Shown one piece after another: positions 1 to 44,865 of a DNA stretch of 44,865 nucleotides. The number at the start of each line of letters is the position of its first letter. Positions within the stretch are counted from its first letter, which is position 1. The translations under genes and the position numbers were made by a program. Below the pieces are notes generated by a model. That model had not been told where the DNA came from. It was given only the letters and a program-made list of their open reading frames with translations, and made no database searches. Source of the DNA: Betaproteobacteria bacterium (GTDB taxonomy: Bacteria; Pseudomonadota; Gammaproteobacteria; Burkholderiales; Usitatibacteraceae); assembly GCA_031404095.1 (NCBI GenBank), contig JANNGY010000289.1, forward strand, positions 1 to 44,865, in the 5' to 3' direction.

Positions 1-76
1 CGCCCTAAGGGGCGAATGGCTGGGTGAAGGTAGCGGGCTGAACGGCATTCGCCCTAAGGGGCGAATGGCTGGGTGA
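1..76. repeat. REP/BIME-like palindromic intergenic repeat, two direct copies
   Basis: The 27-nt unit CGCCCTAAGGGGCGAATGGCTGGGTGA occurs identically at 1-27 (cut by the window edge) and 50-76. With the ATT at 47-49 the unit folds as ATTCGCCC-TAAG-GGGCGAAT (8-bp stem). The 22 nt following each copy are unrelated. No ORF covers it. Confidence 0.6.
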
Positions 77-123
77 CCTTGGCAAGACGTTGCGGGATTC
101 GTAAAAAGACATAGGAGATTCAA

Positions 124-435
124 ATGGCAGATCCGATGAAAATTCGCGCCAGCGTCATGGGCGACAAAGTGGTGGTAAAGGTATTGATGGCGCATGAGAT
201 GGAAACTGGCCAGCGCAAGGATTCCGCTGGAAAAACCGTTCCCGCCTGGTTCATCCAGAGCGTGACGGCAACCCATAATGGCAAGACTGTTCTTTCCGCG
301 CAATGGGGTCCGGCGGTTTCTAAAAATCCCTTTCTGGAATTTCGTTTCTCGGGCGGCAAGGCAGGCGAAAAGGTGGTTGTCACCTGGACCGACAACAAGG
401 GTGACAAGCGTACCGACGAAGCGACGATTTCCTGA
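124..435 (+). CDS. soxZ: Thiosulfate-oxidation carrier protein SoxZ
   Basis: 103-aa ORF with AGGAG at 113-117 upstream of the ATG at 124. The pattern HEMETGQRKD..GK..P..FI....NGK......VSKNPF.EF is typical of SoxZ. soxA, soxX and soxB follow on the same strand. Confidence 0.9.
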   Translation: MADPMKIRASVMGDKVVVKVLMAHEMETGQRKDSAGKTVPAWFIQSVTATHNGKTVLSAQWGPAVSKNPFLEFRFSGGKAGEKVVVTWTDNKGDKRTDEATIS

Positions 436-447
436 GCGGCGGCTGAC

Positions 448-891
448 ATGAACCTGTTATCGACGATCAATCGGGCATTACTGGCGTTTCTTGCCGCTGC
501 GGCGGTCACGTTTGCCTACGCGGCCGGAAAGGACGAACCCATCAAGGTGATATATCACATGGACACGGGGCTTGAGCAGGCGACCAAGGGTCTTCGCAAT
601 GTCAAGAACCATCTCGACGTCGATCCGGCCACGAAAATTGTCGTGGTCGCGCATGCACTGGGCGTCCAGTTCCTGCTCGATGGCGCCGTGAATGCGACGG
701 GCAATCCGTTCAACATTCCGGTCGAGGAACTTGCCGCGCGCGGGGTTGAGTTTCGCGTTTGCGAGATCACGCTCAAGTCGAACAAGATTGATCCGAAGAA
801 ATTGCTGCCGCAGACGAAACTGGTGCCGTCAGGTGTCGTGGAAATCGGCCGCCTTCAAGCCCGGGAGGGTTTTGCCTACCTCAAGCCGTGA
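448..891 (+). CDS. DsrE/DsrF-like family protein with N-terminal signal peptide (predicted periplasmic)
   Basis: 147 aa. A hydrophobic N-terminus ends in AYA-AGK. The core (KVIYHMD.., VVAHALGV.FLL, VEFRVCEITL, VPSGVVEIGRLQ..GFAYLKP) resembles the COG1416 DsrE-like family. It starts 12 nt after the soxZ stop. Confidence 0.75.
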   Translation: MNLLSTINRALLAFLAAAAVTFAYAAGKDEPIKVIYHMDTGLEQATKGLRNVKNHLDVDPATKIVVVAHALGVQFLLDGAVNATGNPFNIPVEELAARGVEFRVCEITLKSNKIDPKKLLPQTKLVPSGVVEIGRLQAREGFAYLKP

Positions 892-973
892 TTTACTTTG
901 CGTCACCTGGCCGCGATAAACGCTTCGGCCGCGAATACAAAAAAACAGGTTGTTACATTCCAGGAGGAGTGAC

Positions 974-1813
974 ATGCAAGAGATCAAGCGAGTAACAATT
1001 GCCGTTGCGATGATTGCGGCGTCATTGGCGGGCGCGCTGGCCGCTTCGACGTCGGCGGCGCAAGGCGGCGGCGGTGACGCCACCGTGAAGGAAATAGAAA
1101 AGTACCGCCAGGCACTCGGCGATGGCAACCCGGCCGAGTTGTGGGAGGCGCGCGGCGAAGGATTGTGGAAAACAAAACGCGGGCCGAAAAATGCCTCGCT
1201 TGAGCAATGCGATATCGGCGTCGGGCCCGGCAAGGTGAAGGGCGCCTACGCGGTGCTACCGAAGTATTTTGTCGATACCGACAAGGTGGAGGATCTCGAA
1301 TCGCGCCTGGTCACCTGCATGGTGATGTTGCAGGGGTTCAGCTACGAAGCGGCGAAGAAAAACCCCTTCGGCAGTCCCGATCGCAAGTCCGATATGGAAG
1401 CGCTGGTCGCCTATGTCACCGGGGAGGCGCGCGGCATGAAGATGAATGTCGCCGTCGATCATCCGAAGGAAAAGGAAGCCTACGACATCGGCAAGAAGAT
1501 TTTCTTCCATCGCGGCGGCCCGCATGACTTCGCCTGCGCGACCTGTCATGGCCTGGACAATCAGCGCATCCGTTTGCAGGATTTGCCGAATCTCACCAAG
1601 ACCGAACCGGCGCAACGCGCCTACACCTCATGGCCCGCCTACCGCGTATCGCAGGGCGAGCTGCGAACATTCCAGTGGCGCTTGAACGATTGCTTCCGGC
1701 AGCAGCGCTTTCCGGAAATGGAGTTCATCTCCCAGGGTTCGATCGCTCTGACGTCCTATCTGGCCAAAAACGCCAACGGCGGCGTGCTGGCCGCCCCGGC
1801 GATCAAACGATAA
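974..1813 (+). CDS. soxA: SoxA, monoheme c-type cytochrome subunit of SoxAX
   Basis: The track ORF is 950-1813. ATG 974 follows AGGAGG at 963-968 and gives a signal peptide (MQEIKRVTIAVAMIAASLAGALA). There is a single CxxCH (CATCH) plus the distal Cys in RLNDCFRQQ typical of the SoxA heme ligand. The N-terminal second heme motif is absent. Confidence 0.9.
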   Translation: MQEIKRVTIAVAMIAASLAGALAASTSAAQGGGGDATVKEIEKYRQALGDGNPAELWEARGEGLWKTKRGPKNASLEQCDIGVGPGKVKGAYAVLPKYFVDTDKVEDLESRLVTCMVMLQGFSYEAAKKNPFGSPDRKSDMEALVAYVTGEARGMKMNVAVDHPKEKEAYDIGKKIFFHRGGPHDFACATCHGLDNQRIRLQDLPNLTKTEPAQRAYTSWPAYRVSQGELRTFQWRLNDCFRQQRFPEMEFISQGSIALTSYLAKNANGGVLAAPAIKR

Positions 1814-1822
1814 GGAGTGGGC

Positions 1823-2440
1823 ATGAAAAATATCAAATTCGCTTCTTTGTCGGCGGCCGTGTGCGTGTCGTTCGCGCAGTTTTGCGTTGCAGCGCAACCC
1901 TCGACGCCTTCGCAGGCTGAAATCGTCATGCTCGGGTCTTTCAAGGATCGGGGGCAAGCAAAAGTGGAGCGCTTGAATCAGGACGAGACTCAGCGTCTGT
2001 GTTCCCTATATCCCGTCAAGCGGCCCAAGGAAATGTCCGCGAAAATCGAAGCACTCAACATGAAGGCGATGAAGTATCCGGCGGATGGCAAGCTGCTGGG
2101 CGACTGGAAGGAGGGCGAAAAAATCGCGCAGTCGGGTGTCGGTATGCAATTCAGCGATGACCCAAAGAAACCAGCCGGCGCCAACTGCTACGCGTGCCAC
2201 CAGTTGTCCAAGGCGGAAATCTCGTTCGGCAACATGGGCCCGAGCCTCTACCATTTCGGCAAGCTGCGCGGCTTCAACGAGGCCAACCAGAAATACGCAT
2301 ACGGGAAAATCTACAACTCCCAGGCCTTCTCGGCGTGCACCAACATGCCGCGCTTCGGGCACAACGGCATCCTGACCGAGCAACAGATGAAGGACATCAC
2401 GGCGTTGCTGATGGATCCCGAATCGCCGGTAAACAAGTAG
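1823..2440 (+). CDS. soxX: SoxX, monoheme c-type cytochrome subunit of SoxAX
   Basis: The track ORF is 1817-2440 (GTG). ATG 1823 follows AAGGAG at 1812-1817. It has a signal peptide, one CYACH heme motif, and sits directly after soxA. Confidence 0.85.
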   Translation: MKNIKFASLSAAVCVSFAQFCVAAQPSTPSQAEIVMLGSFKDRGQAKVERLNQDETQRLCSLYPVKRPKEMSAKIEALNMKAMKYPADGKLLGDWKEGEKIAQSGVGMQFSDDPKKPAGANCYACHQLSKAEISFGNMGPSLYHFGKLRGFNEANQKYAYGKIYNSQAFSACTNMPRFGHNGILTEQQMKDITALLMDPESPVNK

Positions 2441-2450
2441 TTCGAATTCC

Positions 2451-2475
2451 AGCCCGGCGTGTCCGGGCTTTTTTG
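2451..2475 (+). terminator. Rho-independent terminator-like hairpin after soxX
   Basis: AGCCCGG-CGTGT-CCGGGCT (7-bp GC-rich stem) is followed by TTTTTT, 10 nt after the soxX stop. Confidence 0.6.
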
Positions 2476-2500
2476 CAGGCGTAAACTTAAGGAACCGGTT

Positions 2501-3019
2501 ATGAAGAGCACACCATCGGCCGCCATCGCAATCGGTACGCTTTCACTTCTGCTGTGTGGTATTCCAGTTACTCATGCCGCTGAGGCGGCGCCGACGTTCA
2601 GCGTCAAACTGCTGGCGCCAGAAACGGCATTGAAGGCCGCACAGGCCGCCCTGGCCAAATGTCGCAAGGATGGATTTCAGACGGCGGTGGCGGTGGTTGA
2701 CCGCGCCGGTGTGGTGCAGGTTGTACTGCGCGACCGTTACGCCGGCGCGCACACTCCCGACATGGCTGTCGCCAAAGCGTGGACCTCGGCCAGTTTCAAG
2801 CAGCCGACCACATTGCTCGCAATCGAGACGCAGCCCGGCAAGCCGATGAGCGGAGTTCGCCATTTGCCAAGAGTGATGCTGGCGGGTGGCGGGCTGCCAA
2901 TCGAGGCGGCGGGTAACGTGCTGGGCGCCATTGCCGTTTCGGGCGCGCCGAGTGGCGATGCGGATGATGTTTGCGCCAAGGCCGGCATCAAGGCCATTAC
3001 CGACGATATCGAATTCTAG
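2501..3019 (+). CDS. GlcG/HbpS-like (DUF336) heme-binding family protein with signal peptide
   Basis: The track ORF is 2459-3019. ATG 2501 follows AAGGAA and gives the signal peptide MKSTPSAAIAIGTLSLLLCGIPVTHA. The segments AVAVVDRAG..V..RD, AKAWTSASF and GGLPI...G..LGAIAVSGAPSG..D..CA match the GlcG/HbpS family. Confidence 0.75.
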   Translation: MKSTPSAAIAIGTLSLLLCGIPVTHAAEAAPTFSVKLLAPETALKAAQAALAKCRKDGFQTAVAVVDRAGVVQVVLRDRYAGAHTPDMAVAKAWTSASFKQPTTLLAIETQPGKPMSGVRHLPRVMLAGGGLPIEAAGNVLGAIAVSGAPSGDADDVCAKAGIKAITDDIEF

Positions 3020-3033
3020 AAGGTTCGGGGAGC

Positions 3034-4755
3034 ATGTCGAACCTGAGCCGTCGCGAATTTCTTCACTTGCTCGCAGTCGCCGGCGCGGGCGGGTTTGCGC
3101 TCGAGCACGGGACAGTCCTCGCTGCCAGCGGCAAGGCCTCATCACTTTACGATTTGCCGCGTTTCGGTAATGTGCACTTTCTACATATGACCGATTGTCA
3201 CGCGCAGTTGATGCCAATCTATTTTCGCGAACCGAACGTCAATCTTGGTATCGCCGGGTCAGCGGGACAGCCGCCCCATCTTGTGGGCGAGAAATTGCTG
3301 AAACAATTCGGCATCAAGCCGGGTAGCGCCGAAGCATACGCCTTCACTTATCTGGAATTCGAGAAAGCAGCGCGTACTTACGGAAAGGTCGGCGGCTTCG
3401 CGCATCTCGCGACCCTGGTAAAGCAATTGAAGGCGTCGCGACCGGGCGCTTTGCTGCTCGACGGTGGCGATACCTGGCAGGGTTCTGCCACGGCACTGTG
3501 GACCAAGGGGCAGGACATGGTCGATGCCGCCCTCGAACTCGGCGTCAATGTGATGACCGGCCACTGGGAATTTACTTTGGGAGACAAGCGGGTCAAGGAA
3601 ATCGTCGACAAGGACTTCAAGGGCAAGGTCGATTTCATTGCGCAGAACGTGCAGACGGCCGATTTTGGCGATCCGGTCTTTCCACCCTATGTGTTGAATG
3701 AAATGAACGGCGTGCCGGTGGCAATCATTGGCCAGGCATTTCCGTACACGCCGATTGCCAATCCGCGCTACCTCACGCCGGAATGGAGTTTTGGCATCAA
3801 GGAAGCGGAGTTGCAGAAAGTGGTCGACGAAGTCCGCGCCAAGGGCGTTCAGGTGGTGGTGCTGCTCTCGCACAATGGCATGGATGTCGATCTGAAACTG
3901 GCGTCACGCGTAACAGGTATCGACGCCATTCTTGGCGGCCACACGCACGATGGCGTGCCGGCGCCGGTCGCCGTCAAGAACAGCAAAGGCGTGACGCTGG
4001 TGACCAATGCGGGTTCAAACAGCAAGTTTCTCGGCGTTCTCGATTTTGACGTGAAGAACGGAAAGATTGCCGATTTTCGCTATCGCCTTCTGCCCGTCTT
4101 CGCCAACCTGCTGCCGGCCGACAAGAACATGGACGCGCTCATCACCAGGATTCGTGCGCCGTTTGAAGCAAAACTGGCGGAGAAACTGGCCATTACCGAA
4201 GGCCTGCTATACCGGCGCGGCAATTTCAACGGCACCTTCGACCAGTTGATTCTCGACGGGTTGATGGACGTGAAGGGCGCGGAGATGGCGTTTTCGCCGG
4301 GATTTCGCTGGGGCACGTCGCTGCTGCCCGGACAGGCCATCACCATGGAACACCTGATGGACCAGACGGCGATTACCTATCCGTACGCGACAGTGAACGA
4401 ATTTACCGGCGAGATGATAAAGACCATTCTGGAAGATGTGGCCGACAACCTGTTCAATCCCGATCCGTACTATCAGCAGGGGGGTGACATGGTGCGGGTC
4501 GGCGGATTGGCCTACACCTGCGATCCAAAGGGCAAGATGGGTGGCCGCATCAGCAACATGATGTTGAAAGGAAAGCCCATCGATGCCGCCAGAAAATACA
4601 GGGTCGCAGGATGGGCGCCGGTTGCCGAAGGCGCCAGTGGCGAGCCGATCTGGGAACTGATGGCGAGCTATCTGCGCGACAAGAAGACCATCCAGCCGAA
4701 AAAGCTGAACTTGCCGGAACTGATTGGAATGAAAGGCAATGCCGGGATTGCATGA
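3034..4755 (+). CDS. soxB: Thiosulfohydrolase SoxB (5'-nucleotidase/metallophosphoesterase family)
   Basis: The track ORF is 2971-4755. ATG 3034 gives a twin-arginine signal (SRREFLHLLAVAGAGG). Metallophosphoesterase motifs are present (HMTDCH, GGDTWQGS, GHWEF, LSHNG, GGHTHD). The protein of about 573 aa lies in sox context. Confidence 0.93.
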   Translation: MSNLSRREFLHLLAVAGAGGFALEHGTVLAASGKASSLYDLPRFGNVHFLHMTDCHAQLMPIYFREPNVNLGIAGSAGQPPHLVGEKLLKQFGIKPGSAEAYAFTYLEFEKAARTYGKVGGFAHLATLVKQLKASRPGALLLDGGDTWQGSATALWTKGQDMVDAALELGVNVMTGHWEFTLGDKRVKEIVDKDFKGKVDFIAQNVQTADFGDPVFPPYVLNEMNGVPVAIIGQAFPYTPIANPRYLTPEWSFGIKEAELQKVVDEVRAKGVQVVVLLSHNGMDVDLKLASRVTGIDAILGGHTHDGVPAPVAVKNSKGVTLVTNAGSNSKFLGVLDFDVKNGKIADFRYRLLPVFANLLPADKNMDALITRIRAPFEAKLAEKLAITEGLLYRRGNFNGTFDQLILDGLMDVKGAEMAFSPGFRWGTSLLPGQAITMEHLMDQTAITYPYATVNEFTGEMIKTILEDVADNLFNPDPYYQQGGDMVRVGGLAYTCDPKGKMGGRISNMMLKGKPIDAARKYRVAGWAPVAEGASGEPIWELMASYLRDKKTIQPKKLNLPELIGMKGNAGIA

Positions 4756-5720
4756 TGGTCGCGCGTTCAAGCAGGCTGTTTTTGTTCTTGCTGATCCTCG
4801 GTGCCCGCGTTGGCCTTGCCGGTGCTGCGGCTGCCGGGTTCCCGGCGCTTACGCCGCAGAAAGTTGCGCCGGATGTGTACCTGTTCCAGGGCAAGGCGGG
4901 TGCCGCCTCGCTGGAAAATCGCGGCTTCAATTCGAACGCGGGATTTGTCGTCACACGCGATGGTGTCGTGGTCATCGATGCGCTGGGCACGCCGGCATTA
5001 GGAGAGGCGATGGTCGCGGCGATCCGCAAGATCACCAGCAAGCCGATCCGCAAGGTTATCGTTACGCATTATCACGCCGATCACTTCTATGGGTTGCCGG
5101 CGTTCAAGAAGGCCGGTGCTGAAGTATGGGCACATCGCGATGCGCGCGAGTATCTCGACGGGCCCGATGGTGCCGCGCGGCTTGCGCAACGGCGCGCCGA
5201 TCTTGCGCCCTGGGTCGATGGTGCCACTCAACTGGTGCCGGCGGATGTGTGGCTGGACGGCAATCGTACGTTTAGTTTGGGGGGCACCAAGTTCGAAATT
5301 GTCCACCTGGGTCCGGCGCATTCGCCGGACGACATCATCATCGTGGTCGGAAATTCCGGTGTGATCTTTACCGGCGACATCCTGTTTACCGGCCGTATTC
5401 CCTTTGTGGGTGAAGCCGATAGCAAGCGTTGGCTGCAGACCTTTGCAAGATTGCTAGAACTCAAACCCCAAATCATGGTTACCGGACATGGTGAGCCTTC
5501 GCGCAATCCATCGGCAGACCTGGCGCTCACCAGGGACTACCTCACCTATCTTCGTCAGGTGATGGGCAGGGCGGTGGAGGATTTTGTGTCCTTTGACGAA
5601 GCCTACGCTGGCGCCGACTGGAGCCGTTTTGCCAAAATACCGGCTTTTGAAGCGGCCAATCGCATCAATGCCTACGGGACCTACCTGCTGATGGAGAGGG
5701 AATCGCTGTCGAAAAAATGA
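4752..5720 (+). CDS. Periplasmic MBL-fold metallo-hydrolase (SoxH-like)
   Basis: The track ORF is 4611-5720. ATG 4752 overlaps the soxB stop (ATGA) and gives a signal peptide (MMVARSSRLFLFLLILGARVGLAGA). It carries the HxHxDH motif (THYHADH) and a later GHG. SoxH of Paracoccus is an MBL-fold protein, so the SoxH-like label is inference. Confidence 0.8.
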   Translation: MMVARSSRLFLFLLILGARVGLAGAAAAGFPALTPQKVAPDVYLFQGKAGAASLENRGFNSNAGFVVTRDGVVVIDALGTPALGEAMVAAIRKITSKPIRKVIVTHYHADHFYGLPAFKKAGAEVWAHRDAREYLDGPDGAARLAQRRADLAPWVDGATQLVPADVWLDGNRTFSLGGTKFEIVHLGPAHSPDDIIIVVGNSGVIFTGDILFTGRIPFVGEADSKRWLQTFARLLELKPQIMVTGHGEPSRNPSADLALTRDYLTYLRQVMGRAVEDFVSFDEAYAGADWSRFAKIPAFEAANRINAYGTYLLMERESLSKK

Positions 5721-6259
5721 CTCTTGAATGTGCGGTCAAGCGGTGCTTGATATTGCAAGGTATGGCTGCACTGTCATTGTTCGCGTGGCCAATCGCTTCG
5801 CTGGCGCAATCGTCGCTCACGCCTGCGCGCGACCTGCCCGCAGATGCGAAACAGGTCGCGAGCAGTGGGGTGCCGCTGATTGTGCTGGTGAGCCTGCCGG
5901 GGTGTCCACATTGTGAAATTGTCAGACGGTCCCATTTGCTTCCGCTGTTGCGGGAAGGGCGCGCGCCGCTTAAGCCGCTAGTCAGGCAGATCGAGATGAA
6001 TGGCCGGGATGTCTTGCGGGACTTCGATGGACGGATGACCACGCACGGCGCATTTGCCAGCCGCCACAAGATCAGGATTGCACCTGTCGTGCTGTTTTTT
6101 GATGCTGCAGGTCAATTGGTCGCCGAGCCGCTGGTGGGCGCAATGATTCCCGATTTCTATGGCGCCTACTTCGATGCGGCACTAACCGAAGCCACGCTGA
6201 AAGTGCGAAGCGGGCGGGCTGGCAGGCTGTCGGACTTAAAGAATCGAAGCGAAATGTGA
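5717..6259 (+). CDS. Periplasmic thioredoxin-fold protein (SoxW/SoxS-like), CPHC active site
   Basis: The ATG overlaps the MBL stop (ATGA at 5717-5720). It has a signal-like N-terminus, a LPGCPHCE CxxC motif, and sits at the end of the sox block. Confidence 0.7.
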   Translation: MTLECAVKRCLILQGMAALSLFAWPIASLAQSSLTPARDLPADAKQVASSGVPLIVLVSLPGCPHCEIVRRSHLLPLLREGRAPLKPLVRQIEMNGRDVLRDFDGRMTTHGAFASRHKIRIAPVVLFFDAAGQLVAEPLVGAMIPDFYGAYFDAALTEATLKVRSGRAGRLSDLKNRSEM

Positions 6260-6349
6260 TATGGGCGAGGGCAGATTTCTCCGATTTTCAAGCCAATGGT
6301 TGTTCCATTGGCGCCGAAAAGCGGGGAAATATGCACCGGCCAGAACCTG

Positions 6350-6375
6350 CCCCGGACTTGATCCGGGGTCATTTT
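6350..6375 (+). terminator. Terminator-like hairpin between convergent genes
   Basis: CCCCGGA-CTTGA-TCCGGGG is followed by TCATTTT. It lies between the thioredoxin-like gene (+) and the cytochrome c gene (-). Confidence 0.4.
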
Positions 6376-6406
6376 GCAGCCGATTACCTTTAAGTCCGAC
6401 TGGCTG

Positions 6407-6742
6407 CTAGTCCTTGAACTTGTAGTGTGTCGCGTTCAGGTAAGCCGCAATGGCCGTTTCGTCATCCGGAAATAGTCCGAGTTTAAGCTGACTATTGCAG
6501 CGTTCGACTTGCGGTAGCAGTTTGCTGCGGGCAGTGACCCGACGGTCCTTGCGTGAGTACATCGCAGAACCATCGCCTCCAACTTTGCTGATGTGGCAAG
6601 CCTCGCATTTCGCCTCGGTGACCAGTTTCTTGCCGGTCTCAAGCTGACCCTTGGCGGGCTCAGCCGAAGCGAAACCCGTTGTGCAGACAAGCGCGATCGC
6701 GCCGGCAATAGGCAAAAAACCGCGAATCGGACTGGTCTGCAT
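6407..6742 (-). CDS. Small periplasmic monoheme c-type cytochrome
   Basis: The track ORF is 6407-6760 (TTG). ATG 6742 gives the signal peptide MQTSPIRGFLPIAGAIALVCTTGFASA. There is a single CEACH motif. Confidence 0.75.
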   Translation of the reverse strand: MQTSPIRGFLPIAGAIALVCTTGFASAEPAKGQLETGKKLVTEAKCEACHISKVGGDGSAMYSRKDRRVTARSKLLPQVERCNSQLKLGLFPDDETAIAAYLNATHYKFKD

Positions 6743-6893
6743 ACGAATTCTTTCAAGCAAACAGGAAGATGCCAGTATACGTCGTCCAACCTCGCGGACA
6801 ATGAGTTAATGCCAGTTTGGCGTTGACCCGACGGCTCAAAAAAGGTTAAAATTGCGGTTCGTTTGGATCAGCAAATGATCCATGAGCGACAAT

Positions 6894-6969
6894 TCCCTGA
6901 TAGCTCAGTTGGTAGAGCGACGGACTGTTAATCCGCAGGTCCCTGGTTCGAGCCCAGGTCGGGGAGCCA
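6894..6969 (+). tRNA. tRNA-Asn(GTT): tRNA-Asn (anticodon GTT), CCA encoded
   Basis: 76 nt. The acceptor stem TCCCTGA/TCGGGGA has one G-U pair. It has a D-arm AGCTCAGTTGGTAGAGC, an anticodon loop CTGTTAA, a T-arm GGTTCGAGCCC, and the 3' end GCCA. Confidence 0.93.
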
Positions 6970-6985
6970 TAATATTCAATGACTT

Positions 6986-7012
6986 AGCCCGCTTGAACCG
7001 GTGGGCTTTTTC
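6986..7012 (+). terminator. Rho-independent terminator after tRNA-Asn
   Basis: AGCCCGC-TTGAACCG-GTGGGCT (one G-U pair) is followed by TTTTTC. Confidence 0.6.
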
Positions 7013-7101
7013 TCTTCTGACGGCCGCGTAGACGGTGTGCAGGTTTTCCCGGTCAATGTGTGGCGGACTTTCCGCCTCGCGCTTTACGTGGAGCATATGT
7101 C

Positions 7102-7341
7102 ATGCAAGAAATCATGCAGTACCTGAAAAAGAATGGCCAGCGCTTTGATTCGGAAATCGCCGCGGCGACGGGAATTCCGTTGACCAAGGTGCGAGGTATG
7201 TTGTCGGACCTGTCCGCGCAAGGTGAGATTTCACGTTGCAGCGTCACGCGCTTCAACGACGGCAAGAAAATCGAAGGCATGCTCTGCCGGGTGGCCGGAT
7301 ATATTCCGCCAAAGAGCCCCGGCCGCAAGCCCGGAGCCTGA
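7102..7341 (+). CDS. Small winged-helix DNA-binding-like protein, function unknown
   Basis: The track ORF is 7060-7341. ATG 7102 follows GGAG at 7090-7093. The 79-aa product MQEIMQYLKKNGQRFDSEIAAATGIPLTKVRGMLSDLSAQGEI.. has an HTH-plus-wing pattern (PapI/FaeA- or MarR-like) and a basic tail. Confidence 0.5.
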   Translation: MQEIMQYLKKNGQRFDSEIAAATGIPLTKVRGMLSDLSAQGEISRCSVTRFNDGKKIEGMLCRVAGYIPPKSPGRKPGA

Positions 7342-7470
7342 AGCCGGCCGGCGAACGCGCCGGCGGCTAACATTTTGTTTGCCACGCGGAAGTTTCACCT
7401 GAACCGGTTGCAGCCGAGATCAACATCCGCGGTGTTCAGACATCCGCTGCAATCCTGTTCTTTCGCCGGC

Positions 7471-7770
7471 TCAGCGCGTGAGGTAATGGCTGCCGAGCCG
7501 CAGCGCCAATTGCGACAGGCAGACCATGCCGATGCGCCCGCGCAAGGCAATTCCCGCCAGGGCAAGTAAGGCGCCCGTCATTGCCCAGTGTTTTTGCGCA
7601 TAGCGCAACACGCTCATTGCCGCATCGACTTTCGCCGCGCGGGGCATGAATCCATCTATGGAATCGAAAGCCTGCAAGCGATATTGCGCGGCTTCACCGG
7701 CCAACCGATGACGATCCTGCTCCAATATTGCCAAGCGCTTGACCAGTCGACTGTCAATCATGCTTCTCAC
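7471..7770 (-). CDS. YqjK-like small membrane protein
   Basis: 99 aa, with an N-terminal charged helix (LAILEQDRHRLAGEAAQYRL) followed by one hydrophobic segment. It has the same size and position as E. coli yqjK, downstream of yqjD/yqjE homologues, and overlaps the upstream gene by 17 nt. Confidence 0.5.
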   Translation of the reverse strand: MRSMIDSRLVKRLAILEQDRHRLAGEAAQYRLQAFDSIDGFMPRAAKVDAAMSVLRYAQKHWAMTGALLALAGIALRGRIGMVCLSQLALRLGSHYLTR

Positions 7771-8164
7771 CTGTGAAGGCGTGTAGTACCGACCGATCTT
7801 TGCGCAATTCGTCCCGCGTCATTTCAAATGCGGGCGGTTTGGCGGCCCGCAGCACATTTGAAGAGCGCCAAAGCAATGCACCAATTGACGAAAATACCGC
7901 GCAAGGCGTCAATATGGCAATCGCCTGATTCAGATCCCAGAGCATCCACACCATCCAAACCGCTGCAAAGAGGCCCGCGAGCATCAATGCCATACCCGCG
8001 AGAACCATCCGCAACGCGATGCGCAGTTGCCAGATACGCTCGGCCTCCCATTCATTGGCGAACTGCGCACACTTGTTTTCGGCAAGGGCGAGTATCGCGA
8101 CGCCAAGCCGGATAGCGGAAGCAAACAACCCGCGCGGCGCGTCCGCGTTCGGAGGCATGGTCAT
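7754..8164 (-). CDS. YqjE-like (DUF1469, phage-holin-family-like) inner membrane protein
   Basis: 136 aa with two long hydrophobic segments and a C-terminal TRDELRKDRSVL tail, as in YqjE. It sits between the DUF883 and YqjK-like genes. Confidence 0.65.
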   Translation of the reverse strand: MTMPPNADAPRGLFASAIRLGVAILALAENKCAQFANEWEAERIWQLRIALRMVLAGMALMLAGLFAAVWMVWMLWDLNQAIAILTPCAVFSSIGALLWRSSNVLRAAKPPAFEMTRDELRKDRSVLHAFTGEKHD

Positions 8165-8215
8165 TTACTGGGTCGAACCGTGAACCTGCCGCAGCTTACA
8201 TGCACACCTTGGCAA

Positions 8216-8530
8216 CTACCGGCGCGCGACGACTAACCCGAGGAAGAAGCCGACGCCGACGGCTATGCCAACCGCTTGCCACGGGTTTTCATGCGCATAG
8301 TGATCCACCTCCGTAACTGCATGTTTGGCCTTGGCCATGGCGGCGCGCTCGGCGCTTTCCAGTTCCACGCGCATCTGTTTCAGTGATTCGGCGACGCGAT
8401 CGCGCGCGCCCGAGAGTTGGCTACTGGATTGTCCCGCGGTGGCCTTGAGAAGTTCCTCTACATCGGTTACAACACTGCGAAAATCGCCAGCGAGTTTTTG
8501 GCGGCTGCTATCAATGGTTGCGGTGTTCAT
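8216..8530 (-). CDS. DUF883 (ElaB/YqjD/YgaM) membrane-anchored stress protein
   Basis: 104 aa. It has a helical N-terminal region and the C-terminal signature ENPWQAVGIAVGVGFLLGLVVARR typical of the ElaB/YqjD family. Confidence 0.8.
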   Translation of the reverse strand: MNTATIDSSRQKLAGDFRSVVTDVEELLKATAGQSSSQLSGARDRVAESLKQMRVELESAERAAMAKAKHAVTEVDHYAHENPWQAVGIAVGVGFFLGLVVARR

Positions 8531-8634
8531 TTTGGCTCCTCATCGTGTCTGATTCGAAACGGTGAATGACGGGCCGCAAATTGCGGACGCCCCCATCATT
8601 CAATTCGATTCTGACCACAACGAGTTTGCGGACA

Positions 8635-8648
8635 TTGACGATCGTCAA
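8635..8648. promoter_or_regulatory. Perfect 14-bp dyad TTGACGATCGTCAA (FNR/CRP-family-type TTGA-N6-TCAA box)
   Basis: A perfect palindrome lies 105 nt upstream of the DUF883 ATG (8530, minus strand), in the 239-nt gap after the usp gene. Confidence 0.35.
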
Positions 8649-8769
8649 CGGTCGCGCAAATAATAGCATGCGAAGCGAATGCGGCTAGGCGCTTGGCAGG
8701 CAGCCACAAGGTATAACACGCTCCCTGATCCAATCCGTGTTCGTCCGCGCGTTGCCCGGCCCGTCGAAC

Positions 8770-9600
8770 TCAATGTGACATCAAAACTGGTACGGTCATG
8801 CTCTCAAGCAAAGTGCGGGTGACGCCGCCCAGAACGAATTCAAACGTGCGCGAATGCCCGTAAGCGCCCATGACGATGAGATCGCTTCCGAGGTCTGCCG
8901 CGAGGGACAGGATTTGATTGCCGACATCCACATCTTCGGCACTTTGCTGGCGAACGTTTACTTGGACTCCATGGCGCGTGAGCCAAAGCGCGATGTCCGC
9001 GCCGGGAATGTCTCCCCATTCCGAATCACCCTTTGGATTGAAGGACACAACATTTATCTGGCGTGCTTTTTTCAACAGCGGCAATGCGTCGGCGACCGCC
9101 CTGGCCGATTCGCGTGTACCGCTCCACGCGATCAGGACGGATGACCCGCATGACTTGAATTCGCCGGCATAGGGAACCATCAATACCGGTCGGCCAGCGC
9201 CGACAATGACACTCGCGGCAAATGACGGGTCTATCCGCAGCTTTTCCGCGCGATCCTCCTGGGTCATCACGAGCAAGTCTGCGTGGCGTGCGTGCAATGT
9301 CAGATTGTTGACAATATTCCCGCTGATGCTGCGCCACTCGATCGCGAGCCCGGATTCCTGTTCGGCGGAACTTGCCAGTTCCCGGGCCTTCGCCTGCATT
9401 TGCGTGTCAAGTTCGACCTGATAGCTCAGCGCGGCAGCGGCGCCCGGATCCAGTGCCGCGGCGAACAGCGGTTGTTCAAGTGCGTAGACCGAGGCCAGGT
9501 GTGAGCCAAATTGGCCGGCAAGGCCGCATGCCACCCGCAGCGTCACTGTATTGCGCGCATGCCCATCCAAATGTACGAGAATCGTCTTGTAGGCCATCAT
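8770..9600 (-). CDS. Tandem-domain universal stress protein (UspA family)
   Basis: The track ORF is 8770-9642. The likely start is MAYKTILVHLDG (ATG 9600 or 9597). Two Usp modules are present, the second ending in the ATP-type motif MGAYGHSR..E..LGGVT..LL....VPVLMSH. Confidence 0.85.
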   Translation of the reverse strand: MMAYKTILVHLDGHARNTVTLRVACGLAGQFGSHLASVYALEQPLFAAALDPGAAAALSYQVELDTQMQAKARELASSAEQESGLAIEWRSISGNIVNNLTLHARHADLLVMTQEDRAEKLRIDPSFAASVIVGAGRPVLMVPYAGEFKSCGSSVLIAWSGTRESARAVADALPLLKKARQINVVSFNPKGDSEWGDIPGADIALWLTRHGVQVNVRQQSAEDVDVGNQILSLAADLGSDLIVMGAYGHSRTFEFVLGGVTRTLLESMTVPVLMSH

Positions 9601-9631
9601 CAGTCTTTCAGCGTTTTCCGATTGGGTTGGG

Positions 9632-10138
9632 TTAGCGTGCAACCGCTGGTTTTCGATGTCCGCGAGTCCTGGCGCTGGCCCGTTTCACGGGCTTCAACAG
9701 TCCTTGTTGCGGATCCTCGCCGACACTGTTCCCGCCCTTCGGTACGATCGATTCTTCTGCGTGATTCAGCATCTTGATTTCAGTGTCTTGCAGGATTTCT
9801 CGGTAGGCAGTCCAGTATTCCATGGTGTTCTGTAAATTATCCTGGGAGAACTGTTGCCAGGCCTTGCCGACGGCCAGATGTCCATTGGCATGCGCAAGTG
9901 AACTGGCAAGCCGGGACGTGCGTTTTTGGGCGTTATGGATGGCGTCAAGTTGCATATGACGCAAAGCATCAGAGCCCTTGAGGATGCACTGCACCGATGC
10001 GAGCCATGCGGCGGACGGTTGCGTGAACGACTGCGCGCGGTTCACGCCGGACGGAACAATCGCCTTCATCCACTGGTTGATGACATCCGGACTTCCGATG
10101 CCAGCGGAAATCTGCTTGAAGAAGTTGGGGGTTTGCAT
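9632..10138 (-). CDS. Phasin-like helical protein (tentative)
   Basis: 168 aa, helical and Q/A-rich, with a core (KAWQQFSQDNLQNTMEYWTAYREILQDTEIKML) that recalls the phasin_2 family. The tail is basic. The assignment is from memory only. Confidence 0.4.
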   Translation of the reverse strand: MQTPNFFKQISAGIGSPDVINQWMKAIVPSGVNRAQSFTQPSAAWLASVQCILKGSDALRHMQLDAIHNAQKRTSRLASSLAHANGHLAVGKAWQQFSQDNLQNTMEYWTAYREILQDTEIKMLNHAEESIVPKGGNSVGEDPQQGLLKPVKRASARTRGHRKPAVAR

Positions 10139-10215
10139 GATTTCTCCTCACACGTTGCGCAAATGACCGACCAATGCCGGCCACTTTCAACTTAGCACCA
10201 GCAAAGGCCGGCACT

Positions 10216-10229
10216 TTGATCGCGGTCAA
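10216..10229. promoter_or_regulatory. FNR/CRP-type dyad TTGATCGCGGTCAA
   Basis: TTGAT-N4-GTCAA (9 of 10 matches to TTGAT-N4-ATCAA) lies 78 nt upstream of the phasin-like ATG (10138, minus strand). Confidence 0.4.
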
Positions 10230-10300
10230 AAAATGTCCAACAATTGGATTACTTTGATGCTTCCGGCACTAAGACATTTCATGCTCGCAACAGGCACCTG

Positions 10301-10687
10301 TCAGAGCTTCATTTCCGGCTGCTTCCAGGTCCCGTGTTCGTACCGTTCCTGACACGTCAGACATCGTTCTGCGCTAGGCAACGCAATCAGGCGCCGGTAG
10401 CCGATCGGGCCATGACACATCACGCAGACGCCATAGGAGCCCCCTTTGATCGCCGCGCGCGCCGCTTCAATGGCCAGCAGTTCGTTGACATCGCGCATCA
10501 TCATCCCGGTATCAATGTCGTCCAAAAGGTCGGCAACGGATCGCGCGGAGTCGTCCCCCAAAGACTCGAGTTCTGGCAAGTCGCGACCAAATTTCTCGTG
10601 GATGGCCTTGCGGACTTCGACACGCAACAACCGCTCGCGCTCATCGAGCGCGACTTTGAGGTGATTTATTTGCACAGTGGTCAGCAT
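10301..10687 (-). CDS. DksA/TraR-family C4 zinc-finger protein
   Basis: 128 aa with an N-terminal coiled-coil region. The C-terminal CVMCHGPI...(17 aa)...CLTCQ forms a four-Cys finger typical of the DksA/TraR family. Confidence 0.8.
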   Translation of the reverse strand: MLTTVQINHLKVALDERERLLRVEVRKAIHEKFGRDLPELESLGDDSARSVADLLDDIDTGMMMRDVNELLAIEAARAAIKGGSYGVCVMCHGPIGYRRLIALPSAERCLTCQERYEHGTWKQPEMKL

Positions 10688-10754
10688 GAGGTCACGACAA
10701 TTGGGTTGAAATTGTTGCGCTCTTGCCTGCTGGGGACACGGCAGGACTACGCGG

Positions 10755-10770
10755 AATGATGGCGATCATT
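10755..10770. promoter_or_regulatory. 16-bp perfect dyad AATGATGGCGATCATT (TGAT-N4-ATCA core)
   Basis: A perfect palindrome lies 68 nt upstream of the DksA/TraR-like ATG (10687, minus strand). Confidence 0.3.
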
Positions 10771-10815
10771 CAGTGGCACGCGCCATTGCGCTTTCAGCGT
10801 ACGCAGGCGCCGGAC

Positions 10816-11316
10816 CTATGCATAGCGGCTCTTGGCAACGTGTGCCTTGCGGGCGCGAATACGGGCAGGGCGCAGTTCCAGTTCCTTGGTTATTTCGCGT
10901 TCAATGACATCGGCGACCTGCTTCAGATCTCTTGCCATTTCGGCGATCAAATCGTCGAGAGCAACAATACCGATCAATCCGCCTGCCTTATTCACGACCG
11001 GCAATCGCCTGATTCCTTTCGCGTTCATGAGGGCAAGGCCTTCGCGGCAACTCATATCGCCCTTGGCGGTCACCAGGGGGCGATTTAACAAATCATCCAG
11101 CAGAAAAATGTCCGGATCGAGGTCGAGGGCAACGATGGCCACCACGATATCGCGGTCCGTCACAATGCCGACCGGCTTCGGCGAACGGGAAGGTTTCTCT
11201 ACAACGACCAGCGCGCCGGCGTGCGCTTCACGCATCTTCCGCGCCGCCTCGACGATTGTCGTATTTCGCGCCGCGATCTGAACGGGATACTTGCATATCG
11301 TGGAAAGTCTGCTCAT
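10816..11316 (-). CDS. CBS-domain pair protein
   Basis: 166 aa with two CBS repeats (GALVVVE....PVGIVTDRDIV and IRRLPVVNKAGGLIGIVALDDL) and a basic C-terminal tail. Confidence 0.85.
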   Translation of the reverse strand: MSRLSTICKYPVQIAARNTTIVEAARKMREAHAGALVVVEKPSRSPKPVGIVTDRDIVVAIVALDLDPDIFLLDDLLNRPLVTAKGDMSCREGLALMNAKGIRRLPVVNKAGGLIGIVALDDLIAEMARDLKQVADVIEREITKELELRPARIRARKAHVAKSRYA

Positions 11317-11393
11317 GGTGTACTCCCGGCGATCAGAATTCTCGATTGGTCAACGTCGCCTTCGACGAAGGATCTGGTTCGCGTTTTGGGGGT

Positions 11394-12173
11394 TTACTGA
11401 ACCGTTGGTACCGAATCAGCTGAATGTGTTTGGATCTCAATGCTGGTTGTCGCGTTGTTAAGGTGAGAAGTTTCTTTGGTCGTGGCTAGGCCGGGATCGA
11501 ATTCCGATTCATCGGTGGCCGCAGCCGGACACTCCGCCACCATCTGCGACGCATAATGAAGTTCGGCAATATCTTCCGCCAGGTACTGCAATTCCGATTG
11601 GCGCGTCATTCGCATCAACGCCGGGTTACGTTCGTCACCACCGGCTGAGACCAGTAACCTTCCGCCGATCTTGAGTTGCGACCTTAGCGATTCCGGGATC
11701 TCCGGAAGTGTCGCTGATACCATGATCGCGTCGTAAGGCGCGTGGTCCGGCCAGCCGCGGGCGCCGTCGGCGTGCCGTACATGCACGTTTCGGCATCCAA
11801 TGGCGGCCAGCGCGGCGGCCGCCTTTTCAGCTCGCTGGCCGACGCGCTCAACGGTGTAGACGTCTGCGGCAATGTGTGAGAGAACGGCGGATGAATAGCC
11901 TGTCCCGGTGCCGATTTCGAGGACTTTCTCCCCGCCCTTGAGGCATAGCTCCTCAATCATCCGCGCCACAACATAGGGCTGTGAAATGGCTTGCCCCTCG
12001 GCAACCGCTAGCGACGCATCCTGATAGGCTAATTCGCGAAGGTGCAACGGCAGAAAGACCTCGCGCGGGACCGCCTGAATTGCCTCAAGCACCAACTGCG
12101 ACTCAATGCCGTGGCCGGCGATATGATTTTCAACCATTGCACTACGCCGTTGCGAAAAATTGATCTTGTTCAT
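11394..12173 (-). CDS. pcm: Protein-L-isoaspartate O-methyltransferase paralogue with C-terminal extension
   Basis: 259 aa. It carries VPREVFLP, QAISQPYVVARM, the SAM motif VLEIGTGTGYSSAVLS, and YDAIMVSA. About 45 extra acidic and polar residues follow the core. Confidence 0.85.
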   Translation of the reverse strand: MNKINFSQRRSAMVENHIAGHGIESQLVLEAIQAVPREVFLPLHLRELAYQDASLAVAEGQAISQPYVVARMIEELCLKGGEKVLEIGTGTGYSSAVLSHIAADVYTVERVGQRAEKAAAALAAIGCRNVHVRHADGARGWPDHAPYDAIMVSATLPEIPESLRSQLKIGGRLLVSAGGDERNPALMRMTRQSELQYLAEDIAELHYASQMVAECPAAATDESEFDPGLATTKETSHLNNATTSIEIQTHSADSVPTVQ

Positions 12174-12828
12174 TTTTTACCTTCATGAAAGGGCCGCAGA
12201 GTCGCGGTCTGTTGCTCATTGCCAGGTCTTCGCTTCAATCGTGCCGGATGCGTGCAACACGTCGGCCTTCAATTGGCACGCCGCGCGGAAGCGGAGAGCC
12301 CTTCAGCCCAGGAGCCGTTGCGGCCGGCAATTGCCACGCCTGCGAAGAAGTGCAACTCGTGGTGGCGGAATCCTCCATTGCCAACTGCTCCGTTCAGTAT
12401 TGATGCTCGGTGGCGGGCTGCTTTGACTTGCGTCAAGCAATGCGCGCGAACCACGAGACGCGGCGTGATGAGAGTAAATTCAGTAGCGCCTGGCCGTTGC
12501 CAGTGTGGCGTGGATCAGGCACGCGAGCGCCTGATCCCTGCCGACCTTCAGTGGCAACTCGCCAGTTGGTGCGTCCAGCAGGTGAAAATGGCCCCAAACG
12601 CCGCACCGGTGCTGGAGTTTGCCATTTTTATGGCGTTGAAATGACTTGCGCCGTTCAGTGGCCCACGTCTATCAGTTATGCTCTCTCCGGGGAATCCCAA
12701 TTCGTGTTGCCGACGCATATCCAGACCCGAGTCACATGCCCGTTTTCCATCGACTTGCCGTGTATCACTCGCCAATGCGGTTGAAGGCCTGCCGCCGACA
12801 TTCGCGCTTCGAGACGGACTGAGCGGGT

Positions 12829-14796
12829 ATGTGTGGAATCGCCGGGATTCTGAGTTCTGCAACAGGTCGTCCGCCCGAGCGCGGCGAACTCGCAGCGATG
12901 ATCGGCCGGCTTCACCACCGCGGGCCCGATGGCAGCGGATTTCTGATGGATGGCCCGGTCGGACTGGCGCATGCGCGCCTCAGCATTATCGATTTGGCCG
13001 GTGGCCAGCAGCCGATCCACAATGAAGGCCGCAACACCTGGGTCGTATTCAACGGCGAGATATTCAACTATGTAGAGCTTCGTCGTGACCTAGAGGCGCA
13101 AGGGCACCGGTTTTACACGCACACTGACACTGAAGTCATTGTTCACCTCTATGAGCAATACGGTGAGAAGTTTGTCCAATACCTCAATGGCCAGTTCGCG
13201 ATTGCGCTCTGGGATGCGCTGCGGCAGACGCTGATACTGGTGCGCGATCGCACCGGAATACGCCCACTTTTTTATGTCGAAGCGGCCGGACGGCTGTTGT
13301 TTGCATCCGAGATCAAAGCGTTGTTTGCGCTTCCTGGTGTGCCGCGGCGGATTCGCCCGCAGGCATTGGCTGAAATCTGCACTTACTGGTCTCCGCTGGC
13401 GCCGCTCACTTCTTTTGAAGGTGTACTTTCACTTCCGCCAGGCCACTTAATGGTTTTGAGTAATGGCGTCCGGCGAATCAGTCAATATTGGGATTGGGAA
13501 TTTGCGAAGGCTGTCCAGCACGCTTCGCGAACCGAGACGGAACTTGCGCATGAATTGCGCGAGTTGCTTATCGATGCGGTAAAACTGCAGTTGCGCGCGG
13601 ACGTTCCGGTCGGTGCCTACCTTAGCGGCGGACTGGATTCCTCGATCATCACTTCGATCATTCACAATTTTACCGACACCCCACTGCGCACCTTTTCGCT
13701 CACCTTCGAGGATGCGGAATTTGACGAAAGCGTGTACCAGCAAGAATTGGTCGCGTACCTCGGCACCGATCACACTTCGCTGCGGTGTACTCGCGCGGAT
13801 ATCGCCGCGGCATTTCCACGCACAATTTTCCACACCGAAACGCCGGTCGTCCGCACGGCGCCGACACCGCTGATGCTGTTATCGGGCCATGTTCGCGCGT
13901 CGGGCTACAAAGTGGTTCTGACCGGTGAGGGCGCGGATGAAGTATTTGGCGGCTATGACCTTTTCAAAGAGGCAAAGATTCGCCGCTTCATGGCGCGAGT
14001 ACCGGGTTCAACAATGCGTCCGCGAATCCTCGAGCGGCTCTATCCCTACCTGAAGCACTCTCCCGCGTCCGGTCGTGCGTTCAGCGAAACTTTTTTCAGG
14101 GAAGGCTCGGAACATATTGCCGAGCCTTTCTTTGCGCACATTCCGCGCTGGACAACGACGCGGCGTATCGGGCAGTTTTTTTCCGACGAGTTGCGCACTT
14201 CAATTGGCGCATGGGATCCATATGCGGCGATTGTGGCGACGCTTCCGGCGGGAATTGGCGGTTGGCTACCGATGGGTCGCGACCAATATGTGGAGGCACA
14301 CACGCTCATGACCGGGTATCTGCTGTCCTCCCAGGGAGACCGCGTGGCCATGGCCAATTCCATCGAGGGTCGTTTTCCGTTCCTGGACCATCGTCTCATT
14401 GAGTTCGCCAATCGGCTCCCGCCACAACTCAAGTTGCATGGATTGACTGAGAAATACCTCCTGAAGAAGGCGATGACCGGCCTGCTTCCCGAGAACGTGC
14501 GCACGCGCACGAAACAACCCTACCGCGCGCCGGACAGTCAGAGCTTTTTCAATGCGGGCACGCCGGTTGACTACGTCGCCGAGCAGTTCAGCCGCTCGAG
14601 GATTTCCGCGGCGGGATTCTTCGATCCGGACGCGACCGCCAAGTTGTTCGAAAAGTGCCGCGCCGGACGGGTCATCGGTTTTGCAGATAACATGGCGTTC
14701 GTTACCATCCTGTCAACTATGTTGCTGCACGAACAGTTCATCCTTGGGCGCGGTTTGGATGTACCGGGTGCGTCACCCCAAGTCTCCGTCGCATAG
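12829..14796 (+). CDS. Asparagine-synthase-family glutamine-dependent amidotransferase (AsnB-like)
   Basis: 655 aa. It starts MCGIAGI (Cys2 is the Ntn-glutaminase nucleophile) and has GPDG, HARLSIIDL and NGEIFNY motifs. The PP-loop AYLSGGLDSS is in the synthetase domain. It is the first gene of the five-gene cassette. Confidence 0.9.
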   Translation: MCGIAGILSSATGRPPERGELAAMIGRLHHRGPDGSGFLMDGPVGLAHARLSIIDLAGGQQPIHNEGRNTWVVFNGEIFNYVELRRDLEAQGHRFYTHTDTEVIVHLYEQYGEKFVQYLNGQFAIALWDALRQTLILVRDRTGIRPLFYVEAAGRLLFASEIKALFALPGVPRRIRPQALAEICTYWSPLAPLTSFEGVLSLPPGHLMVLSNGVRRISQYWDWEFAKAVQHASRTETELAHELRELLIDAVKLQLRADVPVGAYLSGGLDSSIITSIIHNFTDTPLRTFSLTFEDAEFDESVYQQELVAYLGTDHTSLRCTRADIAAAFPRTIFHTETPVVRTAPTPLMLLSGHVRASGYKVVLTGEGADEVFGGYDLFKEAKIRRFMARVPGSTMRPRILERLYPYLKHSPASGRAFSETFFREGSEHIAEPFFAHIPRWTTTRRIGQFFSDELRTSIGAWDPYAAIVATLPAGIGGWLPMGRDQYVEAHTLMTGYLLSSQGDRVAMANSIEGRFPFLDHRLIEFANRLPPQLKLHGLTEKYLLKKAMTGLLPENVRTRTKQPYRAPDSQSFFNAGTPVDYVAEQFSRSRISAAGFFDPDATAKLFEKCRAGRVIGFADNMAFVTILSTMLLHEQFILGRGLDVPGASPQVSVA

Positions 14797-14802
14797 GCGC
14801 AT

Positions 14803-16380
14803 ATGAGCACCGCGCATCACTCGCTTGTCCACGAGCCTTTTTTCGAAACCGCCGCGCGTCTGCCAGAAAAGGTCGCGTTGGCCAGTGATGGCAGTCGCCA
14901 TACCTATTCCGACCTGGCGTTGCATGCTGGTCAACTCGCGGCGCTGTTGGCTGGATGTGGCATCCAACGTGGTGACCGCGTGGCGCTGTTCCTCGATAAC
15001 AGCGTGGAGTTCGTCATTGGTCTGCTGGCCGCTTCCAGCATCGGTGCGGTATTCATGCCGGTGAGCGGCCTCACAAAAAAGGAAAAACTCGCCTATCTGC
15101 TCAACGATGCGCGCGCCAAGGTGCTCATCACCCATGCGGCGCTCCGGGCAACCTGGGCAGACGCGTTGGCCGTCAACACAAGTGTGAGCCTGTGCCTGGT
15201 CGTCGACGGTGGCCTGGATTGCACCCACGTTGAGCCGCGCTGCCAGCCGTTTCCGCAAGCGGACCCTTTGCCCGATCTGGCAGCGGCCTGCGTTACTGGT
15301 TTGTCGACAGCGAACGAAGAAGATCTTGCAAGCATTATCTATACGTCCGGATCGACTGGCGACCCGAAGGGCGTGATGCTGACGCACCGAAACATGATGT
15401 CCGCGCTTCGCTCGGTAATGGCATACCTGCCCATTCGCGAAGACGATGTGATCCTGTGCGTACTCCCAATGGCATTTGGATACGGACTCTATCACTGGCT
15501 GCTCACCGCGAAAGTGGGCGCCACACTGATTCTTGAGGGTTCGTTCGCGTTTCCACTCAAGGTAGTGCAGCGTATGGCGGCTGAGCGCGTGACTTTCTTC
15601 CCTGGTGTGCCGTCAATATTTACGCAGCTAATCAATGTCAAGGGCTTGGACCAGTTCGACCTTTCCGCATTGCGCGTCTTCACCAATGCAGCCGCAGCCA
15701 TATCTGAAGAACATATCCGGCGGTTACGCCTGGCGTTTCCCGAGGCCGAGTTCTACTCGATGTATGGGCTTACTGAATGCAAGCGGGTGACCTATCTGCC
15801 ACCCGCGCAACTTGACACCATACCTGGCAGCGTAGGGCGTGGCATGCCCTATCAGGATCATTGGCTCGCCGACGAATGTGGCGAACCTCTTCCGTTCGGC
15901 TGCACCGGGGAATTGGTGGTTCGTGGACCGCATGTGATGCGTGGCTACTGGGAAAAGCCCGAACAGACCGCCGAGCGACTCAAGCCTGCGCCGGCATCGA
16001 GTCCATTTGCCGGTGAACTGGTGCTGCACACGGGTGACCTGTTTCGCACGGACGAAGACGGATGGCTCTATTTCGTCGCGCGCAAGGACGATATTGTCAA
16101 GACTCGCGGCGAAAAGGTCAGTCCGCGCGAAGTCGAGAACGCCATATACGCGCTGGGCGAAGTACTTGAGGTGGCAGTAATCGGAACGCCGGACGAGCAA
16201 CTCGGCGCGGCCATCAAGGCTTTCATCATACTTCGACCCGGCGCGAAGCTGAATGAGCGCGATGTTATTCGCCATTGTCTGTCGCGTCTGGAGTCCTTTA
16301 TGGCGCCGAAGTATGTAGAATTCGTAACCGAGCTGCCAAAAACCGATACTGGCAAGATCAAGAAGTCCAACCTTCGCTAA
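14803..16380 (+). CDS. ANL-superfamily adenylating enzyme (AMP-dependent synthetase/ligase)
   Basis: 525 aa, starting 6 nt after the AsnB-like stop. Core motifs are IIYTSGSTGDPKGVMLTH, YGLTE, GELVVRGPHVMRGYW, HTGD, KTRGEKVSPREVE and PKTDTGKIKK. Confidence 0.9.
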   Translation: MSTAHHSLVHEPFFETAARLPEKVALASDGSRHTYSDLALHAGQLAALLAGCGIQRGDRVALFLDNSVEFVIGLLAASSIGAVFMPVSGLTKKEKLAYLLNDARAKVLITHAALRATWADALAVNTSVSLCLVVDGGLDCTHVEPRCQPFPQADPLPDLAAACVTGLSTANEEDLASIIYTSGSTGDPKGVMLTHRNMMSALRSVMAYLPIREDDVILCVLPMAFGYGLYHWLLTAKVGATLILEGSFAFPLKVVQRMAAERVTFFPGVPSIFTQLINVKGLDQFDLSALRVFTNAAAAISEEHIRRLRLAFPEAEFYSMYGLTECKRVTYLPPAQLDTIPGSVGRGMPYQDHWLADECGEPLPFGCTGELVVRGPHVMRGYWEKPEQTAERLKPAPASSPFAGELVLHTGDLFRTDEDGWLYFVARKDDIVKTRGEKVSPREVENAIYALGEVLEVAVIGTPDEQLGAAIKAFIILRPGAKLNERDVIRHCLSRLESFMAPKYVEFVTELPKTDTGKIKKSNLR

Positions 16381-16407
16381 GCGGAGTGCTGGTGGCGGCA
16401 CAGCAAG

Positions 16408-16692
16408 GTGTTCAAAATGGGAGCCAGGCAGATGCAAGACGTGAAGCAGGCCGTTCGCCAATTTCTGCTCGATAACTTCCTGATGGGGAGCAGCGCGACT
16501 ATCGCCGACGATGCGTCGTTCATGAGGGGGCACGTGCTTGACTCCAGCGGCTTCATGGAACTGGTTCTTTTTCTCGAGGAGTCTTTTGGCGTCAAGGTCG
16601 AGGACGCGGAACTGATGCCCGAAAACCTCGACAGCCTGGAAAACATTCAGGCATACGTCGCGCGCAAGCGCGCATCACCTGCGGCTGCATAG
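16408..16692 (+). CDS. Free-standing acyl/aminoacyl carrier protein (PP-binding)
   Basis: 86-94 aa. The track start is GTG 16408, and ATG 16432 (MQDVKQAVRQFLL..) is preceded by GGGAG. A phosphopantetheine-type serine sits in HVLDSSGFMELVLFLEE. The protein is acidic and helical. Confidence 0.75.
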   Translation: MFKMGARQMQDVKQAVRQFLLDNFLMGSSATIADDASFMRGHVLDSSGFMELVLFLEESFGVKVEDAELMPENLDSLENIQAYVARKRASPAAA

Positions 16693-16714
16693 CCCAGCGC
16701 CGGAGCAGAATCCT

Positions 16715-17701
16715 TTGGCAACAATTGCCTTGCATTCCGGGGTTTTCGACCTTGACTATACGCTGGAGGCCGATCGCATTGCGGCGCGAATGATCGAGGT
16801 TGTCGGCCGCGAATTGCGTCGACGCGGTGTGGTGATTGCGATGTCAGGTGGTATAGACAGTTCGGTGTGCGCGGCACTGGCGGTACGCGCATTTGGCACC
16901 AAAGTCTACGGACTGATGCTGCCGGAACACGATTCGTCCGCGTTCAGCCTGCATCGGTCGACGATACTCGCCAAGCATCTTGGCATCACATTTGGCGTTG
17001 AGGGCATCGGTCCCACGCTCGAGGCGCTTGGCTGCTACCGTTGGCGCGACGAAGCCATACGCGCCGTGTTTCCGGATTACGGTGCGGGATGGAAGAACAA
17101 GATCATCATCGCCGGTGGCAAGGAGGGATCCTTCAACTACTTCAAACTGGTGGTACAGGACCCCGAGGGCAGACTGCTTGAATCGCGCTTGCCGGTGCGT
17201 GAATATCAGCAGATAGTAGCCGCAACCAACTACAAGCAGCGGGTACGCAAAACGGTCGAATATTTTCATGCCGACCGCCTGAATTATGCCGTGATCGGTA
17301 CGCCGAATCGCCTCGAATACGACCAGGGGTTCTTCGTCAAGAATGGCGATGGCGCGGCTGACCTGAAGCCGATCGCGCACCTTTACAAAACACAGGTATA
17401 CGCGATGGCCAGACATCTGGGCCTGCCAGATGAGATTTGCAATGCGATTCCCACTACCGACACCTACAGTCTCCAGCAGGGTCAGGACGAGTTCTACTTT
17501 GCGCTGCCTTACGACAAGATGGATTTCGCGCTTTGGGCATTCAATCATGCCGTGCCGTCGGCTGAACTGGCGCACTTTCTCGCACTGCCTCTGGAGCAGG
17601 CCGCTTTCATTTACACGGACATTGTCGCCAAACGCCGCGCAACGCGGTATCTGCATGCTGCCCCGGTTTTGATGGAACCGGTGACGGAGATTTCGAATTG
17701 A
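16715..17701 (+). CDS. NAD+ synthetase (NadE)-like PP-loop ATP pyrophosphatase, no glutaminase domain
   Basis: 328 aa with a TTG start 22 nt after the carrier-protein stop. The PP-loop is VIAMSGGIDSSVCAAL. Downstream KQRVR, GT.N..E, D..PI and LYK..V resemble NadE. Confidence 0.8.
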   Translation: MATIALHSGVFDLDYTLEADRIAARMIEVVGRELRRRGVVIAMSGGIDSSVCAALAVRAFGTKVYGLMLPEHDSSAFSLHRSTILAKHLGITFGVEGIGPTLEALGCYRWRDEAIRAVFPDYGAGWKNKIIIAGGKEGSFNYFKLVVQDPEGRLLESRLPVREYQQIVAATNYKQRVRKTVEYFHADRLNYAVIGTPNRLEYDQGFFVKNGDGAADLKPIAHLYKTQVYAMARHLGLPDEICNAIPTTDTYSLQQGQDEFYFALPYDKMDFALWAFNHAVPSAELAHFLALPLEQAAFIYTDIVAKRRATRYLHAAPVLMEPVTEISN

Positions 17702-17853
17702 CGTCGCTTGCCGCATATGTCGAATGAACCAGCAAGGTGATGAGTGAGCGTCCCGCAAACATTCTGCCGCCATGACGATGGTGAATTGCACTTATGGCAC
17801 TTGTTGTTGCCATTTCGTGCCGCGATTTCTAACGGCCGCCTGGCATAGCTGTC

Positions 17854-18957
17854 ATGGCGAGTTTCCTTCCGCCGCTTGCTGCCGCGACAGTTGAGCCGCC
17901 CAGTCAGTCAGCCTACCAGACAACTTTGGCGGACTTGGCGGTCGATGCGGACAAGATTGTCGCGTTATGGCGAACCGGACTGAGCCAACGTGCCATGCCG
18001 GAAGTCAAACTTGAGTGGTATTACCGGAACAACCCGGAAGGCACTCCGCTAACCGTGTTCCTGAATCAGGTCGGTACCGAGGAGGCCGTCGGCGTCGCGG
18101 CGATCGGGCCGCGAAGAGTTCGATTCGGTACATACACACTACAGGCGGGCGCGCTGGTCGATTTTGTTACGCTTCCGGAACACCGGACTTTCTTTCCGGC
18201 GATGTTTCTGCAACGGGAAATGCGCCGTCGCGCGCTTGGCAAATACACCGTCGTGTTTGGCTTCCCAAATGCGAATTCGCAGCCCATTGTGCGTCGCGTC
18301 GGATATCGATGCGTCGGTCAAATGATTCGCCGCACCCGCGTACTCCGTTCCAGCACATATCTCGCCAAGTACCTGCCGGGCTGGTTGAGTCGAATTGCCG
18401 GCGCCGTGGTTGATGCGAGCCGCTGGACCGCCCTCAGGATTCACGGGCTTGGAGAGAATGACTTTCAATATACGTGGCAGGGTCGTGCGGATGAAACTTT
18501 TGACGGCTTATGGCAGCGCACCGCTGGCGCGAACGTGGTCATGGGGGTGCGCGACGCGGCATTTCTCAATTGGCGTTTTGCAGACATGCAGTCAAAATCA
18601 TTCCGGTTCTTCACGATGAAGTCGTTCGCTGACCGGAGCCTGATAGCGTACGCAGTCTGCTCAGCAGATGGTGGCGCACTCCATGTTGAAGATTTTCTCG
18701 TTGATCTGAGACTGCCGAACGCAAGCGCAAACCTGTGGCGCAGTTTGTCGCTGGCAGCTATTCGCATGGATTACAGCAGCCTGTCTGTCGAACTCCTGGG
18801 CAGCGAAGATCAACAAAGGTTGCTTGGTGCCGCAGGATTTCACGTTCGAGAAGGTAGACCAGTTTACGCCTCCGTGGCGCCACTGCCCGCCGGACAATCT
18901 GGTGGGCTGACAGATGGCTCCGCCTGGTACATGACCTCGGCGGACGATGACTGGTAA
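17854..18957 (+). CDS. GNAT / FemAB-like (two-lobe acyltransferase fold) protein
   Basis: 367 aa. An N-terminal GNAT-like core (GVAAIGPRRV.., GALVDFVTLPEHR, FPNANSQPIVRRVGY) is followed by a second lobe ending LGAAGFHVREG. There is no clear SD before the ATG, and a 152-nt gap separates it from the NadE-like gene. Confidence 0.6.
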   Translation: MASFLPPLAAATVEPPSQSAYQTTLADLAVDADKIVALWRTGLSQRAMPEVKLEWYYRNNPEGTPLTVFLNQVGTEEAVGVAAIGPRRVRFGTYTLQAGALVDFVTLPEHRTFFPAMFLQREMRRRALGKYTVVFGFPNANSQPIVRRVGYRCVGQMIRRTRVLRSSTYLAKYLPGWLSRIAGAVVDASRWTALRIHGLGENDFQYTWQGRADETFDGLWQRTAGANVVMGVRDAAFLNWRFADMQSKSFRFFTMKSFADRSLIAYAVCSADGGALHVEDFLVDLRLPNASANLWRSLSLAAIRMDYSSLSVELLGSEDQQRLLGAAGFHVREGRPVYASVAPLPAGQSGGLTDGSAWYMTSADDDW

Positions 18958-18985
18958 TACCAGGAGCGGCTGATAAAATTGCAGT

Positions 18986-21025
18986 ATGCCCATCCTGACG
19001 TATCCCGACTCCCCGTACAAACTTAACCAGCCCTTTCCGCCTGCCGGCGACCAGCCGAAGGCCATCGAGAAACTGGTCGAGGGCATCAATGACGGGTTGG
19101 CATTCCAGACACTGCTGGGAGTGACCGGGTCGGGCAAGACCTACACGATGGCCAACGTGATTGCGCAACTCGGCCGGCCGGCACTGATCATGGCACCGAA
19201 CAAGACACTCGCTGCGCAACTTTATGCCGAGATGAAGGAGTTTTTTCCCGAAAATGCGGTGGAATACTTTGTGTCGTACTACGATTACTATCAGCCCGAA
19301 GCCTATGTGCCTGCGCGCGACCTGTTCATCGAAAAGGACTCTTCGATCAATGAACATATAGAACAGATGCGCCTGTCGGCAACCAAGTCGCTGCTGGAAC
19401 GCCAGGACGCAATCATCATCGCCTCGGTATCGTGCATCTACGGCATCGGGGATCCGAGTGATTACTATTCGATGCGCATGCTGGTGCGGCCCGGCGACAA
19501 GGTCGCGCAACAAGACATGATTCGGCAATTGTCATCGATGCAATACACAAGGGCAGAACTCGATTTCAAGCGCGGTACGTTTCGCGTGCGCGGCGATTCA
19601 CTGGACGTGTTTCCCGCGGAGAGTGCGGATGCCGCGCTGCGTATTTCGATGTTCGACGAAGAAGTGGACGCGCTAACCCTGTTCGACCCGTTGACCGGGC
19701 ACACGATCCAGAAAATCCCCCGATTCACGGTGTACGCCAAGAGCCACTATGTGACGCCACGCAGCACCGTGTTGAACGCCCTGGACGGCATCAAGGCCGA
19801 GCTGCGCGATCGCATCGATTTCTTCACCCGCGCAAACAAGCTGATCGAAGCACAGCGTATCCAGCAGCGCACCACTTTTGATCTGGAAATGCTGAACGAA
19901 ATCGGATTCTGCAAGGGTATCGAGAATTATTCGCGGCATTTGAGCGGGCGCAAGCCCGGCGAGCCGCCGCCGACGCTGGTGGACTACTTGCCGAAAAATG
20001 CGTTGATGGTGATAGACGAAAGTCATGTCACGATTCCACAGGTCGGCGGCATGTACAAGGGCGATCGGGCCCGCAAGGAGAACCTGGTCGATTACGGCTT
20101 CCGGTTGCCGTCCGCCATGGACAACCGGCCGTTACGATTTGATGAATTTGAGGGCATGATGCGGCAGACCGTTTTCGTTTCCGCCACGCCCGCCGACTAT
20201 GAGGCCAACCATACCGCGCAGGTCGTGGAACAACTTGTGCGCCCGACCGGACTGGTGGATCCCGTCCTTCATGTTCGACCGGCGTCGACCCAGGTCGATG
20301 ATTTGCTCTCGGAAGTGAACAAACGCATCGCGGTCAGGGAGCGCGTGCTGGTGACCACGCTTACCAAACGTATGGCCGAGGACTTGACTGATTACCTGGC
20401 CGAGCACGGCGTCAAGGTGCGCTATTTGCATTCCGACATCGATACCGTTGAGCGCGTAGAGATCATTCGTGACCTGCGCGGCGGATTGTTCGACGTACTG
20501 GTGGGCATCAATTTGTTGCGCGAAGGACTGGATATTCCGGAGGTATCGCTGGTCGCCATACTCGACGCTGACAAGGAAGGCTTCCTGCGCGGCACCCGAT
20601 CGTTGATCCAGACCATCGGTCGCGCGGCACGCCATGTTAACGGCACCGCGATCCTGTATGCCGACCGCGAAACCGAATCCATGCGCAATGCCATTGGTGA
20701 GACTGAGCGGCGGCGCACCAAGCAAATTGCCTACAATCTCGAGCATGGTATCGTGCCGACGTCGATTTCGAAACAGATCAAGGACATGATTGACGGTGTC
20801 TACGATATGGACGAAAAGCGCGATGAGCGCAAGGCTGCGCAGGAGCGCAAGAAATACGATGTGCTATCCGAGAAGCAGATGGAGACGGCGCTGAAACGCA
20901 TTGAGCGCGAGATGCTGGATGCAGCGCGCAACCTGGAGTTTGAACGGGCGGCCGCGTTGCGTGATGAACTCAAGGCGCTACGAAACCGGTTGCTGGTGGT
21001 AGGAGGTTCCGCGGTCCGCGATTAG
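18986..21025 (+). CDS. uvrB: Excinuclease ABC subunit B
   Basis: 679 aa with GDQPKAI, the Walker A motif GVTGSGKT, the DESH box, helicase motifs, and the C-terminal UVR domain ([17 protein letters not shown]). Confidence 0.97.
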
Positions 21026-21163
21026 AGGTGTAATTCCTGTTTCATGGGCTTGCGCCACTTGAGGTGAGGCATTGGTTGCAGCGGGCAAGGCGCCACATGC
21101 TGGCGACACATACACTTAACCGATTAAAATGTACGGTCTCCACCATCCCACATTGCGGCGCGT

Positions 21164-21691
21164 ATGCCATCCCCCTCTTCCGCCAGTCATCGGGTGCTAT
21201 TTGTCTGCATGGGCAATATCTGCCGATCCCCGACTGCCGAGGCGGTATTTCGCAAATTTGCAGCAGATAGCCCGTTGGCAGGCAAAATAGAAATCGACTC
21301 AGCGGGTACGATTGGTGCGCATGCCGGAGCGCGCCCGGATCCGCGCGCTATCGAACTCGGCTCGACCCGAGGCTACGAACTGGAGCGAATCCGTGCGCGG
21401 CAAATTGTGGCGGCCGATTTTGGCCGGTTTGACTTCGTGATTGCGATGGACCTGCAGAATCTCAAGCACCTGAAATCCATGTGCCCGCCGGAGTTGCATC
21501 ACAAGGTCGAGTTACTGCTGGCCTTTTCACAGGATTTGGGAACGCTGGAAGTTCCCGATCCTTACTACGGAAGCGCCGGTGATTTCCAACATGCGCTGGT
21601 GTTGATCGAGCGTGGTTGCCGCGGATTGCTTGCGCACATGGTGCATCCGCACACGGCGAGGCCCAGTCTGCGGCGTAAGCGGGCTGGCTGA
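21164..21691 (+). CDS. Low-molecular-weight protein-tyrosine phosphatase
   Basis: 175 aa with the CX5R(S) P-loop VLFVCMGNICRSP and the DPYY motif. Confidence 0.85.
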   Translation: MPSPSSASHRVLFVCMGNICRSPTAEAVFRKFAADSPLAGKIEIDSAGTIGAHAGARPDPRAIELGSTRGYELERIRARQIVAADFGRFDFVIAMDLQNLKHLKSMCPPELHHKVELLLAFSQDLGTLEVPDPYYGSAGDFQHALVLIERGCRGLLAHMVHPHTARPSLRRKRAG

Positions 21692-21693
21692 TC

Positions 21694-22362
21694 GTGGAAG
21701 GGCTGCTTTCTTTTGCCGCATACATGAAGATTTTTGTGGCAATGATCGTGATAGTCAATCCGCTCGGCATCATGCCGGTGTTCGTGGCGATGACGGCTTC
21801 GCAAACCGATCTTCAACGAAGGACAATCGCCCGGATTGCCGCGATCACGGTCGCTGCTTCGTTGCTGATTTCTGCGATGCTCGGCGAGCGGGCGCTGGAA
21901 ATGTTCGGCATATCCCTGGCCAGTTTCAAGGTGGGTGGGGCGATCCTTATCCTGCTCAATGCGCTTGCAATGATGCAGGCGATGCCGGCGCGCGACAAAC
22001 AGACACCTGAGGAGGCGCTGGAGGCCGAGGACAAGGCCAGCATTGCCGTTGTGCCACTGGGTATCCCCTTGCTGGCAGGTCCGGGTGCCATGTCAACCAT
22101 GATCATTTACGCCAGTGAAAACAAGTCGGTGTGGCACCTGCTGGCCGTATGTACGGCGGCAATCGGTATTGCAGTGGTGACATGGCTCGCGCTCCGCGTT
22201 GCTACGCGAATCGGGCGGCGCATGAGCACCACGACCGTCAATGTCGCCACGCGCATCATGGGGTTGCTGCTTGCCGCGTTGGCGGTGGAAATATTCGCGG
22301 GTGGAATTGTCGAATTGATTCCCGCCTTGGGCAAGCCCGAGGCCTTCCGGATTGGGCGTTAG
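21694..22362 (+). CDS. MarC-family (UPF0056) integral membrane protein
   Basis: 222 aa with multiple TM segments and the N-terminal motif FVAMIVIVNPLG..PVF. The start may instead be ATG 21724. Confidence 0.8.
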   Translation: MEGLLSFAAYMKIFVAMIVIVNPLGIMPVFVAMTASQTDLQRRTIARIAAITVAASLLISAMLGERALEMFGISLASFKVGGAILILLNALAMMQAMPARDKQTPEEALEAEDKASIAVVPLGIPLLAGPGAMSTMIIYASENKSVWHLLAVCTAAIGIAVVTWLALRVATRIGRRMSTTTVNVATRIMGLLLAALAVEIFAGGIVELIPALGKPEAFRIGR

Positions 22363-22604
22363 CCAGCACATTTCATGAGTTGGCCCCGTTCTGACTTCGC
22401 TTTACTTTTGCCACGGTCATCGCGGTGAGATAGTTTGTACGTCACTTTCGCCGGGTCTGCGCGCTCGATGGCGGTTGGCTGGGCGGCGCTTTTCTGCTCC
22501 TCCTCGCCGGCGCAATTGTTTGGCCAGGCCAGACCTATTCGGTTCTGCATTCGACGCAATGGATGACAGGCTGCGCGATGTCCGGCATCGCCTTCTCTGC
22601 CTTC

Positions 22605-23216
22605 TCAGAATCCACCGGTTGCGAGCCACGCATCGACCTGGTCCAGGCGGTCACTGCCCCAAAACGGTTCACCATCAACAATGATGAAAGGTGAGCCGAA
22701 TACCCCCTTGGCCAAGGCCGCGTCGACTTCATTTTTCAGTCGTTCCTTGTTGACGGGATCGGCGACGGCAGCCTGTACCGCTGCGACATCTTCACCGAGA
22801 GTCGCGGCAATTTCCGCAACCTTTTCAGGAGTTGAAATATCGATACCTTGTCCGAAATACGTGGAGTAGCAGGCCAGCGCAAACTGATGTGCCTTTAGCG
22901 GATCGCGATCATCCAGCCAGTAGAATGCCCGCGCGGCATTCTGGGTGCCAATCGGAAAGGTCGCCGGCTGTGTGTAGGGAATCCCCATAAAACGCGCGGT
23001 ACGCGGAAAATCGCGCATTGCATAGGGCCCCTTCAGCGGTATGCCAACAAGCGGCGCGGTGCCTGCCGCCTTGAACATTGGCCCAAGCAGTATTGGCCGC
23101 CATTTCACGCGTCTCTTATGATGTGCCGCCAACGTGTTGATGCGGGTGGCCGCGAGGTAACCGTAAGGCGAAGAAAAGTCGAAATAGAAATCAATCGGGG
23201 CACTGGTATCGGGCAT
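22605..23216 (-). CDS. 2-hydroxychromene-2-carboxylate isomerase-like DsbA-family protein
   Basis: 203 aa with the IDFYFDFSSPYGY N-terminus and the C-terminal GVFGSPFIIVDGEPFWGSDRL typical of the HCCA-isomerase family. Confidence 0.8.
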   Translation of the reverse strand: MPDTSAPIDFYFDFSSPYGYLAATRINTLAAHHKRRVKWRPILLGPMFKAAGTAPLVGIPLKGPYAMRDFPRTARFMGIPYTQPATFPIGTQNAARAFYWLDDRDPLKAHQFALACYSTYFGQGIDISTPEKVAEIAATLGEDVAAVQAAVADPVNKERLKNEVDAALAKGVFGSPFIIVDGEPFWGSDRLDQVDAWLATGGF

Positions 23217-23249
23217 GCATCCTCCGTGCTGACAGTCGTAATCAAATCA

Positions 23250-23287
23250 CCAAAAGGAAAGACCCTGCAGAAAGGGGCAGGGTCTTT
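23250..23287 (-). terminator. Rho-independent terminator of rne
   Basis: An 11-bp stem AAAGACCCTGC/GCAGGGTCTTT (23258-23268 and 23277-23287) is followed on the minus strand by CCTTTTGG. It lies 19 nt after the rne stop. Confidence 0.6.
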
Positions 23288-23305
23288 CGGTTGATCACGC
23301 GGGAA

Positions 23306-26116
23306 TTACAGTGTGGTCTGGTCGGGATTGCTCCCCCGCTGCGTTTCGACAAACACCAGCGGCTCGCTAGCGGTGTCCCGGGGCTTTCGAACGCGCGGCG
23401 TGCGCTGCCGCATGGGTTCGTCGTCCAAATTGACCGAAACGTTTTGCACTTTTTCGGCAGCGGTCTCGATAAATACCAATGGCGCAGCGTTCCTGTTGCT
23501 GTCGTCCTGAAGGTGGCGGCGACGAGGCTGACGCGGAGATTGCGGCACTTCGTCGGCAATTTGATCAACGGCAGCCGGAATTGCCGGTGCATATACTGTT
23601 GCCGCAATGGCAGGGGCCGTGATCGCTGCGGGCGCAAGCGAGACCGCCTCAACGGCAACTGCCGGTTGGGGTTCGGAATTCGCTCTTGCAGGCGCGGCAT
23701 CTGGCATGCCAACCGAATTGGAGTAGGCCGCGACCGTTGCCTCGACGGCGCGGGTCTCCGCTACCTGCGTCGAAATCGCCGACGAAACAGCGGCTGGGGC
23801 ATGGTCGTTGACCGGCAGAGACGCTGGCGAAGCAACACCGGCATCGCCAACTTCAACCGCTGCGCCGGCAACCGCTGACTGCTGATCTAGGGGCATAGCG
23901 TTTTGCTGTCCAGTACCGCTGCGGTCTTCCCGGCCTTCGCGTCCACCGCGTCCACCGCGTCCTCTGCGGCGGCGTCCACGTCCCTCGCCTTCTTCACCAC
24001 CCTCGACCGGACGGGCTTCCAGGGCCGGCTTCGTTGGCTGCTGCGGGCGCATTTTCTGGGGCGCCGCTTCCGGTCCGCGCGGCTCTTTTGCCTCGCCTGG
24101 CGGCTCGCTACGGCTCTCATTGCGCTGATCCCGGCGCGGTTCATTGGGTTTACGTCCGTCACCCCGGGGCGGGCGCTCATTGCGATCGCCACGGTCCGGT
24201 CCTGCCTGCGTGCGGTCCTTGCGCTCGCCTCGGTCTCCACGCTTGCGTTCGCCGTCTCGGGCTTCATTCCCACCGCCACCACCACGGCCGCCGCGGCCGC
24301 CCCGTTCACCGCGATCATTGCGTCCCTCGCGCGTTTCTCGCTTGGCGGGGCGCGCCTCAGCGATAGGCTGGGGCGCCGGCGCCGGACCGGCGCCGAAGAG
24401 ATTCATGAATTGCTTCCACAGGGAAGGCGCGGCGACAGGTGCTGCAGTTTGGGTCACGGACGTTGCACGATTGCGCTCGGGCAAGGGGTCCGCGGTCATT
24501 GGCGCCGGTTGCGCCGGCGTAATTCCCTTGACCAGGGGCTCAGGCCGGCTTGGCTTGGCTTCCACTTCGGCCGCGTTCGCTATCGCTTCCTCAACCGGCC
24601 GGTTCACCATTTCATAGCTTGGCGTCGCCAAGTCCAGTTTTTCCGAATCGCTGCGCAGTCGCTCGATCTCGTAGTTCGGAGTCTCAAGGTGAATATTGGG
24701 AATCAGCAGCACATTCACTTTGAAACGCACTTCGATCTTGTGAATGTCCTGGCGCTTTTCATTGAGGAGGAAGGTGGCGACATCAACCGGTACCTGGGCG
24801 TGAACCGCGCCGGTGCCTTCTTTCATGGCCTCTTCCTGGATGATGCGCAGGATATGCAGTGCCGACGATGCAGTGTCACGAATATGTCCCAGGCCATGAC
24901 AGCGCGGGCAAGGAATATAGGACGATTCGGACAGTGCCGGCTGCAGGCGCTGGCGCGAGAGTTCCAGCAAACCGAAGCGCGAAATCTTGCCGGTTTGCAC
25001 CCGGGCGCGGTCGTGATGGAGCGCGTCACGCAAGCGGTTTTCGACTTCGCGCTGGTTCTTGGTCGATTCCATGTCGATGAAGTCGATCACCACCAGTCCG
25101 CCAAGGTCGCGCAGGCGAAGTTGGCGGGCGATTTCGTCGGCTGCCTCGCAATTGGTGCGAAACGCCGTCTCTTCGATATCGTGGCCCTTGGTGGCGCGGG
25201 CTGAATTGACGTCGATCGACACCAGCGCTTCGGTGTGGTCGATGATGATGGCGCCACCCGACGGCAGGGTGACATCGCGGCGATATGCCGTTTCAATCTG
25301 GTGCTCGATCTGGAAGCGCGAGAATAGAGGAACATCGTCGTGATACAGCTTTACCTTGCTGACGTTTGCCGGCATCACGGTCGACATGAACGATTGCGCC
25401 TGTTCGAAAATCTCCGGAGTGTCGATGAGGATTTCACCGATGTCCGGCTGGAAGAGGTCGCGAATGGCTCGCACCACCAGGCTGGATTCAAGATAGATCA
25501 ACTCGGGTCCCTTGACCTCTTTTGCGGCGCCCTCGATGGCCTCCCACAGCTGGATCAGGTAGTTCATGTCCCACTTGAGCTCTTCCGCGGTACGGCCGAT
25601 GCCGGCGGTGCGGGCAATGACGCTCATGCCTTCAGGAATGTCGAGCTGGTCGAGCGTTTCACGAAGTTCGGTGCGATCTTCGCCTTCGACCCGGCGCGAC
25701 ACGCCACCGCCCCGCGGATTGTTTGGCATCAGTACGAGATAGCGTCCGGCAAGCGAAACATAGGTGGTGAGCGCCGCGCCCTTGTTGCCGCGCTCATCCT
25801 TCTCTACCTGCACCAGAATTTCATTGCCGACCCTGAGATTTTGCGCAATCTTGGCGCGCGTGCCTTCGCCGCTTTCGCCCTGCACGTATTCCCGGGTCAG
25901 TTCCTTGAAAGGCAGGAAACCATGCCGCTCGGCGCCGTAATCGACAAAAATTGCTTCCAGTGACGGCTCGACGCGGGTAACGACCGCTTTGTAGATGTTG
26001 CTTTTCTTCTGCTCCTGGCCGGCGTGCTCGATGTCGAGATCAATGAGTTTCTGCCCATCGACAATGGCAACCCGCAGCTCTTCGGCCTGGGTTGCGTTGA
26101 ATAGCATGCGTTTCAT
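23306..26116 (-). CDS. rne: Ribonuclease E
   Basis: 936 aa. The N-terminus [46 protein letters not shown] is an S1 domain, followed by the catalytic core and the zinc-link CPRCHG. The C-terminal half is long, Arg/Gly/Glu-rich and low in complexity. Confidence 0.97.
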
Positions 26117-26500
26117 AATTCATCCTCAAATGCAAAATGCGCGCGCTTTTTCGGCGAACGGGAGGAGGAAGAGAACACTACGGGACGCGCCGCGTTACTG
26201 CAAGGGCGGCGCTCAGTCGACTGTGACGTTTACCGTCGCGCGGGTTGCATGAAACGAACTGACACGCCCGGCACGACCGGTGGATCGTGCGGAATCAAAT
26301 GATGATTTTTGTGGTGTCCGAGAGTCATGAATAGCGCGTGCGGAGTCGACTGTTATGTGTTTCGGTCTGCGGATCAAGTTTTTCTCATCCGCAAACGGCG
26401 AAGTACCCGTGGGGATTTGCATATCACTGCAAAGCCACCGAATTGTTCATCTTCACGCCACCCATGCTGCTTTCCGCTTCGCGGACGGTGCGCGTAAATC
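26117..26500 (-). promoter_or_regulatory. Long 5' leader / promoter region of rne (extent approximate)
   Basis: The 669-nt ORF-poor gap between divergent rne and rluC contains several hairpins (for example GCGGAT-N12-ATCCGC at about 26369-26392). In E. coli rne has a long autoregulatory 5' UTR, so this call is by analogy only. Confidence 0.4.
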
Positions 26501-26515
26501 GTTTAGTATCGCTAC

Positions 26516-26532
26516 TTGATTGGCCCAATCAA
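26516..26532. promoter_or_regulatory. 17-bp perfect palindrome TTGATTGGCCCAATCAA in the rne-rluC divergent region
   Basis: Arms TTGATTGG/CCAATCAA flank a single central C. The sequence is read directly. No binding factor is known. Confidence 0.35.
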
Positions 26533-26785
26533 ATTGAGACCGGCGGTGAGCAAAAACGACCGCCCGTTTTCCGTGCGCGCCGGGGCTGGGCTAACACTGG
26601 CAGTAGGTCTTGGGAAACTGCGCGGGAGAGCGAAACGTCCGACGAAAACAGTGATTCGGTTCGATGTCCCCGGTTTGCGGTCAGCGGCTATTCCAGGCTT
26701 GTGGCCTGAGGCACGGTGACTGGCAGATTCCTTGCAACCAGATGGGACTCGCTTCTAAATCAACGAGCTATGAGTATAACCTAAC

Positions 26786-27832
26786 ATGCCACGTCGCGGA
26801 AAAGATTCTCCGATCGGGAAAGGCGGCGCCGTAGAGGCCATGGCCTTGGCCGCCAGTTTTGTCACCGTCGACGAAAATTCAGCCGGCCAGCGTCTGGACA
26901 ATTTTCTCTCCTCCTATCTGAAAGGGGTACCAAAAAGTCACGTTTATCGAATCGTGCGATCCGGCGAAGTCAGGGTGAACAAAGGGCGCGTCGATGCGGC
27001 CTACCGGTTGGTGCCGGCTGACGTTGTGCGGATTCCGCCGGTGAGATTGGCGGCGAAAGCACCGAACCCGAGCATTGATGCGGCTTCGCGGGCATTTTCG
27101 GCTGGAAAGGCAGGAAATGCCCGCGGTTTGGCACTGGATATTCTGTATGAGGATGATTCGCTGCTGGCGATCAATAAGCCGGCGGGGATGGCGGTACACG
27201 GTGGCAGCGGTATCAGCTTTGGTGTCATTGAGGGCTTGCGGGCAATCAGGCCGGAGGCCAAGTTCCTGGAACTCGTTCATCGTATCGACCGCGAAACATC
27301 GGGTGTCTTGCTCATCGCGAAGAAACGCAGCGCGCTCACTGCCATGCACGCCATGTTGCGTGGAGACACCGCGCACCGCATTGACAAGCATTACCACGCG
27401 TTGGTGAAAGGCGAATGGCCGGATGTCCGTCGCCATATACGCACCAGGCTCGCCGCGTATGTGACTGACGCGGGCGAGAGGCGCGTCCTGGCAGACGAGG
27501 ATGAAGGCAAGGAATCACATACCATCGTCACACGGGTGGAGAAACTGGCAGGCGCGACTTTGCTCGACTGCGAAATCAGGACCGGCCGCACCCACCAGAT
27601 TCGCGTGCATCTGGGGTCTGCCGGCTTTCCGATTATCGGCGACGACAAGTATGGAGATTTTGCACACAACAAACATGTTGCTGCGGTCAGACACGGTGGC
27701 CTGAAGCGCATGTTCCTGCATGCAAGGCTGATGTCCTTTCCCCATCCGCTTACCAGCGAAAGCATGGCCATCGAGGCACCGTTGTCTCCCGACCTTGAGA
27801 AATACCTCGACTACCTTCGGAAAAGCGGATGA
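26786..27832 (+). CDS. rluC: 23S rRNA pseudouridine synthase RluC
   Basis: 348 aa with an S4 domain (GQRLDNFLSSYLKGVPKSHVYRIVRSGEVRVNKGR) and the catalytic motif HRIDRETSGVLLIAKK. GRTHQIRVH is also present. It is divergent from rne as in E. coli. The start is uncertain (26786 or ATG 26840). Confidence 0.9.
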   Translation: MPRRGKDSPIGKGGAVEAMALAASFVTVDENSAGQRLDNFLSSYLKGVPKSHVYRIVRSGEVRVNKGRVDAAYRLVPADVVRIPPVRLAAKAPNPSIDAASRAFSAGKAGNARGLALDILYEDDSLLAINKPAGMAVHGGSGISFGVIEGLRAIRPEAKFLELVHRIDRETSGVLLIAKKRSALTAMHAMLRGDTAHRIDKHYHALVKGEWPDVRRHIRTRLAAYVTDAGERRVLADEDEGKESHTIVTRVEKLAGATLLDCEIRTGRTHQIRVHLGSAGFPIIGDDKYGDFAHNKHVAAVRHGGLKRMFLHARLMSFPHPLTSESMAIEAPLSPDLEKYLDYLRKSG

Positions 27833-28503
27833 CGGTCATCGGCGAAAGCGCTCGACGCTATGACCTGATTGTCTTCGACTGGGACGGTACGATCATGGAT
27901 TCAACCGGACTGATCGCCGATTGCATTCAACAGGCTGCCCGGGACATGAACCTTTCCATTCCCTCGTGCGAACAGGCGAAATCGATTATCGGCCTGGGCA
28001 TCAACGACTCGACAGGGAGATTATTCCCGCAACTGGATGCATCGGCACAGTTGCAATTTGCATTGGCTTATCGAAAACATTTTGTCGCGCGCGATCATGA
28101 GGCGCCGCTATATGGTGGCATCCGCGAATTACTGGCTAGTCTGGCTGCACCAGAACGCTTCCTCGCCGTCGCCACCGGTAAGCCGCGCGCCGGGCTGGAG
28201 AGGGCGTTTGGCCACTGCGGATTGAAGTCGTATTTTCACTTTTCGCGCTGCGCGGACGAAGGCTTCCCGAAGCCGCACCCGGACATGCTGCTGAAACTGA
28301 TGGAGCTCACGGCCGCCGGGCCTGATCGCACTCTGATGATCGGCGATACCACGCACGATCTCGAACTTGCCCGGAATGCAGGCGTGGATGCACTCGCCGT
28401 TACCTATGGCGCCCATGGGCGGGACGCGCTGGCGACGATGCCGGCATTGGCGGTGCTGGACAGCGTTGGAGAACTATCGGCATGGATTCGGGCAAACGCG
28501 TAG
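27829..28503 (+). CDS. HAD-superfamily hydrolase (phosphoglycolate-phosphatase-like)
   Basis: 224 aa. The ATG overlaps the rluC stop (ATGA). Motifs are LIVFDWDGTIMDS, ATGK and MIGDTTHD. Confidence 0.8.
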   Translation: MTVIGESARRYDLIVFDWDGTIMDSTGLIADCIQQAARDMNLSIPSCEQAKSIIGLGINDSTGRLFPQLDASAQLQFALAYRKHFVARDHEAPLYGGIRELLASLAAPERFLAVATGKPRAGLERAFGHCGLKSYFHFSRCADEGFPKPHPDMLLKLMELTAAGPDRTLMIGDTTHDLELARNAGVDALAVTYGAHGRDALATMPALAVLDSVGELSAWIRANA

Positions 28504-28868
28504 TTGAAATCCGCCGCGTGTGTCGTCGCGAACAACTTGCCGAAGGCGGCAAGGCGCTGCGCTTCGGGATTGGCCGCCATGGAAACGACTTGCCGGCCTT
28601 TGCGATTTGCTATGACGGCGGCGTACACGCTTACGTCAATGTTTGCCCTCATCGAGGCACTTCGCTCGACTGGCAACCGGGGGAGGTGTTCGATGAATCT
28701 GGCTTATACTTGATTTGCGCAACTCATGGTGCCCTCTTTGAGCCGGATACCGGGATTTGTATTGCAGGCCCGTGTCAAGGCGCACGCCTGCAAAGGATTG
28801 CCGTGCGCCTTGAGGCCGACCATGTCGTGCTTGAACACGACATCCTGAGTAATTTCACCGACACCTGA
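28482..28868 (+). CDS. Rieske (2Fe-2S) domain protein
   Basis: 128 aa with the CPHRG...CATHGALF Rieske ligand pattern. It overlaps the end of the HAD gene by 22 nt. Confidence 0.8.
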   Translation: MDSGKRVVEIRRVCRREQLAEGGKALRFGIGRHGNDLPAFAICYDGGVHAYVNVCPHRGTSLDWQPGEVFDESGLYLICATHGALFEPDTGICIAGPCQGARLQRIAVRLEADHVVLEHDILSNFTDT

Positions 28869-28877
28869 TTTGAGCAA

Positions 28878-29843
28878 ATGGATCCAACACAGAACGGCAA
28901 TTGGGAACGCAGCGTATTGGAGAGGCTGGCGTTTGAATCACTCGCGGAACAGCGGCGCAGCCGTCGCTGGAGAATTGTCCTGAGCCTGGGCTGGCTGTCG
29001 TTTCTGTTTTTGCTGTTGTTTACCGCGATTGGTGTGTTCGGCGGAAAACGCGAAGCCGGTTCACTGGAAAAGCATACTTCGCTCGTCGAACTCAAAGGTG
29101 TCATTTCGGCGGATTCGAAGTCGTCGGCGGACAAAATCATCGGTGCACTGCAACAGGCCTTCAAGGACAAGAATACCCAGGGCGTCGTGCTGCGGATCAA
29201 CAGCCCCGGTGGAAGTCCGGTGCAAGCCGGCTATATCAACGACGAAATCAAACGCCTGCGCGCAAAGCACAAGGACATTCCATTTTATGTCGTCGTGCAG
29301 GATATCTGTGCGTCGGGCGGCTACTATGTGGCAGCCGCCGCTGATAAGATTTTTGTCGACAAGGCCTCGATTGTCGGTTCGATCGGCGTGCTGATGGATG
29401 GGTTTGGCTTTACCGGCACGATGGAAAAACTTGGCGTCGAGCGCCGGTTGATTGCTGCCGGCCAGAACAAGGGCTTTCTTGACCCGTTTTCTCCGGCCAA
29501 TCCGGAACACCAGAAACTGGCGGGGGAGATGGTGGCCGAGATTCACCAGCAATTCATCAAGGTGGTGAAGGACGGTCGCGGCAAGCGACTGAAAGAGACG
29601 CCGGACATGTTTTCAGGTTTGGTTTGGTCTGGCGAAAAGAGCATCGAACTGGGGCTCGCCGACGGCCTTGGTAGTCTGGACTACGTGGCGCGCGAAATCA
29701 TCAAGGCAGAGGACGTGGTCGACTACACGTCGGACGATACCCTGTCGGAACAACTGGCTCGCAGGCTGGGTGCGTCGGCGGCAGAGACAATTTGGAACAA
29801 ATTGCTGTCGATGGCGCCGCCAGCCGGCGGCGCTTTGCGCTGA
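28878..29843 (+). CDS. sppA: Signal peptide peptidase SppA, 36K type (peptidase S49)
   Basis: 321 aa with an N-terminal TM segment. The segments VVLRINSPGGS, ASGGYYVAAAADKI, GSIGV and GEVWSG-like motifs are typical of S49. Confidence 0.85.
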   Translation: MDPTQNGNWERSVLERLAFESLAEQRRSRRWRIVLSLGWLSFLFLLLFTAIGVFGGKREAGSLEKHTSLVELKGVISADSKSSADKIIGALQQAFKDKNTQGVVLRINSPGGSPVQAGYINDEIKRLRAKHKDIPFYVVVQDICASGGYYVAAAADKIFVDKASIVGSIGVLMDGFGFTGTMEKLGVERRLIAAGQNKGFLDPFSPANPEHQKLAGEMVAEIHQQFIKVVKDGRGKRLKETPDMFSGLVWSGEKSIELGLADGLGSLDYVAREIIKAEDVVDYTSDDTLSEQLARRLGASAAETIWNKLLSMAPPAGGALR

Positions 29844-29946
29844 ATACTTCCGCTGGCGCGACACCGTCTACGCTGTCAAACGCCACCTGATCCACCAATA
29901 TCCCGAATACCGACTACGTGTGAATCGAAAGCGACACTCTTGAGCC

Positions 29947-32900
29947 ATGGTGCGAAACCAAAACTACGACAAGGCATCGGCAAGCGCCATCAAGGGTGAT
30001 CCAGTGTCCGCTGCGCCTGGCGCCACGGCGATCAAAACGCCCGCGACCTCCGCGTCCAGCATAAACCTGCGAATTATTGCCGGTTTCGCGATTATCACGC
30101 TGGCAGTCGCCTTGGTCATCGGCGTCATCGCGACGCGAATTGGCTCGGATGCCGGTCTGCCGGTTGAACTGGCCGATCGGATGCGCAATCAGTTGCTATG
30201 GTGGGGATTCGGCGCCGTGCTGCTGGCGGCTCTGCTGGGGGCGATATTTGCCCGCCACGTTGGCGAACCGATTCGACGATTGACCGAGCGCCTGCAACTC
30301 GAGGATTTTCGCGATTTTGCCGCCAGCACCGGAAAGCATCGCGAATTTGCCGAGCTCGAGCAACTTACCCGCACCATCAACAAGCTGGCCGGATCTGTTC
30401 GCGCGCGTGAAGTGGAACTCCTGGAAAGCGAACGCAAGTTCAGGGAAGCGTTCGATCTGGTCGGAGTTGGCCTGACCCAGGTGAATCGTGAAGGGCGCTT
30501 CACGCTCGTGAATCGGCGGTTTTGTGAAATGCTGGGCTACAGTGCGGACGAATTGGTTGGCAAGCGCTTTGTCGATGTCACGCATCCTGACGATCGGCAC
30601 GCGGATGAAAGCCTGATCCGGGACACGGTTGAAAACCGGAAGTTGGTGCCGATCGCCAAAGAAAAGCGTTACGTGCGCAAGGATGGTTCGGTGATGTGGG
30701 CAAGGCGATCCGGGGTGATTGTCCGTGATCAGGCAGGCGAGCCGGTGTATGCGTTGGGGTCGATTGAAGACATCTCGCAATCTCGGGCTTCGCAGGAAAC
30801 CCTGCAGGCCCTCAACGAGTCATTGAAGGCGGTGGTTGAAACTTCCCCGCTGGCGATCTACTCGGTTACTCCGAACGGCATTGTTACCCTCTGGAATCCG
30901 GCTGCGGAAAAAATGTTCGGTATAAGCAAGGAGGCTGCGCTCGGTAAGGGCTCGCCGCTTACCGGGCACGGCAATGTCGATCGCGCGCTGGAATTGCGGC
31001 GCCGTGTCATGGCCGGCGAGACAATTTACAACTATGAAATCACCCGTACACGCGACAACGGTGCCGAAATCACTATCAGCATCTCGGCAGCGCCTCTACG
31101 CGGCGCAACCCATGAAATTATCGGCGTACTGGTTACCTGTAGTGACATAACGGGACTCAAGGAAACGTCGCGCGCACTCGACCAGCAGTTGCATTTCACC
31201 CAGGAGCTTCTCGAAGTCATGCCGTCGCCGATATTCTATCGTCGCGCCGAAGGCGCCTACCTGGGTTTCAATCGGGCTTGGGAGATATTTTTTTCCAAGC
31301 GGCGTGAAGAATGGATTGGCAAACGGCCGCAGGATTTCTTGCCACCCGAGGCGGCTACCATGGCCGAAATAGAGGACCGAGAAGTGCTCACCACCGGCAG
31401 GACCAGTGTCGCCGAGGTGGTCATCAGGGACGGGCACGGGACGGATCGCCATGTCGTCAGGCACATCAGCCGGTTCACAGACGCCGATGGCCGGCCGGCG
31501 GGCGTCATTGGCGTCCTGACTGACATCACCGACTTCAAGCAGGTTGCGCAGGCGCTCGTGGCCTCGGAAGGGCGCTTCAAGGCATTGACCGAAAGCGCCA
31601 TGGACATTGTGACCGTGCTGGATGCGGAGGGATTCATTCGCTATCAAAGTCCATCGGTCAAACACCTGCTTGGCTATGAGCCCGCGGCGATGATCGGCCT
31701 GTGTCAATTCGATCTTGTGCATCGCGAAGATGCGGAGACAATGCGCGGGGCCTTCCAGCAACTCCTTTCGCGCGGCCAGATGGAGCGTGCCGTCGAATTT
31801 CGCGTTCTTCGCAGCGATGGCGAATGGCGCACGCTCGAGGCGATAGGCAAGAATTGCCTTGACGTCGCCGAGGTGCGCGGAATTATCGTCAATACCCGCG
31901 ACATCACCGACCGCAAGAACATCGAAGAGCGAATTCAGCACCTCGCGTACCACGACGCGCTCACCGGCTTGCCAAACCGGTCACTGATGCAGGATCGTGT
32001 GTCACAGGCGATTGGCCGGGCCGATCGCTCGACCAAGCGATTTGCTGTGATGTTCATCGACATTGACAACTTCAAGAACATCAATGACACGCTGGGACAT
32101 GATGTCGGCGACGAATTGTTGCGCCAGGTGGCGGCGAGGCTGATCGATTCGGTGCGTACCCATGACACCATCGCCCGCCAGGGCGGCGACGAATTTATCG
32201 TGCTGCTTGATCAATTGGAAGGCCATCAGGGTGCGACCCGTGTGGCACAGAAAATTCTTGATGCGCTGCGCGTGGCATTCCAGGTCGGCGGGATCGACCA
32301 GCATGTGTCGGGTTCGATCGGCATTGCCCTTTATCCGGACGACGGCCGTGACCCGCCGACATTGCTGAAGAACGCAGACACCGCAATGTTTCACGGCAAA
32401 GCGCTCGGAAAAAATACTTACCAGTTTTTCACTCCGCAAATGAACATTGCCGTCAAAAGGCGCGCGGCGATGGAATCGAATTTACGGGCGGCCGTGAAGA
32501 ATGGCGATTTCACGCTGGTGTATCAGCCGCAAATCGATCTCAACAGCGGCGAAATAGTTGCCTTTGAAGCGCTGGTGCGCTGGGTGTCCGAGGACAGCGG
32601 CACCATGATGCCCGGTGAGTTCATACCGCTCGCTGAGGAAACGGGACTTATCAACGACATCGGCGAATGGGTGCTAAGGGAGGCCTGCCGGCAGGCGGTC
32701 GTATGGAAAAAGGCGGGGTACCCGGCAAGAAGGATGGCAATCAACCTTTCCGCCCGGCAGCTATCGGACAAGGGTTTTGTCGAACTGCTGGTGGAAATAC
32801 TCAGGGAAACCGGTCTCGATGCCAATGCACTGGAGCTGGAGATAACCGAAAGCCAGGTCATGCGGCAGGGTGAGGGGCAGCGTCATGCTGCTCAATGAAA

Positions 32901-33259
32901 TTGCCGGCATGGGCGTACATCTGGCGGTGGATGATTTTGGAACCGGATATTCAAGCTTGTCGTATTTGAAGAGATTGCCGATCGGCAAATTGAAAATCGA
33001 TCAGAGTTTCGTACGCGATATCACCGTCGATCCGAATGACACGGCCATCGTGGTTGCCATCATCAGCATGGCGAAGAGCCTCGATCTCGATGTCATCGCC
33101 GAAGGCATCGAAACCGCCGGACAACTTACGCTATTACGTGCCAAGGGTTGCGGCGTCGGGCAAGGATTCTATTTCAGTGTACCGATGTCCGCGGATGACC
33201 TGGTGCCGATCCTGGCGAAGAAATCGATTTTTGAGCAGGCGGCGGAGTACGCCTCCTGA
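29947..33259 (+). pseudogene. Membrane-anchored multi-PAS GGDEF-EAL signalling protein, interrupted by a +1 frameshift inside the EAL domain
   Basis: ORF 29947-32898 (983 aa) has 2 TM segments, about four PAS/PAC units, GGDEF (RQGGDEF), and the EAL start (FEALVRW ... LELEITES). ORF 32870-33259, in the next frame, continues the same domain (DDFGTGYSSLSYLKRLP, KIDQSF, AEGIET, GQGFYF). Removing one G from GGGG at 32874-32877 joins them as ..RQGEGSVMLLNEI.. with normal EAL spacing. Confidence 0.8.
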
Positions 33260-33291
33260 TATTTCCAGGCGGGTTTGACCTCTTGTGCCAA

Positions 33292-34011
33292 TCAGGCCAG
33301 CAGCATAAATAATGCCGGAACTTTTTCAATGTTCATTGGCGCCTCGCGCCAGGCCGCCACGGGTTGCTGGGCAATGAACTGGGTCGGGCCGGTCAGGTCG
33401 CACGCAACGCATAAACGGGTCGTAGCCGACAGGGAATCGACCAGGTCCGCCAGCAAGGCATGATTGCGGTATGGCGTTTCAATGAATATCTGCGTCATAT
33501 TGCGTTGCCGCGACTCGCGTTCCAGTTCGAGGATCGCCTTGATGCGGGCGGATTTTTCCTGTGGCAGGTAGCCATGGAACGCGAACTTCTGGCCATTCAG
33601 ACCGGATGCCATGAGGCCGAGAAGGATAGAGGAGGGCCCAACCAGTGGCATGACGTCGATGTGATGCAGGTGCGCCAGTGCAACGATAGCTGCGCCGGGA
33701 TCCGCGACGCCCGGGGCGCCTGCCTCGGACACCAAACCGACATCCTTTCCCGCCAGGAGAGGCTTGAGCATATCGGCCAATTCATCGCTGCCCGTGCGCG
33801 CATTCAGCTCCCGCATGGAGATTTCCTGAAGCGGCCGCGAAATGCCAAGCGACTTCAGGAATGCACGTGCTGACTTGGCGTTTTCGACGATAAAGAAATC
33901 CAGGCCCAAGGCAGTGGCTATGACTTCATTCGGCAGGATCGCCGAAGGCAAGAAAGGCTCGGACAGGTTTGCCGGAATGAGAAACAGCGTGCCCGAAGCG
34001 CCTCTGATCAT
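33292..34011 (-). CDS. RsmI-like (tetrapyrrole-methylase fold, COG0313) SAM-dependent methyltransferase
   Basis: 239 aa. The segments LFLIP, VSEAGAPGVADPG, PLVGPSSILLGLMASGL and FHGYLP parallel E. coli RsmI motifs. This is a short paralogue. Confidence 0.75.
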   Translation of the reverse strand: MIRGASGTLFLIPANLSEPFLPSAILPNEVIATALGLDFFIVENAKSARAFLKSLGISRPLQEISMRELNARTGSDELADMLKPLLAGKDVGLVSEAGAPGVADPGAAIVALAHLHHIDVMPLVGPSSILLGLMASGLNGQKFAFHGYLPQEKSARIKAILELERESRQRNMTQIFIETPYRNHALLADLVDSLSATTRLCVACDLTGPTQFIAQQPVAAWREAPMNIEKVPALFMLLA

Positions 34012-34598
34012 GCAAGCACACCGATGCCTTCGTTGGCGAGCATGGTGATCAGTTGAATCAAGGGCAGGCCCACCAAGGCGGTGGGGTCGTCGCTTTGCAC
34101 GGAAGCGATCAGCGCGATGCCGAGGCCTTCCGATTTGGCGCTTCCAGCGCAGTCGAGCGCGTTCTCACGCTCCAGATAGTGCTCGATTTCGATGTCCGAG
34201 AAGTGCCGAAAGCGAACGGTTGTCGCAACGACGGTCGATTGCGCACGTCCGCTGTCGGCATCAACGAGCGCAATGCCGCTGTGGAACACCAGTATCTGCC
34301 CCCTCATCGCCCGCAGTTGGCGTCGGGCGCCATCGCGGGATCCCGGTTTGCCGATCGGCAGGCCATCGAGTTCGGCAACCTGGTCAGAACCGACAATGAG
34401 CGATCCCGGGTGCGCCGCACACACGCTTTTTGCCTTCGCCAAGGAAAGCCGCGATGCGGTTAGCGCCGGACCTTCGTGCGGCAAAGGAGACTCATCGACG
34501 TTTGGCTTCGTTATCCCGAAAGGGATCTGCAATCGCTTCAACAAATCGGCGCGGTAGCGAGAGGTCGAAGCCAGGACAATTTTCTTCTTCAAAATCAA
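34008..34598 (-). CDS. maf: Maf-family nucleoside triphosphate pyrophosphatase (YceF-type)
   Basis: 196 aa with IVLASTSRYR..LL, GSDQV, and KSEGLGIAL near the C-terminus. It is divergent from yceD-rpmF as in E. coli. Its stop overlaps the next gene's start by 4 nt. Confidence 0.85.
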   Translation of the reverse strand: MILKKKIVLASTSRYRADLLKRLQIPFGITKPNVDESPLPHEGPALTASRLSLAKAKSVCAAHPGSLIVGSDQVAELDGLPIGKPGSRDGARRQLRAMRGQILVFHSGIALVDADSGRAQSTVVATTVRFRHFSDIEIEHYLERENALDCAGSAKSEGLGIALIASVQSDDPTALVGLPLIQLITMLANEGIGVLA

Positions 34599-34662
34599 TC
34601 ACTTTTTGACTTTTTGTCGCCAAAATCATATCATGGCATCATGTCCAAAAAACAAAATCTGC

Positions 34663-35202
34663 ATGTCCACGATTATCCAGATTGATCGATTTACCCGTCA
34701 GAAGCAGTCCATTTCGGGGCATTTTGCCCCCGCGGAGTTGCGCCGCCTTGCGGAATGTCTGGCGGGAGACGAGGGTGAGATTTCATATTCGCTTGCCGGA
34801 AATGAGGCCACGGATGCGGCGGGTAGCCAAAAACGATGTGTTAAGTGTATAATTTCTGGTTGGATTTTGGTGCCTGACCCGGGCACTCTAAAACCGCGCA
34901 GATATGACTTGGCAATTGAAAGCAGGTTAGTGGTGGTGCGGAGCGAGTCCGAACTGCCGCCGCTTGAATTGGAATCTGCAGACGAGGATTACATCCTCTG
35001 CGGTGCCGAGATGAATGTGATGGAACGAATTGAGGAAGAAATCCTGCTCAATCTGCCAGTTGCCTTGGCGCGGCAACTCGAACCGGCGGAAAAATCGGCA
35101 AAGTCATCAACGCCTGTGAACGCGAAAGCGAAGAAGCCGGCAAGTGTGACCGTCGCGAAAAGTTCTCCCTTTGCCCGGCTGGCAGAACTGAAAAGGAGAT
35201 GA
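34663..35202 (+). CDS. yceD: YceD (DUF177) large-subunit ribosome maturation-associated protein
   Basis: The track ORF is 34606-35202 (TTG), and ATG 34663 is likely. It has the conserved position immediately upstream of rpmF and an acidic C-terminal half with a CxxC-like pair region. Confidence 0.8.
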   Translation: MSTIIQIDRFTRQKQSISGHFAPAELRRLAECLAGDEGEISYSLAGNEATDAAGSQKRCVKCIISGWILVPDPGTLKPRRYDLAIESRLVVVRSESELPPLELESADEDYILCGAEMNVMERIEEEILLNLPVALARQLEPAEKSAKSSTPVNAKAKKPASVTVAKSSPFARLAELKRR

Positions 35203-35263
35203 CGCAATGACAGCAACATCGGGCAAATTGAATTTGAAATTATATTGATTTAGGAGAAACACC

Positions 35264-35446
35264 ATGGCAGTCCAACAGAACAAGAAATCACCGTCAAAGC
35301 GTGGCATGCATCGCGCGCATGACTTTTTGACCACGCCGGCATTGGCCGTTGAGCCGACCACGGGTGAAACGCATCTTCGTCACCACATCAGTCCGACCGG
35401 ATATTACCGTGGCCGCAAGGTCATCAAGACCAAGGCCGACGAATAA
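35264..35446 (+). CDS. rpmF: 50S ribosomal protein L32
   Basis: 60 aa, [20 protein letters not shown]... Confidence 0.95.
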
Positions 35447-35519
35447 GCCGCACAACAAAAATAGCAAAAATAAGTAGGTAAACTGCAGGAAAAGTCGTAG
35501 GAGGAGGCTTTTCCAATCT

Positions 35520-36590
35520 ATGCAGATAACCATTGCGATCGATGCGATGGGCGGTGATCACGGCCCATCGGCGACCATTCCGGCGGCACTTCAATTCCTC
35601 GGTCGTTCAAGCGATTGCCGGGTGTTGCTGGTCGGCAAGCCGGAGGCCATTCAAGCCGAGCTCAATCGTGCCCACGCCGGCAATGTCGTGGCGCGCGATT
35701 CGCCACGTCTGAAAATTATTGCCGCCACCGATGTGGTTGGCATGGACGAGGATATTCGCTCTGCCATTCGCAACAAGAAGAATTCTTCGATGCGAGTTGC
35801 CATCGACCTCGTGAAATCCGGCGAGGCAAATGCCTGCGTGTCGGCAGGCAATACCGGCGCGCTGATGGGCACCGCCAAATTCGTGCTGAAAACACTTCCC
35901 GGTATCGACCGGCCGGCCATTTGTGCGGCGTTGCCGACGCGGCACGGCGTTGTCTATGTGCTGGATCTCGGCGCCAATGCCCAGTGCACGCCCGAACACC
36001 TGCTGCAATTCGCGATTATGGGCGCGATGCTTTGCACTGCCGTTGAAGGCAAGCAGAATCCCACGGTTGGACTGTTGAATATCGGTTCGGAAGACATCAA
36101 GGGCAATGAAAGCGTCAAGGCGGCCGGTGAATTGCTTAGGGCCAGTCACCTCAATTTCTTCGGCAATATCGAAGGTACCGACATCTACAAAGGCACCACG
36201 GATGTCGTGGTGTGCGATGGATTCGTGGGCAACGTCATGCTGAAGACCTCGGAAGGCATGGCGAAAATGATGGGCGACTTCCTCAAGGCCGAATATGCGA
36301 ATGGCTTCTACAGCAAGTTGGCGGCGGCGATTTCCCTGCCGGTTATCAGGCGTTTTCGTCACCGAATGGATCACCGGCGATACAACGGTGCGGCATTGCT
36401 CGGGCTCAAGGGCGTGGTCGTAAAGAGTCACGGTTCAGCCGACGCCGTTTCGTTCTCGCACGCGCTGGGACGTGCGGCGACCGAGGTTGAGCATGGTTTG
36501 CTCGGGTTGATCACGGCGGAAATCGAGCGACTCCACACTGAAGGCATGTTGGTGCCGCAAAGTCCGGCGCCGGAGGTGGCGGCAGCATGA
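35520..36590 (+). CDS. plsX: Phosphate acyltransferase PlsX
   Basis: 356 aa with [33 protein letters not shown], and a strong AGGAGGAGG RBS. Confidence 0.95.
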
Positions 36591-37546
36591 TCTACTCGCG
36601 CATTATCGGTACTGGCTCCTACCTGCCTGATCGCGTTGTCACCAATCGCGACCTTGAGAAAATAGTCGACACCAATGATGAGTGGATAGTCTCCCGCACC
36701 GGCATTCGTGAACGTCACTACGCAGCCGACGACCAGAATGCGAGCGACCTCGCCCTCGACGCCTGCAAACGCGCCCTGCATGCGGCGCATGTTCACGCCA
36801 GTGAAATCGACCTGATTATTGTTGCGACATCGACGCCGGATATGGTGTTTCCGTCGACCGCCTGCATTCTCCAGGATAAATTGGGGATCAGGCACTCCGT
36901 GGCATTCGATATCCAGGCGGTTTGTTCGGGTTTTGTATTCGGGCTGGCGACCGCCGACCAGTTCATTCGCGGCGGATCGGCGAAGTGCGCGCTGGTAGTC
37001 GGAACGGAAGTGTTTTCGCGCATCATGAACTGGCAGGATCGCAGCACCTGCGTCCTGTTCGGTGATGGGGCGGGCGCCGTCGTGCTAAAGGTGTCGAACG
37101 CGCCGGGCATCCTGACAACGCACCTGCACACTGACGGCAGCTACCGGGATATGCTGTGTACGCCCGGAACCGTGGAGAACGGCAAAGTGCGCGGCAGCCC
37201 GGTGCTGACCATGGAAGGCGGCGCCGTTTACAAGTTTGCGGTCAAGGCTTTTGAGGAAGTGGCGTGGGAAGCATTGAACGCCAACGGTATGCAGCCTGAT
37301 GAAATAGACTGGTTTATCTGTCATCAGGCCAACCGGCGCATCATCATGCATGCGGCGAAGAAACTGGATTTGCCTGACGAAAAGGTCGTCGTGACGGTCG
37401 ACCGCCACGGCAACACGTCCGCCGCATCCATCCCGCTCGCGCTGGATACGACCGTGCGCGAAGGAAAAATCAAACCGGGCGACAATGTCCTGCTCGCGGC
37501 ACTCGGCGGCGGATTCGCCTGGGGCGCCGCGTTGCTGAAGTGGTGA
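36587..37546 (+). CDS. fabH: 3-oxoacyl-ACP synthase III
   Basis: 319 aa with the active-site C in [11 protein letters not shown], then HQAN and GNTSAAS. It overlaps the plsX stop. Confidence 0.95.
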
Positions 37547-38487
37547 TGCAAACCATGCCCGGATTCGCCATCGTTTTTGCCGGCCAGGGATCGCAATCGG
37601 TCGGCATGATGAACGGCTTCGCCGATTTGCCGGTGGTTCAGCGTACCTTTGAGGAAGCATCCGATGTTCTCGGCAATAACCTCTGGAAAATGATTGCCGA
37701 GGGGCCGGCGGAGCTGCAAAACCAGACTATCAACACCCAGCCGCTGATGTTGGCGGCTGGCGTGGCAACCTGGCGCGCCTGGCTCGAAAGGGGCGGACAG
37801 GCGGGCGTCTGTTTCGCCGGCCATAGTTTGGGGGAATATACGGCCCTCGTCGCTGCCGGGGTGCTGACCTTTACCGATGCCGTGTCAGTCGTGCGGCTGC
37901 GCGCGCAAGCGATGCAGGACGCTGTTCCGGAAGGCGTCGGGGGCATTGCGGCGGTGCTGGGACTCGACGTCGAGCAGGTTCGCGCTGTCTGTATCGACGC
38001 GGCGAATGGCGAAGTGCTGGAAGCGGTGAACCTCAATTCGCCGGGCCAGGTCGTTATCGCCGGGCACAGGACAGCCGTTGAGCGAGGCATGATCCTGGCG
38101 AAGGAGCGCGGCGCCAAGCGGGCGCTGTTGTTGCCGATGAGCGTGCCATCGCATTGTGCGCTGATGAAACCAGCCGCAGACAAATTGGCCGCCTTCCTGC
38201 GGGGTGTCACGTTCGCCGTTCCCGCCACGCCGGTGATCCAGAATGCCGACGTTGTCGCTTTCAGTTCGGTTGACGAAATCAAGCACGCGCTGTTCACGCA
38301 ACTGTTTCAGCCTGTGCGCTGGATTGAAACCATCCAGCAGCTTGCGACCCAGGGCGCTGAGATTGTTGTCGAGTGCGTACCGGGCAAGGTCCTCACCGGG
38401 CTCAACAAGCGCATCGATGGCACTCTTAACTGCCTCGCGATAACGGATACTGCCTCCCTGGATGCCGCCATTGCGGCCACCCGCTAG
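37546..38487 (+). CDS. fabD: Malonyl-CoA-ACP transacylase
   Basis: The track start is GTG 37540, and ATG 37546 overlaps the fabH stop (TGATG). Motifs are FAGQGSQ and GHSLGEY. Confidence 0.95.
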   Translation: MQTMPGFAIVFAGQGSQSVGMMNGFADLPVVQRTFEEASDVLGNNLWKMIAEGPAELQNQTINTQPLMLAAGVATWRAWLERGGQAGVCFAGHSLGEYTALVAAGVLTFTDAVSVVRLRAQAMQDAVPEGVGGIAAVLGLDVEQVRAVCIDAANGEVLEAVNLNSPGQVVIAGHRTAVERGMILAKERGAKRALLLPMSVPSHCALMKPAADKLAAFLRGVTFAVPATPVIQNADVVAFSSVDEIKHALFTQLFQPVRWIETIQQLATQGAEIVVECVPGKVLTGLNKRIDGTLNCLAITDTASLDAAIAATR

Positions 38488-38509
38488 ATAATTGCACGGA
38501 GCCCAAAAA

Positions 38510-39256
38510 ATGACAGGACTGGACGGAAAAATTGCCTTGGTAACGGGCGCCACTCGCGGAATCGGTGCGGCGATCCTGCAGTCATTGGGTGAGGCAGGGG
38601 CGACAGTCATCGGCACGGCGACCACGGAGGCGGGCGCCTTAGCCATTCAACAACGGATCGATGATGCCGGCTGGCAGGGCGCCGGCATGGCGCTGAACGT
38701 CACCGAGGCCGCGCAATGCGACGCAGTCATCAAGTCAATCGAGGATAAATTCGGCGCGGTGGGTATCCTGGTCAATAATGCCGGCATCACCCGCGATACG
38801 CTGCTGATGCGCATGAAGGATGAAGACTGGCAGGCAGTGATCGATACTGATCTTACGTCCGTATTTCGCCTGTCGCGCGCCGTGCTCAGGGGCATGATGA
38901 AAGCGCGCGGCGGCCGCATCATCAATATAAGTTCGGTGGTGGGATTCATGGGAAATCCTGGTCAGGTGAATTACGTCGCCGCAAAGGCTGGCATGGTCGG
39001 CTTCACGAAAGCGCTGGCGCGCGAAATTGGCAGTCGCAACATTACCGTCAACTGCGTGGCGCCGGGGTTTATCGAAACCGACATGACCAAATCACTGGCC
39101 GACACGCGAATCGCGAAATTGGTGGAGAATGTGCCGCTGGGTCGCTTGGGCAATGTCCGGGATATTGCCGAGGCGGTGCTCTACCTCGCATCGCCAGGCG
39201 CGTCATACGTCACGGGCAATACCATTCACGTCAACGGCGGGATGCACATGGAGTGA
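38510..39256 (+). CDS. fabG: 3-oxoacyl-ACP reductase
   Basis: The track start is 38492, and ATG 38510 gives MTGLDGKIALVTGATRGIG. The YVAAK catalytic motif is present. Confidence 0.95.
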   Translation: MTGLDGKIALVTGATRGIGAAILQSLGEAGATVIGTATTEAGALAIQQRIDDAGWQGAGMALNVTEAAQCDAVIKSIEDKFGAVGILVNNAGITRDTLLMRMKDEDWQAVIDTDLTSVFRLSRAVLRGMMKARGGRIINISSVVGFMGNPGQVNYVAAKAGMVGFTKALAREIGSRNITVNCVAPGFIETDMTKSLADTRIAKLVENVPLGRLGNVRDIAEAVLYLASPGASYVTGNTIHVNGGMHME

Positions 39257-39315
39257 TGATCGGTGGCGAGCGCATCCGGCGTACAGGCCGGTTCGCGAAT
39301 TGCAGTCGCAGTATT

Positions 39316-39324
39316 TGGTAAAAT
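39316..39324 (+). promoter_or_regulatory. Possible extended -10 element (TGGTAAAAT) for acpP
   Basis: A TGnTAAAAT-like sequence lies about 40 nt upstream of the acpP ATG. No convincing -35 element is present. Confidence 0.25.
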
Positions 39325-39365
39325 AGCGTTGTTTAATTTTTCACCCTTGTTGGAGGAAGCAGCAA

Positions 39366-39605
39366 ATGGATAACATCGAAGCGCGCGTCAAGAAAATCGT
39401 GGCGGAACAACTCGGCGTCGCCGAGGCCGACATCAAGAACGACTCGTCGTTCGTAGAAGACCTGGGCGCGGATTCGCTCGACAACGTTGAACTCGTGATG
39501 GCGCTTGAAGAAGAGTTCGAAACCGAAATCCCCGACGAGGCCGCCGAGAAGATCACCAACGTGCAGCAGGCGGTTGATTACATCATCGCCAACAGCAAGA
39601 AGTAA
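39366..39605 (+). CDS. acpP: Acyl carrier protein (housekeeping)
   Basis: 79 aa with the canonical [19 protein letters not shown] motif and a GGAGGAAG RBS. Confidence 0.97.
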
Positions 39606-39618
39606 TTCGTCTCAAGCC

Positions 39619-39652
39619 GGCCGTTCGCGAACGCGACGGCCAATTCTTTTTT
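39619..39652 (+). terminator. Rho-independent terminator/attenuator between acpP and fabF
   Basis: GGCCGTTCGCG-AA-CGCGACGGCC (about 10 bp with one bulge) is followed by AATTCTTTTTT. Confidence 0.65.
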
Positions 39653-39677
39653 CGCCCCTTAACTTTTCCCATCGGCC

Positions 39678-40913
39678 ATGTCTAAAAGACGCGTAGTGAT
39701 CACGGGTCTCGGAATCGTCTCGCCCATCGGCAACGGCATCGCCGAGGCATGGGACAATGCCATCAACGGGCGCGGCGGTATCGGGCCGATCACGCGATTC
39801 GATGCGTCCGCGCTGCCGACCCGTTTTGCCGGGGAAGTGAAGAACTTCAATCCGGCCGACTGGATGTCTGCCAAAGAAGTGCGGCGCATGGACGCTTTCA
39901 TCCATTACGGCGTTGCCGCGACCAAGATGGCCATCGATGACGCAGGACTGGTGGTGAGCGAGGAAAATGCCGAGCGCATCGGCGTCAATGTCGGTTCGGG
40001 AATCGGTGGCTTGCCGATGATCGAAGACAATATCCGGGAGATGATCGAGAAGGGGCCGCGGCGCATTTCGCCGTTTTTTGTCCCGGGTTCGATCGTCAAC
40101 ATGGTCGCCGGGCTGATATCCATCCATTACGGCCTCAAGGGGCCCAACGTGTCGATGGTGTCGGCATGCTCAACGTCAACCCATTGCATCGGCGAGGCGG
40201 CGCGTTTCATCGAGTACGGCGACGCCGACGTGATGATCGCCGGCGGGGCCGAGGCGTGTGTCAATATGTCCGGCATCGGCGGGTTCTGCTCGATCAAGGC
40301 GCTTTCCGAGCGCAACGATTCGCCAGAAACCGCCAGCCGCCCGTGGGACCGCGATCGCGATGGTTTCGTACTCGGTGAGGGCGCCGGCATCCTCGTGCTG
40401 GAATCTTTTGAGCATGCCAAGGCGCGCGGCGCCCGGATCTACGGCGAACTGGCAGGAATGGGTATGAGTGCCGACGCTTATCATATGACTTCGCCGAGCA
40501 TGGATGGGCCGCGCCGCGGCATGCTGGCCGCGCTGCGCAACGGCGCGGTGAACGCCGACGAGGTCCAGTACATCAACGCACATGGCACCTCTACGCCACT
40601 GGGCGACAAGAATGAAACCGATGCCCTGAAAGCCGCCTTTGGCGACCATGCCTACAAGATGGTGGTGAATTCCACCAAGTCCATGACCGGGCATTTGCTG
40701 GGCGCGGCGGGCGGTATCGAAGCCGTCTTTACGGCGCTGGCGGTGCATCATCAGATTTCCCCGCCGACCATCAATATCTTCAATCAGGACGCCGAGTGCG
40801 ATCTGGATTTCTGCGCCAACACGGCGCGCGACATGAAGATCGACGTGGCGCTGTCGAATTCATTTGGCTTCGGTGGCACCAACGGCACGATTGTCGTCAA
40901 GAAATTCGCCTAG
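39678..40913 (+). CDS. fabF: 3-oxoacyl-ACP synthase II
   Basis: 411 aa with RRVVITGLG, the active-site ACSTS, HGTSTP, and GH..GAAG. Confidence 0.95.
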   Translation: MSKRRVVITGLGIVSPIGNGIAEAWDNAINGRGGIGPITRFDASALPTRFAGEVKNFNPADWMSAKEVRRMDAFIHYGVAATKMAIDDAGLVVSEENAERIGVNVGSGIGGLPMIEDNIREMIEKGPRRISPFFVPGSIVNMVAGLISIHYGLKGPNVSMVSACSTSTHCIGEAARFIEYGDADVMIAGGAEACVNMSGIGGFCSIKALSERNDSPETASRPWDRDRDGFVLGEGAGILVLESFEHAKARGARIYGELAGMGMSADAYHMTSPSMDGPRRGMLAALRNGAVNADEVQYINAHGTSTPLGDKNETDALKAAFGDHAYKMVVNSTKSMTGHLLGAAGGIEAVFTALAVHHQISPPTINIFNQDAECDLDFCANTARDMKIDVALSNSFGFGGTNGTIVVKKFA

Positions 40914-40943
40914 GACACGATTGAACCTGGCCGCGCAGAAGCG

Positions 40944-41954
40944 ATGAAACGCGTTCTGGTCATGGGCGTCGGGCTGCTGTTTATGGCCGCAGCAGCGATC
41001 GCCGGGTGGCTCTATCTGTTCGCCAACAGTTCCCTTCCGTTGCCGCTTGCCCCGGCGGCGACGGCATTCGAATTTGCCGTGCGCCCCGGGGCGACCCTGA
41101 AAGGTCTGTCGCGGCAACTGGCAGATGCCGGGTTGCTGCCGGACTCGCAAAGCCTATGGCTGCTGGGGCGGATCACCAATCAGGCCACCGGCATCCAGGC
41201 CGGCAATTACCGCCTGGACAAGCCGGTCACGCCGCTTGCGCTGCTAAAGAAAATGAATGACGGCGATGTCATCCCGATCTCGCTGACATTTGTTGAAGGC
41301 ATCACGTTTGCCGAGATGCGCCGTCAGTTGGAAGGCGCCAACGAAATCAAGGTGACGCTAAAAGGGTTGTCGGACATTGAGGTGCTGAAGCGCATTGGCG
41401 CCACTGAAACCCATCCGGAAGGACTGTTCTTCCCTGATACCTACCGATTATCGGCCGGCGCCAGCGATCTGGAGTTGCTCAGGAAGAGTTACCAGGCGAT
41501 GCAGCGGAGGCTCGCCGACGCATGGATGCAACGCAATCCGGACCTGCCCTATGCCAGCCCTTACCAGGCATTGATCATGGCGTCCATTATCGAAAAGGAA
41601 ACTGGCCGGGCAGAGGAACGACCCCTGATCGGTTCAGTCTTCATCAACCGCCTGAAGATCCCCATGCGCCTGCAAACCGATCCCACGGTGATTTACGGCA
41701 TGGGCCGGGGATTCGACGGCAATATACGCAAGCGGGACCTGTCGACCGACACGCCTTACAACACCTATACCCGCGACGGCCTCCCGCCGACACCAATTGC
41801 GATGCCGGGAGGCGCGTCGCTGCTGGCCGCCGTAAAGCCGGCGCAATCCGACAAGCTATACTTTGTTGGCAAAGGCGACGGCAGCCACTATTTTTCGCGT
41901 TCCCTCGAAGAGCACAATCGCGCCGTGGCCAAGTATCAGCTCGGCAGGCAATAG
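40944..41954 (+). CDS. mltG: Endolytic murein transglycosylase MltG (YceG-like)
   Basis: 336 aa with an N-terminal TM segment, ASIIEKET, and TPYNTY...GLPP.PI..PG. Confidence 0.9.
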
Positions 41955-41973
41955 CAATCAATTATCGGATCGA

Positions 41974-42594
41974 ATGGCCGGAAAATTCATCACGCTGGAA
42001 GGCATTGACGGGGCAGGCAAATCCTCGCACCTGGCCTTTATCGCCGGCTGCATCGAAAGTCTGGGCCACGCCGTTCACGCCACGCGCGAGCCCGGCGGTA
42101 CGCCGCTGGGCGAAAAACTGCGCTCGCTGCTGCTCAATGAGAAAATGCACGGAGACACCGAAGCGCTGCTGATGTTCGCCTCGCGCCGTGAACAGCTGAA
42201 TGCCACGATCGAGCCGCTGCTGGAGAAAGGCACCTGGGTCGTTTGCGACCGATATACCGATTCCACCTATGCATACCAATGCGGCGGACGTGGTTTGCCG
42301 GAGGCGAGGGTGGCGATACTCGAGCAGTGGGTGCATGGCCATTTGCAGCCGGATATCACCCTGTTGTTCGATGCGCCGCTGGAAGTCGCGCGCGCACGCC
42401 TTGAAAAAGGCACCGCCAATCCCGACAAGTTTGAGCGCGAGCACAGCGAGTTTTTTGCGCGGGTGCGCAAGGCATACCTGCAACGGGCCGCGCAATTTCC
42501 CGAGCGTATCAAGGTCATCGATTCGGCGCGCAGTCACGCGGATATCCAGGCGGAACTCGACGCCTTGATCACTTCGATCTCCATCACGCGATGA
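41974..42594 (+). CDS. tmk: Thymidylate kinase
   Basis: The track ORF is 41863-42594. ATG 41974 gives [18 protein letters not shown] (P-loop). DRY is also present. Confidence 0.93.
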
Positions 42595-43604
42595 GCATCG
42601 ACATACTGCCATGGCAGCTTGGCGCATTGACGGAATTGCTGGCGCGCCGCGACAGCCTCCCCCATGCCCTGCTGGTTTACGGCAAGCCAGGTATCGGCAA
42701 GGTGGAATTCGCGCGGGCCATGGCGCAATCGCTGCTGTGCGAATCGCCGCAGAATGGCCTTGCCTGCGGGCAGTGCCCGGCCTGCGGCTGGTTCCGTGAG
42801 GGCAACCACCCTGATTTTCGCGAACTCCTTCCCGAGTCCATGAACGATGAGGAGCCTGATACGGATGTCCTGGTCGATTCCGAGTCCAAGGAAAAGAAGA
42901 AGAGCAAGGAAATCAAGATCGAGCAGATTCGCGACCTTGCCGCGTTCATGACGCTTACCACGCATCGCGCCGGCTTTCGTGTCCTGCTGGTACATCCCGC
43001 CGAGGCGATGAATGCGGCCGCCGCCAATGCATTGTTGAAAACACTCGAGGAGCCGCCGCCCCAAACCGTGATCTTGCTCGTCACCGACCGGATTGGCCGG
43101 CTGCTGGCGACCATCAGGAGCCGCTGCCAGAAACTGTTGGTGCCGGCGCCTGATGAGGCAATGGCGTTACGGTGGCTGGAAACACAAGGCATGGCCGGTG
43201 CATCGGCCGCGCTGGCACAAGCCGGCGGCGCTCCGCTCGATGCGCGCGCTTTCGCGGATGCCGAATATCAATCCGGGCGCGAGGCATTCGTAAAAGTATT
43301 GTCCGACAGCAATGCCGACTATCTCGCCGCCGCGCAGGGATTCGAGAAGAGCGATCTGGTCAACGTGCTGACCTGGCTGCAGACCTGGGTCGGTGACCTC
43401 GCGCTGTCGCGAATGACCGGTGAAGTGCGGCATCACCTCGAGCAGAAAGCGGTGATATCGCGCATTGCGACGCGCATCAATCTGCCGGCGCTATTCCGCT
43501 ACGAATCGCAATTGCGCCAAGCCCGGCGCAGCATTCACCACCCCCTGAACGCGAGACTTTTGCTGGAACAGTTGCTAATATCGTACTCATTAGCCATTCG
43601 ATAG
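42591..43604 (+). CDS. holB: DNA polymerase III delta' subunit
   Basis: 337 aa with [13 protein letters not shown], a zinc module C..C..C, and a TxxRC-like SRCQ motif. It overlaps the tmk stop, and the tmk-holB-pilZ synteny is conserved. Confidence 0.85.
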
Positions 43605-43614
43605 CGGCACAAAG

Positions 43615-44001
43615 ATGAGTGCAGACAGCACCAGCGCCCCGGAATCCAACGTCACGCCGATCAAGCGTCCGGACGTCATTTCCCTAAACCTTAAAGGCAA
43701 GAGCGCCCTGTATGCCGCATGGATGCCGTTGCTGAAGGGCGGCGGACTGTTCATGCAAACCACCAAGGCGCACAAATTGGGCGACGAAATACTGGTGGTG
43801 CTGACGTTTCTCGAGGAGCCTACCAAGATCCCGATGTCGGGCGTGGTGGCGTGGATCAATCCGCCGCACGCTCAAGGCAATCGGCCGCAAGGCATCGGCA
43901 TTCGTTTGCCGGACAATGAAATCGGCAAGGAGCTGAAGAAGAAAATCGAGGGACTGCTGGCGCCGGTCGTCAAGTCCGACCGGCCCACCGCCACACTCTG
44001 A
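43615..44001 (+). CDS. pilZ: Type IV pilus assembly PilZ-domain protein
   Basis: 128 aa. The segments LYAAWMPLLKGGGLF, KLGDE, GVVAWINP..AQGNR.QGIG and SDRPT closely parallel PilZ of Pseudomonas and Xanthomonas. Confidence 0.85.
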   Translation: MSADSTSAPESNVTPIKRPDVISLNLKGKSALYAAWMPLLKGGGLFMQTTKAHKLGDEILVVLTFLEEPTKIPMSGVVAWINPPHAQGNRPQGIGIRLPDNEIGKELKKKIEGLLAPVVKSDRPTATL

Positions 44002-44022
44002 CCGGGCGCTGTCGCTGCCCTG

Positions 44023-44628
44023 TCAGGCGGCGCTCAAGTTGAATTTCGCCTGGTCCAGCCATTTACCGGCATCCGGCGCTTCCATCACCCGCAGTTTTTC
44101 AATCAACGTCCCGAGGTCGGCATCGACGCAAAGCGAGTCGCGATGCAAGTCGCGAAGGAAGCGCTCGTCGCGTGAATGATCAATAAATTGCACGAGGTGG
44201 TCGAAAAAACCGTCCACGTTCAACAATCCGACCGGCTTGCGGTGATAGCCGAGCTGTAGCCAGGTCAGCGCCTCGAACAGTTCATCGAGCGTTCCGTAGC
44301 CCCCCGGCAGGGCAATGAAGCCGTCGGAAAGTTCCGTCATCAACGCTTTGCGCTCATGCATATTGGCGACGACATGCATTTCGCTAATGCCATTGTGACC
44401 GACTTCCTTTTCCATCAGCAGTTGTGGAATCACGCCAATCACCGCGCCGCCGGCGGCCATGCAGGCGTCGGCCGCGACACCCATCAAGCCGACGCTTCCG
44501 CCGCCGTAAACCAGGCGAATATTCAACCCGGCAAGCGTCTTTCCAAAGTCATGGGCGGCCGCCCGGTAGACCGGATTGGAGCCGGGGCTGGAGCCGCAAA
44601 ACAGGCACAGCGATTCAAGTTTTTTCAT
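44023..44628 (-). CDS. LOG-family (TIGR00730-type) nucleotide phosphoribohydrolase
   Basis: 201 aa with CLFCGSS, VYGGGSVGLMG, and the PGGYGTLDE motif. Confidence 0.85.
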   Translation of the reverse strand: MKKLESLCLFCGSSPGSNPVYRAAAHDFGKTLAGLNIRLVYGGGSVGLMGVAADACMAAGGAVIGVIPQLLMEKEVGHNGISEMHVVANMHERKALMTELSDGFIALPGGYGTLDELFEALTWLQLGYHRKPVGLLNVDGFFDHLVQFIDHSRDERFLRDLHRDSLCVDADLGTLIEKLRVMEAPDAGKWLDQAKFNLSAA

Positions 44629-44641
44629 GACCCGATTATAG

Positions 44642-44660
44642 CGGGCGGCGCTGCCGCCCG
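44642..44660 (-). other. GC-rich hairpin CGGGCGGC-GCT-GCCGCCCG between the small ORF and the LOG gene
   Basis: An 8-bp perfect stem with a 3-nt loop. No T-run follows on the minus strand, so it is not a classical intrinsic terminator. Confidence 0.35.
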
Positions 44661-44667
44661 TCCCGGT

Positions 44668-44841
44668 CTAAACCTGCTGTACGGGTTTGTCGTCGGCGTC
44701 TTCCGCGTCCGGGGATTCGCTGGCGTCGTCGGCAGGCGGCACTTCGCCGGCAGCGAGTTTGCGCAGGCGTTTTTCTTCTTTTTTCGCCTTCTTGGCGAGT
44801 TCTTTCTGTCGTTTTGCGAAGTCGTAGTTGGGTTTGGCCAA
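44668..44841 (-). CDS. Small lysine-rich/acidic-tail protein (57 aa if TTG start), not in the ORF track
   Basis: Hand translation of the minus strand gives (L/M)AKPNYDFAKRQKELAKKAKKEEKRLRKLAAGEVPPADDASESPDAEDADDKPVQQV*. AAAGGA lies 7 nt upstream of TTG 44841. The frame stays open to the window end, so the gene could be longer. Confidence 0.4.
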   Translation of the reverse strand: MAKPNYDFAKRQKELAKKAKKEEKRLRKLAAGEVPPADDASESPDAEDADDKPVQQV

Positions 44842-44865
44842 TTGGCGGTCCTTTCTTGGGGGGTA

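Follow-up and report, generated by a model that had tools for sequence, protein, structure and literature searches.

What would an AsnB-type amidotransferase, an adenylate-forming ligase, a carrier protein, a NadE-like enzyme and an acyltransferase accomplish together in a cassette next to uvrB? In the 44.9 kb stretch of DNA analysed here (the window), the five genes lie on the + strand: the AsnB-type amidotransferase gene 1 (12829-14796, 655 aa), the ANL ligase gene 2 (14803-16380, 525 aa), the acyl carrier protein gene 3 (16408-16692, 94 aa as an ORF), the NadE-family PP-loop ATP pyrophosphatase gene 4 (16715-17701, 328 aa) and the tandem-GNAT acyltransferase gene 5 (17854-18957, 367 aa). 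They are separated by 6, 27 (or 51), 22 and 152 nt, and a further 28 nt lead to the uvrB ORF directly downstream (18986-21025). A preliminary description had reported this same-strand arrangement, its gaps and a 655-nt upstream region, all of which the ORF coordinates bear out; the translations contain every motif it quoted (MCGIAGI, SGGLDSS, YTSGSTGDPKGV, GEKVSPREVE, PKTDTGKIKK, LDSSGF and SGGIDSS), and profile matches of the Pfam/NCBIfam type agree with its domain assignments overall, the FemAB label for gene 5 excepted.

The non-coding stretch upstream of gene 1 (12174-12828) presumably holds the promoter of the cassette. It has no Rfam match, even at E ≤ 1, and no sigma-54 site, and its sigma-70-like sites and terminators are not above those of shuffled controls. 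Compared with the closest relative (locus L088), it is conserved only over ~40 nt at the start codon and ~50 nt at 12389-12438. The window has no glycosyltransferase, exosortase, exporter or NRPS/PKS gene, and no exporter stands alongside the cassette.

Gene 1 shows the architecture of a glutamine-hydrolysing enzyme: a Cys2 glutaminase domain at the N-terminus is joined to a PP-loop synthetase domain (GATase_7/GATase_6 and Asn_synthase matches). It scores 511 bits on TIGR01536 (cut-off 267) and 447 bits on the XrtA-specific TIGR03108, under the cut-off of 817. The solved structures nearest to it are the hydroxyamidotransferase TsnB9 (PDB code 7ylz) and E. coli AsnB (1ct9), and the MCG N-terminus, which carries the AsnB Cys2 nucleophile, is kept in all 47 of the module orthologues of gene 1.

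Gene 2 matches AMP-binding and AMP-binding_C, and its top NCBIfam match is the exosortase A-associated ligase TIGR03098 (434 bits, cut-off 592). The nearest solved structures are the A domains of LgrA, VinN (3wvn) and malonyl-CoA synthetase (4fuq), with VinN the best full-length match (234 bits). At the position of the A-domain Asp, gene 2 has Gly, its FGYG aligning to FDIS of LgrA; amino-acid-activating relatives have Asp here. The acid activated by the window subtype is probably not an α-amino acid, and the ligase is predicted to load the adjacent carrier protein.

That carrier probably starts at the ATG at 16432, giving 86 aa, because family models align to the translated gene 3 from residue 9. 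Its PP-binding match is weak (19.7 bits, gathering score 20.8), and its best NCBIfam matches, the OlsHI-associated ACP and AmcB, are carrier proteins that are loaded by stand-alone enzymes; both fall below cut-off. The phosphopantetheine serine lies within LDSSGF, and the DS(T/S)G serine is kept in nearly all 56 orthologues, going by the 25 most frequent motif variants (one has DSMG).

Gene 4 matches NAD_synthase and has no glutaminase domain. The AlphaFold model (pLDDT 81) has its best Foldseek matches in NH3-dependent NAD synthetases and the Francisella NMN synthetase (target-normalised TM 0.75-0.79). Relative to P. horikoshii NadE, gene 4 carries an insertion of ~50 residues, with query residues 104-171 spanning residues 89-104 of that protein, and part of the insertion forms a three-stranded extra sheet (~residues 127-158). 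This sheet is conserved among the NadE-like proteins of the module and missing from solved NadE structures. The PP-loop and NadE signature residues are invariant among module orthologues; in gene 4 we take the signature residues to be retained, as judged by eye on the P. horikoshii alignment and from the B. subtilis numbering.

The AlphaFold model of gene 5 is a tandem GNAT (pLDDT 90.5, pTM 0.87), although its sequence gives only a weak Acetyltransf_9 match (19.3 bits versus 25). Foldseek returned N-myristoyltransferases at E 3e-14 with TM-scores of only ~0.5, and Eis-like tandem GNATs at TM ~0.6; the clavulanate tandem GNAT 2wpw was also matched. Thus, of the provisional label "GNAT/FemAB-sized", the GNAT part holds and the FemAB part does not: profile searches gave no FemAB or TIGR03019 match, which rules out FemAB-family membership by sequence, and the fold is closest to N-myristoyltransferases and Eis-like proteins. 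Gene 5 is cytoplasmic and is predicted to take its acyl group from the carrier protein.

The cassette is not a chance assembly, since dozens of unrelated genomes carry this set of genes together; the genes are a co-conserved unit, which upholds the preliminary reading of them as one set. Close relatives of the NadE-like protein turned up in at least 591 loci when species-representative genomes from several phyla were scanned, and we fetched the 80 best matches to the window's own copy, calling ORFs in the flanks with a simple greedy caller. In these 80 loci the ligase and carrier genes almost always lie beside the NadE-like gene. The core of the module consists of an ANL ligase with its dedicated carrier protein and the NadE-family PP-loop enzyme, usually joined by the AsnB-type amidotransferase. 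The NadE-like protein is its most conserved and most constant member (60-87% identity), adjoining the ligase gene in ~80 of 88 loci from several phyla and in two different gene orders; one MAG has two copies, each inside its own module (L039 and L046). Relatives share the identical order of all five genes, with gene 5 at 47-72% identity, and a Kofleriaceae genome has the five at 30% identity with gene 5 inverted. Gene 5 is optional in the wider module, homologues at 20-47% identity flanking it in 29 loci; some GNAT-free loci have a hexapeptide acyltransferase instead.

Polysaccharide or XrtA/PEP-CTERM clusters house the module in at least 31 of 70 informative loci, and clustering of neighbours recognised no polysaccharide gene in at least 39. 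Most often found nearby are polysaccharide N-deacetylases (18 plus 9 loci, and 10 of the 23 GNAT-bearing ones), along with GT4 and GT2 glycosyltransferases, priming transferases, Wzz/tyrosine-kinase/export proteins and Wzy-like proteins. A bona fide XrtA/PEP-CTERM locus is L006. The "no pathway context" of the preliminary description therefore applies to the window itself but not to the homologous loci as a whole, and the NadE-like enzyme, which it had taken for a peculiarity of a compact orphan version, is also present in modules embedded in exopolysaccharide loci. In the window and in its closest relatives the module stands as an orphan amid housekeeping DNA beside uvrB. The window holds no sugar, export or exosortase gene, its closest relatives have none in the 10 kb around the cassette, and glycan genes are missing over that distance in L001, L088, L089, L090 and L004. 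Homologues thus sit often, though not always, in exopolysaccharide loci, and our literature search found no paper assigning the module a product, which leaves the earlier finding of an uncharacterised stand-alone cassette weakened rather than refuted.

A further optional member is a HemK-family methyltransferase, whose gene lies between the NadE-like and GNAT genes in L089, L090, L007 and L008. The corresponding gap in the window (17702-17853, 152 nt) has no predicted terminator, and tblastn found no remnant of the methyltransferase in the window; this absence relative to sister loci could not be seen from the window alone. The presence of the methyltransferase tracks the ligase: all 18 loci with both a scored ligase and a methyltransferase have Asp at the A-domain position, and none of the 57 loci with a non-Asp ligase has the methyltransferase. 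This covariation was predicted before L088, L089 and L090 were inspected, and held there. The window copy represents a derived subtype, without the methyltransferase and with Gly in place of the ligase Asp. Elsewhere, fusions join the methyltransferase to the GNAT (P0165, P0170 and P0227) and a gene 5 relative to an exosortase-A-type hydrolase (P0309).

We see an even chance that the cassette is an orphan, methyltransferase-free copy of a widespread carrier-protein-dependent module for building an amide-bearing acyl group and transferring it to an amine. The gene set, domains, folds, co-conservation and usual neighbours are observed, and from these we infer each chemical step, the substrate and the acceptor. 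The ANL ligase would adenylate a carboxylic acid and load it onto the phosphopantetheine that the dedicated carrier bears on its serine. Of the free carboxylates of this acid, one or two would then be converted to carboxamides, probably while the acid is tethered, with the AsnB-type enzyme drawing ammonia from glutamine and the NadE-family enzyme adenylating a carboxylate and using ammonia possibly supplied by AsnB. Lastly, the tandem GNAT would take the completed acyl group off the carrier and pass it to a cytoplasmic amine acceptor. The N-deacetylases and glycan genes around the module in other genomes suggest an amino sugar as the most likely acceptor, possibly one that is nucleotide- or lipid-linked and has lost its N-acetyl group, and the modified sugar may be destined for an exopolysaccharide or other envelope glycan encoded elsewhere in the genome. 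As there are no sugar, export or exosortase genes near the window copy or its closest relatives, this acceptor is extrapolated from more distant loci. The load, amidate and transfer logic of the preliminary description remains the best reading, now aided by neighbours elsewhere. We counted in its favour the co-conservation of the genes, the intact catalytic equipment among orthologues (Cys2, carrier serine and PP-loop) and the functional coupling of parts seen in the fusions of methyltransferase to GNAT and of GNAT relative to hydrolase and in the Asp/methyltransferase covariation. Counted against it were the presence of two amidating enzymes for a single acyl group and the NadE signature residues kept in gene 4, with which activity on NaAD is possible.

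Known systems share parts of this scheme, and two of them, the wfp genes and the Wbp/Vim pathway described below, count in its favour as published precedents for the logic. The XrtA/PEP-CTERM accessory set comprises an amidotransferase (TIGR03108), an acyl-CoA ligase (TIGR03098) with an ACP, a decarboxylase, hydrolases and a FemAB-related protein (TIGR03019); these NCBIfam families are labelled hypothetical equivalogs, with no assigned product. The preliminary description had named this link, and rightly: TIGR03108 and TIGR03098 are the best specific-family matches of genes 1 and 2, homologous modules lie inside XrtA loci, adjoining the XrtA deacetylase, ATPase and outer-membrane protein, and the hydrolase fused to the gene 5 relative is of the exosortase-A type. 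However, genes 1 and 2 score below the family cut-offs, as do the module copies inside an XrtA locus, so the module is a paralogous set. It also differs in that it includes the NadE-like enzyme but not the PLP decarboxylase, gene 5 falls outside TIGR03019, and the window has no exosortase or exopolysaccharide genes.

VinN/VinL (for 3-methylaspartate) and AmcH/AmcB (for 2-oxoglutarate) are pairs of a stand-alone adenylation enzyme and a free ACP. VinN resembles gene 2, and gene 3 weakly resembles AmcB (52.7 bits, below cut-off); both pairs nevertheless serve polyketide-type pathways without amidotransferases, and the window ligase lacks the amino-binding Asp. Tetronate genes rfbK-O of Vibrio cholerae O1 provide carrier-protein-dependent N-acyl decoration within an O-antigen locus. 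Similarly, Flavobacterium psychrophilum wfpC-G encode an O-polysaccharide-specific ACP and an acyltransferase acting on UDP-Qui2NAc4N (PMC6519341). In both, a dedicated ACP in a glycan locus bears a special acyl group that an acyltransferase moves to an amino sugar, and some module loci likewise contain a FabH-like ketosynthase or hexapeptide acyltransferase; the acyl group there, however, comes from fatty-acid-type chemistry, with no AsnB/NadE-like amidation and no tandem GNAT. In the Porphyromonas gingivalis Wbp/Vim linking-sugar pathway, the deacetylase VimE removes a sugar N-acetyl group, the tandem-GNAT aminoacyl transferase VimA re-acylates the amine and the AsnB-like PGN_1234 forms a uronamide, and its authors already suggested a similar process in XrtA loci (PMC7468200). 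VimA, though, was placed near the FemAB-related TIGR03019 (PMC7468200), to which gene 5 does not belong, and the pathway works without a ligase, carrier protein or NadE-like enzyme. We also counted against our reading that AsnB homologues in glycan loci, as in the Vim pathway, amidate uronic acids rather than a tethered acid (PMC7468200).

The orphan context could also mean that the cassette makes a free small molecule, an amidated acyl-amino compound acting as a compatible solute, signal or metal-binding agent, and not a glycan decoration. The lack of glycan genes over 10 kb around the cassette, both here and in the five relatives named above, suits this, as does the resemblance of gene 1 to the amidotransferase of the N-acetylglutaminylglutamine-amide pathway (TIGR03104, 360 bits), a pathway in which an AsnB homologue works alongside a GNAT enzyme; the score is well under the cut-off of 570, however, and the ATP-grasp partner is absent. 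An asparaginase and an aspartase/fumarase-type lyase flank the cassette in L004, and a TonB-dependent receptor adjoins it in L001 and L090, but on opposite sides, with its own small conserved protein and not in the window or L088, so that it looks like an independent insert. The missing exporter and the stoichiometric carrier, an unusual route to an abundant solute, further make this reading unlikely. Distinctly improbable, in our view, is a module that modifies proteins, its GNAT acylating a protein amine and, in sister loci, its HemK-type enzyme methylating a protein glutamine or amine, perhaps on PEP-CTERM surface proteins. Structurally, gene 5 matches N-myristoyltransferases best, XrtA/PEP-CTERM loci frequently contain the module and the methyltransferase reaches 194-199 bits on the release-factor glutamine methyltransferase model (cut-off 199.1), yet gene 5 aligns better with the Eis-like small-molecule acetyltransferases, is cytoplasmic and has no conserved target protein gene beside it, and the covariation of the methyltransferase with a substrate-pocket residue of the ligase points to a small acyl substrate.

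GNAT-fold enzymes that make N-acyl amino acids from acyl-ACP are known, and the product might be an amino-acid-containing lipid, with the ligase loading a fatty acid, the GNAT N-acylating an amino acid and the amidotransferases capping its carboxylates. The best family of the carrier is indeed the OlsHI (ornithine-lipid)-associated ACP (57.7 bits) and the ligase reaches 390 bits on the long-chain fatty-acid ligase model, but both fall below the cut-offs (130 and 476), glycan genes and not O-acyltransferase or lipid genes recur beside the module, and the published OlsH pathway works without an ACP (PMC12493201); we hold this to be very unlikely. That gene 4 is nothing other than the NH3-dependent NAD synthetase of the cell, its position carrying no pathway meaning, seems scarcely credible. 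It does pass the cut-off of the NCBIfam "NAD(+) synthase" subfamily NF002048/PRK00876 (473 bits, cut-off 313) and shares PP-loop, fold and signature motif with NadE and the Francisella variant; against this stand the near-obligate link to ligase and carrier genes, the two copies in one MAG and the conserved insertion with its extra sheet. The Francisella protein 3fiu, named NMN synthetase in its PDB entry, suggests that the NadE family can change substrate. The module to which the window cassette belongs is widespread, is built around a protein annotated "NAD synthase" and elsewhere often lies within exopolysaccharide gene clusters.

All five genes of the cassette were recovered on the plus strand exactly where the preliminary description had placed them: an AsnB-type amidotransferase (gene 1, 12829-14796, 655 aa), an ANL ligase (gene 2, 14803-16380, 525 aa), a small carrier protein (gene 3, 16408-16692, 94 aa), a NadE-family protein (gene 4, 16715-17701, 328 aa) and a tandem GNAT (gene 5, 17854-18957, 367 aa). 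Carrier models align from residue 9 of gene 3, and its probable start is therefore the ATG at 16432. The flanks and motifs described earlier were likewise found: uvrB starts 28 nt past gene 5, a 655-nt ORF-poor stretch lies 5' of gene 1, and every motif is present in the translations. Upstream of the cassette are sox-like genes, a tRNA and Usp, DksA-like, CBS and PCMT genes; downstream are uvrB, LMWPc, MarC, DsbA-like and RNase E genes, a PAS-GGDEF-EAL protein and a plsX-fab cluster. Outside the cassette, the window consists of housekeeping and sulfur-oxidation DNA. No glycan, export, exosortase or NRPS/PKS genes occur within its 44.9 kb, and the cassette does not belong to an XrtA/PEP-CTERM EPS locus, as exosortase, PEP-CTERM-associated and EPS assembly genes are absent from the same stretch.

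Several features of these surroundings can be recorded. The sulfur-oxidation set (950-6259) encodes SoxA-type cytochrome, cytochrome c, SoxB-like 5'-nucleotidase-family, metallo-beta-lactamase-fold and thioredoxin-like proteins, and is also found 5' of the cassette in two homologous loci, L001 and L090. The PAS-GGDEF-EAL protein (29947-32898, 983 aa) has four PAS domains followed by GGDEF and EAL, and is a cyclic-di-GMP turnover protein. The ORF for PCMT (protein-L-isoaspartate O-methyltransferase; 11394-12173, minus strand) spans 259 aa vs 225 aa in L088, the closest relative; the additional C-terminal tail is either genuine or due to a start/stop difference.

A riboswitch or other RNA element upstream of gene 1 was considered and rejected: the 655-nt region gave no Rfam match at gathering score or at E<=1, and it is barely conserved with respect to the closest relative. 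Sigma-70-like sites and intrinsic terminators were not above shuffled controls. A sigma-54 consensus search returned no site 5' of gene 1, and fewer matches across the whole window than in shuffled sequence.

Gene 4 carries the PP-loop SGGIDSS, has no glutaminase domain and scores 473 bits against NF002048/PRK00876 (cut-off 313). Its model shows an NH3-dependent NadE fold, with target-normalised Foldseek TM scores of 0.75-0.79 to NadE structures, and has a conserved extra three-stranded sheet at residues 127-158. By sequence and predicted fold, gene 4 is a member of a NadE subfamily. Close relatives number in the thousands at 70-87% identity. A scan of one genome per species returned at least 591 loci, all with at least 60% identity to gene 4, from Beta- and Gammaproteobacteria, Myxococcota, Gemmatimonadota, Verrucomicrobiota, Desulfobacterota and others. 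Carriers of the module include Pseudoxanthomonas mexicana DSM 17121, Pseudoxanthomonas sp. CF125, Steroidobacter gossypii and Caldimonas mangrovi.

Block contents were determined by tblastn of the window proteins against 88 loci, comprising the 80 best matches to gene 4 and those collected earlier. The NadE-like enzyme, previously taken as a peculiarity of a compact orphan version, is instead the core of the module: its gene shares a contiguous block with the ligase in about 80 of the 88 loci, with the carrier in about 70 and with AsnB in about 50 (more once truncation at contig ends is considered). A gene 5 homologue is in the same block in 29 loci and a HemK-like methyltransferase in 18. The NadE-like protein is conserved far above the ligase (30-64% identity) and the GNAT (20-47%). 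Two gene orders occur, AsnB-ligase-ACP-NadE, as in the window, and AsnB-ACP-ligase-NadE. The five genes do recur as a unit: L088 (72%) and L001 (47% identity in gene 5) have them in the same order and remain syntenic with the window as far as uvrB-LMWPc-MarC, and in a Kofleriaceae genome the set occurs at 30% identity, gene 5 being inverted. One MAG, JAEZCN01, holds two separate module copies (L039 and L046). Four loci from Desulfobacula, Krumholzibacteriia and Fibrobacteraceae (L058, L063, L070 and L074) encode NadE-like relatives of 60-64% identity, with ligase, carrier and AsnB not detected within 10 kb.

The domain assignments proposed for genes 1-4 were borne out by Pfam and NCBIfam. Gene 1 begins MCGIAGI and matches GATase_7 (E 5e-46), as a class II glutaminase with a Cys nucleophile; the MCG is retained in 47 of 47 module orthologues. 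Its synthetase half has the PP-loop SGGLDSS and matches Asn_synthase (E 1e-97) and TIGR01536 (511 bits, cut-off 267). Gene context argues for an acceptor carboxylate other than that of aspartate. Gene 1 does not fall into the N-acetylglutaminylglutamine amide (NAGGN) system, scoring 360 bits against a TIGR03104 cut-off of 570, and the cassette has no ATP-grasp gene. Gene 2 is an ANL enzyme (PF00501, E 6e-91; PF13193, E 4e-19) with the core motifs YTSGSTGDPKGV and PKTDTGKIKK, including the C-terminal catalytic Lys. Gene 3 matches Pfam PP-binding at 19.7 bits, slightly below the gathering score of 20.8, and twelve ACP models at E<0.01, as a carrier protein; the serine of DS(T/S)G is present in nearly all of 56 orthologues, with one DSMG among the 25 commonest variants listed.

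For gene 5, called GNAT/FemAB-sized in the preliminary description, the GNAT half of the label stands but the FemAB half does not. Its AlphaFold model (pLDDT 90.5) has two GNAT folds in one chain, and full-length Foldseek matches include N-myristoyltransferases, Eis-like proteins and the clavulanate tandem GNAT. The sole Pfam match is a weak one to Acetyltransf_9, under the cut-off. The notion that gene 5 represents a rare family was discarded: the 41 relatives returned by a word-indexed search were a sensitivity artefact, and an exhaustive profile search returned 2,454 clusters at E<=1e-30. One relative, P0309, carries a fused alpha/beta hydrolase that resembles 'hydrolase 2, exosortase A system-associated'.

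The module differs from the families specific to XrtA systems. Gene 1 scores 447 bits against the XrtA/PEP-CTERM amidotransferase model TIGR03108 (cut-off 817), gene 2 scores 434 bits against the acyl-CoA ligase model TIGR03098 (cut-off 592), and gene 5 has no NCBIfam match at E<=0.01, neither to FemAB nor to the FemAB-related TIGR03019. The module copy in L006, a clear XrtA/PEP-CTERM locus, also falls short with its AsnB (462 bits), and its ligase scores 484 bits.

Gene 2 does not fit the amino-acid-activating (NRPS-type) adenylation domains: it scores 262 bits on TIGR01733 (cut-off 317) and lacks the A4-motif Asp that contacts the amino group of the substrate, with FGYG aligned to FDIS of LgrA. 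Sister loci with a methyltransferase carry FDYG in their ligase. At this NRPS 'Asp235' position, the single pocket position compared and one defined from the LgrA alignment alone, without VinN or MatB, 75 module ligases have Ser (40), Asp (18), Ala (10), Gly (3), Asn (2), Thr (1) or Val (1). Asp is found in every locus where both a scored ligase and the methyltransferase are present (L007, L008, L089, L090 and 14 others), and the methyltransferase occurs in 0 of 57 non-Asp loci. The residues of L088, L089 and L090 were predicted in advance, and correctly: Asp for loci that have the methyltransferase, Gly for the one that does not. L003, whose assembly is frameshifted, is an exception to the pattern. 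Its cassette (L003:5074-9954) is fragmented, with an AsnB of 525 aa, the ligase in two pieces and a partial NadE-like gene, and the breakage is due either to decay or to frameshifts in a long-read assembly.

Neighbour-joining trees were built for the ligase and for the NadE-like protein. In both, a single Gly-type clade without methyltransferase unites the window, L088 and L001 and is sister to an Asp-type clade with it. Given this covariation and these trees, the window copy is therefore a derived subtype of the module. In L089 (62% identity) and L090 (51%) a sixth gene, for the HemK-family methyltransferase, separates the NadE-like gene from the GNAT, exactly at the position of the window's 152-nt gap; methyltransferase-GNAT fusions are found in P0165, P0170 and P0227. 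No tblastn signal for a remnant of the HemK-like gene, or of a 187-aa ORF of L088, was detected in the window gaps. The covariation suggests that the acid activated differs between subtypes, being an amino acid in those with the methyltransferase. Judging from the pocket residue, the acid of the window subtype is probably without the amino group bound by the sister subtype, and we infer that the sister subtype methylates that group.

The earlier statement that the cassette has no pathway context is right for the window, as it is for the other orphan copies (L001, L088, L089, L090, L003 and L004), but not for homologous loci elsewhere: of the 70 loci whose flanks are long enough, at least 31 have a polysaccharide gene as neighbour. 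When all flanking ORFs within 8 kb were clustered and recurrent clusters annotated, we found PgaB-like polysaccharide N-deacetylases in 18 loci (12 of them with the GNAT too), XrtA-type polysaccharide deacetylases in 9, GT4 and GT2 glycosyltransferases in 15 and 14, tyrosine kinases and priming sugar transferases in 12 each, Wzz-like proteins and PEP-CTERM-type outer-membrane proteins in 10 each, and polysaccharide export, Wzy-like, hexapeptide acyltransferase and ATP-grasp genes in 8 each. A FabH-like ketosynthase III adjoins the module in six loci (L021, L023, L030:5149-6255, L048, L060 and L079), directly 5' of AsnB in L030, suggesting extension of the acyl group on the carrier in some variants.

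Other neighbours recur. The large subunit of a molybdenum hydroxylase (MoCoBD, xanthine/aldehyde oxidoreductase type) directly adjoins the module AsnB, in variable orientation, in six loci from differing sulfur-oxidising lineages (L003:3504-5018, L017:5285-7438, L028:3632-5884, L064:3538-5718, L086:3687-5894 and L026:3099-6668). An approximately 270-300-aa protein without any Pfam or NCBIfam match lies immediately beside the NadE-like gene in L010, L022, L031, L041 (10439-11254), L042, L066 and L081; these seven loci have no tandem GNAT, and four of them also have a hexapeptide acyltransferase.

Gene content and conservation are direct observations; for the chemistry we draw on knowledge of the families and infer a likely course. 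ANL enzymes encoded beside free carrier proteins attach acids to them as thioesters, AsnB and NadE enzymes convert a carboxylate to an amide via an acyl-adenylate, and other PP-loop enzymes produce an amidine or a nitrile. GNAT-fold enzymes acylate amines, and some take the acyl group from acyl-ACP. The ligase would put an acid onto the carrier, AsnB and the NadE-like enzyme would amidate one or two carboxylates, and the tandem GNAT would hand the product to an amine. The acceptor is probably a de-N-acetylated amino sugar, because deacetylase and glycosyltransferase neighbours recur and a hexapeptide acyltransferase replaces the GNAT in some loci. We give this sequence of loading, amidation and transfer to an amino sugar about an even chance of being correct. 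Its weak points are the orphan context of the window copy and the need for two amidating enzymes, which it leaves without explanation; the substrate of AsnB may also be a sugar uronic acid and not the tethered acid.

The alternatives concern the product and the function of gene 4. A free small molecule as product is unlikely. The siderophore idea, with a TonB-dependent receptor as partner, was rejected, since the receptor is on one side of the cassette in L001 (11793-13886) and on the other in L090 (1682-3775), comes with a small protein of its own and is present in neither the window nor L088. This preceding conserved protein (L002:11384-11731 and L090:1192-1602) has no family match and shows the motifs LLxAQLWAL..VP.H..AHA, GC.DW.AAF and FLARAPPR. 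Protein acylation is less probable again, and an aminolipid product is improbable; the OlsH ornithine-lipid pathway (PMC12493201) was dismissed as a related system, as it does not need an ACP. Finally, gene 4 has the sequence and predicted fold of its family, but its gene context makes an NAD synthetase function doubtful: the linkage to ligase and carrier genes and the conserved extra sheet argue against a housekeeping NAD role, and we regard a genuine NAD synthetase as very improbable.

In transferring a carrier-loaded, amidated acid to an amino sugar, the module would operate in the manner of the Vim pathway and of the carrier-dependent cassettes that add N-acyl decorations in glycan loci. 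Both halves of the scheme have published precedent: the Wbp/Vim pathway has an AsnB-like uronamide former alongside its deacetylase and tandem GNAT (PMC7468200), and the Flavobacterium wfp genes include an O-polysaccharide-specific ACP and an acyltransferase (PMC6519341). No paper describing the module or its product came up in literature searches that paired the names of its enzymes and carrier with EPS, PEP-CTERM and TIGRFAM terms. The general logic is already familiar. As far as we found, neither the defined module nor its obligate NadE-family member has been described.

Tentatively, and as a possibility rather than an expectation, we propose that the PRK00876-type 'NAD(+) synthase' subfamily is not an NAD synthetase but a PP-loop enzyme acting on a carrier-tethered acyl group, which it would amidate at a carboxylate or take from an AsnB-made amide to an amidine or nitrile. 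The resulting nitrogen-rich acyl substituent on an amino sugar, itself undescribed, could serve as an attachment point or decoration for exosortase/PEP-CTERM systems. The accessory genes of these systems were described in 2006, and the module may bear on their chemistry. The module is a defined set (ligase, carrier, NadE-like enzyme and AsnB, with optional methyltransferase and tandem GNAT), all amenable to in vitro tests, and the finding would matter more if the NadE-like enzyme acts on carrier-tethered substrates or if the product bears on exosortase chemistry. Should this reading be true, a misnamed 'NAD synthase' in hundreds of genomes would belong to a glycan- or amine-decorating pathway, and metabolic reconstructions of NAD synthesis would be affected.
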